Shown here piece by piece: positions 1 through 64,000 of a stretch of 64,000 nucleotides of DNA; within the stretch, counting starts at the first letter, position 1, and the number at the start of each line of letters is the position of its first letter. The notes under the pieces were generated by a model. It saw only the letters and a program-made list of their open reading frames with translations. It did not search any database and was not told the origin of the DNA. This DNA comes from a candidate division FCPU426 bacterium (lineage in GTDB: Bacteria > Oederibacteriota > JAAXVQ01 > JAUVAV01): positions 704,001-768,000 of the forward strand of contig JBFLYH010000001.1 of assembly GCA_040756875.1 (NCBI GenBank), written 5' to 3'. The position numbers and the translations under genes are program-made.

Positions 1-552
1 GCGCTGATTTCCGCCAGGGAAAACGGATCCGAAGAGAATCAGTGTTTTTGGATAGGGGCTTCATCGCTCGTACCCGGTGTGGGCCAAATGATCAATCATG
101 ACTATCTGCAGGGAGGATTGCTGCTTTTCGCTTCCTCTTTGTCATGGAGCACCGTTCATCAGCTGGAGTTCACACGTAAAAGGCAGAGTGGGACGGAAGC
201 TTTCCAACCTTTTTATATTGCCTCACTGTTCCTGAGGGATGGAATCATGACGTACGCTATGCTTCATGCCACCAACAGGCACTATCGTGAGTATCATGAC
301 CGGACGGCGGCGATGTGGACTGGTACAGCATCGCTTTTGCCCGGTCTCGGGCAGGCGATAAACGGGGATTGGTGGGAAGCCGGTGGATTGTTTGCGGGTT
401 GGGCTCTATCGACCGCCGTGGTTTCATACTTTGAGTCGATGATTTTTCAAAGTGGCAATGACAGTTTATTGGTAGAGGAAACAGAACATCCTCGTTTTAA
501 CATTTGCTGGGTTCCGGGCGGCGCGACACTGGGCGTGACCATAGGATGGTGA
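1..552 (+). CDS. Hypothetical membrane/envelope protein, 5'-truncated by the window edge
   Basis: Frame 1 is open from base 1 to TGA 550-552. It has two copies of an SL(V/L)PGxGQxIN motif, each followed by a hydrophobic segment. Confidence 0.65.
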   Translation, partial: ALISARENGSEENQCFWIGASSLVPGVGQMINHDYLQGGLLLFASSLSWSTVHQLEFTRKRQSGTEAFQPFYIASLFLRDGIMTYAMLHATNRHYREYHDRTAAMWTGTASLLPGLGQAINGDWWEAGGLFAGWALSTAVVSYFESMIFQSGNDSLLVEETEHPRFNICWVPGGATLGVTIGW

Positions 553-2618
553 GAAGTATGTCAGATGAGGTTTGGACCGTCAAAACCACGGACGCATGGG
601 ACCGCAAAGATTGGATAAACAGCGTTGTTATTGCTGTGATTGCTTCTTTTGTCCGAATAATTTATTTTTTATCGGTTAAAAAACAGCTTTTTTTCACCAA
701 TCCCATAATTGATTCCTACAATTTCCATCAATGGGCCATCGAGATTTCCAAAGGACATCTGTTGGGGACGGGCCCATATACCCAGAGCCCTTTTTATGCT
801 TATTTTTTAAGCTTATTTTACGCCATCTTCGGTTCTAACACGCTAATTATTAGTGCACTCCAACTTTTATTAGGCGCTCTGGGTTGCGTTTTATTGTATT
901 GGTTGGGGAGGAATTTATTCTCACGCTGGGTTGGCTTTTTAGCCGGGCTGGGCAATAGTCTGTATGGTGTGGCATTTTTCCACGAAGGAACCCTTTTAAC
1001 CGTCGTATTGATTCATATTTTAAATATCTCTCTGCTTTTAACGCTTTATTGGGCCTCTCGCCAGTCCTCCTGGAAATCCTGGAGCATCCCTGGCGTTCTA
1101 TTGGGGTTATCGACCCTGACACGGCCGAATATACTTATTTTCAGTGTGGTTATATTTGCCTGGATTTGGTGGCTGAATCGAAGCGCTGCTAAATTAAAAT
1201 TATTGTTTCCGTACGTCGCTTTTTTTCTTGGATTGCTAGTCACCCTACTGCCAGTAACCATCAGAAACATTATTGTCGTCCACGAACCCATATTGACCGT
1301 GGCGACCGGCGGTCTAAACTTCTATTTGGGAAATTCACGCCAATCAACAGGGTTTCTCGTCCCGTTCGGGGAATTAGGCTTGTCAGCCCGGACGATCGTG
1401 GATGATTTCAAACAGGAAGCGGAAAGACGCAAGGGTGGAACGCTGACGTATCAGGCGGCAAGCCGGTTTTGGACTTTGGAAACCCTCAAGGAAATCCGTC
1501 AGGATTTCGACCATTGGCAGCAATTGCTGTTAAACAAGCTTTTGTTGTTCCTCAATGGCTATGAATTAACCACTAGCATCAATTACTATTCAATTCGACA
1601 AATAGTCCCCCTGATGCGCTGGCCGTGGCTTTCCTTTGGAGTCGTATCGCCTCTGGCACTTTTGGGATTTGTCCTTTTTAGAAAGCGGTGGCGCACATTG
1701 TTTCCGCTTCTCGGATTGGTTGCGGTGTATTTGTTTTCCAATGTCGTTATTTTCGTATCATCGGAGTATCGATTCGCGATTGTACCGGTTTTTCTTTTAT
1801 TCGCGTCGGCCTCGGTGATGGAAATCATACGCAGGATACGGGAAAGCGGCTGGAAACAATTGGCCGCCCCCTTGATTTTATTGGCTTTTTTTGCGGTTTT
1901 AACGAATATGGACCTCTTGTCGACAGAAGCGCGTAATTATCGCTATGCCACATCCCATTATAATTTTGGCAGTCTGCTCATGCGCCTTGAGAATTATCCT
2001 CAAGCTGCAGAAGAGTATACCCAAGCCAGGAACTATCTGCCGGATAATTTCAATCTGGCATTGGCCCAATCCGACGCGTATTATAAAGCCGGCGAGTATC
2101 AACGGGCGCTCCAGGCGGCTCAGGAAGCCTATCGTATTGATCCCGAACACCCCAGTATTTTAACGACCTATGCCAATGCCTTGACTGCTGCCGGCCAATA
2201 TGATCGGGCCATTGAGATGCGTTTGATGGCCGTCATGCGAAATCCCAGGGACGGCCTGACGCATTTTAACCTGGGTGTGACTTATTTGTGGGCGGGAAAA
2301 CCGGCTGAAGCGGAACGCGCTTTTCAAAAAGCCATACAATTCGACGCTAAATATGATGAAGAGAGCGCCCGCATGAAGGAAAAAGTGCTGATGAATCAAA
2401 GCCGCGGTCCGGTGGCGTCGAACGGTGAAAATATCCGGCCGGATGCAATTTCGAACTCGCTTCTGCCTTCCGCCCAACCGCAATCCCAGCCAGTACAATA
2501 TCAACAGTATCAGCAATACCAGCAATATCAGCAGTATCAGCAATATCAACAGTACCAGCAGCAGTATCAGCCTCCGCCTATGCAATATCAACCGCCCGTT
2601 CAATATCAGCAGCGATAA
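546..2618 (+). CDS. GT-C fold (PMT/ArnT-like, GT39-like) membrane glycosyltransferase with C-terminal TPRs and a Gln/Tyr-rich tail
   Basis: About 12 TM helices, D-S-x-x-F/Y loop (IIDSYNF), P-F-Y-x-Y-F-L, LTRPN, GGLNFYLGN and EYRF motifs, then TPRs. Start is ATG 546 or 558. Confidence 0.8.
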   Translation: MVRSMSDEVWTVKTTDAWDRKDWINSVVIAVIASFVRIIYFLSVKKQLFFTNPIIDSYNFHQWAIEISKGHLLGTGPYTQSPFYAYFLSLFYAIFGSNTLIISALQLLLGALGCVLLYWLGRNLFSRWVGFLAGLGNSLYGVAFFHEGTLLTVVLIHILNISLLLTLYWASRQSSWKSWSIPGVLLGLSTLTRPNILIFSVVIFAWIWWLNRSAAKLKLLFPYVAFFLGLLVTLLPVTIRNIIVVHEPILTVATGGLNFYLGNSRQSTGFLVPFGELGLSARTIVDDFKQEAERRKGGTLTYQAASRFWTLETLKEIRQDFDHWQQLLLNKLLLFLNGYELTTSINYYSIRQIVPLMRWPWLSFGVVSPLALLGFVLFRKRWRTLFPLLGLVAVYLFSNVVIFVSSEYRFAIVPVFLLFASASVMEIIRRIRESGWKQLAAPLILLAFFAVLTNMDLLSTEARNYRYATSHYNFGSLLMRLENYPQAAEEYTQARNYLPDNFNLALAQSDAYYKAGEYQRALQAAQEAYRIDPEHPSILTTYANALTAAGQYDRAIEMRLMAVMRNPRDGLTHFNLGVTYLWAGKPAEAERAFQKAIQFDAKYDEESARMKEKVLMNQSRGPVASNGENIRPDAISNSLLPSAQPQSQPVQYQQYQQYQQYQQYQQYQQYQQQYQPPPMQYQPPVQYQQR
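2496..2612 (+). repeat. Degenerate 9-bp coding tandem repeat (CAR CAR TAY) encoding (QQY)n
   Basis: Six QQY units at 2502-2555, then QQQY and QYQPP variants. Confidence 0.9.
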
Positions 2619-2639
2619 AAAGCTTAAGGAATCTCAACT

Positions 2640-4400
2640 ATGAGGAAGCCCTCCCAGACGCAGGGAATACGGCTACTTTCACCGGATGTGGCAAACTTGA
2701 TCGCAGCCGGGGAGGTTGTCGAACGGCCGGCGGCCGTTGTAAAAGAGCTAATAGAAAACGCGTTGGATGCCGGCGCGTTGAATATTGAAGTGACGTCCCA
2801 CCAGGCGGGTTTTGGTGAATTGAAAGTAGTGGACGATGGAAAGGGAATCCCTTCCCACGAGGCCGAGCTCGCGTTACAACGGCATGCGACGAGTAAAATA
2901 TACCAGGCTGAGGACCTACAGCAGATCGAAACTTACGGATTTCGCGGAGAAGCATTGGCTGCGATTTCCTCGGTTAGCAAAATCGAAATGCTCACCCGCT
3001 TGAAGTCCCATAGTGATGGCTTTCTTGTCCAGGCGGAAGGAGGCAGAATACTTCAAACCCGGCAGGCGGGTTGCGCGCCCGGCACATCAGTGGCAGTCAG
3101 GGAGTTGTTCTACAACACGCCGGCGCGGCGCCGTTTTATGAAGAGCGATAGCACTGAAGAGTCACACATTGTCACGGCGGTTGAGTTAGCAGCGCTTGCC
3201 AATCTGGACGTTTCTTTTAAACTGACCTGCAATAATCGGGAGATCTTGTTCTGCCCGCCGAGCCAAACGCTGGAAACGCGTTTGCGTGATTTGTACCAAA
3301 AATCCACTCCGAAACGACTGTTGGAGGTGTATTTAGAAGCCGGTGGAGTGGAGATTAAAGGCGTGCTAGGGTCGGTTGCCGAGCACCAGGGCACCAGGAA
3401 CTATATGCGATGGTTTGTGAATCAAAGACCAGTGGAACACCGAGGTATCTCCCATGCTGTCCTGCAGGTTTATCAGCCATTATTGCCCAAAGGAAAGTTT
3501 CCTTTTGCTTTCATATTTGTTGAACTGCCGCCCCAGTTGGTGGATGTAAATGTACACCCGACCAAGCGCGAAGTTAAGTTTAGGGATGAATCTGCCATTC
3601 ATAAAATTATACTCAACGCGGTAAAAACGGCTCTGGAACCTTCAAATCCTGCTTCGTGGATTCCGCCGACTATTAAAGACCTGCCCACAGAATCACCGGC
3701 ACCTAAAACGAACCAAAGCCTGCCGTTTGATGTCAACGCCTGGAACCCTAGCCAAGTGCGGGAATCCATTGCGACTTACTTTAACTCAAGTTTAGATGAA
3801 AATTCGTCACTTGAACAGAATACCAGTGTACCTGGGCATTTCCTTAACATTTTAGGTTTAGTTGGAAAAAAATATTTTGCCGGATATGATGAGGAAGGCT
3901 TTTTCATAATAGATCAACATGCTGCTCATGAGAGATTGATCTATGAAGAATTATTGAATAATAGTGGAGATATTAAAAAGCAATTATTGCTGGTTCCAAT
4001 ACAGGTTGAATTAAATGCCGGCGAATTCAATTTATTAATGGGGATAAAAGAAATACTGGATAAATCAGGGATTGATTTCACAGTTGCCGGTAAAAATGTA
4101 ATCATGATAAATTCTCAACCGCATTTTTTCAATGGCGATATTTATTTGGTAATAAAAGAAATATTAGAAACAGGCCATGAAAATGATAAAATAGATCATA
4201 AAATCCAGGAAAAAATATTTAAAGCTATTGCTTGTAAATCTGCCGTTAAAGCAGGAGAAAGACTGCATGAAGTTCAAATACAAACGCTTATTCAAAGATT
4301 GAAACAGCATAATATCATACAGACGTGTCCTCATGGGCGACCATATATTTTCAGGATATCTTGGTCAGAATTGGATAAAATATTTAAAAGGAACTATTAA
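2640..4400 (+). CDS. mutL: DNA mismatch repair protein MutL
   Basis: IAAGEVVERPAAVVKELIENALDAGA, GFRGEALAAI, VDVNVHPTKREV, endonuclease motifs DQHAAHER, ACK and CPHGRP. Confidence 0.98.
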   Translation: MRKPSQTQGIRLLSPDVANLIAAGEVVERPAAVVKELIENALDAGALNIEVTSHQAGFGELKVVDDGKGIPSHEAELALQRHATSKIYQAEDLQQIETYGFRGEALAAISSVSKIEMLTRLKSHSDGFLVQAEGGRILQTRQAGCAPGTSVAVRELFYNTPARRRFMKSDSTEESHIVTAVELAALANLDVSFKLTCNNREILFCPPSQTLETRLRDLYQKSTPKRLLEVYLEAGGVEIKGVLGSVAEHQGTRNYMRWFVNQRPVEHRGISHAVLQVYQPLLPKGKFPFAFIFVELPPQLVDVNVHPTKREVKFRDESAIHKIILNAVKTALEPSNPASWIPPTIKDLPTESPAPKTNQSLPFDVNAWNPSQVRESIATYFNSSLDENSSLEQNTSVPGHFLNILGLVGKKYFAGYDEEGFFIIDQHAAHERLIYEELLNNSGDIKKQLLLVPIQVELNAGEFNLLMGIKEILDKSGIDFTVAGKNVIMINSQPHFFNGDIYLVIKEILETGHENDKIDHKIQEKIFKAIACKSAVKAGERLHEVQIQTLIQRLKQHNIIQTCPHGRPYIFRISWSELDKIFKRNY

Positions 4401-4457
4401 TTAAAATATCCACTATTATTACTATCATTATAACTTTAACATTCAGAATAAAAATAA

Positions 4458-5408
4458 ATGTGTTCAGAAAGAAACATTAAAATGGCCTCTCGTCAGTGGG
4501 ATATAATCGCTATTGTAGGTCCCACTTCCTCCGGTAAAACGGAATTATCCCTAGAATTAGCGGATATGCTTAATGGTGAAATCATTTCTGCGGATTCTCG
4601 CCAAATTTACATGGAAATAAGTATTGGCACAGGAAAGCCAAGTAATGACCAATTAACCAAAATTAAACATTATTTAATATCGGAAATTTCTCCGGCTATT
4701 AAAATGACTGCATATGAATTTAGTAAAATGGCCGATGATATATATAAAAAAATAATCGAGAGAAAAAAGCAATGCTTTTTAGTTGGCGGAACAGGATTGT
4801 GGATAAAGGCATTTTGCGAAGGATTGCATCCGACGCCACCTCCGGATCCTGAGTATAGGAATGTTGTATTATCTGAAATTTCTAAAAATGGTTTGAACTC
4901 AATTTACCAGGAGTTAATGTCACGCGATCCTGGCTTAATTGGGAAGATTAAACCAAATGATAAAGTGCGAATTATCAGAGCTATGGAAATCCTTTATAAT
5001 TCAGGCTCTGTTCCCTCTGAAATATACCGGAACACACTTGGAAAAAAATATAATATTCTTTGGATTGGATGCTACAAACCAAAGGAAGTGTTGTACCAAA
5101 TAGCGGAACAAAAAATAAATCTCTGGATTGCGAACGGTTGGATCGAAGAAGTCAGGGAACTATCTATAAAATATGGTCCTGATTTGCCGGCCATGCAAAC
5201 CCTGGGTTATTTTCATATATTACGTTATATTGCCGGCTCAATTACAAAAGAAAATATGATAATGAATATTAAGCTGGATACCCGGCATTATATTAAACGA
5301 CAGTTTACGTGGTTTAGATCCAACAAGCAAATTCACTGGGTAGATACCCGGAAAACGATAGCTGAACAAGTCAATGAAGTATTGGGAGCCGTTTCAAGGA
5401 TTTGCTAA
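4458..5408 (+). CDS. miaA: tRNA dimethylallyltransferase
   Basis: GPTSSGKT, ISADSRQIY, VGGTGLW, TRHYIKRQFTWF; classic mutL-miaA synteny. Confidence 0.97.
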   Translation: MCSERNIKMASRQWDIIAIVGPTSSGKTELSLELADMLNGEIISADSRQIYMEISIGTGKPSNDQLTKIKHYLISEISPAIKMTAYEFSKMADDIYKKIIERKKQCFLVGGTGLWIKAFCEGLHPTPPPDPEYRNVVLSEISKNGLNSIYQELMSRDPGLIGKIKPNDKVRIIRAMEILYNSGSVPSEIYRNTLGKKYNILWIGCYKPKEVLYQIAEQKINLWIANGWIEEVRELSIKYGPDLPAMQTLGYFHILRYIAGSITKENMIMNIKLDTRHYIKRQFTWFRSNKQIHWVDTRKTIAEQVNEVLGAVSRIC

Positions 5409-6433
5409 CACTGAAAAGTATAATACCGGAGGTGATGGACTTGGCGTCAGATCTTTGGGTGGCATTGCAGACCTGCAATCCTGTGCCTGGCCGAACGCCC
5501 GCAGGACTGACACGATGGGCGATTATTTTACGCGCATGCGTTTTTTCGATGACCGTAACTTCCGGGCTGATCGGAGTCATGCTGGCATGGCGCAGCGGTT
5601 TTTTTTCATGGCCTTTGTCTATTTTGGTCGTTTTGGGCCTGTTGCTTGCCCACGCCGCCAACAATGTTTTAAACGATCTGATGGATTTTCGAAGCGGCGT
5701 GGATACTGCAGACTATCACCGAGTCAAGTATGCTCCACATCCCATCCATGCCGGCTGGCTCACTGCCCGCGCCATGTTTTTGGTTTTTATTGCACTGTCT
5801 TTCGCGGATTTGGTCATTCTGGTCATATTAACGGGGGCAAGGGGACTTCCGGTCGCTGGTTTTGCGTTAGCTGGTTTTTTAATCAGCGTGGCTTATGTGG
5901 GCGGTAAGTTTTCGCTTAAATTTCTCGGATTGGGTGAGGCCGCAGTATTTGTGGTTTGGGGGCCGTTGATGATCGGAGGGACCTATTGGGTAATGGCGGG
6001 TTCGATCCCTTCACGGATTTTATGGGCTTCCATTCCGTATGCCCTTTTAGTGACTACAGTCATTCTAGGCAAGCACATTGACAAATTGGAAGCTGATAAA
6101 TCCAAGGGAATTAAAACACTCCCGGTTCTGCTCGGGGCCAAAAACGCGCTTGCCCTGATTTACAGTCTGATGGGACTTTTCTACCTGATCCTGTTATGCG
6201 AAAGCGTCCTGAACATCCTTCCGGCCGCTTCGTTACTGGCATTATTTTCGCTTCCGCGCGCGTTCTTGGTTTGGAAAACGCTCCGCCAACCGAAACCGGC
6301 CGAAGCGCCGAAGGATTGGCCGATCTGGCCGCTGTGGTATGTCGGTTGGTGCTTTCATCTGGTCCGCTTGGCCGGAGGCTTGATGTTGATGGGATTCTTC
6401 GGACAGGTTATTCTGGAACGGTTTTTCCGTTGA
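5402..6433 (+). CDS. menA: UbiA-family prenyltransferase (MenA-like)
   Basis: HAANNVLNDLMDF..GVD and KHIDKLEAD..GIKTL motifs, GLGE, multiple TM helices. The start may be ATG 5435. Confidence 0.75.
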   Translation: MLTLKSIIPEVMDLASDLWVALQTCNPVPGRTPAGLTRWAIILRACVFSMTVTSGLIGVMLAWRSGFFSWPLSILVVLGLLLAHAANNVLNDLMDFRSGVDTADYHRVKYAPHPIHAGWLTARAMFLVFIALSFADLVILVILTGARGLPVAGFALAGFLISVAYVGGKFSLKFLGLGEAAVFVVWGPLMIGGTYWVMAGSIPSRILWASIPYALLVTTVILGKHIDKLEADKSKGIKTLPVLLGAKNALALIYSLMGLFYLILLCESVLNILPAASLLALFSLPRAFLVWKTLRQPKPAEAPKDWPIWPLWYVGWCFHLVRLAGGLMLMGFFGQVILERFFR

Positions 6434-6468
6434 AGAGATTTACAGATCGACGGATGAAGGTGGAACCG

Positions 6469-6822
6469 TTATGAGAGATCTTCTTCGGCGAGTGCGGCTT
6501 GAATGTGCTGGCTTAAAGCCGCCAAGGCGTCAGGGTCGATAACCGGCGGAAGATTCTGAGCGGATTCGGGTTTTCCGGAGGAGCCGGAGCCTGCGGGTTC
6601 GGCACGATGGGCGCGAAGCCTGAAAATTTCATCCGCGAGATTGATGCCCGCCAGGATGCTGATCTTTAAGGGGCTGGTTAGATGGGTATTCTCAGATATT
6701 TCCCTCATTTTTTCGTCGAGATATCGGGCGAGGGTGAAAATGTAATTGTCGTCTGCTTCGCCGCGAATGGCATATTCGCTGCCGAAAATGGTTACTTTGA
6801 CGGACGGGCGCTCTTCACTCAT
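6469..6822 (-). CDS. zapA: Cell division protein ZapA
   Basis: VKVTIFGSEYAI...LARYLDEKMREI...ILAGINLADE; lies downstream of pheT. Start is ATG at 6822. Confidence 0.9.
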   Translation of the reverse strand: MSEERPSVKVTIFGSEYAIRGEADDNYIFTLARYLDEKMREISENTHLTSPLKISILAGINLADEIFRLRAHRAEPAGSGSSGKPESAQNLPPVIDPDALAALSQHIQAALAEEDLS

Positions 6823-7093
6823 TCTTGATTTGCTCCACGATCCCGGCCTGGGCATGTTCCAATTCGCCGATCAACCGGCCGATGATGGCTATGGCTTTTT
6901 TCCGCTCTTTATATAACCGCTCGATTTCCCGCTCTAATGATTGGGTCTGAAGGGTTCCGGCCCGGTCGTCTTTAACCCTCAACCGCTCGGCTTCCAGTGC
7001 GCGGGTCCGCCACTTCTTGGCTTCTTCCCGGGTTTGACGCAAGGCGGAGATCAATTGATCGACTTGCTGGATGAGTTGCGTCCACAGATCCAT
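6815..7093 (-). CDS. Small coiled-coil protein (ZapB-like position)
   Basis: 92-aa heptad-rich helical ORF (MDLWTQLIQQVDQL...) between pheT and zapA. Confidence 0.65.
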   Translation of the reverse strand: MDLWTQLIQQVDQLISALRQTREEAKKWRTRALEAERLRVKDDRAGTLQTQSLEREIERLYKERKKAIAIIGRLIGELEHAQAGIVEQIKNE

Positions 7094-7130
7094 GGTTAGA
7101 GTCCAAACTGCCGCCTGTCGCGGCGAACGA

Positions 7131-9551
7131 TTAGCGCTGCGACGCGCCGAAGCGTTCTTGCAACCGTTGAAGGATGCGCGCCTGAAGCGAATTGACTTCC
7201 TCGTCCTGTAAAGTCCGGTCAAACGCCTGGAACGTCAGCGAAAAGGCCAAGCTCTTGTTGCCGGTTTTCAGGCCTTCGCCTTGATAGAGGTCGAAGGGAA
7301 GGACGCGTTGCACCAACCCTTGGCCCAACTCCTCGATGCTGCGTCGGACGTCTCCGGCCAGAGTGTCGGCGGGAACGGAGAGGGCGATGTCGCGGACAAC
7401 AGAAGGGTAGCGGGAAAAAGGGCTCATGCTTGGTACCCGGATCCAGCGGTCGGATAGCGCTTCCAAGTCCAGTTCGGCGATCAAGAGGGGATGCTTGGAC
7501 TTGAAATGTTCCTGACATTCCGGATGCAGGGTGCCGGCCCAGCCGATTTCCTTTTCGGAAATTTGAAGGTGGAAACTGGCATTGGGATGAAGAAAGGGCA
7601 GCGGGTCGGGAATGAATTCCAGCGGCAGGGCGATCGGCAAGTGTTCCCAGAGCCCTTCCAGCACTCCTTTTAGATCGTAAAATCCCGTCTCGGGGGGAGT
7701 GGGGCCGTCCTGCCAATGCCTGGGATGCTTCGCGCCGGCCAGGGCGATCCCCACATGAACGGGTTCGAACGGCAGCGTTTGCCCGGGCGCCGGAACAAAG
7801 ACGGCGCCGCATTCAAACAACCAAATCCGGTCCTGGCCCCGCCGTTGATTGTATATGATATTGTTAATCAATCCCGGCAATAAAGCGGGACGCAGCAGGG
7901 CGGCGTCTTCGCTCAAGGGGTTTTGCAGGGCTAGGGAAGCGCGCCAGGGATGTTCCGGCGGAAGACGCAAAGCCGACCAGCTGGCTGCGCCGCAAAAGCT
8001 GTAATTGATCACTTCAGTCAATCCCGAGCCGACCAGCAGACGTCTGCATTGCTGGCGGAACTGCCTGCGGGAGTCCTGTTCGGGCGATACCAGCGGTACC
8101 CGAGGCTGGCGGATGGGAATTTGGTCATATCCCATGACTTCGGCCAAATCCTCGATCATATCCTCTTCGAATGATATGTCGGAGCGGAAACTGGGAACAT
8201 GAACCCGATAGGTGTGAGCTTGGGGCGTGGATTCCGTCAGGAAACCAAGACGAGAAAGCGCCTTGAGCGAGGGCGAAGCGGGCAGGGAGGCGCCCAGGAC
8301 TTTTTCCGCACGGTCCAAGCGGAGGGTGACCATGCGCGGCGTGTATTTTTCCGGATAAAGCTCGGCAACGCCCTTGAGTATCTCGCCTCCGGCCAATTCT
8401 GCTATCAACTGGGCGGCGCGGTCCAGCGCCAGCAACAGCCCCAGCTCGGGATCGGTGCCGCGTTCGAAACGGTAGGAAGATTCGGATTTGCAATTGGTCA
8501 GGCGGCTCATCCGACGGACGACCTTTGGATCGAACCATGCGGCTTCGAGCAGGATATTTTTAGTGTGTTCCTGCACTTCGGTGTCTTTGCCGCCCATGAC
8601 ACCCGCCAAGGCCACAGCCTGCTTGGCGTCGGCAATGACCAATTCCGCGCCGGTCAGCGTCCTCGCTTGGCCGTCAAGCGTGGTGATTTTTTCACCCGCA
8701 GCTGCCTTGCGGGCCCGGATTACGCCGCCGGAGAGACGATCGTAATCAAAGGCATGGAGGGGATGGCCGATTTCCATCAACAGGTAATTGGTGATATCGA
8801 CGATGTTGTTGATGGGGCGGACCCCGACGGCTTCCAGGCGCTGCTGCATCCAGCGCGGGGAAGGCGAAACGGTAACATTGGTGATCATGCGGGCGCAATA
8901 GCGGCGGCAGCCCGATTGGGGTTCCACTTCGACCTTGATGCGGGAGACGGTAGGAACGGCGCTTTCGGCCAAGGAGACCGATGGCAGCGTCAGGGGCCGG
9001 TCCAGCACTGCGGACAAATGGCGGGCGATGCCAAGATGGGAAAGACAATCGGGGCGGTTGGGCGTTACGTCCACTTCCAACAGCGTATCATTGAGCCCTA
9101 AGAGCTGGGAAACCGGGCTTCCGAGCTGGCTGTCGGCCGGAAGGTGCATGATGCCTTCGCTTGAGGGGGCTATTCCCAGCTCGGATTCCGAACAAATCAT
9201 GCCATTGGATTCAACCCCGCGAATCTTGGCCCGGTTGATTTGCAGACCGCCGGGCAGAGTGGTCCCGGGCAAAGCCACAGGGACGATGTCTCCGGGAGCG
9301 ATGTTTTTAGCGCCGCAGACGATTTGCAGGGTTTCGCCGGGGATTTCGACCTGGGTGAGGCTCAATTTATCCGCGTTGGGATGGCGGGCGACATTCTGAA
9401 TGCGGCCGACAACGATTTTTTCCATGCCCTGACCGCGGGATTCGACCGCAGACACTTCCAACCCGCTCAAGGTCAAGCGTTCAGCCAAAATACGGGGTTC
9501 AATATCCCGCATATCGACAAATTCAGATAACCACGCAATCGAAACGCGCAA
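7131..9551 (-). CDS. pheT: Phenylalanine-tRNA ligase beta subunit
   Basis: HPNADKL, IVCGAKN, RGVESNGMICS, TPNRPDCLS, NNIVDITNY, RFERG, FDX-ACB tail; TTG start with GGAGG upstream. Confidence 0.98.
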   Translation of the reverse strand: MRVSIAWLSEFVDMRDIEPRILAERLTLSGLEVSAVESRGQGMEKIVVGRIQNVARHPNADKLSLTQVEIPGETLQIVCGAKNIAPGDIVPVALPGTTLPGGLQINRAKIRGVESNGMICSESELGIAPSSEGIMHLPADSQLGSPVSQLLGLNDTLLEVDVTPNRPDCLSHLGIARHLSAVLDRPLTLPSVSLAESAVPTVSRIKVEVEPQSGCRRYCARMITNVTVSPSPRWMQQRLEAVGVRPINNIVDITNYLLMEIGHPLHAFDYDRLSGGVIRARKAAAGEKITTLDGQARTLTGAELVIADAKQAVALAGVMGGKDTEVQEHTKNILLEAAWFDPKVVRRMSRLTNCKSESSYRFERGTDPELGLLLALDRAAQLIAELAGGEILKGVAELYPEKYTPRMVTLRLDRAEKVLGASLPASPSLKALSRLGFLTESTPQAHTYRVHVPSFRSDISFEEDMIEDLAEVMGYDQIPIRQPRVPLVSPEQDSRRQFRQQCRRLLVGSGLTEVINYSFCGAASWSALRLPPEHPWRASLALQNPLSEDAALLRPALLPGLINNIIYNQRRGQDRIWLFECGAVFVPAPGQTLPFEPVHVGIALAGAKHPRHWQDGPTPPETGFYDLKGVLEGLWEHLPIALPLEFIPDPLPFLHPNASFHLQISEKEIGWAGTLHPECQEHFKSKHPLLIAELDLEALSDRWIRVPSMSPFSRYPSVVRDIALSVPADTLAGDVRRSIEELGQGLVQRVLPFDLYQGEGLKTGNKSLAFSLTFQAFDRTLQDEEVNSLQARILQRLQERFGASQR

Positions 9552-9575
9552 AAGAGTCCTCCTATAAATTGATGG

Positions 9576-9604
9576 ATTTTTTCACAAGAAGTACGGGTTG
9601 TCAA
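9576..9604 (-). promoter_or_regulatory. Putative sigma70 promoter for pheT
   Basis: On the - strand: TTGACA, 17 bp, then AAAAAT preceded by TG. Confidence 0.45.
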
Positions 9605-9752
9605 GCGGTTAAAGTCCGGCCTTAAGTCCGAAAAAAGGCGTTTTTCCGTTCCATTTTTGCCATTCTTGAAGTAAACTATCAGGGTTTTGATAAAAGCTTG
9701 TTTTGTGCCTTCCGCACCGGCGGAGGCTCAATTATTTAAAAAATCGGACCCA

Positions 9753-11585
9753 ATGAATATGCCTGATGTCCTTCCTGACTACCAATGGCTCCTGACGACG
9801 CCTTCGGCCGAACATTGGCGGCGTATCGGCATCCAGCGCCGCGCGGGCCTGGTTCTGCCTTTGTTTTCAATCCGTTCCAGGCAGAGCGTGGGTATCGGTG
9901 AATTGACGGATTTGCCTTTGGTGGTTGACTGGTGCCTTTTATCCGGCATCAGCCTTCTCCAATTGCTGCCATTGAACGACGTCGGCTTCAACTTCACACC
10001 CTACGATGCGCAAAGCTCCCTGGCTCTGGATCCCATGTACCTGGGATTAACCCAATTGGAAGAAGTGCCGGCCAGCCGGTTTGCCCCACAAATCGAAGAG
10101 TTGCGCAAACGGTTTCCCGGCCGGGGACCACGGGTTGACTACGAGATTAAAAAAGCCAAACTGGAACTGCTGCGGAGCATCTTTCAATCCCAATCGTGGG
10201 AAGCGAGCTGGGCGTTTGACGATTTCAAGCGACAGTGCGCGGGTTGGCTGTCGGATTACGGCTGCTTCAAGTTGTTGAAGACGAGAAACCACGAACAACC
10301 TTGGTGGGACTGGCCTGTGGAGTTCCGTAGAAAAAACACCGATGCGGTTCGGGCTTTTTGCTGTGAACAAGCCCTGGAACTGGAATTTCACGCCTGGCTG
10401 CAGTGGCAGTTGTTCGAACAGTTCAGGAAAGTCAAGGCGTACGCCCAAAACCACGGCATCTTCGTCATGGGGGACATTCCGTTTCTGGTCTCGCGGGATA
10501 GCACGGATGTTTGGGCGCATCAGGATTACTTCAAACAGCATCTTTCCGCCGGCGCGCCGCCGGATATGTACCATGCCGAAGGCCAGCGGTGGGGAATGCC
10601 GCCCTATGACTGGGAAGCCATCGCCGCCAGCGGATACGATTATCTGATCGAAAAACTGCAATACGCCCAGAATTTTTACGACCTTTTCCGGATCGACCAC
10701 TTCATCGGCATTTTCCGGATCTGGACTTTCCCGGCCGACGGCAACGGCCAGGGCGCATTCGATCCGAGCGACCAGGAACGCTGGGAAGCGCATGGGACGG
10801 CCTTGTTGCGCATTATGCTGGCGCACACACGGATGCTTCCTTGCGCGGAGGATTTGGGCACGGTTCCCGACTGTTCCTACCGGGTTCTCAAGCAATACGG
10901 CATCGTCGGCATGGATATCCAGCGTTGGGAGCGCGATTGGGAGCGGACATTTGAATTCAAGCCGGCTGAAACCTACCGGATTCATTCCATGGCCATGATC
11001 GCCACCCACGACATGCTGGACCTGCGGGGCTGGTGGGAGCACGAAGCCGGAACTATCGAAGCCGGCGTATTCAAACGCAAATGCCGGGACCGAGGGTTGG
11101 AAGTCGGCCCTATTATGGAGAAAGCCTTCAGGTCTCCAAAAGCGGATTCGGAACGGCTGCGCTGGCACCGGCAACTCCGTACGCGGGAAGACTGGCTGGC
11201 CATCCTCGGGCGTCCGGAACAAGAAGTGAAGGATCTGCTCGATCTCTATTCGGGCACGGTTTCGGAAAAAGAGTTGTATTGGAAATATCTGGGTTTGCCG
11301 GGCGAAGCGTCCGAGGCATTTACGCCCGCCCTGGCTGAAGCCGCGCTTTTAAAAATCAATCAGACCTCTTCGGTCTTTTCACTGCAACTGCTGACGGACT
11401 GGCTTTCCATGACGGATTTTTTTAAGGACTGCAGTTCTTTGGATTGCAGGGTCAACCGGCCCGGAACCATCAGCGCGGACAATTGGAGCTTGGTCATGCC
11501 GTTCACACTGGAGGAGCTATTGGAAAATTCCGTTCACCGGCGCATCCGGCGCATCCTCGAGCAAACCGGGCGGGTTTCCGCATGA
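9753..11585 (+). CDS. malQ: 4-alpha-glucanotransferase (amylomaltase, GH77)
   Basis: LQLLPLND, MGDIPFLVSRDSTDVW, GAPPD, GQRWGMPPY, FRIDH, AEDLG, ATHD, NRPGT...NW. Start approximate. Confidence 0.95.
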   Translation: MNMPDVLPDYQWLLTTPSAEHWRRIGIQRRAGLVLPLFSIRSRQSVGIGELTDLPLVVDWCLLSGISLLQLLPLNDVGFNFTPYDAQSSLALDPMYLGLTQLEEVPASRFAPQIEELRKRFPGRGPRVDYEIKKAKLELLRSIFQSQSWEASWAFDDFKRQCAGWLSDYGCFKLLKTRNHEQPWWDWPVEFRRKNTDAVRAFCCEQALELEFHAWLQWQLFEQFRKVKAYAQNHGIFVMGDIPFLVSRDSTDVWAHQDYFKQHLSAGAPPDMYHAEGQRWGMPPYDWEAIAASGYDYLIEKLQYAQNFYDLFRIDHFIGIFRIWTFPADGNGQGAFDPSDQERWEAHGTALLRIMLAHTRMLPCAEDLGTVPDCSYRVLKQYGIVGMDIQRWERDWERTFEFKPAETYRIHSMAMIATHDMLDLRGWWEHEAGTIEAGVFKRKCRDRGLEVGPIMEKAFRSPKADSERLRWHRQLRTREDWLAILGRPEQEVKDLLDLYSGTVSEKELYWKYLGLPGEASEAFTPALAEAALLKINQTSSVFSLQLLTDWLSMTDFFKDCSSLDCRVNRPGTISADNWSLVMPFTLEELLENSVHRRIRRILEQTGRVSA

Positions 11586-11887
11586 GGAGCGACTCACGGT
11601 CCGGTGTAAAGACCGCGCAACGTCTCCTCCGCTGGGCGGGAGTCTGCTTGCTTGCCTTGCAACTGCAACTTCCCGCGGTTTGGGCCGCCACCACTGTGCA
11701 GGAAAACGTCCCGCCAAAGCGGGCTCAGGTTTCCATCCTCAATATCGCGCTTTTTTATGCCGGCGTGATCGGCGCCGTGATCGGCGCCTGCACCGGCTGG
11801 GTCAATTGGATCGCTGCGCCGCGATGGGACGCCCCCCAGAATGCCCCGCTGGACGAACCTGAACTTAAACCCACCCCAAAACCCTGA
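11582..11887 (+). CDS. Small hypothetical membrane protein
   Basis: ATGA overlap with the malQ stop; signal-like segment plus one TM helix. Confidence 0.6.
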   Translation: MRSDSRSGVKTAQRLLRWAGVCLLALQLQLPAVWAATTVQENVPPKRAQVSILNIALFYAGVIGAVIGACTGWVNWIAAPRWDAPQNAPLDEPELKPTPKP

Positions 11888-11944
11888 ATCATGCCGCCAT
11901 TCGCGCGCCCGGACCTGCAGCGCCGTTTGGTTATTTGTGCTCCC

Positions 11945-12946
11945 ATGCGTAACCTGCGAACCTTTGGGATAGCAGTGGCCGTTTTTATAATGTGGAGCAG
12001 TACCGCGAGCGCCAATCCGTCGCAGGGCCGGACGGCATCGGAACTTGAAAACCCCTACAGTTGGGAGGAATCCGAACATCCCGGAACCGCCGGTCAGGAA
12101 TCCGCCCATCCCCGGCCCACTCCGCCCGGTCCGCCCACACCCACGCCTGATTCGTCACGTCAGGATTCTTTTTATGAAAGGTATTTTAGGAAGGGGAAAC
12201 GGATCGAGGGGCCTGATTTGCCCACCTTGCCCAGCACACCGCGGCCGGTTCCGACCATCGCCGTGAAACAAACGACGCCTGTCAGTCCGGCCGACCGTCA
12301 GGCAGAGGAGATTGCCTCTTTGATGCAGGATTTGGTCGCCGAACCCCATCGCCGCCAGGCGGCGGTTGAGCGGCTGTCCATGATCGGAGCCCCGGCGGTT
12401 CCGGCCCTTCGGCGCGCTTTGCAGAATCCCTATAAATTCGCCCGCATCGGCGCCTTGGAGGCTTTGGGATATATCCATTCCCAGGAAGCGCTGCCTGATA
12501 TCCTGCGTTGTCTGAAGGACAAGGAGGAAAACGTGAGGGCCGAAGCGTTGAAGACGCTGGCGCGTTTACGCCACCGGACGGCGGTTTCCGCCATTGCTGA
12601 AAGGCTGGCGGACCCGCAACCGCGGGTCCGAAGGGAGGCGGTGCTGGCCTTGGGACGAATCAAAGGGTCCGGGGCCCAAGCGGCGTTGATCACGGCGGCC
12701 AGGAGCAACCTGCCCGAGATCCGGGGAATGGCTTGCGAAGAGTTGTCCGCCTTTCCGACATCCGAGAGCGTCCAGACGCTTTTGGAGGCCACCGCGGATT
12801 CCGACCGCGAAACCCGCCTGGCTGCCATCCGGTCCTTGGGCGACATCGGAGACCCGGCGGCCAGGGCGCGCCTGCAGACGCTAGGCCGCGACCAGGACCG
12901 CATGGTGCGCCAAGCCGCCCAACAAGCTTTGGAAAATCTGGAATGA
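11945..12946 (+). CDS. Exported HEAT/PBS-lyase repeat protein with a Pro-rich N-terminus
   Basis: Signal peptide, PT/PP-rich linker, repeated L.D....VR..A..AL..I units. Confidence 0.85.
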   Translation: MRNLRTFGIAVAVFIMWSSTASANPSQGRTASELENPYSWEESEHPGTAGQESAHPRPTPPGPPTPTPDSSRQDSFYERYFRKGKRIEGPDLPTLPSTPRPVPTIAVKQTTPVSPADRQAEEIASLMQDLVAEPHRRQAAVERLSMIGAPAVPALRRALQNPYKFARIGALEALGYIHSQEALPDILRCLKDKEENVRAEALKTLARLRHRTAVSAIAERLADPQPRVRREAVLALGRIKGSGAQAALITAARSNLPEIRGMACEELSAFPTSESVQTLLEATADSDRETRLAAIRSLGDIGDPAARARLQTLGRDQDRMVRQAAQQALENLE

Positions 12947-14085
12947 CCCAACCCTTCGTCCAACCTGAATTTATTTCCGCCCAAACGGATTGGGACGATT
13001 TGGCCAAGCGCCTGACCGGCGCCAAGCACTTGGCTTTGGATCTGGAAAGCAACGGATATTTCCGTTATCCTGAGCGGATCTGCCTGCTGCAAATCGCCGT
13101 CGAGGAAGGGATCTATCTGGTTGACACACTGACCGTGCGCGATCTTCGGGCCCTGGGATCGCTGCTCAACGACGCTCACTGCCTGAAAATCATGCACGCG
13201 TGCGACAACGACCTGCGCGTGCTTGACCGCGATTACGGCTTTCGCGTCCGCTCCGTTTACGATACGGCGGTGGCCGCCCGTTTCACCGGGCTTGACCGTT
13301 TGGGCCTGGCCACCGTCCTCCAAACGGTGTTGGGAATCGAATTGCCGAAATCCAAAGCTCTGCAGCGGCAGGACTGGACCCTCAGGCCCCTGGCAAAGTC
13401 ATCGCTTGAATACGCCGCAGGCGATGTGGCCTATCTCTTCGACCTGCAGGCCGAACTGAACCAGCGGTTGCAGGCCTTGGGGCGCTCGGAATGGGTCCGG
13501 GAAGAATGCGAACGGATGGAAGCCATCCGCCGCGCTCCCGAAACCAGACCGGAGGATCTTCTGTGGTCAATATCAGGAAGCCGGAGCCTGACAAATCGCG
13601 AACGCGCGGTTCTGCGGGAACTGGTGATGTGGCGCGACCGTCTCTGCCGCCAGGCGGACCGTGTCCCTTTCCGTGTCGTCAGTGACGAAGTCCTCCTCGG
13701 CCTTGCCCGCGACCCCAAACAGGACTTTCAAGCCCTCAAAGAGCTTAACGCGGTCCGCGCCCTGGGTGCGCTTTCTTCGCTCCGGCAGGCGCTGAATCAG
13801 GGGCGCACGGCCCCGCCGATCCCCCTGCCTGCAACCCAGGCAGGGCGGCGGCAGCGGAGGTCGCCTGCTTTTCTTCGCCGTCTTAAGGAATTAAAAGCCT
13901 GGCGGGTGTCTAAAGGCAAGGCGCTGGGATTGGATCAAGCCGTGATTTGGCCGCTGCCCAGCCTGGAACGAATGGCTGAAAATCCAAGCCTGGAGACGCC
14001 GAACGGGGAAGTACGCCAATGGCAACATACCGAGTTTTCGCGGGAAGTGGAACATTTGTTGCGTGTCTGGGAGGGGGAATCCTAG
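12943..14085 (+). CDS. rnd: Ribonuclease D (DEDDy exonuclease plus HRDC)
   Basis: LALDLE, CLLQI, HACDNDL, YDT, DWTLRPL...YAAGDV and HRDC-like WRDRLCRQADRVPFRV; ATGA overlap with the upstream gene. Confidence 0.9.
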   Translation: MTQPFVQPEFISAQTDWDDLAKRLTGAKHLALDLESNGYFRYPERICLLQIAVEEGIYLVDTLTVRDLRALGSLLNDAHCLKIMHACDNDLRVLDRDYGFRVRSVYDTAVAARFTGLDRLGLATVLQTVLGIELPKSKALQRQDWTLRPLAKSSLEYAAGDVAYLFDLQAELNQRLQALGRSEWVREECERMEAIRRAPETRPEDLLWSISGSRSLTNRERAVLRELVMWRDRLCRQADRVPFRVVSDEVLLGLARDPKQDFQALKELNAVRALGALSSLRQALNQGRTAPPIPLPATQAGRRQRRSPAFLRRLKELKAWRVSKGKALGLDQAVIWPLPSLERMAENPSLETPNGEVRQWQHTEFSREVEHLLRVWEGES

Positions 14086-14135
14086 TCCGGCTGCGGCCGA
14101 AGAACCATCCGGGATCGCGGAAAAGGGGCTAACCC

Positions 14136-14780
14136 ATGAAACGAAACGTCATGCTGCGGGTCATCTTGAAAAGTGCGATGTTCTGTGCCTGCTGGTCGCT
14201 CGCCATAGGGGTTGCCCTCATGGGACCGACAGGGTGGGCGGCCCAAACAGCGGAAAGGAACGTTCGTCCCGCCGATGCGGAACGGTCCTTCCTTTTATCG
14301 TCCAATCTTAAGGAGTGCATCCGGATTTCAAACCTGACGTTGACGCAAAACGGAAAAGAACTGGAATGGTACGAACAAACCGGGACGGAAGAACGCCGTG
14401 AAAATCTCAGGCAGCGGCCTATTCTCAAACCGGTGGATCCGAACGGACTCTTCAGCCGCGGCCGTGAAATCGTCGCCCGGGTGGAACGCGGGCAGGAGAT
14501 GCGTCTTGCGCTCGCCTTGGAGAAGGCGGGTTTGGACGCAGCGAAAGGCGAATTAGTCAGACGACCGGTGGTTGACCTTTATTATTATATGACTCCAGGC
14601 CAGGATCGCGAATACCATGCGGCCGATTCCGGAGGGGCCTACCGCATTCTTATTCCGCCGAGACCCTACTGCCGCCAGGTGCGCTGCCAGATCCGGTCGG
14701 GGAACGAGCGCCATGAACTGATCCTGGTGTTCATGAACCGGCGCCTGCCGGTCACGCTCCAAGCCGGGGCCCGGGAGTGA
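14136..14780 (+). CDS. Hypothetical exported protein
   Basis: Signal peptide; collinear with neighbours; no motif recognised. Confidence 0.65.
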   Translation: MKRNVMLRVILKSAMFCACWSLAIGVALMGPTGWAAQTAERNVRPADAERSFLLSSNLKECIRISNLTLTQNGKELEWYEQTGTEERRENLRQRPILKPVDPNGLFSRGREIVARVERGQEMRLALALEKAGLDAAKGELVRRPVVDLYYYMTPGQDREYHAADSGGAYRILIPPRPYCRQVRCQIRSGNERHELILVFMNRRLPVTLQAGARE

Positions 14781-14869
14781 TTTTTTTGCAGACAAACCGC
14801 CCTGGTTCTGTGTAAAACCTTTCTTATCTAGGTTTCCTTCGTTTACAAGCGAGAAAGCGAGGTTTGGCC

Positions 14870-15793
14870 ATGGACGTTTTTCAGCTGGATATGGGGAAGT
14901 ACATGCAAAACTTCTTGGATTTCATCGTCACCGCGGGCCCGAAAATTCTGCTGACCCTGTTTCTGTTTTCCCTTCTCAATGTGGTGGTGAAATACCTCGT
15001 CCGGACCGTTGAAAATTTGTTTTTCAAACGGCTTTCCAAGAAAAACGCCGACCAGCAAACGGTGGACGAAGAATTGAAAAAGCGCCTGCAAACCATCATC
15101 AATCTCATGCGCAAGACGATTTACGCGGTGCTGTGGGTGATCGCCGGGCTGATCGTCCTTTCGCAGCTGGGAATCAACATCGGGCCTTTGGTCGCCACGG
15201 CGGGCGTCCTGGGGCTGGCCGTCAGTTTCGGGGCGCAGAGCCTGATCAAGGATCTGATCAGTGGCTTGTTCATCATCCTGGAAAACCAAATCCGGCTGGG
15301 CGACGTGGCTATCATCAACGGCACCGGCGGTTTGGTGGAATCGATCAACTTGCGCACGATCATCCTGCGGGATCTGGCGGGCGTGGTGCACGTCTTTCCG
15401 GCCGGGTCGATCAACACCATCGCCAACATGACCTTGGGCTGGTCGGCGTACGTGTTCGACATCGGCGTAGCCTACAAGGAAGACACGGATAAGGTTTCCC
15501 AGGTCATGACAGAGGTTTTGGAGGAATTGAGGGTCGACGAGCGCTTCGGCCCGATGATTCTGGAACCGTTGGAACTGTTCGGGGTGGATGATTTCGCGGA
15601 TTCGGCCGTGGTGATCAAAGCCCGCGTCAAAACCAAGCCGTTGAAGCAATGGGATGTCGCCCGGGAATACCGGCGCCGTTTGAAGAAGGCCTTTGACGCC
15701 CGCGGCATCGAGATACCTTTCCCGCATATGAGCCTGTATTTCGGGGAAGCCAGCAAAGCATTCCGCGTTCTCCAGGAACCAGCAGGGCGTTGA
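14870..15793 (+). CDS. Small-conductance mechanosensitive channel (MscS family, YbiO-like)
   Basis: AGVLGLAVSFGAQSLIKDLISGLFIILENQIRLGD, G.VE.INLR, GIEIPFP. Confidence 0.93.
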   Translation: MDVFQLDMGKYMQNFLDFIVTAGPKILLTLFLFSLLNVVVKYLVRTVENLFFKRLSKKNADQQTVDEELKKRLQTIINLMRKTIYAVLWVIAGLIVLSQLGINIGPLVATAGVLGLAVSFGAQSLIKDLISGLFIILENQIRLGDVAIINGTGGLVESINLRTIILRDLAGVVHVFPAGSINTIANMTLGWSAYVFDIGVAYKEDTDKVSQVMTEVLEELRVDERFGPMILEPLELFGVDDFADSAVVIKARVKTKPLKQWDVAREYRRRLKKAFDARGIEIPFPHMSLYFGEASKAFRVLQEPAGR

Positions 15794-15808
15794 AACCGTG
15801 CTTTGGGT

Positions 15809-15837
15809 TTGACAGGGGAGGGGAACATCGATAGAAT
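15809..15837 (+). promoter_or_regulatory. Sigma70 promoter for the glutaredoxin/FTR pair
   Basis: TTGACA, 17 bp, TAGAAT; AAGGAGG RBS before ATG 15858. Confidence 0.75.
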
Positions 15838-15857
15838 ACCCAGCCAAGGAGGCGGAC

Positions 15858-16106
15858 ATGAGACTGAAGTTTTATTCCCTTTCGACCTGCATCTGGTGCC
15901 GCAAGACCAGGACTTACCTGGATGAAAACAACATCAGCTACGCGGAAGTCACGGTGGATAAACTGACGGGCGGAGAACGCGAAGAAGCCCTGCGGGAGCT
16001 TGCCCGGTTCAATCCCAATAAAAGCTTTCCCACCTTGGTCTTCGAGAACGGAAAAATCGTGATCGGATACAAGCCGGACGATATTCGGGACGCGTTGAAG
16101 AAATAA
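15858..16106 (+). CDS. Glutaredoxin/NrdH-like redoxin
   Basis: CIWC active site, SFPTLV cis-Pro motif, IGY; 82 aa. Confidence 0.9.
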   Translation: MRLKFYSLSTCIWCRKTRTYLDENNISYAEVTVDKLTGGEREEALRELARFNPNKSFPTLVFENGKIVIGYKPDDIRDALKK

Positions 16107-16110
16107 ACCC

Positions 16111-16551
16111 ATGGAACCCGAGCGGATTGCCCGGCTGCGCACAACGCTGGAAAAACGCCGCGGATACTCGCTCAATCCCGATTCGGACATGACGGACGCC
16201 CTGTTGGATGGGTTGTTGGTCAACACCGATAGGTACGGATATGCTTTCTGCCCCTGCCGCCTGGCTTCCGGGACCTACGAACAGGACCGGGATCTGATCT
16301 GCCCCTGCAATTACCGCGATCAGGACGTAAACGAATACGGAGCCTGCTATTGCGGGCTGTATGTCAGCCAGGAGGTGGTCATGGGCAAGAAAAGCGTTGA
16401 ATCCATTCCGGAACGGCGCGGAGCGCCGTCGTCCCCCCTCCAGCTCTGGCGGTGCCAGGTTTGCGGTTATCTCTGCGTGCGCCCCCACCCGCCCAATGTC
16501 TGCCCCATCTGCGGCGTTTCACACGATCGTTTCGAAGCTTATAATCTCTGA
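16111..16551 (+). CDS. Ferredoxin:thioredoxin reductase catalytic-subunit-like protein with a C-terminal rubredoxin-like domain
   Basis: CPCR, ICPC and CYCGLY, followed by WRCQVCGY...CPICG. Confidence 0.9.
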   Translation: MEPERIARLRTTLEKRRGYSLNPDSDMTDALLDGLLVNTDRYGYAFCPCRLASGTYEQDRDLICPCNYRDQDVNEYGACYCGLYVSQEVVMGKKSVESIPERRGAPSSPLQLWRCQVCGYLCVRPHPPNVCPICGVSHDRFEAYNL

Positions 16552-16574
16552 ACATCCCGCCTTATGCTCGCGTC

Positions 16575-16603
16575 TTGACAGCCCTCCGGGCTTACGCTAA
16601 CAT
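16575..16603 (+). promoter_or_regulatory. Putative sigma70 promoter
   Basis: TTGACA, 17 bp, TAACAT, upstream of the GGAGG RBS of ORF 16636. Confidence 0.65.
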
Positions 16604-16635
16604 GAATAAATCTATGTTCTCCTGGGGAGGATAAG

Positions 16636-16959
16636 ATGTCCCGGAAATGGCACGGAATCGCTTGGGTGATGCTCGTGAGTCTGCTTTCCGGCTGTGTTAC
16701 GATCGGCCGCCCCGTTCCTTGGGAAGCGGCTTCCCAGATTGTGGTGGGGAAAACCACCCGCGCGGAGATAGAACAACGGCTGGGTCCTCCGTACCGCACC
16801 GGCCTGGATTCCGGAAACCCTTCGGTTACCTATTTGCACTACCGTTTGGGGCTGTTTTCCCAGCCCATCACCACGGATCTGACGGTCGTATACATGCCAG
16901 ACGGCCTGGTCAAGTCGTATACCTTCAACACCAACCAGAGCCAGAACGAGGAAGAATAA
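16636..16959 (+). CDS. Lipoprotein with a BamE/SmpA-like domain
   Basis: Lipobox LSGC; IVVGKTTRAEIEQRLGPP motif. Confidence 0.75.
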   Translation: MSRKWHGIAWVMLVSLLSGCVTIGRPVPWEAASQIVVGKTTRAEIEQRLGPPYRTGLDSGNPSVTYLHYRLGLFSQPITTDLTVVYMPDGLVKSYTFNTNQSQNEEE

Positions 16960-16987
16960 GCGCGGGGGATTTCGGGGAGGTTTCAAA

Positions 16988-18220
16988 ATGGCCAGCTCTT
17001 TACATCCGCTTCTGACGGCGAGATATGTCGCCGGCTACAGGACCATGGCGTTCTCCGGAGCCTGGGGCAGGTGGCAGACCGATCCGGCGCGCGTCCAGGC
17101 CGAATTCCACCATGATCCAGGGTGCATGCTGCCCAACGGCGAACACGACATCGCTTCGGTTTACATGCCGGTGGTAGGGCCTTACGATTCCGGAGATCCG
17201 GATTTGTGCGAGTACCATATTCTGCTGGCCAAGAGCGCCGGCCTGGACGGGTTCCTGGTCGACTGGTTCGGCCCGGAAATGTCCGTATCCGAGGTGCAGA
17301 ACGAAGCGCAAGTCCAGGCGCTGCTGCATATGGCCGAGAAGCTTGATTTCAAGATCGCCCTTTCCTTTTTCGACCGTTCCTGTTTCCCGCCCATGCGTCC
17401 TGCCGTAAAAGACCGCCAGCAGGCAGTGGCGGCAGCGCACGACGCCCTGCTTCACGCCCAAAACAAATATTTTTCGTCCCCTGCGTATCTTCGCTGGCAG
17501 GGCAGGCCGCTGTTGGCGCTCCAAAACCAGGGCCCGGCTGGTGCCGACTGGTCGGCGCCGCATTTTTCGGCCGCAGAATGGGATCAAATCCGCACGGGAC
17601 TCAAGGAAAACATCTTCCTGATCCAAAATTATCACCCCGGAATGTCGGAAGCGGATTTTACCGTCTGGGACAGCGTATATCCCGATCTGCCCACCTACCT
17701 GGGGGAATATGACACGGATGAGAAATACTGGGAAAAATGCGCGCATGCGCTGGGTAAAAACCGGTATCAGCTCATCAGCGGCATGGTGACGCCGGGATAC
17801 GATGACCGGGGTTGCGGCGGCCGCGACCTGAACAAGCCCCAGGTTTTCTCCCGCCGTCAGGGTGAAAAGTATTCGGCGACCTGGGAAGACAATCTGAACC
17901 ACGGCGCCCAGTTCATCCAAATCGGCACGTGGAACGATTTCAACCTGGGGACGGGCATTGAACCCGTGAAGGAACTTCTGCTGCATAAAAACGCCGCCGT
18001 GCCGGGGTGGGGTTACCGTGAATTGCTCACGACCCGCGAGTATACGCTTCGTTTCCGCCAGCACAAACTGTGGCCGCTGCCGGCGATCTTCCTACCCGAA
18101 CGCCTTTATCGGCTGCGCAAAAGCGGCGCCCCCACCACCCGCGGAGACCGGATTCGTCTCTATTTGTTGGAAGGGGACATCACCGGTTCTTCTTTGGGGC
18201 TCGAACATGCGGGGGTTTGA
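16988..18220 (+). CDS. GH99/GH71-like glycoside hydrolase domain protein
   Basis: Y.P..GPYDSGDP...H...AK.AG.DGF..DW, PGYDD and TWNDF..GT.IEP. Confidence 0.7.
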   Translation: MASSLHPLLTARYVAGYRTMAFSGAWGRWQTDPARVQAEFHHDPGCMLPNGEHDIASVYMPVVGPYDSGDPDLCEYHILLAKSAGLDGFLVDWFGPEMSVSEVQNEAQVQALLHMAEKLDFKIALSFFDRSCFPPMRPAVKDRQQAVAAAHDALLHAQNKYFSSPAYLRWQGRPLLALQNQGPAGADWSAPHFSAAEWDQIRTGLKENIFLIQNYHPGMSEADFTVWDSVYPDLPTYLGEYDTDEKYWEKCAHALGKNRYQLISGMVTPGYDDRGCGGRDLNKPQVFSRRQGEKYSATWEDNLNHGAQFIQIGTWNDFNLGTGIEPVKELLLHKNAAVPGWGYRELLTTREYTLRFRQHKLWPLPAIFLPERLYRLRKSGAPTTRGDRIRLYLLEGDITGSSLGLEHAGV

Positions 18221-18312
18221 CCCGGTTCGTTCGGGCATGCGATGAACGGCCGTTCATTCATGAAAACGTCAGTAACGATTCATCCTGCGAGCAGAATCCG
18301 GAGCCCGCTGAT

Positions 18313-19926
18313 ATGATGCCCACTTCCACCCCGCGATCCGTCCTTCGGCACGCCGCCTTACTGGCTGCGTCAATCGGGTTCCTGTTGTCGGCCGCGCCTG
18401 GCCGGGCCGCGGTGTATGAAAAATACATCCTGGTGGTCCCGCTGCGCCCTGCCAATGCCGCCGCGCAAAAGCAAGCCTGGTTCGGCCCGGCTTTTCGCAC
18501 CGCCCTCCAACAGGCCGCCCTGTCCATGCAGACCCTGGTTTTCTTGAAGGATGATGAATTATCGGCCCTGCAAAAGGAATTCGGGTTCGGCGCGGGAGAA
18601 CCGGAACCCGGCCAAATGGAACGGGTGGCGGACAGCAAGGAAATCGCCGTGCTTCACGGCAGCTACCGCCTGGAAGGAGACAGCCTGGTCGTTGAATGCC
18701 AGGTGATCGCCGGCAGAAACGTCGAAGGCAGGACCTTTAAAGTGGCAGGGTCCACGCGGGCCCTGCGTCCGCTTTTCTCGAGTATCTGGGAGCAAGTCTG
18801 CAAAAACCTCAACCTGACCGTTACGGAAAGGGAAGCGGAGCTGTTAAAGCTTATTCCCGGAACTGATTCGTGGGCCGCGCTGGAAGCCTACCAGCAGGCG
18901 TGGGTGGCAGCCGGCGCAAATCCAGAAAGCTCAGAAGCCTGCCGGGCCGCGCTGCCGCATCTGGAACGGTCTTTGAAGCAGGATCCGAAGTTCGTTCCAG
19001 CTCTGGCCCTGCGCAGCGAATGCCTGTGGACCTTGGACGGCCCCCGGGCGGCGACAGCCAAAAAAGGCTCGCGGCCGCCGGCGATGCGCGATCTGGACCG
19101 CTGCCTTAAACTGCAACCCGAAAACCCGCTGGTGATGAATGCGCACGAACGCTTTCTGATCGATCAAAAAGCCTACGAGGAAGCAAGGGTCGAAGGCGAA
19201 AAAAACCTTTCCCTGTATCCCACCAATTACCGGAACTACCTTCAGCTGGCCGAGGCTTATCGCCGTTTGAAACGCGTCCCCGACGCCGAACGCCTGTTGA
19301 TTTCCGGTCTGGACCAACAGGGCACGGATTTTCAAAAAATGCCCTTCAACCTTTCTCTCGGCCTGCTGCTTTTGAAAAGCAAGGACGAGCATGCCGAGAT
19401 CTACCTGCGGGACGTGCTGAAGCTGATCCCGAAAAACGCCAAGCTGAGATACCTCCGGGCCGGGGCCTTGTACCGTTTGCAGCGGTATCTGGACGCCATG
19501 CACGAGGTTCAGCAGGCCGAAGCCGTCAAAAGCTGGGCGGAATTATTGAAACTCAAGGCGCTGATCGCCACGGCGCTGGGCAACCGGTTTTATGAAGAGG
19601 GGGATTTCGACCGCGCCTACTCCTATACCACCATCGCCATGAATTTGCGGCCGAATCATTTCGAGGTGCTCCTGTTGCTGGCCAAGGTCATGCGAAAAAA
19701 GGGCTTCCATGAACAGGCGCGCCAGCAACTGGATGCCGCCCAACGCGCGGCCCGGAAGAGCCATCCCAAGGATCATATGTGGCTGGGCACTGAATACGTG
19801 GCGCAGGGATTCCGCGACGAGGGCGCCAAGGAGTATACCCTCTATCTGAAACTCAACCCCAAAGCGCCGGAACGCCGCCGTCTGATTTCGCTGATCCGAC
19901 AACTTCAGGGCGAAACCGATGAATGA
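18313..19926 (+). CDS. Exported TPR-repeat protein
   Basis: Signal peptide ending PGRA, N-terminal alpha/beta (TolB-N-like) region, many TPRs. Confidence 0.8.
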   Translation: MMPTSTPRSVLRHAALLAASIGFLLSAAPGRAAVYEKYILVVPLRPANAAAQKQAWFGPAFRTALQQAALSMQTLVFLKDDELSALQKEFGFGAGEPEPGQMERVADSKEIAVLHGSYRLEGDSLVVECQVIAGRNVEGRTFKVAGSTRALRPLFSSIWEQVCKNLNLTVTEREAELLKLIPGTDSWAALEAYQQAWVAAGANPESSEACRAALPHLERSLKQDPKFVPALALRSECLWTLDGPRAATAKKGSRPPAMRDLDRCLKLQPENPLVMNAHERFLIDQKAYEEARVEGEKNLSLYPTNYRNYLQLAEAYRRLKRVPDAERLLISGLDQQGTDFQKMPFNLSLGLLLLKSKDEHAEIYLRDVLKLIPKNAKLRYLRAGALYRLQRYLDAMHEVQQAEAVKSWAELLKLKALIATALGNRFYEEGDFDRAYSYTTIAMNLRPNHFEVLLLLAKVMRKKGFHEQARQQLDAAQRAARKSHPKDHMWLGTEYVAQGFRDEGAKEYTLYLKLNPKAPERRRLISLIRQLQGETDE

Positions 19927-20653
19927 AAGCCGAAAAACCGCCGCCCGGGCGGTGGCCGGGGCATTGTGTGTCATGTTCGCCGGCGTTTTGACGGCTTCGG
20001 CCCGCACGGAAAAACCGACGGTCGTGGTCGAGGATTTTTTCCGGCTCCTGTCCCAGAAGCAGTACGCCGAGGCGGCCGAATTGCTCAGCTCAGCCGACCT
20101 GCAAAACCTGGAAAGCCTACGCAAAAAAACCGCCAAAGCCGGAAAGCGCACCCAGGCCGTGCCGGACATCGAAACCGTGCTGTCCGATCTTTTCTTCCTC
20201 ATGTTCAGCGACGAAAACAAGAAGATGATGAAGAAGGCCCAGGATGGCGAAACCATCCTTCCGAGGCGGATTCATTTTTTCGTGCCTGGCCAGCATTACA
20301 TTGTCGGCCGTTACGCCGTGGTGTTCACGCGTGAAACCTACGAGCTGGCACCGGAACTGACCGGTCCGGTCCGGGATGATCCCCGCAAACTCTGGATCGA
20401 TCCGACCAACGAACTTTCCAAAGTGCGCGACGAAGCGTACTTCAAACAGTGGTGGGTTTGGGAAGGGGACCGGCTGACCATGCCGGGCGTGGTTTGGCTG
20501 GTCAAGGAAAACCGGATCTGGCGCATCGATTTATTGTCAGGCGTTGTTCCCCGGGAATCTTTCCGGAAAATATTGCGTTGGCATTTCGGCCGCGAAATTC
20601 TCGAAGAAAAGAAGAAAGCGGAAACCCCGCCGGCGGCACGCCCCGCCAAATGA
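19919..20653 (+). CDS. Hypothetical exported protein
   Basis: Signal peptide (..TASA); overlaps the upstream stop. Confidence 0.7.
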   Translation: MNESRKTAARAVAGALCVMFAGVLTASARTEKPTVVVEDFFRLLSQKQYAEAAELLSSADLQNLESLRKKTAKAGKRTQAVPDIETVLSDLFFLMFSDENKKMMKKAQDGETILPRRIHFFVPGQHYIVGRYAVVFTRETYELAPELTGPVRDDPRKLWIDPTNELSKVRDEAYFKQWWVWEGDRLTMPGVVWLVKENRIWRIDLLSGVVPRESFRKILRWHFGREILEEKKKAETPPAARPAK

Positions 20654-20654
20654 T

Positions 20655-21419
20655 TTAAGGCGGTGACCGCGGCAAAGGAACCAGCAGGCGCCCTCCGGAA
20701 GAAGCGAATTCCATCTCGCCGGAAACCACAGTGCTTCCCTTGAGCTTGGGAGAAAGGGCCGGCCCGTCGACAGCCAGGGACAGTGAGGCGGTTTGGCCGG
20801 CCGCGACCGTCAGTTCGGACACGGCGGGTTTAAGCGAACGGGCTTTGCCCGCCTGGCTGATTTCGGCCCGCATCCGCCGCAACAAGATGGGAAAGTCGTT
20901 GGGATTGCCGATGGAAAGCAACACTTCCTGGCGCTCCCGCGTCTTGAGCGTGCGTACTTTGACCAAAGCCACGACCGGCAGTTTCGGGGCGAGCCGGTTG
21001 AAACGCTGTTTGAACGGCAGCGGCGCTTGCTGCCATTGGCTGGCCGAAGTCAACTGACCTGAAACCGTGAATTCTTGCGGTCCGGTTGCGGCAGATGTTT
21101 CGGCCGGCAGGCGCAGTTCAGCCGAAAGGGTCCTTTCTCCGTAGGCAGGCACCATGGGGAGGCGGGTGGTCTGGCTCTGGCGCGAAGTTTTGGCTCCGGC
21201 AGTCAGGGCGATGTCCAGACGGGAAAACAGCAGGGTCATGGGATTCATATTGCGGATTTTTAATTCCACTACGTATGAAGAAGTTTCCGGACTGGCCCAG
21301 TCCAATGACAGTCCGGTCACCTCCACTTGCGGATTTTGCAGGGCGGGATTCAGGCTGGCGCACCCGATCGCCAGAAAACACGGCAGGCAGCATACCAGAC
21401 GTTTCCAACGTCCTAACAT
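20655..21419 (-). CDS. LEA_2/WHy-domain lipoprotein (two domains)
   Basis: Lipobox AIGC; two repeats, L.I.NMNP..L and L.I.NPNDFPI. Confidence 0.75.
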   Translation of the reverse strand: MLGRWKRLVCCLPCFLAIGCASLNPALQNPQVEVTGLSLDWASPETSSYVVELKIRNMNPMTLLFSRLDIALTAGAKTSRQSQTTRLPMVPAYGERTLSAELRLPAETSAATGPQEFTVSGQLTSASQWQQAPLPFKQRFNRLAPKLPVVALVKVRTLKTRERQEVLLSIGNPNDFPILLRRMRAEISQAGKARSLKPAVSELTVAAGQTASLSLAVDGPALSPKLKGSTVVSGEMEFASSGGRLLVPLPRSPP

Positions 21420-21621
21420 GCGTTTTTCTCCTTTTCCTTCCTATTCAATCCGGCCTGCGTTTGCATTCTTGCAGAAAAACGGGGCTTTGGCAACTCCAAA
21501 CCCGGAACACGGCCTCGAAAGACGGCTCTTGATTTAAGGCGGTTTTTGTTTTATAAACAGTTCGGTTCCATTTGTATTTTTATTGCGGGCACAACGAACC
21601 CCGCGGGAAGTCAGGGGTCTA

Positions 21622-22218
21622 ATGGTTGGCAAGGTTCTGCAACAAGGCGATTTAATCGACCGCGCTCGCTTGGGTGACCGCGATGCTTTCGAAGCGCTGG
21701 TCAGGACTCATACGAATTATGTGTATAATTTGGCCTATAGTTTAACCAGCGGCAACCGTTCGGAAACGGACGATCTCACGCAGATGACGTTTATCCGGGC
21801 TTTTCAGGCCATGGCCCGTTTCGAGGGGCGTTCGGAATTTAAAACCTGGCTGCATCGCATTACGGTTAATTTGTGGAAAAACATGGTGCGCAGCCAGAAA
21901 CGCCGTAAATATTTTCAGCATCATTCGATTGACGAGGCGCCGTCTGAGGATTCCTCGAGCAGGCCTTTGGAACTGGTTGAAACCGGCCTGGATCCGGGCG
22001 AACGCTACACGCACCAGGAAACGTCGCGCATTGTCCGGGAGGCGATTCATCAGCTGCCTTCCGACGAAAGGGAAGTTGTGGTTTTACGGGATTTGGAAGG
22101 GTATGCCTATGAGGAAATCGCCCGTCTGTGCCGTATTCCGCTGGGTACGGTTAAATCGCGGTTGGCGCGGGCTCGCCGCCTGTTGCGCACCGCCCTGGAT
22201 CCCGTGCTGAGGAGCTGA
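21622..22218 (+). CDS. ECF sigma factor (RpoE/SigW-like)
   Basis: GDRDAFEALV, DDLTQMTFIRAF, F.TWL.RI..N, YEEIA....IPLGTVKSRL.RAR. Confidence 0.95.
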   Translation: MVGKVLQQGDLIDRARLGDRDAFEALVRTHTNYVYNLAYSLTSGNRSETDDLTQMTFIRAFQAMARFEGRSEFKTWLHRITVNLWKNMVRSQKRRKYFQHHSIDEAPSEDSSSRPLELVETGLDPGERYTHQETSRIVREAIHQLPSDEREVVVLRDLEGYAYEEIARLCRIPLGTVKSRLARARRLLRTALDPVLRS

Positions 22219-22219
22219 A

Positions 22220-23221
22220 ATGGATTGCCGCGAGTGTTATGAACTGCTGCCTTTGTACGTTGACCACAATCTTTCCGCGTCGGAAATAAGCGAAATCAAG
22301 GCGCATTTGGAGCTCTGCCAGCCTTGCAGCCAAGAGTTCGCCAAACTCGAAGCGACGGTCAACATGGTTTGCGGGCTCTCCTGCGTGGAAGCGCCATCGG
22401 ATTTCCACCAGCGTTTCATGGCCCGCTTCAACCGGGAGTGCAAACCCTCACGCAGCTGGAACATGTGGGGAACCATGGCGTTGAGCACGGCGGCCGCTGC
22501 CATGGTGCTGCTGATGGTGGTGGTTTTCTACAACCCGCTGCCACCCATTACCGTGGCAAGCCGTGATTCCCATCTCGCGAAACCTAAAGCAACCAGCCCC
22601 ACCCAGGCCCCGGAGCCCGAATTGGCGGCCGCCAAGATGGACGCGCAACCGCAAAACGCCGAGCAGGCCGCCAGATCCTCAAACGAGGACAGCCGGGCGG
22701 CGCTCGAGGAGGCGCTCTCGCTCCCTGCTCCGGCTGCACCGCGGGAGGCGGCCCGACGGTCCGCCGGCCTGAGCCCATTGATCACAGCCGTTGATTTTCC
22801 TGGAGGCGGAGCCCTCGCCAGCCGTAAGCGCGAAGCCGCTCCTGCCGCCGACCAGGCCGCGCCCTTGGTGCGGTGGTCCGGGGAATGGAGCGGTGACACC
22901 AGCTTGGTCCAGGAACCTGTCAACAAAGTGCTGCGCTCCTCGGAAGCGCTGCAGGAATTATGGAAAACGGCAGGCCTGAAATCCCTGGCCATGCCCGAAG
23001 TCGACTGGCGGCGGGAGATGATTGGCGCCATCTTCCTGGGCCAACAACCGACCGGCGGCTATGAGATCCAACTCAAGGAACTCCAGCGCAATCCAAACGC
23101 CCTGGAGGTCAAATACGCCGTACGCTCTCCGCAGGACGCGGCGGCAGGTCGTCCGACCAGCCCTTTCTTGATTTTCCGTTTGCCGGCCACCCCTGCGCCG
23201 GTGCAGTTCACCGAAGAGTAA
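22220..23221 (+). CDS. Zinc-finger anti-sigma factor with a C-terminal PrcB-like extracytoplasmic domain
   Basis: ZAS motif HLELCQPC, one TM helix, C-terminal PEVDW.....AIFLGQQPTGGY.I...TSPF. Confidence 0.85.
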   Translation: MDCRECYELLPLYVDHNLSASEISEIKAHLELCQPCSQEFAKLEATVNMVCGLSCVEAPSDFHQRFMARFNRECKPSRSWNMWGTMALSTAAAAMVLLMVVVFYNPLPPITVASRDSHLAKPKATSPTQAPEPELAAAKMDAQPQNAEQAARSSNEDSRAALEEALSLPAPAAPREAARRSAGLSPLITAVDFPGGGALASRKREAAPAADQAAPLVRWSGEWSGDTSLVQEPVNKVLRSSEALQELWKTAGLKSLAMPEVDWRREMIGAIFLGQQPTGGYEIQLKELQRNPNALEVKYAVRSPQDAAAGRPTSPFLIFRLPATPAPVQFTEE

Positions 23222-23240
23222 TCACCCCAAGGAGCACATC

Positions 23241-24345
23241 GTGGCCAACGCAGAATTGACTCAACTATCCTCTCGACTCGAGAAAATGCGGGGGTATCTT
23301 TGACATCGCGGGCAAACAAGCCGCGATCCGCAAGTTGGAAGAGGACCTTTCCCAGCCCAACGTTTGGAATGACCGCCATCAAGCCAAAACCTTGAATGCA
23401 GAGCTTTCCCGCCTCCGCAAGGACCTGCAGGCTTTCGAGGGCCTGACCCGGCAGCTCGTTGACCTGCAAACCGCCGAGGAATTATTGGCCGAAACCAAAG
23501 ACCCTGACCTGGAATTGCAGCGGGACCTGGAACAGGGATTGGGCCGACTCCGCCAGACCCTCGAGGATTATGAACTGCGGTTCCTGCTGGCCGGGCCGAA
23601 CGACCGCGACGACGCCATCGTCTCCATCCATCCCGGCGCAGGCGGCACGGAGTCCCAGGATTGGGCCCAGATGCTGTACCGCATGTACACGCGCTGGGCC
23701 GACCGGAAAGGGTACCAGGTTTCCTTGCTGGATTACCTGCCGGGGGAAGAGGCGGGCATCAAGTCCGTGACCTTCGAGGTGCGCGGCGATTACGCTTTCG
23801 GCTATCTGCGGGCGGAAAAGGGCGTCCACCGGCTCGTGCGCATCTCGCCTTTCGACGCCAACAAGCGCCGCCACACGTCCTTTGCCTCGCTGGACGTCAT
23901 TCCGGACATCGAGGACGAGGTCGAGATCGAAGTCAGGGACGAGGATGTGCGGATCGACGTGTTCCGGTCGTCCGGAGCGGGCGGCCAGCACGTCAACAAA
24001 ACCGAATCCGCGGTGCGCATCACCCATTTGCCCACCGGCATTGTCGTCCAGTGCCAGGAGGACCGGTCCCAAATAAAGAACCGGGCCAACGCCATGAAAG
24101 TGCTGAAAGCCCGGCTGTACATGCGCGCGCAAGAGGAAAAGGCCGAAAAAACCAAACAGTTGTACGGAGAAAAGAAGGAAATAGCTTTTGGCAGCCAGAT
24201 CCGCTCCTATGTCTTCCAACCGTACAGCCTGATCAAGGATCACCGCACCAACCACGAAGTCGGCGATGTTCAGCGCGTCATGGACGGGGATCTCGATCCG
24301 TTCATCGAGGCGTTTTTACGGCAGTCTCAAACTGTCGGCGCCTGA
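23241..24345 (+). CDS. prfB: Peptide chain release factor 2, with programmed +1 frameshift at 23298-23304
   Basis: GTG 23241 after AGGAG gives 20 codons ending GGG TAT CTT TGA C. The +1 frame continues into GAGGTESQDW, SPF and GGQ motifs. Confidence 0.97.
23290..23304 (+). other. prfB frameshift cassette (internal SD-like GGGGG plus CTT TGA C)
   Basis: The sequence GGGGGTATCTTTGAC matches the canonical RF2 shift site. Confidence 0.95.
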
Positions 24346-25166
24346 TGTCCCGCGCGTTCGCCGGCGGTTTGCTCCTGCTTTCGGCCCTCCTGGCCCTGTG
24401 GCCTGTCCCGGCCGAAGGCTATGCGTTTTCCCGCCTGCTGGTTTACGATGTTCGCGGACGCGACCAGGAAGAAACCGCGCTGGTTTTGGAACAGCGCGGG
24501 GAAGAGGTCACGGTCTGGTTCAAGAACTATCTTGGCCGGCGAACCGGCCCGGTTCCCCTGGCGGAATACCAGTCCTGTTTTGAAACCCTCCGCACGATCC
24601 GCGAATTCGCCCTCAAGCCCGAATACCGGGGAAAGCCCCTGCGCGCCACCGCGGCCCATGGCCTGATCACCCTGGCGTGGCAGGACGAAAAAGGGAAGCA
24701 AATCCAATCCATCCGCTACTATGCGCCCGAACACACCCTGGATGATTTTCGCGCCGCCTTCAACCGCATCTGGGCCCTTTCCCGTTACGCCATCCTTTCG
24801 ATCGGATCGCTGGAAAGCCCCCGCTCGGAATACGTAGAGGAAGGCGTTTATTTTCTCTCCGGTTCCGGCTGGATGACCGTGGCCGAGATCCAGGACGTCG
24901 TCGAGTTCTACCGCACCAGCGGGCAAGGCGAACGCATGGCCCGCGCGGTCTGGCGTTCGCTGGATTTGAGCTATGCCAGCGCCGGCGCGTTCGCCCGGCG
25001 CAATTTTCTGGAATACTGCGTCGAAAAAAGCATGCTGCGCCTGGGCGACAGCGCCCGCAATTTTCTGGCCGGACGAGAGCAAAGTCCCCGGACCCGCAAA
25101 GGCCGCCTGGCCGAAAAAATCCAAAGTGCCTTGAAGGCCGACCCGCCACCAGCCAATAACCCGTAG
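24345..25166 (+). CDS. Hypothetical exported protein
   Basis: TGATG overlap with the prfB stop; signal peptide MSRAFAGGLLLLSALLALWPVPAEG. Confidence 0.75.
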   Translation: MSRAFAGGLLLLSALLALWPVPAEGYAFSRLLVYDVRGRDQEETALVLEQRGEEVTVWFKNYLGRRTGPVPLAEYQSCFETLRTIREFALKPEYRGKPLRATAAHGLITLAWQDEKGKQIQSIRYYAPEHTLDDFRAAFNRIWALSRYAILSIGSLESPRSEYVEEGVYFLSGSGWMTVAEIQDVVEFYRTSGQGERMARAVWRSLDLSYASAGAFARRNFLEYCVEKSMLRLGDSARNFLAGREQSPRTRKGRLAEKIQSALKADPPPANNP

Positions 25167-25230
25167 CGAAACCCGGCGAATCATTCTATAATGGACGCTG
25201 TCGTCCCCGACCATCATCCCCGCAAGGAGA

Positions 25231-26178
25231 GTGTCAATGACATCGCGTCATCGCGATCTGCTTTTACTGGCCGGAGGACTGGCCGGTTTTGGAATCCTGA
25301 TGCTGTTGGCCCTGCTCAGCCTGGCCAGGATGTCCGGCGGCTACGTCGGCTTGGTCCAAATCGAAGGGGTGCTGCTTGAAGACCGGACTGCGGTCAAACA
25401 GCTGCACCGCCTCCGGGATCACCCCCGGGTCAAGGCTGTGGTCATTCATCTCAACACCCCGGGCGGCACACTGGCCTCGGCCCAGTCCATTGCCGAGGAA
25501 ATCTCGAAACTCCGCCGCTCGGGAATCCCCGTGGTCGCCTCCATGGCGGAGATTTGCGCTTCGGCCGGCTACTTCATCAGCTGTGCGGCTGACCGCAGTT
25601 TAGCGGCGCCCGGCTCCATCACAGGTTCCATCGGAGCGATTTTGCGCTATCCCGAAGCCGGAGAGCTGATGCGCAAGATCGGCGTGCGCATGGAGGTGGT
25701 GAAGAGCGGAGACTACAAGGACATGGGCGATTTTTCCCGGCCTCTGACTGCATCCGAAAAACGCCTGCTGCAGGACATGCTGGACGATTTGCACGCCCAA
25801 TTCGTGGATATGGTGCTGAACGCACGCGGCGACAAGCTGGCCGCCGCCTTGGCTAAAAAAAGAGGCGTGCAGCTTACGGATCTGGCGCCCGAGGAAGTCA
25901 AAGCCGAACTCCTGGGCCTGGCAGACGGGCGGGTTTTTTCGGGACGGCAGGCGCAGGCCTTGGGCCTGGTGGATCAACTGGGAAACCTTGATGACGCCGT
26001 GGAAACGGCGGCCCGTCTGGCCGGCCTCCGCGGCAAACCCCGTGTCTGGAGGGAAAAACCTCCTTCGCTCTGGCAGCAATGGTTGCAGGCTTCCCCCTGG
26101 TCCGGCGGCAGCCGCTCAACGGACTGGCGGCTGGACGCAATCAAAGCCTGGCTGCGGCAATGGCTACAGGCGCTGTGA
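25231..26178 (+). CDS. sppA: Signal peptide peptidase SppA (36K type, S49)
   Basis: NTPGG, PVVASM..ICASAGY, SITGSIG, KSGDYKD, ADGRVFSG.QA..LGLVD.LG. Confidence 0.93.
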   Translation: MSMTSRHRDLLLLAGGLAGFGILMLLALLSLARMSGGYVGLVQIEGVLLEDRTAVKQLHRLRDHPRVKAVVIHLNTPGGTLASAQSIAEEISKLRRSGIPVVASMAEICASAGYFISCAADRSLAAPGSITGSIGAILRYPEAGELMRKIGVRMEVVKSGDYKDMGDFSRPLTASEKRLLQDMLDDLHAQFVDMVLNARGDKLAAALAKKRGVQLTDLAPEEVKAELLGLADGRVFSGRQAQALGLVDQLGNLDDAVETAARLAGLRGKPRVWREKPPSLWQQWLQASPWSGGSRSTDWRLDAIKAWLRQWLQAL

Positions 26179-29084
26179 AATTCAGAAGACGCTTGACGGC
26201 CGCACGGATCGCCTGCGTTCTGGGAACGGCCGTGCTCCTCATTTTGCCGGCCCCGGCCGGCGTTTGGGGATTCGGCAAAAACAAGACCCAAACCCGCGAC
26301 CTGGAATGGCGGGTTTTCGAGACGGCGCATTTTGAAATTCACTACTATCCCGAAGAAGAGGCCTTGGCCCGGGAAGTGTGCCGATATGCGGAGGAAGCCT
26401 ACCAGCACGACACCCGTCTGCTAAGGGAGCGGCCGGCCGAAAAGACCCCGCTCTTCCTCTACCGCAACCAGGTTGATTTCCAACAGACGAACATCCTCCC
26501 GTCCGTCATCGGCGTGGGCACCGGCGGTTTTACCGAGGCCTACAAGAATCGCGTCGCCCTGCCGGCCCCGGATTCGCCCGTGTCCCTCCGCCAGGTCATT
26601 TTCCACGAGTTCACGCACGTACTGCAGTTTAACATTCTCTACGGCGAAGGCATGCGCTCCTTCCGCGTCTACAAAGGATATCTCATCCCGTTGTGGGTGA
26701 TCGAAGGCCTGGCGGAATACGCCGCGCAGGATTGGAACGCCGAGGCGGAAATGGTCATGCGGGACGCCGTGCTGAACGACCGGTTGCAGCCCCTGCCGCT
26801 TTTGGAGGGATTCAGCCACCTGGAAGACGTGTATTTAGCCTACAAACAAGCCCAGTTGACGATGGAATACATTGCCGAACGTTACGGCGAAGAAAAGCTG
26901 GCCTCCCTGTTCAAACGGTTTAAAAGCCAGATCTCGCTTTCTCAAATTTTGCGCGAAACCCTTGGGCTTGGCCTGCAGGAGTTGAACGAGGAATTCTTCT
27001 ACTGGGTGCGGCAGCGCTACTGGCGGCGCACGGCAAACCTGCAGTGGCCCTCTGCCTACGGCAATCCCATGGAACCGGCGCAACCCGGGCGCCCGCACGT
27101 ATCGGTGGGCGCGGCGTATTCTCCGGACGGGCGCTATCTGGCGTACGTGTCGAACAAGGACCAGAACTGGCGGATCTATCTGAAAACCAGGAATCAGGGA
27201 TATCCCGCGCGACCCATCACCTCGCAATTATTCGAAACCTTTGGGTTGCGCGGCCGGCCCCTCACCTGGTCGCCGGACAGCCGCCGTCTGGCTTTCGCAG
27301 CCCAAACCGAAGGGAAGACACAATTATATTTTCTCGATGTCGCCAGCCGCCGTCTGGAGGCGCACGACCTCCCGGCGGATTATTTTTTCTCGCCGGCCTG
27401 GTCCCCGCAAGGCGACCGGCTGGCCGTCATCGGCGTGCGCAACGGGGTAAGCGACGTGTATGTATGGAATCCATCCTCGGGCGAATTCACGCCGGTTACC
27501 CGCGACCGCGAAGCCAATAACTCGCCGGTCTGGTCTCCAGATGGCACCCAACTGGTATTCACCTCCGAGCAGGGGGAACACTGGCAGATCCTGCAGGTGG
27601 CCGCCGGCCAGCCGGAAGCCGAACCCCAGCCACTGACCCGCGGGTCATGCAACCATATGACGCCCGTATTTTCCACGGACGGGAAGCAGCTTTATTTCGC
27701 CTCGGATCTTTCGGGTGAGTTCAACCTCTACCGCATGGACATGGCCACCCGGGCATGGACCCAGCTGACGTCCGTGCCCACCGCGGCCTTGCAGCCCGCC
27801 CCGGCTCCGGAAGGGCAAAAACTGGCGTTTGCCCTGTACGCCAAGGGGTCAGAGGACATCTGGCTCATGCCGGACAATCCGCCGTCAGCGCACGAAGTGA
27901 ATCCAGATCAAGCCAAGCCCACGGTGGTGGCTGCGGCGCCTCCGGCCCCCCTGTACGAACCTGAACCGACCGAGGAAGAGGAGCCTGAGGAATCCGAGCC
28001 CCAGCCGGCTGAAACCCCGGCCCCCGACTCCGCCCCCTTGATCCAGGATTCGCACGCCTACCATTTTCGCTTCAGCCCGGATCTGCTTTTTCTGCTCGCC
28101 GGCTATGACAGCTCCCAAGGGCTGATCGGCGGCGGCTACCTCACAGCCAGCGATTACCTGGGCAACCACAATGTCAGCCTGATCAGCGACTTCGTTCCCG
28201 GTTACCAGACCCGGACCCAGCTGACCTATGCCAATCTCACCTATCCGGTGGATATCCTGCTTTCCGCCAGTTACCGTAAAAATTACTACCGCCTCCTGGA
28301 CCTGGAAACCAACACCCTGACCGACGAATTCAACGACGAGGAAATCGGCGGTGCCCTGGGGTTGCAGCGTCCGTTTTCCCTCTACGACCGTGTGGAAATG
28401 CAGTTCGTTGTGCGCAATCTGCGGCGCGTTCAGGACGAATCAGTGCTCGACCGGCGGGTGACGAGCCTGAGTCTCTCCCTCGTTCATGACAGCACGGTCT
28501 GGTATGATTTCGATCCCACCAACGGGTCCCGTCGCAGCCTTTCCGTGGTATGGGCGGACCGTCTGCTGGGAGGCATGGAAAACTACTCCCTGCTGCAAGC
28601 CAATGCCCAGGTTTTTAAAAGCCTGGATTTTCTCAGCCCCTATCTGGTGGGCAGCGTGCGTTTGCTGGCCGCGGCCAGCCTGGGACCCGAGCATCCGGTT
28701 TTTCTTTTTGGCGGGATCGGTCTGCTGCCTGAATCGGTGACCATCCGCGGCTACCGCTACGGTGAACTCCTGGGCAGCCAGATCGGCACGCTCAACTTCG
28801 AGTTGCGGTTTCCCCTGGCCCGTAACATCAATTACACGCTCTGGCCACTCGACTTTTTACTGCTGAAGACTTTTCAAATGGTGATTTTCGACGACCTGGG
28901 GGTGGTCACGAACGACATTGCCCGTTATACTTCCTCAGACCTGAGGAATTCCGCGGGCGTCGGATTGCGCTTGCACACTTTTTTGCTCGGCAAAGAGCTG
29001 CTCACCATCCGGTTTGACTATTCCCAGCGCACTGACCGTCCGGGAGATGCTGTTTATGTCTGGGGAATAGGGCAATCATTTTAA
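26175..29084 (+). CDS. Omp85/BamA-superfamily outer-membrane protein with an N-terminal MA-clan peptidase and PD40 (TolB-like) propeller
   Basis: GTGA overlap start, signal peptide, HEFTH...WVIEGLAEY, repeated P.WSPDG..L, barrel motifs IRGY and ELRFP, C-terminal IGQSF. Confidence 0.85.
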   Translation: MKFRRRLTAARIACVLGTAVLLILPAPAGVWGFGKNKTQTRDLEWRVFETAHFEIHYYPEEEALAREVCRYAEEAYQHDTRLLRERPAEKTPLFLYRNQVDFQQTNILPSVIGVGTGGFTEAYKNRVALPAPDSPVSLRQVIFHEFTHVLQFNILYGEGMRSFRVYKGYLIPLWVIEGLAEYAAQDWNAEAEMVMRDAVLNDRLQPLPLLEGFSHLEDVYLAYKQAQLTMEYIAERYGEEKLASLFKRFKSQISLSQILRETLGLGLQELNEEFFYWVRQRYWRRTANLQWPSAYGNPMEPAQPGRPHVSVGAAYSPDGRYLAYVSNKDQNWRIYLKTRNQGYPARPITSQLFETFGLRGRPLTWSPDSRRLAFAAQTEGKTQLYFLDVASRRLEAHDLPADYFFSPAWSPQGDRLAVIGVRNGVSDVYVWNPSSGEFTPVTRDREANNSPVWSPDGTQLVFTSEQGEHWQILQVAAGQPEAEPQPLTRGSCNHMTPVFSTDGKQLYFASDLSGEFNLYRMDMATRAWTQLTSVPTAALQPAPAPEGQKLAFALYAKGSEDIWLMPDNPPSAHEVNPDQAKPTVVAAAPPAPLYEPEPTEEEEPEESEPQPAETPAPDSAPLIQDSHAYHFRFSPDLLFLLAGYDSSQGLIGGGYLTASDYLGNHNVSLISDFVPGYQTRTQLTYANLTYPVDILLSASYRKNYYRLLDLETNTLTDEFNDEEIGGALGLQRPFSLYDRVEMQFVVRNLRRVQDESVLDRRVTSLSLSLVHDSTVWYDFDPTNGSRRSLSVVWADRLLGGMENYSLLQANAQVFKSLDFLSPYLVGSVRLLAAASLGPEHPVFLFGGIGLLPESVTIRGYRYGELLGSQIGTLNFELRFPLARNINYTLWPLDFLLLKTFQMVIFDDLGVVTNDIARYTSSDLRNSAGVGLRLHTFLLGKELLTIRFDYSQRTDRPGDAVYVWGIGQSF

Positions 29085-29192
29085 GAAACATTCCAAATCT
29101 TCCGATTAATTATTTATCCAGGATCATCCCCCAATAAGCATTAATTTGCATGAAATACTCGGGCACAGTGGCTGTGTTTTTCCATAGTTTGC

Positions 29193-29221
29193 TTGATACG
29201 GGTTTTAAGTAGTGGTATATT
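29193..29221 (+). promoter_or_regulatory. Putative sigma70 promoter for the 29266-39768 operon
   Basis: TTGATA, 17 bp, TATATT with extended -10 TG, in an AT-rich intergenic region. Confidence 0.6.
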
Positions 29222-29265
29222 GGAGGAAGTTTTTAGGGAAATGATTTGTCAAATAACCTGCAAAA

Positions 29266-30459
29266 ATGGTACTCATGCAGCCATCCTATTTAAAAACATT
29301 GCTGCTTTTGACCGGGTTCCTCGGGTTATTCTCATGGGCCCAAGGAACCACTTGGTTTGAATTATCCGGAAAAATGGCCAGTGACAATAACATCTATTCC
29401 TACGTCATTCCTTATGCGGACAATTACGCGCAAATCGACTTCAGGGCCAACCACAAGGATAAAATCACCCGCAGCACCCATTATGCTCTGAACTACAGCC
29501 TCAGCACCGCTATGTACGATGAGTATAAAATGAAAAATTATCTCAACAACATTCTGGGCGGAAGCCTCGAGGAGGATCTCAGCGACAGTCTGGTGGCTTT
29601 GTTCAACGCGAATGTCAACCATTTCGATTATAACGACAGCGTCAATTCCAAATATGATTACCTGATGCTCACCACCCAGGCGGCCCTGCGGTTTTACATT
29701 TTCGCCTTCGATTTCACCAGCGTGGATTGGGGTTTAGAGTACAGCATGTACAATCTTCCGAATTACAATTTCGAGAAGGAAGGGTGGACACCCAGCCTGT
29801 CATTTCTGGAGGAAGTGGCCGAATACAACGGGTTCGGGAGCTATCTGACGATCAAGCAGGCCCTGCCGTATACCCTGGATCTGGAACTGACCGGCAAAAT
29901 CAGCTTCCAGCATTGCCCGGAACGCCCGCTCTTCGCCAGCGCCACGCAGAACGATTTTTCCAGCGAATACCGCCAGGATTTGGAGACCACGCTGCTGGTC
30001 AAACTGACCAAACGCGTGACGGCGAATTCATTCTTCAGCCTGGCCACGTGCTTCAACGAGCTTCAGTCCAACGCCAACGCCCAGGTCTATGACACGTCAT
30101 TGGGCGGCGTCATTCTGCAGGAGGAGTATTACCGCCGTTCCAAGCTGAACGTGATTTTAGACAGCATGATCTGCTTCGGGCCGGAAAACAGTTTCTTCAG
30201 AATCTACGCCACCTACCGCCAACTGACCTACAGCAACCGCAAAGCTCAGGACGCCGGCGGCAATCTGCTGCCGGAAACGCGCGCGGACAACGAATACAGC
30301 GCGCTGGTTGAATTCAACCAGCGCCTGGGCTATTTGTGGAAGTTCAACTGCCTGCTCAAACTCGGATACCAGTATACGCAAAACCTGACCAACGACTACC
30401 TCTACAACTACAAGCGCGACGCCGTTTATCTGGGGCTTACGTCGTATTTGTATTTATGA
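29266..30459 (+). CDS. Probable outer-membrane beta-barrel protein
   Basis: Signal peptide, Tyr/Asn-rich alternating strands, aromatic C-terminus (VYLGLTSYLYL). Confidence 0.65.
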   Translation: MVLMQPSYLKTLLLLTGFLGLFSWAQGTTWFELSGKMASDNNIYSYVIPYADNYAQIDFRANHKDKITRSTHYALNYSLSTAMYDEYKMKNYLNNILGGSLEEDLSDSLVALFNANVNHFDYNDSVNSKYDYLMLTTQAALRFYIFAFDFTSVDWGLEYSMYNLPNYNFEKEGWTPSLSFLEEVAEYNGFGSYLTIKQALPYTLDLELTGKISFQHCPERPLFASATQNDFSSEYRQDLETTLLVKLTKRVTANSFFSLATCFNELQSNANAQVYDTSLGGVILQEEYYRRSKLNVILDSMICFGPENSFFRIYATYRQLTYSNRKAQDAGGNLLPETRADNEYSALVEFNQRLGYLWKFNCLLKLGYQYTQNLTNDYLYNYKRDAVYLGLTSYLYL

Positions 30460-30485
30460 ATGCGCAAGCCAGCGAAAGGGGGCCA

Positions 30486-32702
30486 ATGTTCATGAGACGC
30501 GCGGTATCTGCGGCCGTGTTTATCCTCGGCTTCCTCTCCTGCGTTCTTCCCCCGGCGCGAGCCGTGTGGGATATTGAAACCGTAGACTCGGCGGGGGACA
30601 CGGGCTGGTACTGTTCCCTGACCATGGATGCCTCCGACCGCCCGCATATTGCCTACTATTACCGCACGAGCGCTGATTTGAAATACGCGTACTGGAACGG
30701 GAGCGGTTGGGAAATCTCGGTCGTTGACGGAGCTGCGGTTTCCTGCGGCCAATATAGCTCTCTCGCGCTGGGCGCGTCTGGGTATCCCCGCATCGCCTAC
30801 CGCAATTCCAGCGGCTATATTGCCTGCGCCCTGTGGAACGGGACTTCCTGGGACCTTCAAACCAGCGGCGACACGACCCCGGTGGGGTTCGGAACCTCCA
30901 TTGCCGTGGGCTCGGACAATTCGGTCCACATCAGCTACGCGAATACGAGCTACAACAGCCACCGTTATTCCTATTACAACGGAACTTCCTGGTCCTGGGC
31001 CGAAATCCTGCCCAACGGCTATTTTATGGAGACTTCGCTGGCTTTGGACAGCGGCAATTATCCCTGGATCGCCGCTTATTCCGCCTCGGCCGACAACGTG
31101 CAGGTGCGTTATTGGAACGGAGCCGCCTGGCTGTCCAACAATCCGCCCGACACTTCCGAGGACGACGGATACTGGCCTGCACTTAAAATCGACTCGGCCG
31201 GCGTCAAGCACGTCAGTTATTGCTACTATTGGCGTTATTATGATGATGACCCTAATAATTTCAGCCTGTATACCGGGGATTTGAGATACCGCACATACAA
31301 CGGCGCGACCTGGAGCACGCCGCAAGTCGTGGACACGGCTTCCAACACGTACTCCTGCACGGGCTGGTTTACCTCCCTGGCCGTCGACACGGGCAACTAC
31401 GCGCACATCAGCTACCATGACCACGAGCACTGGGTTTTAAAATACGCGACCAATGCCACGGGCTCCTGGGTGGCGCAAACCATCGATCCCATGACCGCAC
31501 AGTACTTCAACACCTCCATTGCCCTCGATTCCGCGAACCATCCCAGCATCTGCTATTATGACCAGGTCAACAAGGACCTCAAATATGCCCGCTGGGTGAA
31601 CGGGCCCTATACGATCAGCGGAACCATTGTTGACGGCATCGGCACTCCCATCGCGGGCATCTATGTGACCCTGACCGGCAATGGCATTGAATCAAACTAC
31701 ATTACGGGCAGCGACGGCGTCTACCGGTTCGCCGGGATGCCGGCCAACGGTTCCAACACCTACACCATTACCCCCATGCTGGCAGGATATATCTTCAGCC
31801 CGGGCAACCGGACCTATACCAATCTGAGCGCCGATCAGCCGAACCAGGACTATATGATCTCTGCCGCATCCGGATATTTTATCCGCGGCTATTTGGTCGA
31901 CAACCAGGGATACGTCCTGCAGGATGCCCTTGTGACCTTGTCCGGCAGTTCGGCCGGCACGCGCAACACCGGCACCACCGGCTATTACGAATTCACCAAT
32001 CTTCCGGCCGGCGGCACATATACACTCACGCCTTCCAAATTTGGATATGAATTCGTCCCGGTTTCGCTCACTTATGCCAGCATCAACCAAAACTACGACA
32101 ACCAAAACTATGTCGGAACCTCCCAATTGTCGCCCACCCCCACTCCGGTGCCGACTTATGCGCTCTGGGGATACCTGCGCGACTCCAATGGGCGGGGGAT
32201 ACCAGACGCCACGGTCAATTTGGCCGGCACGCAAACCTCCCAATACACCACGGATGGGAACGGTTATTACGGGTTCAATGTCATTGCCGGCGATTATACG
32301 CTGGCGCCTGCCTATCCTAACTGGGTTTTCGATCCAACCCAAAAGACCTATACCGGCTTGGCCGCGGATCAAAGCCAGCAAAACTTCGTGGGATACCATC
32401 AAAATGCCGCTCCGGCCGCCAACGACGTCAGCATCAGCACCAGCCTGTTCAAACCCAATGAAGTCGCCTATACCACCATCCGTTTTGACACGTCGCGCGA
32501 CGGCCGGGTATGCATCCGGCTTTACAGCATCGACGGCGTGCTGGTGCGGACGTTGCTGGATGAAGACCAGCCGGCCGGCCTCCACAGCGTCACCTGGAAC
32601 GGCAACAACCAGCACGGCGCCCGGGTGGCCAGCGGCATTTATTTCGTGGACGTGAAAACGCCAAACTACAGAAAGATGAAAAAGATATGCGTCGTCAAAT
32701 AG
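30486..32702 (+). CDS. Secreted protein: 7-bladed beta-propeller, three carboxypeptidase-regulatory-like domains, C-terminal FlgD-Ig (T9SS CTD-like) domain
   Basis: Seven W...VD..G...SLA.D....HI.Y....LKYA-type repeats, three Y.I.G...D..G..I....V.L.G repeats, tail LYSIDGVLVRTL...GLHSVTWNG.N..G..VASGIYF. Start is ATG 30456 or 30486. Confidence 0.85.
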   Translation: MFMRRAVSAAVFILGFLSCVLPPARAVWDIETVDSAGDTGWYCSLTMDASDRPHIAYYYRTSADLKYAYWNGSGWEISVVDGAAVSCGQYSSLALGASGYPRIAYRNSSGYIACALWNGTSWDLQTSGDTTPVGFGTSIAVGSDNSVHISYANTSYNSHRYSYYNGTSWSWAEILPNGYFMETSLALDSGNYPWIAAYSASADNVQVRYWNGAAWLSNNPPDTSEDDGYWPALKIDSAGVKHVSYCYYWRYYDDDPNNFSLYTGDLRYRTYNGATWSTPQVVDTASNTYSCTGWFTSLAVDTGNYAHISYHDHEHWVLKYATNATGSWVAQTIDPMTAQYFNTSIALDSANHPSICYYDQVNKDLKYARWVNGPYTISGTIVDGIGTPIAGIYVTLTGNGIESNYITGSDGVYRFAGMPANGSNTYTITPMLAGYIFSPGNRTYTNLSADQPNQDYMISAASGYFIRGYLVDNQGYVLQDALVTLSGSSAGTRNTGTTGYYEFTNLPAGGTYTLTPSKFGYEFVPVSLTYASINQNYDNQNYVGTSQLSPTPTPVPTYALWGYLRDSNGRGIPDATVNLAGTQTSQYTTDGNGYYGFNVIAGDYTLAPAYPNWVFDPTQKTYTGLAADQSQQNFVGYHQNAAPAANDVSISTSLFKPNEVAYTTIRFDTSRDGRVCIRLYSIDGVLVRTLLDEDQPAGLHSVTWNGNNQHGARVASGIYFVDVKTPNYRKMKKICVVK

Positions 32703-33583
32703 GATTGATCGTCTGCCTGGTGCTGTTGACGCCGGCCGCCGGCTTCGCCGGCCTGACCAGCGGCGCACGCATCATGGAATATCCGGCCAATGCCCGGGCT
32801 TTCGGCCTGGCTGAAGCGTTCTCAGCCCTGGCCGACGACGCTGCGGCCATCCATTACAACCCGGCCGGGCTGTATGCCGTCCCGAGCTACCAGGTGAACA
32901 CCGCTTTCCAGAAAGGTTTATACGACACGTTCTATTCGCACCTGGGATTTGCCATGCCCTTGAACAATCAAGCCGGGCTGGGTGTGGCCGTGTCCTACCT
33001 GAACGGCGGAACCATGGACCTGACTTTCATCGACGGGACCGAGAGACAGGTGACGGCCCAGCAGGATTTTCTCTGGGCCCTGGCCTGCGGGTTGCAGGTA
33101 TCCGGAGAGAACACGGTCGGGTTGTCCGTAAAAATCCTCCAATCCACCCTGGCCGAGGAATACCGGGCGCTTGGGTTTGCCTGCGACGGCGGTCTGAAGT
33201 ACAAAGTCATGGATGATCTGACTTTTGCCCTGGTGATAAAGAATTTGGGGCCCAATCTGACCTATGATCAAGGCAGCGATCCATTGCCAACCTCGGTGAC
33301 CGCCGGATGCGGTTACCGCTACGTCCTGGCGCCCGAGCACCGCTTTCAGGCCGCTCTCGATCTGAAAAAACCCCTGGATTTGTCGTACCAGCTGCACGCG
33401 GGCGTGGAATACGAATTCGACCGTATGTTCTTTCTCCGCGCAGGTTATAAATACGGCCACGATTTGGACGGTTTCACCTTTGGCGCGGGCATGGAATGGG
33501 CTTTTTTCAGGCTTGATTACGCAGCCGGCCTGATGAGCGAACTGGGCATGAATCATTATATTTCGGTTCTGTTTACTTTTTGA
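32687..33583 (+). CDS. PorV/PorQ-family outer-membrane barrel
   Basis: ARAFGLAEAFSALADDAAAIHYNPAGL, GVEY, LRAGY, GFTFGAG, LDYA, terminal F. Confidence 0.85.
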   Translation: MRRQIGLIVCLVLLTPAAGFAGLTSGARIMEYPANARAFGLAEAFSALADDAAAIHYNPAGLYAVPSYQVNTAFQKGLYDTFYSHLGFAMPLNNQAGLGVAVSYLNGGTMDLTFIDGTERQVTAQQDFLWALACGLQVSGENTVGLSVKILQSTLAEEYRALGFACDGGLKYKVMDDLTFALVIKNLGPNLTYDQGSDPLPTSVTAGCGYRYVLAPEHRFQAALDLKKPLDLSYQLHAGVEYEFDRMFFLRAGYKYGHDLDGFTFGAGMEWAFFRLDYAAGLMSELGMNHYISVLFTF

Positions 33584-33625
33584 ATGCCAGCCGCCAACGC
33601 TGTTTGCTGCGATAGCCCCGGCCGG

Positions 33626-34705
33626 ATGATTCTGGCCGCGTTTGGGATAGCGTCATTTTTGTTCGCGGGCTGCGGAGGGCAGGGGGAAGCCTGGAAGGTT
33701 CAAACCCTGGACCGCGAGGGCAATATCAACGGGCACACCTTGGCCCTGGCCCTGGATGCCAAAGACCGTCCGCATATCGCTTATTGCGACTGGAACACGT
33801 ACCGGCTGCAATACCTGCAATGGGATGGGAACGCCTGGCAGCGCGAGGAAGTCACACATTCAGGCAACGCGGGCACCTATGTTTCCCTGGCGTTGGACCC
33901 GGCCGGAAGACCGCGGGTGGCATATTTCGAATGGCAGCAAAAGGCCCTGTATTTCGGCAGCCGCGGGGAAGAAGGCTGGCAGCTTCAACGGGTGGATCAA
34001 TCGGCGTATGTCGGTCCGTACGTGGACCTGGCCCTGGATGCCGAAGGCCAGCCGCACTGCAGTTATTTCGACTGGACGAATTACGACCTGAAGTACGCCC
34101 GGCGGGACCGGCGGGGCTGGCAGATGGAAACCGTGGACCACGACGATCATGTGGGCATGTTTTCATCCTTGGTCCTGGATGAGGCGGGGCAGCCGATCAT
34201 CAGTTATCTGGATTGGACGCACCAAGCCCTGAAACTGGCTGTGAAAACCGCCGGGGAATGGCACGTTTCCTTCGTCGATCAGGAAGGGAAGGTGGGCATG
34301 TTCAGCTCCCTGGCGCGCGGCCGGGACGGCACCTTGAGCGTGGCCTATCAGGACATGGGCCGCCTGGATCTGAAATTCGCCCAGCAGCGGCCGGACGGCA
34401 GCTGGGCGACCGAAACGGTCGCCTCGCAGGGGGATGTGGGTCGGTATGCGTCGCTGGCCCTGGATTCGAAAGGGCAGCCCCATATTTCATATTTCGATTT
34501 CACGAAGAAGCAATTCAAATACTGCCGCCGCGAGGGGCAGCGCTGGGTGTTCGAACTGATCGACATGGACGGGGACGTGGGCGCTTATTCGGCCCTGGCT
34601 TTGGACTCCCGGGACGTTCCGCATGTCGTGTATTGCGAATACCAGCAGCATGACCTTAAATATGCTACACTTAATAGGAAGCCTGCAAACAAAGGTGGTG
34701 AGTAA
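33626..34705 (+). CDS. Lipoprotein, 7-bladed beta-propeller of the same repeat family as 30486-32702
   Basis: Lipobox FAGC; seven repeats W..E.VD..G.VG.Y.SLALD..G.PHI.Y.D....LKY. Confidence 0.85.
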   Translation: MILAAFGIASFLFAGCGGQGEAWKVQTLDREGNINGHTLALALDAKDRPHIAYCDWNTYRLQYLQWDGNAWQREEVTHSGNAGTYVSLALDPAGRPRVAYFEWQQKALYFGSRGEEGWQLQRVDQSAYVGPYVDLALDAEGQPHCSYFDWTNYDLKYARRDRRGWQMETVDHDDHVGMFSSLVLDEAGQPIISYLDWTHQALKLAVKTAGEWHVSFVDQEGKVGMFSSLARGRDGTLSVAYQDMGRLDLKFAQQRPDGSWATETVASQGDVGRYASLALDSKGQPHISYFDFTKKQFKYCRREGQRWVFELIDMDGDVGAYSALALDSRDVPHVVYCEYQQHDLKYATLNRKPANKGGE

Positions 34706-34706
34706 T

Positions 34707-35678
34707 ATGCGTTCGTTTCGAATGGTTCTTCTGGCTTTGCTTCCGCTGCTTTTAGCCGGACGCCTGGCGTTCGGCCATGCCTGCGATGATCCCTGGCGCC
34801 CTGACCCGACCAATGTCGGAGGCCCCACGGGCGGCGGCGGTGGCGTCGTGATCGCTCCGCCGCCTCCTCCGCCTGCCCCCGGCGAATTGCCGCCCTCGGT
34901 TCCGGGAAGCCCCAGCGATCCCACGAACCCCACGGCACCGCTGGATATCTCCCAATCGGGACTGGTCAACCAGTTGCCGGTCGACGCCGCAGCTTCGGCC
35001 GGCGGCGGCGAGGTCAGCCCCGACAGCATCGTGCTCATTCCTGAAACCAGCCAGCTGAAAATCGTCGGCAAGCAGGGCGAATTCAGGACCTACATCGTCA
35101 ACCGCTCCCCCCGCGATCTGTTTGCGGTCAAACTCGAAGCCATCAGCTCGGCGTTCGACATCGAAGTCGCTCCGGACATGCTCAAACGCCTGGTTTCAGG
35201 GGAGAAGGATTATTTCACGGTCAAATTGAAGCTCAAGGGACAGTTGAAATCCGGCAAGTTTCCCATGGATTTCAAAGTTTCGACCCGCGGCACCCTGATT
35301 TACGAGGGCAGCCTGGGCGGAGGCTCGGAGGAGAAAGAAGCCAAGAAAGACAATCTTGGCATCCGTCTGGCCGACGAACCGGTCAAAGTACCCGCCAAAG
35401 GCAGTTTCGTCGTCTATGTCAAGAACAACATCTACAATGAAGTCAACAGCGTTAAAGTCCAGGGCATGAGCAAATATTTCGAAATCAGCGCCGTTCCGGC
35501 CAGCGTCGCCAGGCTGGCGCCCGGCCGCGAAGCCAAATTCGAAGTCACCCTGGTCCGCAAAAAGGGCGTTAAAGCCGGAAATTACGACATCCGCCTGCAC
35601 GCCGTGACCAGCAGCCGCAATGTGAATATCTCGAAAATTATCACCGTGCAGTCGACTGAACAGGAGGCCAAGCGCTGA
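34707..35678 (+). CDS. Exported protein with a Gly/Pro-rich linker and two Ig-like domains
   Basis: Signal peptide, GGGGG/PPPPPP tract, two similar beta-rich repeats (Y..N......V.......F.I...P.....L..G....F.V.L). Confidence 0.75.
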   Translation: MRSFRMVLLALLPLLLAGRLAFGHACDDPWRPDPTNVGGPTGGGGGVVIAPPPPPPAPGELPPSVPGSPSDPTNPTAPLDISQSGLVNQLPVDAAASAGGGEVSPDSIVLIPETSQLKIVGKQGEFRTYIVNRSPRDLFAVKLEAISSAFDIEVAPDMLKRLVSGEKDYFTVKLKLKGQLKSGKFPMDFKVSTRGTLIYEGSLGGGSEEKEAKKDNLGIRLADEPVKVPAKGSFVVYVKNNIYNEVNSVKVQGMSKYFEISAVPASVARLAPGREAKFEVTLVRKKGVKAGNYDIRLHAVTSSRNVNISKIITVQSTEQEAKR

Positions 35679-35923
35679 ACCGGTTTTGGCGGGCGGCGGC
35701 CGGGTGGTGCCTGGCACTGACAGCGTGGGCCGGGCAGGTCCGGGCTGAAGGCGACGGGATGATCACCATCGAAGTGGTGGAGAACCCCGGGTTTTTCGAA
35801 CAGTACGGAGATTGGCTGTACCTGGGCCTGATCGCGGCCGTGCTGACCGTCTTTTTCTGGCGCCGCCAGCATCAAGTCAGAGCCAAACAGTCCTCGGTCA
35901 ACCAAGGAATCCCCAAACCATGA
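35675..35923 (+). CDS. Small membrane-anchored protein (82 aa), probable CTG start; not in the ORF track
   Basis: AGGAGG (35662-35667) lies 7 nt before CTG, which overlaps the upstream TGA. The frame gives a signal peptide (NRFWRAAAGWCLALTAWAGQVRA), a TM helix and a WRR tail. Its stop overlaps ATG 35920. Confidence 0.7.
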   Translation: MNRFWRAAAGWCLALTAWAGQVRAEGDGMITIEVVENPGFFEQYGDWLYLGLIAAVLTVFFWRRQHQVRAKQSSVNQGIPKP

Positions 35924-36915
35924 GACGCCCCATTACCTTCATCAGGCGGAGCGTGCAAATCCTCTCCTTCGCCTTCCTCTTTTACGGCGCCACGCTGCTG
36001 GGCCTGGAGCCCAAACAGATCAAGTGGTACGCCCTCGAGGAAAACCAGACCCAGGCCCAGGAAATGCTGTACGCCAATCCCACCTGGACCCAGCCCTTTC
36101 AAACCTTCCTGCCCACGCGCAGCTGCCGCTTCGCGGGCACGACCGGCACCTTCCGCGGTTGCCTGATGTTTTTCCTCTCCGACCTCCTGACCTGGCGGCC
36201 GCCCTTGAAAGTGTTCCTGCCCAGCCTGGCGCTGGTGGTGGTGCTGGCCGTGGTTTTCGCGCGTTTTTGGTGCGGCTGGCTGTGTCCGCTGGGGTTTATG
36301 TCGGAGTTGCTGTACGAACTGCGCAAGCTGCTCGGCTGGGCTCGCCTCCGTTTTCCGCCCTGGCTGCGCAATGCCCTGAAAGGCGTGGGCTACGGCCTGA
36401 CGTTCGTGGTGCTTTCTTCCGCCTGGGTCATTTCCTGGTCGGCGGTCGCCTGGTCCATCAAAAAACCGCTGTACCTGGCCGTCTGCCAGATGTGCCCCTC
36501 CAAGCTCATCACCCCGCTTCTCACCGGTTTTCCGGTCATGATCAATTTGCAATTTCCCGGCGCGTCCACCGCCTTGCTGGTCACGCTTTTCGTTCTGCTG
36601 GTCAGCTTTACGCTGCTGTATTTTTCCGGCTTCATCCTCAAACGGGCCTGGTGCAAAATCTGCCCGTTGGGCGTATTGCTGTCGGGCTTCAACCAGGGCG
36701 CGTTTATCTCCAAGATGAAAGACGTGCGCCGCTGCACCCAGTGCGGGATCTGCGCCAACGCCTGCCCCATGGAAAGCACGCTGCTGTTCGAGGAGAAGCG
36801 CAATCCTTACGTCAATCACAGCCAGTGCATCCATTGCTACCGCTGCGTGGATCTGTGCCCGGAAACCAAATGCCTGACCGTCAAACTGATGGGGATCCCC
36901 CTATTCAAATCCTGA
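35920..36915 (+). CDS. Membrane 4Fe-4S binding protein (NapH/MauN/YccM-like polyferredoxin)
   Basis: RFWCGWLCPLG, VCQMCP, RAWCKICPLG, two CxxCxxCxxxCP motifs, TM helices. Confidence 0.9.
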   Translation: MRRPITFIRRSVQILSFAFLFYGATLLGLEPKQIKWYALEENQTQAQEMLYANPTWTQPFQTFLPTRSCRFAGTTGTFRGCLMFFLSDLLTWRPPLKVFLPSLALVVVLAVVFARFWCGWLCPLGFMSELLYELRKLLGWARLRFPPWLRNALKGVGYGLTFVVLSSAWVISWSAVAWSIKKPLYLAVCQMCPSKLITPLLTGFPVMINLQFPGASTALLVTLFVLLVSFTLLYFSGFILKRAWCKICPLGVLLSGFNQGAFISKMKDVRRCTQCGICANACPMESTLLFEEKRNPYVNHSQCIHCYRCVDLCPETKCLTVKLMGIPLFKS

Positions 36916-36924
36916 GGAGCCGTC

Positions 36925-38187
36925 ATGCAAACCGATTTCAACCAGCGCTACCGGCGCGAGCCGCTTAAACGTCCCGGGGACAAAAGCCTGGATAAAGTCC
37001 GGGCCGCCACCGCGGGCTTGACGGAACGGCTGCGCCAGGCGCCGGACCGCCTCGCCGGGCTGTCTTATTACGAGGACCTCATGGACGGCCACAAGCGCCT
37101 CCAGGAGCTCAAGATCCTGAAAAAGAAAGTCGTCGGGACGTTCTGCTATTTCGTCCCCGAGGAGATCATTCAAGCCGTGGGCGCGGTCCCGCTCAGGCTG
37201 TGCAGCGGTCATTCGGAAACCATCACCACCGCCGAGGAGCTCATGCCGCGCGACATCTGCCCCCTGGCCAAATCTTCCCTGGGATTTTTCGTGGCGGACG
37301 GCGGCTGGGCCAAGGCGTGCGACGTAGCGGTCTTGCCGACCTCCTGCGACGCCAAAACCAAGCTCGGCGAATATTTGAGCGATTACCTTCCCGTCTGGAT
37401 GCTGAATCTGCCCAAGATCAAGGACTATCAGGTTTATAAAAAGCAGTGGCTGGAGGAAATCAAGCGGCTGACGGGCAAGCTGGAAGCCCTGACCGGCGTC
37501 AAATTGACCGCCCACAACCTCAAATCCGCCGTCCGCCTGCACCAGCGCCGTTCCGAGGCCTACCGCAAGCTATACGAGATCAGGCTCAAGCATCCCGGCA
37601 TCATCGCCCACCAGGACCTGCTGATGCTGGTGCAATCGAGCTTCTATGATGACATTGAACGCTGGACGGCACGGACTGAAGCCCTGGTCCGTGACATGCA
37701 GGTGCAAACCAACCGCAAATCATTTCCGGCCAAAGGCAAGAAGCTGCTGGTCACTGGCGGGCCAATGATTTGGCCCAATTACAAGATCCTGAACATCGTG
37801 AGCGAACTGGGCAGTACCGTGGTGGCGGACGATATGTGCGTGGGTCATCAGTGGCTGTGGGACTATCCGGAACCCGACGAGTGGACCCTGGAGGGCATGC
37901 TCGAGGCCGTGGCCACCCGCCGCTTCTTTCCGACCGTTTGCCCGTGCTTTACAAACAGCTACGACCGCATCGATAAAATCCTGACCCTGGCCAAGGAAAC
38001 CGGCGCCGAAGGCGTGATCTACCACGATTTGCGCCTCTGCCAGTTGTTCGACATGGAAAAAGATTTGGTGAACAAAGTGCTCAAAGAGAATAAAATACCG
38101 GTCTTGACGCTGCATTCCGATTACGGGCAGGAAGACGTGGAACAATTGCGCACCCGCATCGAGGCCTTTTTGGAGATGATACTATGA
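36925..38187 (+). CDS. 2-hydroxyacyl-CoA dehydratase-family protein, double-cubane-cluster (DCCP) type
   Basis: Eight motif Cys: FCYFVPEE, RLCSG, RDICPL.K, TSCD.K.K, DDMCVG, VCPCFT and RLCQ; C-terminal DY..ED.EQLRTRIEAFLEM. Confidence 0.85.
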   Translation: MQTDFNQRYRREPLKRPGDKSLDKVRAATAGLTERLRQAPDRLAGLSYYEDLMDGHKRLQELKILKKKVVGTFCYFVPEEIIQAVGAVPLRLCSGHSETITTAEELMPRDICPLAKSSLGFFVADGGWAKACDVAVLPTSCDAKTKLGEYLSDYLPVWMLNLPKIKDYQVYKKQWLEEIKRLTGKLEALTGVKLTAHNLKSAVRLHQRRSEAYRKLYEIRLKHPGIIAHQDLLMLVQSSFYDDIERWTARTEALVRDMQVQTNRKSFPAKGKKLLVTGGPMIWPNYKILNIVSELGSTVVADDMCVGHQWLWDYPEPDEWTLEGMLEAVATRRFFPTVCPCFTNSYDRIDKILTLAKETGAEGVIYHDLRLCQLFDMEKDLVNKVLKENKIPVLTLHSDYGQEDVEQLRTRIEAFLEMIL

Positions 38188-38972
38188 TCACCGTCGGCGT
38201 GGACATCGGTTCCGTAGGCACCAAATGCCTGGTGTTGGACGAGAATAAAATCCTTTCCACGGCGGTTCTGCCCACGGGCGCGCGCCCCAAGATCACGGCC
38301 CAGATGGCCGTCGCCCAGGCGCTGGCCGAAGCCAAACTCAAACCCACCGACGTCAGCCACACGGTTTCCACCGGCTACGGGCGCCGCGTGGTGGAGTTCG
38401 GGGAAAAAACCATCACCGAAATTTCCGCCGCCGCGCAGGGGATCACCCATCTCGGCAGCCCCCGCGGGAAGATCCGGACCATTATCGACCTGGGCGGCCA
38501 GGACATCAAGGTCATCTCCCTGGACGACGACGGACAGACCAAGGATTTTTCCATGAACGATAAATGCGCCGCCGGCACCGGCCGTTTTCTGGAAGTCATC
38601 GCCCGCGCCCTGGAAGTCAACCTCGAGCAACTCGGCCCGCTGGCCCTGAAATCCAAGAAAAACATCGCCATCAACGCCACCTGCACGGTGTTCGCCGAGA
38701 GCGAAGTGATCTCGCTGTTGGCGCACGAGGTCCAGAAAGAGGACATCATCGCCGGCATCGTCGACTCCATCGCCGAACGGATCGTGGCCATGGCGAAAAA
38801 AATGGGAATCCAGCCCCTGATCGCCTTTACCGGCGGCGGCGCGAAGAACGAAGGGCTGGTGCAATCGCTGCAGAAAAAGCTGGACACCGAACTTTTCATT
38901 CCCGAAATACCCCTGTTCATCAATGCGCTGGGATCGGCCGTAGTGGCCAAACGCCTTAAAAGCATGCGCTAA
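38184..38972 (+). CDS. ATP-dependent activase/archerase (BadF/BadG/BcrA/BcrD, HgdC-like), copy 1
   Basis: GVDIGS..TK, STGYGR, DLGGQD.K, MNDKCAAGTGRFLE, CTVFAESE, TGGGAKN. Confidence 0.93.
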   Translation: MITVGVDIGSVGTKCLVLDENKILSTAVLPTGARPKITAQMAVAQALAEAKLKPTDVSHTVSTGYGRRVVEFGEKTITEISAAAQGITHLGSPRGKIRTIIDLGGQDIKVISLDDDGQTKDFSMNDKCAAGTGRFLEVIARALEVNLEQLGPLALKSKKNIAINATCTVFAESEVISLLAHEVQKEDIIAGIVDSIAERIVAMAKKMGIQPLIAFTGGGAKNEGLVQSLQKKLDTELFIPEIPLFINALGSAVVAKRLKSMR

Positions 38973-38991
38973 ACCGCCCGGAGTGCGAGAC

Positions 38992-39768
38992 ATGCTCACC
39001 GCGGGGATTGACATCGGCTCGGTCGCGACCAAAGCCGTCATCGTCAGGGACAGCTACATCCTCGCCTCTGAAGTCCAGCCTTCCGGCAGCAAACCCAAAG
39101 CCACGGCCGACCGGGTGCTGGACCAGGCCCTGGCCGTCGCGCGACTCGCCCGCAACCAGCTGCAGCACATTGTCTCCACGGGATACGGCCGCCGCAGCAT
39201 CGAGTTCGGGGAAAAATCCATCACTGAAATCTCAGCCTGCGCCCTGGGCGTCCAGTTCCTGAAATCGCCCCAGGGCCAGGTGCGCACGGCCGTGGACCTG
39301 GGCGGGCAGGACATCAAAGTCATCCGGCTGGACAGCCAGGGCGAGGTGGAGGATTTCATCATGAACGACAAGTGCGCCGCGGGCACGGGCCGGTTCCTGG
39401 AAGTGATCGCGCGGGCGCTGAACCTGCGGCTGGAGGAGCTGGGCACCTACGCGCAGCATTCCACCCGGGAGGTCGGCATCAACGCCACCTGCACGGTTTT
39501 CGCGGAGAGCGAGGTCATATCGCTGCTGGCGCAGGATGTGAAACGAGAGGATATCGTCGCCGGCGTACACCAGATGATCGCCGAGCGCATTTCAGCCATG
39601 GCCAAGAAAATCGGCCTGCATCCGGTGGTCGCGTTTACCGGCGGCGGCGCCAAGAACAAGGGCTTTTCCCAAACCCTGGAAAAAGAGCTGGGAACGGCCT
39701 TGCACATTCCTAAAATACCCCAATTCGTCAACGCCCTGGGCGCCGCGATCGCGGCCGCTCGCCTCTAA
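38992..39768 (+). CDS. ATP-dependent activase/archerase (HgdC-like), copy 2
   Basis: Same full motif set as copy 1; both cluster-binding Cys are retained. Confidence 0.93.
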   Translation: MLTAGIDIGSVATKAVIVRDSYILASEVQPSGSKPKATADRVLDQALAVARLARNQLQHIVSTGYGRRSIEFGEKSITEISACALGVQFLKSPQGQVRTAVDLGGQDIKVIRLDSQGEVEDFIMNDKCAAGTGRFLEVIARALNLRLEELGTYAQHSTREVGINATCTVFAESEVISLLAQDVKREDIVAGVHQMIAERISAMAKKIGLHPVVAFTGGGAKNKGFSQTLEKELGTALHIPKIPQFVNALGAAIAAARL

Positions 39769-39776
39769 TTGCGCGT

Positions 39777-41225
39777 TTAACTCCTGCCTCTCCAGCGCAG
39801 GAGCACAGGCAGCACCACTCCCAAAAAAACCAGCACCACCGCCGGCACGCTCAGCCACAGGCCGCGAAACGACCGGGGCCGGTCCCTGAACTGGCTGGGC
39901 TGTTTGAGCGGAAAAACGCCGATGATTCCTGAATGGGATCCGAGCACCAGCGCCGCGTCTGCGGCCGTGACCACGGCCGCGGGCGAACCGAGCGGGGTTT
40001 CGCCTTTGGGGGCTTTGTCCCACAGCGGTTCGCCGATGAAAAATGCGGTTTCAAGCTTGCCGGTACTGGCCTGGGCCACGTACAGCCGGTTGTCCAGGCA
40101 GGCGGCCGCCACCCGCGGCCCGTTTCCGGTCCGGAAAAAAACCGGCGCCGTGTACACCTCGCCGCCCAAGGCCAGGGACCAGAGCAGATGCCCGTCTTCG
40201 GCGTCATAAGCATACAGCCGGTAGTCGTGCGAGCCCACGAACACCGCGGTTTGACCCTCCCATGATCCCAGGCAGGCGGAATTGTCGATCCAATGGCCTG
40301 CCAGGCGCTGCCAAAGGCGCCGGCCGGTGAGGGCGTCCAAGCACGCCAGATTGCCGAATTTGGAGCCGATGTACAGGCGCGGTGCAGGGGCGGTTTGCAC
40401 GACCGGCGAACCGAAGACCTCCTGGGGCATTTGGTATTTCCAAACCAAGCGGGCCGGGCCGGGTTCGGCCTGCCAGCATTGCACGACGCCTTTGCGGCTG
40501 GACCAGGCCAGGTAGAAGCGACCCAGGGCCTCGAACCCGACTGCGGAATTCACGGCGCCGTTTCCGGCTGCGATGCGCCATAATTCATCGCCGCTGGCCT
40601 GATCCAGGCAGAGCAGCCAGGCGCGCTGCTGGTTGCGGGCCAGGGACTTGTCGTAGACGAACGCGGTGAGATAGAGGCGGCCGGCGTGAAGCACCGGAGC
40701 GGTCAAAAGCGCGTGGCCCAGCGTCGGGCTGGCGGGGAAGAGTTCGCGCGTCCAGACGGTTTCGCCGCTGGCGGCCTCCAGGGCGTACACGCTGCGGTCC
40801 GCGGAGGTGAAGAATACGACCGGGCGTCCCCGGACCTCTCCCACGGCCGGAGCTGCGGTTATTTCGCCGTTCGTGACCTTGAGCCAGGCCACGCGCCGGT
40901 CCTCCAGGTCCAAAGCGAGCAGGGTCTGGGTGTGGCCGCCGATAAAAGCCAGGGGGTGATCCGCCACGTCCGCCAGGGCCGGCGAAGCCCAAACCGCCAA
41001 TCCCGGCCGGTAGCGCATGGTGGTTTTGTAAAAATAATACCATTCCTTGAGCGGCTGGGCGGCGGGCGCATACAGCGTGGCCTGGCCTTCGGGACCGTTG
41101 CGTTCGGACACCCAATCAGACGCCCTGGCCTGACCTGCAGGCCACGCGCAGGCGGACAAGGCCAGCCAAAAGAACAGTCTGGCAGCGAGGACCCGCACTG
41201 TCTGCCCGCCTTTATCCGGTTTCAT
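39777..41225 (-). CDS. PQQ-like (BamB-type) beta-propeller protein with a C-terminal membrane anchor
   Basis: Signal peptide, repeated S.D..VYAL.A..G...W blades, C-terminal TM helix plus RWRGR. Confidence 0.85.
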   Translation of the reverse strand: MKPDKGGQTVRVLAARLFFWLALSACAWPAGQARASDWVSERNGPEGQATLYAPAAQPLKEWYYFYKTTMRYRPGLAVWASPALADVADHPLAFIGGHTQTLLALDLEDRRVAWLKVTNGEITAAPAVGEVRGRPVVFFTSADRSVYALEAASGETVWTRELFPASPTLGHALLTAPVLHAGRLYLTAFVYDKSLARNQQRAWLLCLDQASGDELWRIAAGNGAVNSAVGFEALGRFYLAWSSRKGVVQCWQAEPGPARLVWKYQMPQEVFGSPVVQTAPAPRLYIGSKFGNLACLDALTGRRLWQRLAGHWIDNSACLGSWEGQTAVFVGSHDYRLYAYDAEDGHLLWSLALGGEVYTAPVFFRTGNGPRVAAACLDNRLYVAQASTGKLETAFFIGEPLWDKAPKGETPLGSPAAVVTAADAALVLGSHSGIIGVFPLKQPSQFRDRPRSFRGLWLSVPAVVLVFLGVVLPVLLRWRGRS

Positions 41226-42307
41226 TGCGGGCACGCTGGTCCTGCCTCAGAATCCTTCCGCCATTCTTCCTTCAGTTCCAGCGCGTTTTCAGGGCAAAGA
41301 TCGACGCAACGCAGGCACATGTGGCATTCCCTGGGGTTGACGACCCCGTTGCGGATGGCGCCAATGTCGCAGGCCAGGGTGCAGCGGCCGCAGCGCGTGC
41401 AGCGGCCGGCCGTGAACTCGATCCGGCGGGGGCTGTAGCGAGACGCCCAGCTTATGGCCAGCCGCCAGGGGCAAAGATAGCGGCACCAGATGCGCGGCAG
41501 GAGCAGGGCGGCCGCCACCACGATCACCGTGGCGAGAATCGAAGCCGGATCCACCACCTTGGCGAAGCCGAAATGCACGGGCGAGGTGATGCGCACGTGC
41601 ACCACGGCTGCGGCCACGACCAGAAAAAAGGACAGGTGCTTCAAGCGGCGCAAGGGCCCGTCCCAGGCGGCCAGCTTCCAGGACATCAGCAGGAGCAGCA
41701 CCACCACGATCAGGGACCAATACACCGTGGCGTCCTCGGCGAAAAATATCCGGGTGACGCTGAGCTGGTACAGCCACAGCAGGAAAAAAGCGGTCAGCAG
41801 CAGGGAGCCGATGAAAAAGACCCGGGAAAAGGGAAAACCTGCGGCTTGGCGCCGCTGGTGCCAGGACCGCGTCAGCAGGCCCAGGAATTCCTGCGAGGAC
41901 CCGGTGGGGCAGATCCAGCCGCAGAAAAAGGGCCCGAACAGGAGGCTGGTGACCAGGATCGTGACCGGCACCGAGGCGAAGTACAAGGCCAGGATATTTT
42001 CACGGCCGATCTCCCCGAAGCCCCGGAAAAAATTGGAAATCATGCCGAAGACGCCCATGCAGGTGTAGACCACGAATATGAAAATAAAAATGCCGAACAC
42101 CTGGGTAAGACGGCGCCAAACTTGACGGTGCCGCCGGGGCACCACCACCGGCAGCGCGGCAAGCAGGCCCAAGGCCAGCACGGTCAGCAGCTCGACGTAG
42201 CTGTCCTCCAGTCCGAGGAGGGCGCGTTCAAGCAGTTTCAGGTGGGCAATGGCCGTGCTTCCGGCCTCGGCCGCCCATCCGCCCAGGGCCTGCCACCATT
42301 CAGTCAT
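41222..42307 (-). CDS. Membrane 4Fe-4S binding protein (NapH/YccM-like)
   Basis: GPFFCGWICPTG, RIWCRYLCPW, CTRCGRCTLACD, CHMCLRCVDLCP; start MTEWW at 42307. Confidence 0.9.
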   Translation of the reverse strand: MTEWWQALGGWAAEAGSTAIAHLKLLERALLGLEDSYVELLTVLALGLLAALPVVVPRRHRQVWRRLTQVFGIFIFIFVVYTCMGVFGMISNFFRGFGEIGRENILALYFASVPVTILVTSLLFGPFFCGWICPTGSSQEFLGLLTRSWHQRRQAAGFPFSRVFFIGSLLLTAFFLLWLYQLSVTRIFFAEDATVYWSLIVVVLLLLMSWKLAAWDGPLRRLKHLSFFLVVAAAVVHVRITSPVHFGFAKVVDPASILATVIVVAAALLLPRIWCRYLCPWRLAISWASRYSPRRIEFTAGRCTRCGRCTLACDIGAIRNGVVNPRECHMCLRCVDLCPENALELKEEWRKDSEAGPACPQ

Positions 42308-44840
42308 GCGTTCCTCCGGGCAGGAGATGCATGCGATCCGGCGGCCACCCGAGGTATGCGCGGGCTCCGGGGCGCAGGCGGACCAGCCAGGGCGCGGTGG
42401 CGTGTGCCGTGATTTCCGGCCCAGCGCTGAGGGCGACGACGATTTCCATAAACGCGCCGAAATCGCGCACACCCGTGACCCGGCCTGAAAAACGGCCAGG
42501 CCCGGGAAGGCGGTGCACTTCCACGTGCTCGGGCCGCACCATGGCCAGTGCTTCGCCCGCCGCTTTCCATCCCGGCCGCAAGGGCCAGTGCCCCCACGCG
42601 GTCCGGATGCGGCGACCTTTCACGTCCACGGGGAAAAAATTCCTGCCGCCCAGGAATTCGGCGGTGAACCGGTCCTGCGGCGCGCGGAAGATTTCAGCCA
42701 GCGGACCCACCTGGAGGATCCGGCCGGCGGACATCACCGCGCAGCGGCCGCCCAGGGCCCAGGCCTCCTGGCGGTCATGGGTCACGTGCAGGGTGGTGGT
42801 GCGCAATTCCGAGTGCATGTCCCGTAGGACGTCGCTGATTTCGCGGCGGCCCGGGGCGTCCAGCATGCCCAGGGGCTCGTCCAGCAGCAGCAGTTCGGGC
42901 TCCGTGATCAGGCTCCGGGCCAGGGCAACCTTGCGCTGTTCGCCGCCGGAAAGGTGCTGAATGCCGCGCCGCGCCAAAGGCTCCAGTCGGAACAATTCCA
43001 GGAAACGCGCCACGCGGCGGTCGCGTTCACCGCGCTCCACGCGCCGCATGCGCAAACCGAACGCCAGGTTCTGCGCCACGGTCAGGTGGGGAAACAAGTC
43101 ATTGCCCTGAACCATGTAACCCAGGGGCCGCCGGTTGGGAGGCAGGGCACTTACATCGCGTCCGGCCAGCCGGACCGTGCGAGGCGGCAGGCGGTGGAAT
43201 CCGGCCAGGGCGTTGAGCAGGGAACTCTTGCCGCTGCCGGTCGGCCCCAGGAGCACCATGTATTCGTTCGGCCGCACTTCCAGGGAAAGCGGCCCGAGTT
43301 GGAAGGCGCCGAGCCGCAGGCAAAGGTTTTGCATCTGCAAACTGGCGCTGCCAAGGCCGGACCGCCCGGCGGCTTTTGACCGCCGGGCCGACGCCGACGC
43401 TCGTGTTCGGGCCGCGCTGTTTCCAGGCGCGCTCTGCCGGGAAGCAGGCAGGGAATGCGGGTGGTCCTGAGGCACGGGATTCAGCATCCGGCTGGTCCAT
43501 TGCAGGAGGAAAAACATGCCGAGCGAAAAGAGGAGCAGCACGGAGACCAGGGGCGCGGTCTCAGCCAGCCCGGAGCTGAGAAACCGTGAATACACAGCCA
43601 CGGGCGCGGTCTCCGGTGAAGCGGCGATGAAAAACACCGCGCCGAACTCCCCGGCGGCGCGAGCCCAGGCCATGACCGCCCCCAGAAAAAGGCCGCGGCC
43701 CGCCAAAGGCAGGGTGACGCGCAGGAAAGCCAGCCAGGAATTTGCACCCAAGGTGCGGGCCGTTCCTTCGTACCGGGAGGGAACCGCTTCGTAGGCAGCC
43801 AGGGCGCTGCGGAAGAAAAACGGCAGTGCCACGAAAACCTGGGCGAGGATGATGCCCAGCATCGTGCCGTCAAAGCGAAGGCCGAAAGCGTCGAACAGCC
43901 ATCCACCCAGGATCTGCTGCTTGCCGAAAACGGACAGCAGCGCGATCCCGGCCACGGACTGGGGAATGACGATGGGAATGTCGATGACGGACAACAGCGC
44001 CGGTTTGCCCCAAAAATCGGTCCGGGCCACGGCGTAGGCCAGCGGAAGCACGATCACGCCCAGGAGGAGGGTGGCGACCGTGGCGGTAAACAGCGTAACG
44101 CCGATGGCGTCCACGATCTCGCGGTCGCGCAGCACGAGCAGCAAGTTGTGCGGGCTTTGGCCGAAAATCAGGGTCGCGACCGGGAACAGCACGCCGAACA
44201 GCAGCAAAAGGCCCACACCCAGGAAAAGCCAGGTCATGCGGGAATGCAGATCCATGCGGGTCGTGAAGAGGATTTTCAGGATTAAAAGCGAAATGACCGC
44301 GGTCTCCCAGGCGAAGGGCTGCGCCAGGGTAAAGGCCAGGATGATGGCCCACAGGCAGGCCACCAGCCGCAAGTGCCTGGCCGTGCCGGCCAAACCCAGG
44401 AGCGCGATCAAAAACAGCGGCTCCGCGTTTTCCAAAACGCGGAAAAAAAGCACGAACATCGCCAGATAGCTGGCGATGTAAACAAACACTTGTGGCCAGG
44501 CGCGGGCTGACCAGAGTTTCAGCACCACGTAAACGGTCAACAGGCTGCTCAAGAGCAGCACGGCGCTGGCAGCGGCCGTGGGCGACAGGGCATGCCCGAC
44601 CAGTCCGTGCCCGGCAATGATCAGCATAAAGCCCAAGCCTGAAGCCGGCTCAGCCTGGCCCCAGGCCAGCCAGGCGGCCAGCAGGACGTTGACTCCCAGC
44701 AGGGCCAGGGAAAAAGAGAAGCCGCCTGGAAGCCAGCCGGACCCGGTCAAAGCGGCCTGCGTTCCCGCATGCACAGCCAGGACCGCAGCCGGGAGCCAAA
44801 ACCTGCGCAGGCGGTCCGCGGTCAAAACTCGCCTCCCCAT
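42300..44840 (-). CDS. Fused ABC transporter: extra N-terminal membrane domain, ModB/WtpB-like permease and ModC/WtpC-like ATPase with TOBE domain
   Basis: DIPIVIP..VAG.ALL, EAA-like YEGTARTLGA, WARAAGEFGA; GPTGSGKS, LSGGEQ, LLLLDEP, HVTHD. Confidence 0.88.
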   Translation of the reverse strand: MGRRVLTADRLRRFWLPAAVLAVHAGTQAALTGSGWLPGGFSFSLALLGVNVLLAAWLAWGQAEPASGLGFMLIIAGHGLVGHALSPTAAASAVLLLSSLLTVYVVLKLWSARAWPQVFVYIASYLAMFVLFFRVLENAEPLFLIALLGLAGTARHLRLVACLWAIILAFTLAQPFAWETAVISLLILKILFTTRMDLHSRMTWLFLGVGLLLLFGVLFPVATLIFGQSPHNLLLVLRDREIVDAIGVTLFTATVATLLLGVIVLPLAYAVARTDFWGKPALLSVIDIPIVIPQSVAGIALLSVFGKQQILGGWLFDAFGLRFDGTMLGIILAQVFVALPFFFRSALAAYEAVPSRYEGTARTLGANSWLAFLRVTLPLAGRGLFLGAVMAWARAAGEFGAVFFIAASPETAPVAVYSRFLSSGLAETAPLVSVLLLFSLGMFFLLQWTSRMLNPVPQDHPHSLPASRQSAPGNSAARTRASASARRSKAAGRSGLGSASLQMQNLCLRLGAFQLGPLSLEVRPNEYMVLLGPTGSGKSSLLNALAGFHRLPPRTVRLAGRDVSALPPNRRPLGYMVQGNDLFPHLTVAQNLAFGLRMRRVERGERDRRVARFLELFRLEPLARRGIQHLSGGEQRKVALARSLITEPELLLLDEPLGMLDAPGRREISDVLRDMHSELRTTTLHVTHDRQEAWALGGRCAVMSAGRILQVGPLAEIFRAPQDRFTAEFLGGRNFFPVDVKGRRIRTAWGHWPLRPGWKAAGEALAMVRPEHVEVHRLPGPGRFSGRVTGVRDFGAFMEIVVALSAGPEITAHATAPWLVRLRPGARAYLGWPPDRMHLLPGGTHD

Positions 44841-45745
44841 TCTGTCCAGGGAGCGGCAATTTGGTGATCTTCTTGTGGCCCGTAGAACCGGGGGGCGATC
44901 ACGGTGAAGCCCATTTCCGAAAAGGCCTCCAGATGTTCCTTGAAAATATAGCGGAGGGCCGTGGCCGCCAAGGCGGGATGGGGCGCCTGAACCGGAATGG
45001 CTGCCCCGCAGGTGATCAGGCGGCCGCGCACCGTGCGGATGGTTTTGCGGCCGCCGCTCCAGGCGGTGAAATTCACTTCAGCCCGGTCATAAGCCTGTCC
45101 CGGGCTCCCCAGGTTGACCTCCGGCGGCAGGCGCAAATAACGGATTTCGTGCGCCTGGCAGGTGGTGCGGTATAAAAACGCGTACTCCGCATCCCCGCTT
45201 TTCAGCCAGGCGGCCAGTTGTTCGGCGTGCTCGGCCAAACGCATGTCGCGGGATTTCAGGCGGTCGAAGAATCCGGGGTGCCCCTGCAACTCCCACAAGC
45301 GCCACAGCAGAAGCGTACGGTAGCCCACGGGCCCCAGATCCTCATTCACGCGGGCCAGGACGATGTCCGGCAAGGCGACCACCGACGCCCAATCGCGCTC
45401 CGCTTCATCCACGCGCCGGGCGCGAATGCCGAGGCCGAGCACCATCTCATCGTGCGCAAACTCCACGCGCCAGCGCACCTGGGACGCAGCCAGGGATTTA
45501 TACAATTCAGCGTCAGCCAGGAGCAGGAGGTCGCATTCCCGGCCCAGGTCCGTGACCATGCGGCACAAGGTCTGGCTGCCCGCCACCTCGGTGCTCAGGG
45601 AGGCGCCCAGGGTGTGCTCCATGTCCGGCGCCAGCTTGCGGATGGCCGGCGCCACTTGCGGCGCCTGAAAGACCACCAGCCGGGGCAGGGGCGGAGTGCA
45701 GGCCATCAGGAATCCGGCCAGTGACAGGCAGAGGATGCGGCGCAT
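44822..45745 (-). CDS. Tungstate/molybdate ABC substrate-binding lipoprotein (WtpA/ModA-like)
   Basis: Lipobox LMAC; AGS..L.R.VTDLGR..D....AD, GYRTLL.W.L, YAFLY....H...Y..LP..VNL. Confidence 0.8.
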   Translation of the reverse strand: MRRILCLSLAGFLMACTPPLPRLVVFQAPQVAPAIRKLAPDMEHTLGASLSTEVAGSQTLCRMVTDLGRECDLLLLADAELYKSLAASQVRWRVEFAHDEMVLGLGIRARRVDEAERDWASVVALPDIVLARVNEDLGPVGYRTLLLWRLWELQGHPGFFDRLKSRDMRLAEHAEQLAAWLKSGDAEYAFLYRTTCQAHEIRYLRLPPEVNLGSPGQAYDRAEVNFTAWSGGRKTIRTVRGRLITCGAAIPVQAPHPALAATALRYIFKEHLEAFSEMGFTVIAPRFYGPQEDHQIAAPWTEWGGEF

Positions 45746-46365
45746 CAGGGTCGCTCCTTTGGCTGCGTCCGGAGGAACAGCCACCCCAGCAGCACGGCCG
45801 TCACCAGGGGAAAAAGATACCACCACTGATACCAGGCGCGGCGGACATCCACTTCCACGAGCATGGCCGTGGGCATCGCGCCCTTGGAGACCGGCTGCAC
45901 CCGGAAGGAGAGGCAGGCGCGGAGAGCAGGGTCATCCAAGTGGAACGCCGGCACCTCCGTGTTTTCCGACAGCGGTTCATACTCCTCGCTCCAAACCAGG
46001 TCGAAGGTTTGGCCAGCGGTCGCGGTTTCCGGGACCTGGAACGCCAGGGTCAGCCCTGTTATTTTGTCGCCGCTCCAGCGCAGGCTTGCGCGCTCAACGG
46101 CGAGCGGAAGGGTGCGGCCTTGACGGTCATAGAGGGCCATATGATTGAGGGTTGGAAGGCGCAAGCCGGCGTTTTCCAGGCGGCCAATGACCAGCCGTTC
46201 CCCGGCAGCTGGCTGCAGGGAGGCGGGAACCGGGGCGCGGTCAGCGGTGATCACGGAGTCAGGGGCGTGATCGGTTATGACCAATCTGAAGCCTTGCAGG
46301 GCCAGCGCGGGGCTGCCGGCAAGATAAAAGCCTACTAGTGGCAGAAGGGGGAAAAACCAGCGCAT
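45745..46365 (-). CDS. Hypothetical exported protein with a C-terminal TM anchor
   Basis: Signal peptide (..SPALA), C-terminal WYQWWYLFPLVTAVLLGWLFLR; TGATG coupling to the next gene. Confidence 0.75.
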   Translation of the reverse strand: MRWFFPLLPLVGFYLAGSPALALQGFRLVITDHAPDSVITADRAPVPASLQPAAGERLVIGRLENAGLRLPTLNHMALYDRQGRTLPLAVERASLRWSGDKITGLTLAFQVPETATAGQTFDLVWSEEYEPLSENTEVPAFHLDDPALRACLSFRVQPVSKGAMPTAMLVEVDVRRAWYQWWYLFPLVTAVLLGWLFLRTQPKERP

Positions 46366-46464
46366 CAGAAGTATCCGTATCCAATTGGGATTATATTTAA
46401 ACTAGCACAGATGCAGAAGGCAAGCCAGCGAATTCCCGGTTCCGGCAGGCAAGGCAGAAACGGG

Positions 46465-46493
46465 TTGTCCGATTTTTCCATCCTTGCTAAAAT
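46465..46493 (+). promoter_or_regulatory. Putative sigma70 promoter
   Basis: TTGTCC, 17 bp, TAAAAT with extended -10 TG. Confidence 0.55.
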
Positions 46494-46520
46494 TGTCGCA
46501 TCTTGCGCGGGGGGACGGCT

Positions 46521-47027
46521 ATGCGGCAGCAGGGCAAATCACGCACCGCAAAGGCGGTTTTGACCATGCTGGCGTTATCCACCCTCTTTTTCGCCGTTCC
46601 GGCCCAGCCTGAAACAGGCGACCCCGCCTTCGCCCTGGGGTTGAACTGGCCGGGACTGAGCGCCCGCTATTTTTTCACCCGCCAATGGGCCTGCGAGTTG
46701 TCTCTTCAGGCCGAAACCGGAGTCTTTCTCTTCGGACCCCGCCTGCTGTTTTATGTCTATGATTACTCCACCCTGCGTTTCTACGGCGGCCTGGAGGCGG
46801 ACAGCGTTTTTTTCCAGGAGGAGCACAGCCGGGGCAGCGGCTGGGCAGGCGAGCTCTTCGCCGGCGTCGAATGGTTCCCCTGGCAGCGGGTGTCCGTGCA
46901 AGCAGACATCGGCCCTGCCTGGATCAAGCTCACGGACGCGGACACCGGCCTGTTCATCGAAGACGCGCAGGAATGGGTGGCGCGCCTGGGCGTCAATTTG
47001 TACTTCTTCCGGAGTCCCGCGCCATGA
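46521..47027 (+). CDS. Small outer-membrane beta-barrel protein (probably 8-stranded)
   Basis: Signal peptide, alternating strands (GLSARYF, FAGVEWF, LGVNLYF). Confidence 0.75.
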   Translation: MRQQGKSRTAKAVLTMLALSTLFFAVPAQPETGDPAFALGLNWPGLSARYFFTRQWACELSLQAETGVFLFGPRLLFYVYDYSTLRFYGGLEADSVFFQEEHSRGSGWAGELFAGVEWFPWQRVSVQADIGPAWIKLTDADTGLFIEDAQEWVARLGVNLYFFRSPAP

Positions 47028-48487
47028 ACGTCCTCCGCCTGCTCTTCTGCGTCTCCATGCTGTTCCTGCTCTCGGCCCCGCCTGTCCGGGCCGGCCTGCA
47101 CTTCGGGATGACCGGAGCGGTAAAGCAAAAAGCCCGGGCCCTGGACCAGCAGGTGGACGCGCAACGCCATCCCGCCCCCGTGGTCCACAACGGCACGCTG
47201 CTGGTTCAAAACGGCGAAACCCTGGAGATCAAGGACTGCACTTACATCCAGAAAGGCGACATCGTCATCAGCGGCAACGCCGTCCTCAAGCTGACGGATT
47301 GCACTTTCATCCACGCGGCTGACCGCCATTTTCAATACCATCTTCTGCTGGAGGACACCGCCCAGCTGATCGCGACCCGTTCCCGGCTCGAAGCCAACGA
47401 GTTTTTCCTGTGGTGGCGCCTGCTGGACCAAAGCCGGTCTGTTTTCGACCAGGCGGCGTTCCAGGCGAAAGGCATCCGTCTCTGGATGCTGGACCAGGCC
47501 CAGGCCACCTTGACCAACTCCAGCCAAGTGTCCTTGTATGAAACCGGCGACCAGACCGCGACCGCCCCAGGCACCGCGTTCGTCAGGCACGAATTGAAAA
47601 GAACCGTCGCGAATGTCCCGACCGTGGTTTCGCCGGCGTGGGAAAGCACGATCATCTATTTGGATTATCCCGTCAATACGCCGTGCCCAGAAGACGCCAT
47701 CGAAATCTCCGCGGACGGCAGCCGCCTGTATTTTCTGTTCGGGACCGGCTTGACGAGCCAGATGACCCCCCTGGAAATGCTTTCGCGGCCCAACGGCACC
47801 TATGTGGTCCAGCGCCTGGCGGCCCCGGACCAATTCGGCCGGCCGGCCTTTTACGACCTGGGGCAGGGCGCTGCCTCGGGGCTTTCCCTGGACGGCGAAT
47901 GCTCCTTTACCCCGGACGGAACCAAGGTGTATTTCCATTCCAACCGGCCTGAAAACCTCGGGTACAACCATACCCCCTATGTAGAAGACGCCCAGGATAT
48001 TTACGTGGCTGACCTCAGCAACGGTGTCCCCGGTCCGGGGACCAATCTCGGTCCCACGGTCAATTCCATCTATTTGGACGGCGAACATTCGCTGACCCCG
48101 GACGGGCAGTACCTCTATTTCGCCTCGACCCGTCCCGGAGGCCTGGGTGGTTCCGATATCTACCTCAGCCAGACTGTCAGCGGAGTTTGGTCCGCGCCGG
48201 TCAGCGCCGGCAATACGGTCAACACCGCTTCCAACGACCTGCAGCCTTGTTTCTCGTCGGACGGCAACACCATGTACCTGACCACCGTGCGCGGCGGAAT
48301 TCCGGGCATCTATTCCTTCGACCGCAGCGGATCCGACTGGGTCAATCCCCAAGTGGTCATCCAGGGCGTCGGCGTGGGCGAGCCCTCTCTGACCGCGGAC
48401 GGCCAGTACCTCTACTTTGTCCACGTGTATATCGACGACCAGGACAGTGTCTTCGAGGCCGACGTGTGCTGCCTGCGCAGGAAATAG
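47024..48487 (+). CDS. Secreted protein with a beta-helix-like N-terminal region and PD40 propeller repeats
   Basis: Signal peptide; ISADG..LYF, FTPDG..VYF.S.R, LTPDGQYLYFASTRPGG.GGSDIY repeats. Confidence 0.8.
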   Translation: MNVLRLLFCVSMLFLLSAPPVRAGLHFGMTGAVKQKARALDQQVDAQRHPAPVVHNGTLLVQNGETLEIKDCTYIQKGDIVISGNAVLKLTDCTFIHAADRHFQYHLLLEDTAQLIATRSRLEANEFFLWWRLLDQSRSVFDQAAFQAKGIRLWMLDQAQATLTNSSQVSLYETGDQTATAPGTAFVRHELKRTVANVPTVVSPAWESTIIYLDYPVNTPCPEDAIEISADGSRLYFLFGTGLTSQMTPLEMLSRPNGTYVVQRLAAPDQFGRPAFYDLGQGAASGLSLDGECSFTPDGTKVYFHSNRPENLGYNHTPYVEDAQDIYVADLSNGVPGPGTNLGPTVNSIYLDGEHSLTPDGQYLYFASTRPGGLGGSDIYLSQTVSGVWSAPVSAGNTVNTASNDLQPCFSSDGNTMYLTTVRGGIPGIYSFDRSGSDWVNPQVVIQGVGVGEPSLTADGQYLYFVHVYIDDQDSVFEADVCCLRRK

Positions 48488-48558
48488 TTTGAGCGGTTTT
48501 CCTGTCGCCGGGGTCCAAGCGTCATCCCTTAAAAACGGCATTTTCCAGGAGGAGCGCA

Positions 48559-51500
48559 ATGAAAAGATGGTGTTTCCGTTGGTGCCTGTCTGTGTGGGTG
48601 ACTTTCATCGGAGGAGGAATGGCCATGGCCGCAGCGCCGGCAGATGTTAAAGACACCGCTCTATTCCAGATCAATCCAGTCCAGCATAAAATCATCGCCC
48701 CCAAGCAGGACCTGGCCAAGTATCTCACGGTCAATTATCTTTCCCTGACCACGGACCAGCCGATTTATTGGCCCAACGAAGAAGTTTTCGCCAAGGCAAT
48801 GCTTCCCACCCGGCCGAACACGAAAGTCCGTTTGAAGCTGCAAAAGAAAGATTCCACCTCCCGCGATCTCGGCGTCTTCACCCTCGATCCGGCGGGCCTG
48901 GCAGTGGAAAAAATCCTGAGCGGCAAGGAAAAGAAACTGGAACCGGGCGAATACCGCCTGGAACTGAAAGCCGAGGACGGAACCCTGGAGACCTTCGCCA
49001 CGTTTACGGTGGTGGAAGGCGCGCTGGGCGCGCTGTCGTTTGCACACGAATTCAAGCAGGTGACCGAAGCCGGGGAATTGCGCAAAGCCAAAGGCGCCTG
49101 GTTCCTCGGCAATGCCGCGGGCGCGGGGAAGCGCTGGGGCAACGGGCTCAACGTGAAAAACGAGGTGCGGGTGATGAACCAGCCGTATCAAGGCCGCGCC
49201 CAAATCAAGAGCCGCTGTTATCTCGCGGGCTGCAACGGCGTCGAAGCCGGGCCCGCCCAGGAGGTTACGATCGAAAACGGCCTGTTGGAAGCCGTGCTGG
49301 ATGTCAGCAGCCATTCCGGCCCGTTTGAAATCGAGGTCATCACGCCCCAAGGCAGTCTGCGCTATCTGTTCGGCAAATCCGGTCATGTGGAGCGCCAGAA
49401 CATCCCCTTGGGCGCGGGATTTTCGCGCCGGTTTTTCGCCACCCTGGCCCCGTACGAAGGCACCGCTCCGGTCTATGGGCGCGACATCTACATTTTCGAG
49501 GAAAAATCCCAAAAACAAAACGAACCATGGGAATGGACCACGCCCGTGGCCGATCAAACGGAAGCCATCACGCTCAAGGTGCGCGAACCCCTGCGTCACG
49601 CCCGTCTGTTCGTTCTCCCTGTAAAAGGACAGGCAGAACCCCGCGAAATCCCGGTGCCGGACGAGCTGGAACCCGGACGCACGCTGACCGTTAAAATTTC
49701 CGCTCCCTACAGCCTGATTGCCATCGGCGGGTTCGCCAAGAAAGACGGCGCCTTCAAGGAAGGCTGGGGCATTGCTTACGTGGAATCCGATCTGGAGCTT
49801 AAAGTGTCCTTGCCCAAATCAGGCGCGCCCCTGAAACCCGTTACGATCTCGCTGCACACCCAGGAACGGGGAACCGGCAAGCCGGTTTCGGTTTACGGCG
49901 TGCTCGAGGTCTTCGACAACCGCGTGGCTTCCAAGAGCGGGCGTGAACCCCTCATCTCGGCTGTGGGCGATTCGTTCCGGGCTTTGTCCGATTACCTTTC
50001 CTCCTGGCGCGATTGGACGGGCATCCAGGCCGAAGAGGCACAGGACGCAGAAATGGCTGTCATGCCCTCCCAGGCGCCAGCCGCTCCCATGGGCAAGCGC
50101 GCTATGTTCATGGGTGCGGTATCCAAAGCGCGCAAGGCCCCCGCGCAAATGGCGGCGACGTCCGAACCTTCCGAAACTGCCGTTTCGCCCGAAGCCGCGG
50201 AGCAGGAACTGATTCGCGAAGGCGAAAGGAAAGTGGTTTACTGCGCCGTGGTGCGCACTGACAGCCAGGGCCAGGCCGAAATTTCAGCGACCCTTCCGCC
50301 GCAAACCGGCCGCTGTTCGGTCCGTTTCACCGCCGTACGGAACTACGACTGCCTGGACCAGCTTGAAAGCGTGGATGTAGGCAAGAAAACGTTCATCGAA
50401 TCCGCGATCCTCCCCCTGTTGCTACCGGGTTCAGAGATCCAGGCCCGGGCCCAAGTCAACAACGGGGAGTCCGGCCTGGTCATTGTCAAGGCCTATGGCG
50501 CCGGCTTGAAAAAACCCGTGACGTTCAAAATCAAACCCGGCCTGGAAGACGTAACGATCCCGTTGCAGGGCGGCCAGCCCGGCGTGCTGCACTTGGAAGT
50601 GCGCGGGACGGACAATCGTTTGCTGGATCAGCGTGAAATCCAGTTGCGCGATCTTTCCGCCTATCCGCTGACTTTCTCCGACCTTTCGCTTTCCGACGGC
50701 CAGCCGATGGCAGTGCCTTCGGGGCGCCGGATCGAACTTTACGCCACTCCCGGCCAGGCGTTGTCCGGCCTGGTGGCGAACATCCAGACCACCATGCATT
50801 CCTGGTTCGGACACAGCGAAGCCCTGAGCGCCCGGGCGGCCATTGACGCGGTGTTGCTGCGGGCCATGGCGGAAAAACTCCTGGCCGAGGAGGGATTGCG
50901 GGACGCGCTGGCAGCGGACCTGGTCAAGACGGTCAAGGACCTGGACGAAGCGTTTTACGACCCTGCCACCCGCCTCTTCCGCCCCTATCCCGGCGTGCCG
51001 GCCAACCCGGTCTGGAGCGCGTGGGTGCTGCGCAACTTCGCCACAGCCAGGGACAACCTGTCCGGTTCAGCCGCCTTGTCCGGCGAACTCGGGCCCACCC
51101 TCAAACTGCTCCAGTCGCGCGTCAAGGAACTTACCGCCGAGCTGGGCCGGCAGGGCTTCTCCCTGGATGAGCGCATCCAGCAGAATGCCTCGGGCCAGGA
51201 TGTCATTCCCGTTGAAATCGACGGCCAGGTCGTTTACCGCGCCCTGACCGACCGGGCGGTGGTCGATTGGTTCGTCAAGCGCATGGTGCCGGCCCTGGAT
51301 CTGCCCGGCCAGCCGTCTCCCCGCGAACTCAACGCCAAGTTCGTTCAGGCTTACGACACCTACCGTTTCCTGCGGGCTTTCGAACGCACAGGCAGTCTGT
51401 ATTATCTGCTGTTGAACGCCAAAGCCCTTTACGCCCAAAACGACCCGCATTTCACCCAGGTCTTCAACCAAATCGCCAAGGGCCTGATCTCCACCCAGGA

Positions 51501-52200
51501 CCCGGGCTTGATTCAGGGGCCGGCCTTGCTGGGCGGGGTGTATTCCGCCCCGCAAACGCTGGTGCGGTTTCTGGAATTGATGGTGCAGATGGCCGCTGAC
51601 CACAAACTTTCATCCTCGCCTGAAATCAAAATCAAAGCCGGCCACGGCAGGACTGAAACCCTGACCCTGGCCGGGGAAGCCAAAGTCATTGAACCCCAGG
51701 ACGCTCCCGTGGAGATCCAAGCGCCGGCTTACGTGGCCCTCCGCCAGGACCAGCAGCGGGAAATCCTGTTCTCGGACTATCAGCAAGCCTCCGGGCATTT
51801 TTTCACCGCCGCCTGGTCGAACACCCAGTGGACCATGGGCCAGCAGGGCGAGTTGGTGGTCAAACTGAACCCGGATCAGGACCCGACCGAGTATTACGCG
51901 CTGATCGCGCTGCCCTCGGTCTTGTCGTTGCGGCAGACCGAGGACCTGCTTTCGGACTACAAAGGACAACTCTTGTACGGTCAAAAGGCGGCAGGGTCGG
52001 AAAAAATCCAGCTGGTGGCCGTGCCGTTCCGCGGTTCGCGCACATTGCGCCTGTTCGTGGAAGCCTCCCAGGCAGGCCGCAGCCCGGGGTACGTACTGGT
52101 GCGCCACGTCTCCAATCCCGCCCTCATCACCACCCTGCAATTGGAATCCGTGACCGTGGGGGACACCCCTCCGCCCGCCGGAACCCTGATCAGCCGCTGA
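48559..52200 (+). CDS. Alpha-2-macroglobulin-like exported protein (divergent)
   Basis: MG2-like LTTDQPIYWPNEEV, low-complexity bait-like region, A2M-like VRTDSQGQAEISATLP..TG...VRFTA, then a helical TED-like region. Confidence 0.7.
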   Translation: MKRWCFRWCLSVWVTFIGGGMAMAAAPADVKDTALFQINPVQHKIIAPKQDLAKYLTVNYLSLTTDQPIYWPNEEVFAKAMLPTRPNTKVRLKLQKKDSTSRDLGVFTLDPAGLAVEKILSGKEKKLEPGEYRLELKAEDGTLETFATFTVVEGALGALSFAHEFKQVTEAGELRKAKGAWFLGNAAGAGKRWGNGLNVKNEVRVMNQPYQGRAQIKSRCYLAGCNGVEAGPAQEVTIENGLLEAVLDVSSHSGPFEIEVITPQGSLRYLFGKSGHVERQNIPLGAGFSRRFFATLAPYEGTAPVYGRDIYIFEEKSQKQNEPWEWTTPVADQTEAITLKVREPLRHARLFVLPVKGQAEPREIPVPDELEPGRTLTVKISAPYSLIAIGGFAKKDGAFKEGWGIAYVESDLELKVSLPKSGAPLKPVTISLHTQERGTGKPVSVYGVLEVFDNRVASKSGREPLISAVGDSFRALSDYLSSWRDWTGIQAEEAQDAEMAVMPSQAPAAPMGKRAMFMGAVSKARKAPAQMAATSEPSETAVSPEAAEQELIREGERKVVYCAVVRTDSQGQAEISATLPPQTGRCSVRFTAVRNYDCLDQLESVDVGKKTFIESAILPLLLPGSEIQARAQVNNGESGLVIVKAYGAGLKKPVTFKIKPGLEDVTIPLQGGQPGVLHLEVRGTDNRLLDQREIQLRDLSAYPLTFSDLSLSDGQPMAVPSGRRIELYATPGQALSGLVANIQTTMHSWFGHSEALSARAAIDAVLLRAMAEKLLAEEGLRDALAADLVKTVKDLDEAFYDPATRLFRPYPGVPANPVWSAWVLRNFATARDNLSGSAALSGELGPTLKLLQSRVKELTAELGRQGFSLDERIQQNASGQDVIPVEIDGQVVYRALTDRAVVDWFVKRMVPALDLPGQPSPRELNAKFVQAYDTYRFLRAFERTGSLYYLLLNAKALYAQNDPHFTQVFNQIAKGLISTQDPGLIQGPALLGGVYSAPQTLVRFLELMVQMAADHKLSSSPEIKIKAGHGRTETLTLAGEAKVIEPQDAPVEIQAPAYVALRQDQQREILFSDYQQASGHFFTAAWSNTQWTMGQQGELVVKLNPDQDPTEYYALIALPSVLSLRQTEDLLSDYKGQLLYGQKAAGSEKIQLVAVPFRGSRTLRLFVEASQAGRSPGYVLVRHVSNPALITTLQLESVTVGDTPPPAGTLISR

Positions 52201-52217
52201 GACGGTTCGAGCTCTTC

Positions 52218-52250
52218 AAACCGGAGGCCTTCGGGCCTCCGGTTTTTTTT
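52218..52250 (+). terminator. Rho-independent terminator
   Basis: AAACCGGAGGCC-TTCG-GGCCTCCGGTTT stem running into a T8 tract. Confidence 0.92.
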
Positions 52251-52269
52251 ATATCGGGATTAAAAATGA

Positions 52270-52298
52270 TTGCATCGACCAGGTCAAGGTGATATAAG
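52270..52298 (+). promoter_or_regulatory. Putative sigma70 promoter of pckG
   Basis: TTGCAT, 17 bp, TATAAG with extended -10 TG; AGGAGG RBS downstream. Confidence 0.6.
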
Positions 52299-52328
52299 TT
52301 TCTAATTTTAACTTGGCAGGAGGTTTAC

Positions 52329-54107
52329 ATGAAAATCCAGCACAAACAACTGGCGGCCTGGGTCAAGCGCATGGCGGACATGTGCCAGCCCGATAAAATC
52401 GTCTGGATCACGGGCACCGCGGAGGAAAAACGGAGCCTGGAGGACCAGGCCGCGGCCACCGGCGAAATCCTCCGCCTGAACCAGAGCAAACTGCCGGGAT
52501 GCCTCTACCACCGCACCGCGCCCAATGACGTGGCGCGCACTGAACATCTGACCTTCATCTGCACGCCGACCAAGGCCCAGGCCGGGCCCAACAACAACTG
52601 GATGTCCCCGGAAAAAGCCTATGCCAAGGCCCGGACGATTTTCCGCGGCGCCATGCGCGGACGCACCATGTACGTCATCCCGTTTTCCATGGGGCCGGTC
52701 GGGTCGGAATTCAGCAAGACCGGCGTGGAGCTGACGGACAGCATTTACGTGGTTTTGAACATGCGCATCATGACCACGGTCGGCTTGCCGGTCCTGAAGC
52801 ACCTGGGCGACAAGGGCGAGTTCACCCGCTGCCTGCACAGCAAGGCCGACCTGGACGAGAACCGCCGCCTGATCCTGCATTTCCCCCAGGACAACACCAT
52901 TTGGAGCGTGGGGTCCGGGTACGGCGGCAACGTGCTGCTGGGCAAGAAATGCCTCTCCCTGCGCATCGCCAGCTATATCGGCCGCCAGGAGGGCTGGCTG
53001 GCCGAGCACATGCTGATCATGGGCGTGGAGAAACCCAACGGGCACATCATGTACATTGCCGGCGCGTTTCCCAGCGCCTGCGGCAAAACCAACCTGGCCA
53101 TGCTGGTTCCGCCCGAAGCCTTGAAGCAGAAGGGGTATAAAATCTGGACCGTGGGCGACGATATCGCCTGGATGCGCATTGACACCGACGGGTCGCTGTG
53201 GGCCATCAATCCCGAAACCGGCTTCTTCGGTGTGGCGCCGGGCACCAATTCCAAAACCAACCCGAACGCCATCAAGACCATCCAGAAAAATACCATCTTC
53301 ACCAACGTCGTCCTCGCGAAAGACAACACAGTCTGGTGGGAAGGCGGCGACGGGGAACCGCCGGCCGAGGGCATTGACTGGCGCGGCCGTCCCTGGAATC
53401 CGGGCCTCAAGGACGAAACGGGCAAAACGGTCCTGGGCGCGCATCCCAACAGCCGCTTCACCGCGCCCATCAGCCAGTGTCCTTCGGCTTCGTTCCGCCT
53501 CCAGCAGCACCACGGCGTGCCGATCTCCGCGATCATTTTCGGCGGGCGCCGCGCGCTTTTGGCCCCCCTGGTCTATGAATCCTTCAATTGGCAGCACGGC
53601 GTGTTCGTGGGCGCCACCATGGCGTCCGAGCGCACGGCGGCCCAATACGGAAAACAGGGGGAAGTGCGGCGCGATCCCATGGCCATGCTTCCGTTCTGCG
53701 GATATAACATGGGCGACTATTTCCAGCACTGGCTGAAAATGGGCAAGAAAATGACCAACGCACCCAAAATCTTCAATGTAAACTGGTTCCGGCAGGACGA
53801 CCAGGGCAAGTTCCTGTGGCCGGGATACGGCGAAAACCTGCGCGTCCTGGAATGGATTCTGGACCGGTGCGAAAACACCGCCGAAGCTTCCAAGACCCCG
53901 ATCGGCTACATCCCCACCCTGCGCAGCCTGGACCGCACTGGGTTGGACCTGAGCGACGAAAATATGCAGAGCCTGCTGTCCGTGGATCCGGAAGCCTGGA
54001 AGCAGGAATTGGACGACATTGAGAAGCACTTCGCCATGTTCGGAAAACGCCTGCCCAAGGAAATGCGGGCTGAATTGCTGGCGGCCCGCAAGCGTTTCGA
54101 AGGCTGA
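52329..54107 (+). CDS. pckG: Phosphoenolpyruvate carboxykinase (GTP)
   Basis: DVARTE, GSGYGGN.LLGKKC, WLAEHM, AFPSACGKTNLAM, VGDDIAW, NPE.GFFGVAPGT, HPNSRF, DPMAMLPFCGY. Confidence 0.98.
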   Translation: MKIQHKQLAAWVKRMADMCQPDKIVWITGTAEEKRSLEDQAAATGEILRLNQSKLPGCLYHRTAPNDVARTEHLTFICTPTKAQAGPNNNWMSPEKAYAKARTIFRGAMRGRTMYVIPFSMGPVGSEFSKTGVELTDSIYVVLNMRIMTTVGLPVLKHLGDKGEFTRCLHSKADLDENRRLILHFPQDNTIWSVGSGYGGNVLLGKKCLSLRIASYIGRQEGWLAEHMLIMGVEKPNGHIMYIAGAFPSACGKTNLAMLVPPEALKQKGYKIWTVGDDIAWMRIDTDGSLWAINPETGFFGVAPGTNSKTNPNAIKTIQKNTIFTNVVLAKDNTVWWEGGDGEPPAEGIDWRGRPWNPGLKDETGKTVLGAHPNSRFTAPISQCPSASFRLQQHHGVPISAIIFGGRRALLAPLVYESFNWQHGVFVGATMASERTAAQYGKQGEVRRDPMAMLPFCGYNMGDYFQHWLKMGKKMTNAPKIFNVNWFRQDDQGKFLWPGYGENLRVLEWILDRCENTAEASKTPIGYIPTLRSLDRTGLDLSDENMQSLLSVDPEAWKQELDDIEKHFAMFGKRLPKEMRAELLAARKRFEG

Positions 54108-54148
54108 CCAACAGGCTGCCCGCACAGCGACCTGGCCGGATTTTCCTT

Positions 54149-54183
54149 GAGGGGCATAGAAAGTTATGCCCCTCTTTTATTTT
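54149..54183 (+). terminator. Rho-independent terminator after pckG
   Basis: GAGGGGCATA-GAAAGT-TATGCCCCTC followed by TTTTATTTT. Confidence 0.85.
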
Positions 54184-54200
54184 AATGTCGTTTGGTGATT

Positions 54201-55046
54201 ATGATGAATAATTTCAATATTATCAATAAAAACCAACTATCGCCTGATGTATGGCGTTACACCCTGTCCGCTCCGGACATTGCCCGCAAACGCCGCGCCG
54301 GCCATTTCATCATTCTCAGGCCCCTGGCTGACAGCGAACGCATCCCATTGACCATTGTGTCCTCTGACCAAGACCAGGGGACCATCGACATTATTTTTCA
54401 AGTCGTGGGCGCCACAACGAGGGATTTGGCCGGTCTGCGGGCAGGCGAGCCGGTCAAAGACTTGATCGGCCCTCTCGGTCATCCCACGGAGATCGCCAAA
54501 CACGGCACCGTGGCCATGGTGGGAGGCGGGGTGGGCATTGCACCGCTGCTGCCCATTGCCCAGGCTTTCCGCGCGGCCGGCAACCGCTTGGTCACCATCC
54601 TCGGCGCACGCGCCCGCAGCCTGCTGATCCTCGAGCAGGAGCTCGCCTCCATCAGCGACAAAGTGCTCCTGACCACGGACGACGGTTCTGCCGGGCAAAA
54701 AGGCCTGGTGACCGCCGCCTTGGAGCCTTTGCTCGTTGCCCGCGAAATCGATTTCGTCATGGCCGTAGGCCCCGTGCCCATGATGAAAGCCGTGGCCGAT
54801 CTGACCCGGGGCTTCGGCGTCAAGACCATGGTCAGCCTCAACCCGCTGATGCTGGACGGCACGGGCATGTGCGGGGTATGCCGGTGCCAGGTGGCGGGGA
54901 AAACCCGTTTCGCCTGCGTGGAAGGCCCTGAGTTTGACGCCCACCAAGTGGATTTCGACAGCCTGCGGCGCCGCCTGACCATGTTCAGGGAAGAAGAGAA
55001 GGCGCGCCGCGAAGCCAAACCCAGCGGAGGGTCCCATGCCGCTTGA
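54201..55046 (+). CDS. nfnA: NfnA/SudB-type FAD/NAD-binding [2Fe-2S] subunit
   Basis: ERIPLTI, GPLG, GGGVG.AP, GPVPMMK, SLNP.M.DGTGMCG.CR...FACVEGPEFD. Confidence 0.9.
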   Translation: MMNNFNIINKNQLSPDVWRYTLSAPDIARKRRAGHFIILRPLADSERIPLTIVSSDQDQGTIDIIFQVVGATTRDLAGLRAGEPVKDLIGPLGHPTEIAKHGTVAMVGGGVGIAPLLPIAQAFRAAGNRLVTILGARARSLLILEQELASISDKVLLTTDDGSAGQKGLVTAALEPLLVAREIDFVMAVGPVPMMKAVADLTRGFGVKTMVSLNPLMLDGTGMCGVCRCQVAGKTRFACVEGPEFDAHQVDFDSLRRRLTMFREEEKARREAKPSGGSHAA

Positions 55047-56436
55047 CCTCAACCGCGTCCATATGCCCGAGCAGGACCCCGCGCAGCGCCGCCGCAATTT
55101 CTCGGAAGTCAATTTGGGGCTCGACGCCGAAGCCGCCCGGCGCGAGGCAGCGCGCTGCCTGTATTGCAAGCGCCCCACCTGCGTGGACGGCTGCCCGGTG
55201 CACATCAATATCCCGCATTTCCTTGCGGCCTTGCGCGACGGTGATCCGGATGCTTCGGCCCGCCGCATCCGCCAGGACAACAGCCTGCCGGCGATTTGCG
55301 GCCGCGTCTGCCCGCAGGAAACCCAGTGCGAACTGGCCTGCGTGCTGAACAAGAAAGGCGCGCCCATCGCCATCGGGGCCCTGGAGCGCTTTGTCGGCGA
55401 CCATGCCCTGCGGCAAAACCTCGCCGCGGAACGCCCGGCCGCCGAACGGACGGAGAAAATCGCCATCGTGGGCAGCGGCCCCTCGGGCCTGACCTGCGCC
55501 GGCGAACTCCGCAAACTCGGCTATCAGGTCACGGTTTTCGAGGCGTTGCACGCGCTCGGCGGGGTGCTGACCTACGGCATCCCCGAGTTCCGCCTCTCGA
55601 AAGCGAAAGTCGTACAGCCGGAGATCGAAACCCTTCGCGACCTGGGCGTAGTCTTTGCGACCAATGCCGTGGTTGGCCGTCTGGCCACCATCGAGGAACT
55701 GCTGAACGCCCAGGGATTTGCAGCCGTCTATATCGCCACGGGCGCCGGCTATCCGCAATTCATGGGCGTCCCGGGCGAGGATCTCAACTACGTCTACTCG
55801 GCCAACGAATTCCTGACCCGCATCAACCTGATGGAAGCCTACCGATGGAACGCAGCAGCCACGCCGGTGCGGGTGGGCCGCCGGGTAGGCGTGGTCGGCG
55901 GCGGCAACACCGCCTTGGATGCCGCGCGCTCGGCTCTGCGTTTGCCGGGCGTGGAGGAAGTGCATTTGATCTATCGGCGTTCCGAACAGGAAATGCCCGC
56001 CCGGACCGAGGAAGTGAAGCACGCCCGCGAAGAGGGGATCATCTTCCGGCTGCTCACGGCACCCGTGGCTTTTACAGGCAATGAGCGGGGCGACCTGGCT
56101 GCCGCACGCTGCGTGGAGATGGCGCTCGCTGAACCGGACGCGTCCGGCCGCAGGCGGCCGGTCCCCAAACCCGGCAGTGAGTACCTTCTGGAACTGGATT
56201 CGGCCGTGATCGCCATCGGCACCCAGGCCAATCCCATCATCGCCCAAACCACACCCGGTTTGGCGTTGACTTCCAAAGGCTATTTGCAGGTGGATGAGCA
56301 GGGCCGGACCGCCATGCCGCGGGTTTATGCTGGCGGCGACATTGTCAGCGGTTCTGCCACGGTTATTCTGGCCATGGGTGCCGGCCGGACCGCGGCTCAT
56401 GCCATGCATTTCGATCTCACCGGTCAAAAACTTTAA
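55036..56436 (+). CDS. nfnB: NfnB/SudA-type (GltD-like) flavo-iron-sulfur subunit
   Basis: EAARCLYCK.P.CVDGCPV, CGRVCPQE.QCE, GSGPSGL, YGIPEFRL, GGGNTA.D.AR, YRRS..EMPAR, AGGDIV.G.ATVILAMG; follows nfnA. Confidence 0.9.
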   Translation: MPLDLNRVHMPEQDPAQRRRNFSEVNLGLDAEAARREAARCLYCKRPTCVDGCPVHINIPHFLAALRDGDPDASARRIRQDNSLPAICGRVCPQETQCELACVLNKKGAPIAIGALERFVGDHALRQNLAAERPAAERTEKIAIVGSGPSGLTCAGELRKLGYQVTVFEALHALGGVLTYGIPEFRLSKAKVVQPEIETLRDLGVVFATNAVVGRLATIEELLNAQGFAAVYIATGAGYPQFMGVPGEDLNYVYSANEFLTRINLMEAYRWNAAATPVRVGRRVGVVGGGNTALDAARSALRLPGVEEVHLIYRRSEQEMPARTEEVKHAREEGIIFRLLTAPVAFTGNERGDLAAARCVEMALAEPDASGRRRPVPKPGSEYLLELDSAVIAIGTQANPIIAQTTPGLALTSKGYLQVDEQGRTAMPRVYAGGDIVSGSATVILAMGAGRTAAHAMHFDLTGQKL

Positions 56437-56667
56437 ACCCGCCATTGGTTCGTGCAATAAAATCAAATTCATTTGCGAAAGATTCTTCCCATTTGTGCAA
56501 AGAGCGTTTATCCTTTTATGTACGCGCTTTTTTACCGCGCCTGCAGAAATGCCTTTATAGAAAACCCGTATTTTTCCCGCTTTAAATTATATTAAAAACA
56601 ACCTGTTCCGATTTGAAACGCCGCATATATTAAATTTGAAAATAAAAGGTTTTTCTAATTGCCGGGG

Positions 56668-56696
56668 TTGTTTTTGATTTTTTGTTATGATATATT
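56668..56696 (+). promoter_or_regulatory. Putative sigma70 promoter of the giant ORF
   Basis: TTGTTT, 17 bp, TATATT with extended -10 TG, in a 300-bp AT-rich intergenic region; GGAG at 56716-56719. Confidence 0.45.
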
Positions 56697-56732
56697 TTCA
56701 TTAAATCATTTATACGGAGCCCTGAATTCGCG

Positions 56733-59700
56733 ATGGCGAGCATCCCTGGCTTGTTTTCCATTTGGAGAAAACATCACCTCGTTTTTAGTCAGCGTATCCT
56801 CGCCTTGCTGGTCTCAATAACTTTCATCCTTCCGCATGTCACCTGGGCTTTCGAGTCCAATACCTTCGCCACTCCCGGGCAATTCCGCTTCCAAAACCAG
56901 CTGCTGGAAATCCCCAAACAACTGGCTTCGATCTCAGATTCATTCCAGGGACAGGGAGACCGTCTGGTCATCCACATCCAGGACTTGCACTGCAATTACG
57001 AGGTGCAAAACCACATTGCCGGGCTTCTGGAAAGCCTGCAGAGCCAGGTGCCCCTGCGGCTGATCGGAATCGAAGGCGCCAGTCTGCCGGTCAACGTGAC
57101 CAAGCTGTCCACTTTTCCCAGGCAAAAAATCAAGGAACAGGTGGGGGATTATTTCCTCCACCAGGGACAGATGTCGGGCGCCGAATACTACGCCGCCGTC
57201 AAAGGCCGCGAAAGCAAATTGCTGGGAATGGAAAACGCCGACCGCTACGCCAGCAGCAGGGAATGCGTCTCGCGTTTCCTGTCCGACGAGACCGGCGGGT
57301 ATCTCATGGATTTGCACGAGGCGCTGGAGGAGACCAAGCCCCGCGTGTATTCGCCCCGCCTCCTCAAGTTTGACGCGGAAAGCTCCGCTTACCGCCAAGG
57401 CCGCCTCCCGCTCCAATCCTACGCCGTGCACCTGGCCGAACAGGCCCGCCAGCAAACGCTCCCCCTCGACGCCTATCCGCAGCTGCAACGCTATGTGGCC
57501 CTGCGGCAGAACATTTTCCCCGAAGACGTGGATCCTGACCAGTTGTTCACGGACATCGAGCGCCTGGAAGCCGTCCTGCGCGCGCCGCTGGTTACGACCG
57601 CCGGGGAAAAAGAGCTGCTAGAGCTGTTGCGCCGCCAGGAGTTGCTGGAGAAACTGCTCAACGTTTCCGCCTCGCCCGCCGAGCTGGCCGAGTTCCGCGC
57701 CCATCCCGAAAAACTGCGGATCGCGAACTTCACGGCGTTTCTCGGCCGTTATCCGGTCGGCGAGGACCTGGATCCCGATTTGTCCCTGCTCGACCGGCAA
57801 TTGCGCGAAGTCGAGCAGTTCTACCGTTCGGCGGATTTGCGCAGCGGTGATTTCGTGGCCAACCTGCTCCGGCAAATGGAACGCCAGAATGTCCGGACCG
57901 CCGTGCTGGCCACCGGTGGATATCACACTCCGGAGATCCTGGCCGGCCTGCGCCAGGCCGGCGTCAGTTACGTGTCGGTAAAACCCAGGCTGCTGCATCC
58001 TGACCGCGTCAATCCGTATTTCTCCCTGCTGCGCAACCATGCCACGCCCCTGGAAAAACTACTGGCCCAGAATCAGGAAAAAATCGCCCTGGCCCCGCTG
58101 CTGGCCCAGTGGCAGGACGCAGACCAGATCGTATCCGAAAACCAGTTGCCGAGGGAAACGCGCATCACGTATCAAATTGTCGATATGATGTTGAAGCTGG
58201 CCTTGCTGTCCGACCTGGCGCAATCCGGAATCCGCGAACCCGCGGAACTCTCGCGGGCCTTTGACGCCGAGGTGGGGAAGTATCCCGCCAATAATCCGGG
58301 CATCCGGCCGGATTTTGCCACCCTGCAGTTCCACGGTGACGCCCTGCTGGTGGGATTGGCCGGCCAGCCTTTCCTGGCCGCGCTCTATCCCAGGTCGGCG
58401 GCCGGACGTATGCCGGGCAAAGCCGTCTACGCCACCACTTTGAACGGCCGCGGCTTGGGCTTTTACAGCGCCGGAGACGCGGCGGTCGTGGCCAAGGCAT
58501 TGCAGCGCGTCGGCCAGCCCCGTTGGCGCCGCTGGTCATCGTTCCTGGCGGACCTGGGCGGCCGGAGCCTCCGTTTGGCCCGCACTGCGCTGCGGCAGGC
58601 GCCGCTCTGGGTTCGCAGCCGTTTGACCGCCGAACAAATTCAATCGACGCTGTCCAGCCCGGTGGTCTGGGCGGCGGTCGCCGTTCTGGCGGGCCTGCAC
58701 CAGGTTTGGACCGGAGCCATGGATTTTACCACGGCCCTGGGAATCGGCATGATCAGCGGAACGTACGGCCCCAGGGCTCCCAATGTCCTCTTTTTCGAAA
58801 AAGGCATGGCCGCCGCGCCTGAATATCTGGAGTCCCGCCTGGGCGGGAAAGGCCGTGGGCTCTACCTCATGGCGCGCCTGGGTCTGCCCGTGCCGCCTGG
58901 GTTCATCATCCAGTCCGAGGTGTCCAAACAGGTCAATCATCTCGGACGGATCCCCCGCAGCCTGATGAAGGAAATCAACGATAACCTCGAACACCTTGAA
59001 ATTGCGAGCCACCGCGAATTTGGGAACCCCAAGGCCCCGCTGCTCCTGTCCGTGCGTTCGGGCGCCGAGCAATCCATGCCCGGCATGATGATCACCCTGA
59101 CCAACGTGGGCTTGAACGACCAGACGGTCGAGGGCCTGGCCGCCATGAGGAACGATGAACTGTTCGCCTGGGAATTGTACGCGGCGTTCATCGAAAATTA
59201 TGCTTTCCACGTGCATCGCGTGCCCCGCGACATTTTCCAGGCCCTGCGGGTCCAGGCTATGGTCCAGGCGAACAAACCCTCCCTTTCACCCGAACAGCTG
59301 CGCTCGTTGGTGGGGGAATTCAAGGCGGCCTTCCATAAACAAACAGGGTTCGCGTTCCCGCAGAACGTCCGCGAACAACTGCGGAACGCCACCCGCGCGG
59401 TCATGGCCTCCTGGGACGCGCCGGAGGTGCTGGCTTTCCGCCAGCGCAACCAGATCCCGAACACCGGCACGGGCGTGACCATTCAGCAGATGGTGTTCGG
59501 CAATCTCCGGGAAAATTCCGGGGCGGGTGTAGCGTACTCCCGCAACCCCTACAACGGCGAACCCGGGGTGTTCGGAGAATTCAGCTGGGCCGAACCCGGC
59601 GAGGCCATTGTGTCAGGCCGCATCACGGCCGGCAGCCTGGAAGACCTGGCCGCGCGCCTGCCGCAAGCGCACGGACTGATGCAGCGCTACGCCGAGGCGC

Positions 59701-62700
59701 TGGAAAAATATTTCGGCGAAATCCAGGACATCGAGTTCGTGGTTGAAAACGGCGAGCTCTACCTGCTGCAGACCCGGAGCGCCCGCAATTTCGTCTATCC
59801 CACGGCCCGCATCCGCAGCCTGGTGGACATGATCCGAGAAGGGCTCAAGGACGAGGAAACGGTCGTCCACCAGATCAGCCTGAAAGAACTGCACTGGCTC
59901 GAGGACTTTTTAAAAGCGCCGCGCATCAAACCCGGCGCCAAAGGCCTGGTGACCATCGGCAAGCCGGCCGCGCCGGGCATTGCCACGGGGCACATCGCCT
60001 TCTCCCATGCCAAAGCCCGGGAACTGATGGCCGAGGGCAAACCCGTCATCCTGGTCCTGGACCATTCGGACAAGGAAGACGAAAAGTTGCTGATGGAAAA
60101 GAACGTTGTCGGTGTCGTGGAACGGGTGGGCAGCATCCTGTCCCACGCGTCGGCCCTGCTGCGGCAGGAGCGGAGCATGAAACCCTGCGTGGTCGGGCTT
60201 CAGAACCTGCAGCTGAACACCCGCGACGCCCAGCCTCATATACTTATCGGCAGGGAACGGCAGTGGGTCGGCGAAGGCATGATGATAACCGTGGACGGCA
60301 ACACCGGCCAGATTTACCTCGGCAATGATATTGCCCTGGAGGACTCCGAAGTCGCCCAGGTTCTCAATGGCAACGACCGGTTGCGTAGTTCGGCCGGGTG
60401 GAAATTGTACGAGCAGATCCAAACCTGGCTCGACCGGCACGCGAAACTCGTGCACGAGGAAGAGGAATCACTAAGCCCCCTGATCGACAAATGGCTGAAA
60501 GACCCCCAAGGCACCCTGATCACGCCGGAAGTCTCGGCCCTGCTGGAAACGATCCGCGATTCCCATCCCAACCTGGTGCGGGCGAAGAAACACGGCATCC
60601 TGGTGGCGACCATCCGCTGCCTGCTGGCCAAGGACACCTTGCCCTCCGAGAAATTCGACAGCGAAGTCGACCTGTTCCAATTCATCGGCTTCTACGCCGA
60701 TGTTCTGGGATCCCTGCCGACCGCCGAGGGCGGCGAAGTGTTCATGCTGCTGAACGAGATCGATCCGGAGACCGCGCGACGCGTGCTCTACAACGCCTTT
60801 GGCATGCATCCCTACTTCATTGAAGCTTTTCAGGCCTTGAGTGCGAACCGGCCCGAAGCATTCATCCAATTGCTGGACAACTTGGTGATCCCGGTCGGGG
60901 AACTCTCCCCCGAGGAATTGACCGTTTTTCAGCGGAAGCTCGTGTATCTGTTCACCCGTTTTTTGGACCAGATGCCCGAAGAACAGTTGCAGCCGTTTTT
61001 ACCCAGGCTGCGCGGGGAAACCCTGGCCCACCTGGCCGCAGAATGGCTGGTGCGCGGTCCGGAGAAGCTCAAAGACAAGACCCGCCTCTTCAGGCAAACC
61101 CTGGCCGCCGTGGCCGCTGACCATCCCGAACGCATCCGGGATTTTTGGGCGCAGGTACGCCGGACCGATTCGCTGCGCAAAACCGACTGGTTCATGGGCA
61201 ATTTGGGCCGCATCGGCATCGTCCCCGAAGCGCCGCAGCCCGAAGGGGAAGGGCTGATCAGTTTCTCCCTGACCAGATTCGTAGCCGGTCTGGCGGGCAT
61301 GTTGATCGTGACCGCGCTCCTCGGCTTCGCGGCGCCTGACAACGCTCTGGCGTGGGTATTGCCGTTGCTTTTCGGGTCAGGCGGCCTTGCGGTATGGTTT
61401 GGTCCGCGCTTGTATTATTTGGCGAGACTGGCCGCGCCCCTGGCCGGACGTCCGCAGCTGTCGGACGGCAACATCAACCAGCAGCTGCAAGCCCTGTTGG
61501 CGGACATCGAGCGCCGCGGTGGCTTGCCCGCAGGCTACCGCAGGCCCATGCTGGCGCCCTTGCCCGCGCAGCCGTGGTGGCGCAGCCTCTGGTCCGGTTT
61601 CCGCATCGCTTCCGGCGCCGATGGCACGGTCCGCCTGCACCCCAGGTTTTTAAACCTGTCCCCGGCCGCTCAGCGCGCGATGTTGACGCATGAAATATAT
61701 GAAGCGCACGGATCAAAACACTGGCGCGCCACCTGGGCGGAATATGTTTCGGTCTTACGCGCGGCCCCCCGCAACAACCCCGGCCATAATCCCGTCAACA
61801 ATCCCGGAACGCCCCGCGCCAGCCTGCTGCAGTCCATGCGCGGGCACTTGGAGACCGTTTATCTGGATCCGTTCCTCGCCATCGGCCATCTGGGCGATGA
61901 CGTGATCGAACTGAAAAACCTCCAACACCCGGATCAATCGTTCTGGCTGAAATTGCGGGACGACACCAACATCAGCGAAGGACTGTTGCATTACAGCATC
62001 TATGCCCAGCATCCCTCTTTCTTCGGGCAGCCGGTGGTCCTGGGCTTCGGGATGTCCGTGGCCCAGGACAATGAAATCAATCTGCTGACTTTCAACACCG
62101 AGCAGCCGGAGGGCGTGCTAGCGGCCGGCAGCGGGGCCACGATCATGAATTTCCTGCGGCAGGAAGCCCTGCGCCTGAACCGGCACTTCCTTTTCAGCGA
62201 CATGGGCAATGCCCGGGTCAGGACCCTGGTCCGCCGTTTTACCCGCAATGTCAGCATTCCCGGCTGGTCCGTAGAAGGGCAGGACCCGCAGGCCCGGCTG
62301 CCCTGGTCGTGGGACGACTGGCGAGGGCGTTTCCTGTACGCGGATCCCCAAACCACCGGAGAGGTCATAGCCGGACAGCTTGCGGATTGGGATCTGCTTG
62401 CCGACCGTGCGGAACAATTGCTCAACCGCCTGATCCCCGATCAACGCCGTTCCGAAATTCGCGCCGCCATGTGGCAGCAGGCTGCGGCGGAATGGAGCAG
62501 GACGCAGCAGCCGCGCCAGGCGGGTTTGGCGGCCTTGCGGGCCGTATTGGACGCCGGACTGCCCCTGGCTGACCGCGCGCCGGCCGCGCTCAATGTATGG
62601 TTGGAACGGGAATTGCGCGATCTCAGGGAGGTCGTATTCCCTGCGGATCTCGACCGCCTGACAACCGCTCTGGCCCTTCCTGGTGCTTCCCCCGCAATTG

Positions 62701-64000
62701 CGCTTTCGCCCCGGGAGAAACTTTTCGCCAACTTATCTGCAACGCTCAATCCCGGTCAGGATCCGGCGCGCGATCGCATCCTGCGCGAAATGTACGGTGA
62801 TCTGCTGGCGGCCCGGCCCACTTGGCTGCAGCCGTCCAATCAGCCCATGCTGCAAGCCGCCCTGGAATTGCTGCTGGTTGCCGATCCCGCCCTTGCTGAA
62901 GCTCCTGCCCAGGGAAAGGACGAAGCTTTCGTCCAGGCCTTGGGCAAGGTCTTGGAAGCCCTCGCACCGGCCCAAGCTGGACAGGTTTTGCAGTTACTGC
63001 TGGAGGAATACCGCGCGGCATGGAATCAGATTATGTCTTATCCCTTGGGGAATCACAAAGCCTTCATCCGCGTTTTAACCCAGCTTGGATTCCGCAATCC
63101 TTCGGCATTGTCCCATATGCTCGACAGCCTGCCGTTTGATTTTTCCAAAGCCTCGGCTGCGGAACTTCGCCGGAATTTCGAAGCCACCAACTTCGCTTTC
63201 GCCCGGGCCGTAACCTATTTGCCGGCGGAACAACAGCATTCCATCCTGACATCGCTTCAAGGCCGGGCGCTATACACCTTGTACGCACAATGGCTGGTTG
63301 CCTTGTCCAATCAGGGAATTTACGACCGCATTTTCGGCGGCGTGGCCGAACCCGGGCTCTTACGCGGCATGCTGCAGGAAACTTTACGCAGCCACCCAGA
63401 TCAGGCCCAATTCTGGAAAAGGGTGGATGAAGCCGGCAGCCTTGACCAGTCCGGATTCTATCAAACCGTAGCCGGCGTGAAGAGTTTTAGCGAATTATTG
63501 CGGAAGCAAGGGTTCCACCTGCCCCGGGACCTGCTGCCGGCCGAAGAACTCGCCCGTTACGCCCGCCTGGTGCGCGAGGAATTCAAACGTTCGCCCGAAC
63601 CCACTGCCCTCTGTTTCACGCACGCCGCCCGCCTGGTCGCTTACTTCAAGGCCCAGGGCCGGAATGCCTACGTCTTCAAAAAACAGTTCCCAGGAGTGGA
63701 GGACGAGCATTACTACGTTTACGTGGAAGGTTATCTGGTGGACGTCTTTCCGGACGATCTCATCTCCAAATTCAACACCCCTGAGGTCAACCAAATTCGC
63801 AGTTTGATCCGGGACGACGTGATCGTCGTGCGTGCCCTTTCACCCGAGGTACGCCCTTATACCGGAACGCCGTTCCCCGAGCAACTGAACGACGAAGCAA
63901 TCGCGCGCTCCAACCTGTTCATTGCTTTGGAATTCGAGTTGCCGACCGTGGCCTCGGCCGAGGATGTCGAGTGGGAGCGTTCGGACCGTCAAGCCATCCA
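56733..64000 (+). CDS. Giant multidomain protein (>2,420 aa, 3'-truncated) containing a PPDK-like module; absent from the ORF track
   Basis: Manual translation from ATG 56733 found no stop up to 64000. None of the listed + strand ORFs in this span use this frame. In-frame motifs include LGGKG, SVRSGA..SMPGMM and DIEF...LYLLQTR. Confidence 0.92.
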   Translation, partial: MASIPGLFSIWRKHHLVFSQRILALLVSITFILPHVTWAFESNTFATPGQFRFQNQLLEIPKQLASISDSFQGQGDRLVIHIQDLHCNYEVQNHIAGLLESLQSQVPLRLIGIEGASLPVNVTKLSTFPRQKIKEQVGDYFLHQGQMSGAEYYAAVKGRESKLLGMENADRYASSRECVSRFLSDETGGYLMDLHEALEETKPRVYSPRLLKFDAESSAYRQGRLPLQSYAVHLAEQARQQTLPLDAYPQLQRYVALRQNIFPEDVDPDQLFTDIERLEAVLRAPLVTTAGEKELLELLRRQELLEKLLNVSASPAELAEFRAHPEKLRIANFTAFLGRYPVGEDLDPDLSLLDRQLREVEQFYRSADLRSGDFVANLLRQMERQNVRTAVLATGGYHTPEILAGLRQAGVSYVSVKPRLLHPDRVNPYFSLLRNHATPLEKLLAQNQEKIALAPLLAQWQDADQIVSENQLPRETRITYQIVDMMLKLALLSDLAQSGIREPAELSRAFDAEVGKYPANNPGIRPDFATLQFHGDALLVGLAGQPFLAALYPRSAAGRMPGKAVYATTLNGRGLGFYSAGDAAVVAKALQRVGQPRWRRWSSFLADLGGRSLRLARTALRQAPLWVRSRLTAEQIQSTLSSPVVWAAVAVLAGLHQVWTGAMDFTTALGIGMISGTYGPRAPNVLFFEKGMAAAPEYLESRLGGKGRGLYLMARLGLPVPPGFIIQSEVSKQVNHLGRIPRSLMKEINDNLEHLEIASHREFGNPKAPLLLSVRSGAEQSMPGMMITLTNVGLNDQTVEGLAAMRNDELFAWELYAAFIENYAFHVHRVPRDIFQALRVQAMVQANKPSLSPEQLRSLVGEFKAAFHKQTGFAFPQNVREQLRNATRAVMASWDAPEVLAFRQRNQIPNTGTGVTIQQMVFGNLRENSGAGVAYSRNPYNGEPGVFGEFSWAEPGEAIVSGRITAGSLEDLAARLPQAHGLMQRYAEALEKYFGEIQDIEFVVENGELYLLQTRSARNFVYPTARIRSLVDMIREGLKDEETVVHQISLKELHWLEDFLKAPRIKPGAKGLVTIGKPAAPGIATGHIAFSHAKARELMAEGKPVILVLDHSDKEDEKLLMEKNVVGVVERVGSILSHASALLRQERSMKPCVVGLQNLQLNTRDAQPHILIGRERQWVGEGMMITVDGNTGQIYLGNDIALEDSEVAQVLNGNDRLRSSAGWKLYEQIQTWLDRHAKLVHEEEESLSPLIDKWLKDPQGTLITPEVSALLETIRDSHPNLVRAKKHGILVATIRCLLAKDTLPSEKFDSEVDLFQFIGFYADVLGSLPTAEGGEVFMLLNEIDPETARRVLYNAFGMHPYFIEAFQALSANRPEAFIQLLDNLVIPVGELSPEELTVFQRKLVYLFTRFLDQMPEEQLQPFLPRLRGETLAHLAAEWLVRGPEKLKDKTRLFRQTLAAVAADHPERIRDFWAQVRRTDSLRKTDWFMGNLGRIGIVPEAPQPEGEGLISFSLTRFVAGLAGMLIVTALLGFAAPDNALAWVLPLLFGSGGLAVWFGPRLYYLARLAAPLAGRPQLSDGNINQQLQALLADIERRGGLPAGYRRPMLAPLPAQPWWRSLWSGFRIASGADGTVRLHPRFLNLSPAAQRAMLTHEIYEAHGSKHWRATWAEYVSVLRAAPRNNPGHNPVNNPGTPRASLLQSMRGHLETVYLDPFLAIGHLGDDVIELKNLQHPDQSFWLKLRDDTNISEGLLHYSIYAQHPSFFGQPVVLGFGMSVAQDNEINLLTFNTEQPEGVLAAGSGATIMNFLRQEALRLNRHFLFSDMGNARVRTLVRRFTRNVSIPGWSVEGQDPQARLPWSWDDWRGRFLYADPQTTGEVIAGQLADWDLLADRAEQLLNRLIPDQRRSEIRAAMWQQAAAEWSRTQQPRQAGLAALRAVLDAGLPLADRAPAALNVWLERELRDLREVVFPADLDRLTTALALPGASPAIALSPREKLFANLSATLNPGQDPARDRILREMYGDLLAARPTWLQPSNQPMLQAALELLLVADPALAEAPAQGKDEAFVQALGKVLEALAPAQAGQVLQLLLEEYRAAWNQIMSYPLGNHKAFIRVLTQLGFRNPSALSHMLDSLPFDFSKASAAELRRNFEATNFAFARAVTYLPAEQQHSILTSLQGRALYTLYAQWLVALSNQGIYDRIFGGVAEPGLLRGMLQETLRSHPDQAQFWKRVDEAGSLDQSGFYQTVAGVKSFSELLRKQGFHLPRDLLPAEELARYARLVREEFKRSPEPTALCFTHAARLVAYFKAQGRNAYVFKKQFPGVEDEHYYVYVEGYLVDVFPDDLISKFNTPEVNQIRSLIRDDVIVVRALSPEVRPYTGTPFPEQLNDEAIARSNLFIALEFELPTVASAEDVEWERSDRQAI

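Follow-up and report, generated by a model that had tools for sequence, protein, structure and literature searches.

A barrel-less PPDK-type dikinase module joined to a conserved helical solenoid within a giant membrane protein of a candidate division FCPU426 bacterium

Results

A giant multi-enzyme protein carries the dikinase module

The window (the whole 64,000-nucleotide stretch of DNA analysed) ends inside a very long open reading frame. A segment of this frame had been described, in an original prediction made from the sequence alone, as a dikinase or effector derived from pyruvate phosphate dikinase (PPDK). The segment (residues ~690–1215) is not a self-contained protein but one module of an 8,793-residue, membrane-anchored multi-enzyme protein, whose gene ends 23 kb past the window (genome coordinates G000:C1:760733-787114) and whose C-terminus reads ...RRQLFRTSAQAA. 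The ATP-grasp and swivel domains, together with the helical solenoid that follows them (hereafter the cassette), lie behind the head domain and ahead of all other enzymatic modules (Table 1).

Table 1. Features of the giant protein, with positions in the window where they fall within it
Feature	Residues	Window position	Strand	Evidence or remark
Giant ORF, first 2,422 codons		56733..64000	+	Runs off window end
N-terminal hydrophobic segment	22-40	56796..56852	+	Kyte-Doolittle (KD) 2.02, 3 K/R ahead
Front domain	41-610	56853..58562	+	Generic head of long multi-enzyme membrane proteins
Moderately hydrophobic segment, front domain/dikinase junction	640-658	58650..58706	+	KD 1.49
PPDK-type nucleotide-binding (ATP-grasp) domain	~690-1040	58800..59852	+	Profile, PDB alignment, model
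Phospho-histidine swivel domain	~1062-1201	59916..60335	+	Catalytic His1138 at nt 60144-60146
Helical solenoid, copy 1	1225-1505	60405..61247	+	Alignment A1; AF2; occupies place of PEP/pyruvate barrel
TM-hairpin + 'HEIYEAH' module, copy 1 of 3	1506-1680	61248..61772	+	Internal repeat
Helical solenoid, copy 2	2028-2243	62814..63461	+	E 7e-12; same His/Arg/Trp
Metallophos domain	~2646-2756	Beyond window		
Kinase-like regions (two)	3666-3817, 7306-7470	Beyond window		
TreT-like GT4 domain	~4030-4500	Beyond window		E 2.9e-48
Alpha-glucan-phosphorylase-like domain	~5010-5272	Beyond window		E 1e-19; PDB 4l22 E 1e-6
HATPase_c domain	~5731-5835	Beyond window		

The front domain gave no Pfam match at E<=5 and no match in a search of the PDB; in the Atlas it met only unnamed clusters, mostly from Omnitrophota (score 0.92). 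Its relatives (n=109; 1,332–4,239 residues) carry many different enzyme domains. The TM-hairpin/'HEIYEAH' module recurs as internal repeats at residues 1504-1680, 2419-2591 and 3475-3650, and is likewise without a match in Pfam or the PDB.

Membrane topology was judged only by hydropathy and the positive-inside rule. The N-terminal hydrophobic segment is signal-peptide-like or anchor-like and ends in a conserved ..TWA followed by FE, the ..WAFE being kept in P0002 and in genomes G032 and G027. The segment at residues 640-658 is a probable transmembrane helix. TM-like segments occupy the corresponding site in P0002, P0003, P0007 and P0009; the Arg-rich stretch ahead of residues 640-658 is at odds with a simple out-to-in helix, and no hydrophobic stretch with KD>=1.6 occurs between residues 41 and 1507. 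In the hairpin that follows the solenoid, K/R flank the two helices on the outside, the turn of 3 residues being free of them, and this first copy is predicted to anchor the cassette to the membrane on its C-terminal side. The cassette would thus lie in the cytoplasm, between the TM segment and the TM hairpin.

The PPDK catalytic residues are intact

All the motifs on which the original prediction was built lie, at the positions given there, in frame +1 of this single ORF: LGGKG (nt 58839, residue 703), GLPVPPGF (58881), LLSVRSGAEQSMPGMM (59043), QQMVFGN (59484), SRNP (59538), GEAIV (59598) and QDIEFVVENGELYLLQTR (59724), followed on the swivel side by GSILSHAS (60129), ITVDGNTGQIY (60285) and WLDRHAKL (60426). 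The proposed pairing of a PPDK-derived ATP-grasp domain with a phospho-His domain was borne out. TIGR01828 matched residues 699-1211 at E 3e-116 (model positions 14-516 of 865), PDB PPDKs matched at E 2e-85, and Pfam recognized PPDK_N (1.4e-32) and the PEP-utilisers mobile domain (1.1e-6). This likeness to PPDK is far above chance. An AF2 model of the cassette (pLDDT 88.3, pTM 0.74) found PPDK structures as its best Foldseek matches (E 3e-41 to 1e-31).

The module is collinear with residues 8-517 of PPDK (EC 2.7.9.1; Clostridium symbiosum 1kbl/1dik). Alignment with the C. symbiosum enzyme, numbered on its 874-residue chain, matched all the catalytic positions named beforehand: K706, R775, D999, E1001, Q1013, R1015 and His1138 correspond to K22, R92, D321, E323, Q335, R337 and H455, and G784 to G101. 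Across an alignment of 21 modules (536 reference positions, 39 of them invariant), the equivalents of K22, R92, E323, Q335, R337 and H455 are kept in 21/21 and that of D321 in 20/21, the exception being Glu in P0008. In the clade to which the module belongs, all seven are invariant in 11/11 members, where 12.5% of positions are invariant. This pattern suggests that catalysis by the module is under selection.

The alignment also confirmed two substitutions read earlier from the sequence: Leu1136 replaces the regulatory Thr453, and Ala replaces the D of GEDVV (here GEAIV). The T/S at −8 from the His is Glu1130. Insensitivity to Thr-phosphorylation control, which had been deduced from the Leu, is true but trivial, because no PDRP/DUF299 gene (PF03618) is present in the genome, which is 100% complete, the position varies freely (L/F/T/Y/M) in the solenoid clade, and a hydrophobic residue there is, in the accessible text of a published paper, the rule for dikinases that have left PEP metabolism (PMC12167813).

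A conserved solenoid takes the place of the barrel

The PEP-utilisers C-terminal barrel, reported missing from the segment, was sought through all 8,793 residues. PF02896 had no match in three pieces spanning the whole protein, and the barrel is absent in cis. A six-frame search of the genome (E<=1) found it in three places, none inside the giant ORF, in ORFs of 923, 729 and 586 residues; the first of these also carries PPDK_N.

The helical region after the linker, described as unrelated to the barrel, was indeed modelled as a conserved ARM/HEAT-like solenoid of 280 residues, all helices (AF2 pLDDT 88.9). Modelling had been proposed as a way to find a ligand pocket: it produced this confident structure but no match to a ligand-binding fold. 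A His (His1359, nt 60807-60809; the first residue of helix 135-148 of the model) is conserved in 19/19 solenoid copies, representing 17 distinct sequences; Trp1472 (nt 61146-61148) is also invariant, and Arg1409 (nt 60957-60959) is near-invariant, the Arg being kept in 17/19. The closest structures are generic ARM/HEAT repeats (VIA Z 7.5, a value below the noise for helical repeats), and Foldseek gave no match at E<=1e-3. Since these generic matches included neither an enzyme-like nor a known phospho-acceptor fold, the solenoid may be a mere spacer or scaffold. Nor is it strictly tied to the dikinase, because a second copy stands 800 residues downstream with no dikinase ahead of it.

With the A1 profile, 8 of the best 150 representatives showed the solenoid immediately behind the swivel domain. 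These are exactly the closest non-canonical ones (P0002, P0003, P0005, P0006, P0007, P0008, P0009 and P0011); among them are stand-alone proteins 835 and 964 residues long (P0005 and P0011). The solenoid was not found when 301 genomes were sampled from the phylum to which one Omnitrophota-labelled MAG belongs.

Solenoid-bearing modules group apart from canonical PPDKs

In both sequence trees the solenoid-bearing modules form a clade of their own, apart from all barrel-bearing PPDKs sampled: 10 modules versus 17 PPDKs with IQ-TREE (37 rows; branch support 100/99) and 11 versus 69 with FastTree (148 rows; support 99). Short barrel-less PPDK forms fall elsewhere in the 148-row tree. The module shares 36% identity with the canonical PPDK of its own genome, which lies in a separate clade, and its profile score is below the TIGR01828 cut-off (389 versus 843 bits).

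Comparison of the giant protein with that of a congener (G000 versus G032) gave 63% identity overall, and 51%, 47% and 34% in the ATP-grasp, swivel and solenoid domains, respectively. The cassette is the fastest-evolving part of the protein, with its catalytic residues kept despite this drift.

Discussion

A proposed ATP-charged phosphorelay

We propose that the ATP-grasp domain would load the ATP beta-phosphate onto His1138 of the swivel domain, with release of AMP and either Pi or PPi. With the PEP/pyruvate barrel replaced by a 280-residue solenoid conserved along with the module, phospho-His1138 would swing to the solenoid, where a bound acceptor other than pyruvate would receive the phosphate. 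This acceptor would most likely be a protein site: His1359 itself, a bound partner or a neighbouring module. The cassette would then be a regulatory, non-canonical histidine kinase resembling VadK rather than a metabolic, PEP-forming enzyme. The module is probably a barrel-less dikinase that is active and serves an acceptor other than pyruvate, and the 'new acceptor' of the original prediction is plausible. Placing the acceptor in a protein site at the solenoid is a tentative step, to which we give somewhat less than even odds. To the chain as a whole (active cytoplasmic dikinase, hand-off at the solenoid, protein acceptor) we assign a probability of about 0.55.

Autophosphorylation of His1138 is suggested by homology and by the precedent of VadK. 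The accessible text on VadK (Rv1127c) of Mycobacterium tuberculosis describes a barrel-less PPDK that uses ATP and Mg2+ to autophosphorylate its catalytic His, is inactive when this residue is changed (H422A), binds methylcitrate-cycle enzymes and acts on protein partners (PMC13400623). VadK is a soluble two-domain protein of ~490 residues, whereas here a solenoid and a giant membrane protein are added. The module also matched the short 'PPDK' family NF004531/PRK05878 (E 9.5e-96), with a score of 321.5, below the cut-off of 456.

In the phosphotransferase system, the swivel phospho-His domain of Enzyme I phosphorylates a His of a second protein, HPr. Enzyme I is charged from PEP via its barrel, not from ATP as proposed for the module; its transfer to HPr is a precedent for the proposed His-to-His step. 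In the lists of structural matches to the solenoid, neither HPr nor the helical subdomain of Enzyme I appeared, by sequence or by fold. The solenoid would serve as docking or acceptor site for a protein. The sister protein P0007, equivalent to the 2,204-residue ORF of G023, joins the same cassette to an LMW phosphatase whose CX5R(S) loop is intact, as expected if the phosphorylation is reversible.

Alternative explanations

The same ATP-grasp and swivel His pair serves non-pyruvate acceptors, with different third domains, in rifampin phosphotransferase (RPH), HpeHI, CreHI, the phenylphosphate synthase PpsAB and glucan-water dikinase (GWD). The solenoid could similarly be a substrate-binding domain, with His1138~P phosphorylating a carbohydrate (of alpha-glucan or trehalose type) or a membrane-bound substrate of other modules of the giant. 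Glucan phosphorylation cycles (GWD/SEX4) use a dikinase, a phosphatase, a synthase and a phosphorylase, and the giant, with its TreT-like GT4, alpha-glucan-phosphorylase-like and metallophosphatase domains, matches this set. The GT4 and phosphorylase-like parts are also its best conserved (82-86% identity, G000 versus G032), P0002 retains the cassette together with GT4, and the cassette model matches RPH (E 1e-9) and HpeI (E 1.4e-5), although its nucleotide domain is PPDK-type (E 3e-41) rather than RPH-type. Loss of the Thr at −2 from the His in favour of a hydrophobic residue, shared by the module, is a mark of small-molecule dikinases in the accessible text of PMC12167813. However, the cassette also occurs in proteins that have neither a glycosyl-transferase nor a phosphorylase domain (P0003, P0006 and P0009, as well as P0005 and P0011, which stand alone), and cassette and GT4 are no fixed pair, because the module order is shuffled in G027. 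No carbohydrate-binding module was found in the giant, and in the fold searches the solenoid resembled neither the rifampin-binding domain nor any other fold that binds ligands. On balance we regard a small-molecule or polymer acceptor as unlikely.

A decaying or purely structural relic, scaffolding the giant without ATP turnover, would agree with the low conservation of the cassette (34-51% against 63%), since fast drift also fits relaxed constraint, with the three in-frame stops in a relative on contig 3 of G023, and with the resemblance of the solenoid to a generic repeat scaffold. The invariance of the seven catalytic residues makes this improbable, as do the confident AF2 fold of a complete PPDK front half and the retention of the module in the giants of G032 and G027, a contig fragment of G031 and shorter proteins of G023 and G024. 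The first partial reaction of PPDK would, by its chemistry, also permit net conversion of ATP to AMP and PPi (or 2 Pi) if His~P were hydrolysed, and no acceptor domain was recognized; such an acceptor-less pyrophosphohydrolase might feed PPi-dependent enzymes or act as a local ATP sink. This reading, to which we give little weight, leaves unexplained both the constant solenoid with its invariant His/Arg and the phosphatase fusion of P0007. Nor did the 'ATP-draining effector' of the original prediction find support: there is no toxin-like or secretion context, PADLOC reported nothing in the first 6,422 residues (cassette included), and prediction places the module in the cytoplasm. A split PPDK, for which a second cellular protein would provide the barrel in trans, might be imagined from the three PEP-utilisers_C proteins of the genome and from P0166, a related head-domain protein with a complete PEPS-type dikinase, barrel included, at the same position. 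The three barrels look full-length by open-frame length, none is encoded near the giant gene, the module clade is long separated from barrel-bearing PPDKs and a conserved domain takes the place of the barrel, so that we consider this very improbable.

Relation to other giant proteins

Barrel-less PPDKs and PPDK_N domains in giant proteins are both already known; the new variant is a PPDK front half joined to a conserved solenoid inside a giant. The accessible text on the 'Archaeovorins' of Omnitrophota and neighbours (West-Roberts et al. 2023, bioRxiv 10.1101/2023.11.21.568195; 2026 preprint 10.64898/2026.06.07.730766) describes proteins like this giant, which run to thousands of residues, contain numerous TM segments and combine metabolic enzyme domains in a mosaic; PPDK_N and HATPase_c are among the frequent domains (10.1101/2023.11.21.568195). 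Unlike them, the 8,793-residue protein has no SecA-like domain that we could find. In the same accessible text the PPDK domains are read as interconverting pyruvate and PEP, whereas the barrel required for this is absent here. The front domain is common to proteins labelled FCPU426, Firestonebacteria, Omnitrophica and Elusimicrobia.

A PPDK front half within a giant open reading frame

The original prediction of a PPDK-derived dikinase missing its pyruvate-binding barrel rightly recognized the front half of a dikinase, but did not see that it is a segment (residues ~690-1215) of a single open reading frame (ORF) of 8,793 codons, here called the giant. All the motifs on which the prediction was based, including the swivelling-domain signature and its His codon, were found exactly where they had been placed (see table). 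The PPDK equivalog model TIGR01828 matches this module with E = 3e-116, the match being confined to model positions 14-516 of 865; its 389.4 bits fall below the curated cut-off of 843.45 for this model (EC 2.7.9.1). Solved PPDK structures were also matched in a PDB sequence search (E = 2e-85). Alignment to Clostridium symbiosum PPDK revealed that K22, R92, D321, E323, Q335, R337 and H455 are all retained, that Leu replaces T453 and that GEAIV stands in for GEDVV, the last two as had been read from the sequence. The swivel domain (PF00391, E = 1.1e-6) carries the equivalent of His455 as His1138, within GSILSHAS. The module thus possesses the ATP-grasp residues and the swivel His of PPDK, but it lacks the C-terminal PEP/pyruvate-binding TIM barrel (PF02896).

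This absence extends to the whole protein: Pfam scans of three pieces covering all 8,793 residues detected no PEP-utilisers C-terminal domain, as predicted. A six-frame search for PF02896 (E ≤ 1) in the whole 3.22-Mb, 100%-complete genome found three places, none of them in the giant; one is a canonical 884-aa PPDK, 36% identical to the module. The module also scores below the curated cut-off of the short, barrel-less, VadK-like PPDKs (NF004531, 321.5 bits against 456). It matches PHROG 18609 ('kinase', 685 positions) with E = 1.6e-85, and no match was found when viral contigs were searched with P0005, a stand-alone protein of the same type. A locus search with the alignment of modules returned 80 loci from many phyla, in a collection that leaves the lineage of the window out of its answers; they cover the PPDK part only (query residues to ~570) and are most likely canonical PPDKs.

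Features of the giant, its surroundings and its relatives (nt, window coordinates; aa, giant numbering; L002 and L003, further sequence stretches with their own coordinates)
Feature	Position	Remark
NfnAB/SudAB-type NADPH oxidoreductase pair	window 54192-56436 (+)	overlapping genes: PyrK-like FAD/NAD/Fe-S subunit and GltD-like subunit
Giant ORF	from window nt 56733, leaves window	8,793 codons
N-terminus, signal-peptide-like		ends ..TWA|FE
Front domain	after N-terminus	570 aa, no Pfam family
Moderately hydrophobic segment	aa 640-658	between front domain and PPDK front half
PPDK front half, then helical domain	after hydrophobic segment
LGGKG	nt 58839
LLSVRSGAEQSMPGMM	nt 59043
QDIEFVVENGELYLLQTR	nt 59724
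GSILSHAS	nt 60129	His codon 60144
ITVDGNTGQIY	nt 60285
WLDRHAKL	nt 60426
TM hairpin + HEIYEAH module, three copies	aa 1504-1680, 2419-2591, 3475-3650
The same copies, nucleotide positions	window 61248-61772 (aa 1506-1680); L002 ~7988-8506; L002 ~11156-11683	tight TM hairpin, then soluble 'HEIYEAH...HW' part
Second helical domain copy	aa 2028-2243
Protein-kinase-like region, two copies	L002 ~11729-12184 (aa 3666-3817); L003 ~3649-4101 (aa 7306-7456)	mutual E = 5e-25
TreT-like GT4 and alpha-glucan-phosphorylase-like region	L002 ~12824-16570 (aa ~4031-5280)
Further domains		metallophosphatase, HATPase_c
C-terminal domain		ends ...RRQLFRTSAQAA (Ala-Ala)
Dikinase of P0166 (own numbering)	PF01326 687-1040; PF00391 1291-1373; PF02896 from 1579	complete, PEPS-type
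Giant of G027, another genus of the family	G027:C1 ~55.5-81.8 kb (L123, L124)	same modules, shuffled order
Extra module + solenoid copy in G023	G023:C3:93073-95518 (L017, L025, L038)	three in-frame stops (2 TGA, 1 TAA)

A conserved solenoid in the place of the barrel

The region behind the swivel domain, described beforehand as unrelated and helical, is indeed so, and proved to be a conserved domain of ~280 residues that is homologous among the best non-canonical relatives. Queried with the module, a deep HMMER search returned 10,910 matches at E ≤ 1e-3, headed by long non-canonical proteins: P0002 (5,061 aa, 48% identical, with the module at an equal offset), P0003, P0006, P0007, P0008 and P0009, together with the short P0004 and P0005. 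None of the ten scanned with Pfam contains the barrel. With a profile built from 11 copies, this solenoid was found directly behind the swivel in 8 of the 150 best representatives (P0002, P0003, P0005, P0006, P0007, P0008, P0009 and P0011), including stand-alone proteins that are 835 and 964 aa long. The barrel, searched by phmmer with the C-terminus of the genome's own PPDK, was present in 67 of the 150 and absent in 83, many of the latter being forms of ~500-600 aa or fragments.

AlphaFold2 modelled the solenoid with 17 helices (pLDDT 88.9, pTM 0.83). Foldseek searches of PDB and BFVD with this model produced no match at E ≤ 1e-3, and VIA-align against 48,161 chains gave a top Z of 7.5 (MgtE N-domain, TOG, importins, formins), the noise level of helical repeats. 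In the ESM Atlas the best score was 0.83, with recognition below threshold. RPH and HpeH are not among the fold matches listed, but the absence of a family from such lists proves nothing against even a distant relation. As modelled, the domain is an ARM/HEAT-like solenoid with no known specific relative or enzyme-like fold.

Three residues stand out in the alignment of the solenoid. His1359, the first helix residue in a P-x-G-x-H turn, is kept in 19/19 copies (17 distinct sequences), Arg1409 in 17/19, and Trp1472 is invariant in the 16 copies having that part. The second copy in the giant retains the His, the Arg and the Trp although no dikinase precedes it, which weakens a strict one-to-one functional tie between solenoid and dikinase. 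No homologue of the solenoid region came up in a word-indexed search of proteins of 1,332-4,239 aa, and among longer proteins the profile detected only P0003; the word filter makes both results weak evidence. Nor did the profile give any match (E ≤ 1e-5) in 301 genomes sampled from the phylum to which a MAG labelled Omnitrophota belongs, a set that holds no positive control.

The position of the regulatory Thr

Two residues before the catalytic His, the clade of solenoid-bearing modules has L, F, T, Y or M (Leu1136 in the giant). Eight residues before it, Glu or Asp is found in 11/11 clade members, against Thr in seven aligned canonical or short PPDKs. In the small-molecule dikinase paper (PMC12167813), Met is noted in place of this Thr in HpeH, RPH and enzymes related to them; by the rule given there, the module shares with RPH-type dikinases (RPH, HpeHI, PpsAB) a hydrophobic residue in place of the regulatory Thr. 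A search of the genome for a PDRP/DUF299 gene (PF03618) found none, so control by Thr phosphorylation is unavailable even to the canonical PPDK. The predicted insensitivity to this control is therefore correct but not distinctive, the replacement having already been published.

Distribution and conservation of the cassette

Among 99 species genomes of the phylum, the solenoid occurs in seven, all in the family of the window (six of the ten others there). The module lies in giants whose open frames measure 8,820 aa in the congener G032 (49% identity) and 8,763 aa in G027 (46%); it was also found on a contig fragment of G031 and in shorter proteins of G023 and G024. At least one canonical-type PPDK match was obtained in all five genomes. 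The extra copy of module and solenoid in G023, with its in-frame stops, is probably a pseudogene.

In an IQ-TREE phylogeny of 37 modules, the ten solenoid-bearing modules stand on one side of a branch with support of 100/99, a second small group (P0008, P0021, P0005 and P0004) is set off by a further branch, again of 100/99, and the barrel-bearing PPDKs, 17 in all, fall beyond a third. A FastTree phylogeny of 148 rows (11 rows from genomes and 137 representatives, the other 13 of the 150 having been dropped for <440 matched residues) agrees with it. By these sequence phylogenies, the cassette of ATP-grasp, swivel and solenoid forms a separate clade.

The giant of G032 is collinear with that of the window (63% identity overall), and the cassette is its least conserved part: 51% identity in the ATP-grasp domain, 47% in the swivel and 34% in the solenoid. 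By contrast, the GT4 and phosphorylase-like domains reach 82-86%, suggesting that a carbohydrate-handling core is the most constrained function of the giant. In G027 a ~500-aa insert separates head from cassette; modules of these proteins are evidently shuffled as units. Despite its drift, the cassette holds its catalytic residues: with 39/536 positions invariant over 21 aligned modules and 67/536 within the 11 clade members, K22, R92, E323, Q335, R337 and H455 are invariant in 21/21 and D321 in 20/21 (Glu in P0008), and all seven in 11/11 clade members. This pattern speaks for catalysis having been retained and against decay.

The giant as a multi-enzyme membrane protein

At E ≤ 1e-5, at least 109 relatives of the front domain were found, of 1,332-4,239 aa, whose records are labelled FCPU426, Firestonebacteria, Omnitrophica, Elusimicrobia and Auribacterota. 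Their cargo is very mixed (among others FBPase, SIS, serine acetyltransferase, enolase+TIM+PGK, PGM, hexokinase, SecA, methyltransferases), and 39 of the 108 new relatives end in Ala-Ala. Judged from these sequences, the head domain is generic. Its presence in 6 of 11 proteins checked had made it a candidate for a specific partner of the dikinase; this idea was rejected, since PF01326 is present in only 4 of the 109 proteins and the giant's PPDK-type module and solenoid in none of the 108 new ones. The combination of head and Ala-Ala tail was confirmed for the giant, P0002 and the giants of G032 and G027, in all of which the front domain is collinear. At least 12 hydrophobic segments (KD ≥ 1.6, by hydropathy only) are spread along the giant. 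The generic head with mixed enzyme cargo places it in the class of giant multi-enzyme membrane proteins described in two preprints (West-Roberts et al. 2023, bioRxiv 10.1101/2023.11.21.568195; 2026 preprint, 10.64898/2026.06.07.730766).

Stretches of glycolysis occur as cargo in the front-domain proteins P0152-P0259 (enolase+TIM+PGK; PGM; hexokinase+PGI; PFK; FBPase). One relative, P0166 (3,029 aa), carries a complete PEPS-type dikinase after the head, where the giant has the barrel-less cassette. Weak matches to the ChaN/Tiki superfamily (PF04187) were seen in P0221, inside the head domain, and in P0227 (from a precomputed listing).

Between residues 41 and 1507 the giant has no strongly hydrophobic segment (KD ≥ 1.6), the only TM candidate being aa 640-658 (KD 1.49). 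In each TM hairpin the outer flanks both contain K/R, which the 3-residue turn lacks. From this pattern and the hydropathy-based TM calls, the two flanks are predicted to be cytoplasmic, and with them the solenoid and the entire cassette, a location that would match the need for ATP. An Arg-rich stretch before aa 640 is at odds with a simple topology, and topology predictions for such giant proteins are unreliable according to published work.

The hairpin belongs to a 175-residue module whose copies match each other with E = 1e-30 to 1e-45 and which is also present in P0002 and P0003. It has no Pfam (E ≤ 5) or PDB sequence match, and it might anchor the protein in the membrane or be a site of zincin-like self-processing. 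At the same Pfam threshold nothing credible was obtained for the front domain or for two stretches of unassigned sequence, and PDB sequence searches with three unassigned stretches gave no match. The second protein-kinase-like copy shows weak Pkinase/PrkT matches and PADLOC PD-T4-6 matches (E = 9e-10).

Possible function of the cassette

Barrel-less PPDKs (NF004531; VadK, 2026), dikinases with a swapped third domain (RPH, GWD, HpeHI, PpsAB) and PPDK_N matches in giant proteins (West-Roberts et al. 2023) are already known. The accessible giant-protein and dikinase literature yielded no description of the three-part cassette with its invariant-His/Arg solenoid, of its separate clade, of its fast drift with strictly retained catalytic residues, or of its fixed position, although the supplements of the preprints may list PPDK-bearing giants. 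The cassette is the first module after the head in P0002, P0003, P0006, P0007, P0009 and P0033, all representatives with a front domain, and in the giants of G032 and G027.

Almost nothing about the giant multi-enzyme membrane proteins of uncultured bacteria has been explained. West-Roberts et al. 2023 count PPDK_N among their frequent domains, said to 'interconvert pyruvate and phosphoenolpyruvate', the ordinary reaction. That cannot be so for the protein studied here, nor for its lineage, because the barrel is replaced by the conserved solenoid, while the machinery for making phospho-histidine appears, from its residues, to be strictly retained.

By homology with PPDK, the ATP-grasp domain would pyrophosphorylate, leaving a phosphate on His1138. 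Experiments have demonstrated this step for VadK/Rv1127c, a barrel-less PPDK, in which His autophosphorylation depends on ATP and Mg2+ and is abolished by H422A, and the binding partners are methylcitrate-cycle enzymes (PMC13400623). The solenoid may serve as a docking or acceptor site for the phospho-His domain, since it occupies the exact place of the barrel, accompanies the module even in stand-alone proteins and has, next to a conserved Arg, an invariant His that begins a helix. The most economical reading, which we infer from these features, is phosphotransfer at the protein level, the acceptor being His1359 or a partner that the solenoid holds. In P0007, the equivalent of a 2,204-aa ORF of G023, an LMW phosphatase whose CX5R(S) loop is intact is fused to the cassette, which would fit reversible phosphorylation.

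A GWD/RPH-like small-molecule or glucan dikinase is a doubtful but real contender: GT4, phosphorylase-like and phosphatase domains, reckoned the best-conserved parts, share the polypeptide, but the cassette also occurs in their absence, and the giant lacks a carbohydrate-binding module. That the module is a relic or scaffold seems quite improbable given its constant catalytic residues, and we rate slightly lower still a device without acceptor that turns ATP into AMP and PPi. Least probable is a split PPDK with its barrel in trans.

Protein-level phosphotransfer could be extended to a receptor-like histidine phosphorelay derived from a metabolic enzyme, a scheme unlikely in its entirety. An exported head would be followed by a membrane pass, the PPDK-type autokinase and a receiver like HPr/HPt at His1359 (with Arg1409), with His2108 of the second solenoid as a further station and the phosphorylation state switching the enzyme modules. 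If true, giant 'multi-enzyme' proteins would have a built-in signalling device that is not a two-component system. Together with the 2026 VadK work, the cassette suggests that PPDK has been converted to a histidine kinase or phosphotransferase repeatedly, in different phyla. It is useful chiefly as a tractable handle, being a small (~830 aa), soluble and confidently folded piece that can be expressed and assayed, and thus a practical entry to the function of the giants.

Genomic surroundings

A search for sequencing runs listed one DNA run, probably of the source sample, and no RNA run. The giant is preceded by the NfnAB/SudAB-like pair and followed by genes for a cupredoxin-like protein, ArgJ and ThrRS; these flanking genes are housekeeping genes unrelated to it. 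The first 6,000 nt of the window (1-6000) have a G+C content of 0.40-0.49, compared with ~0.60 in the rest.
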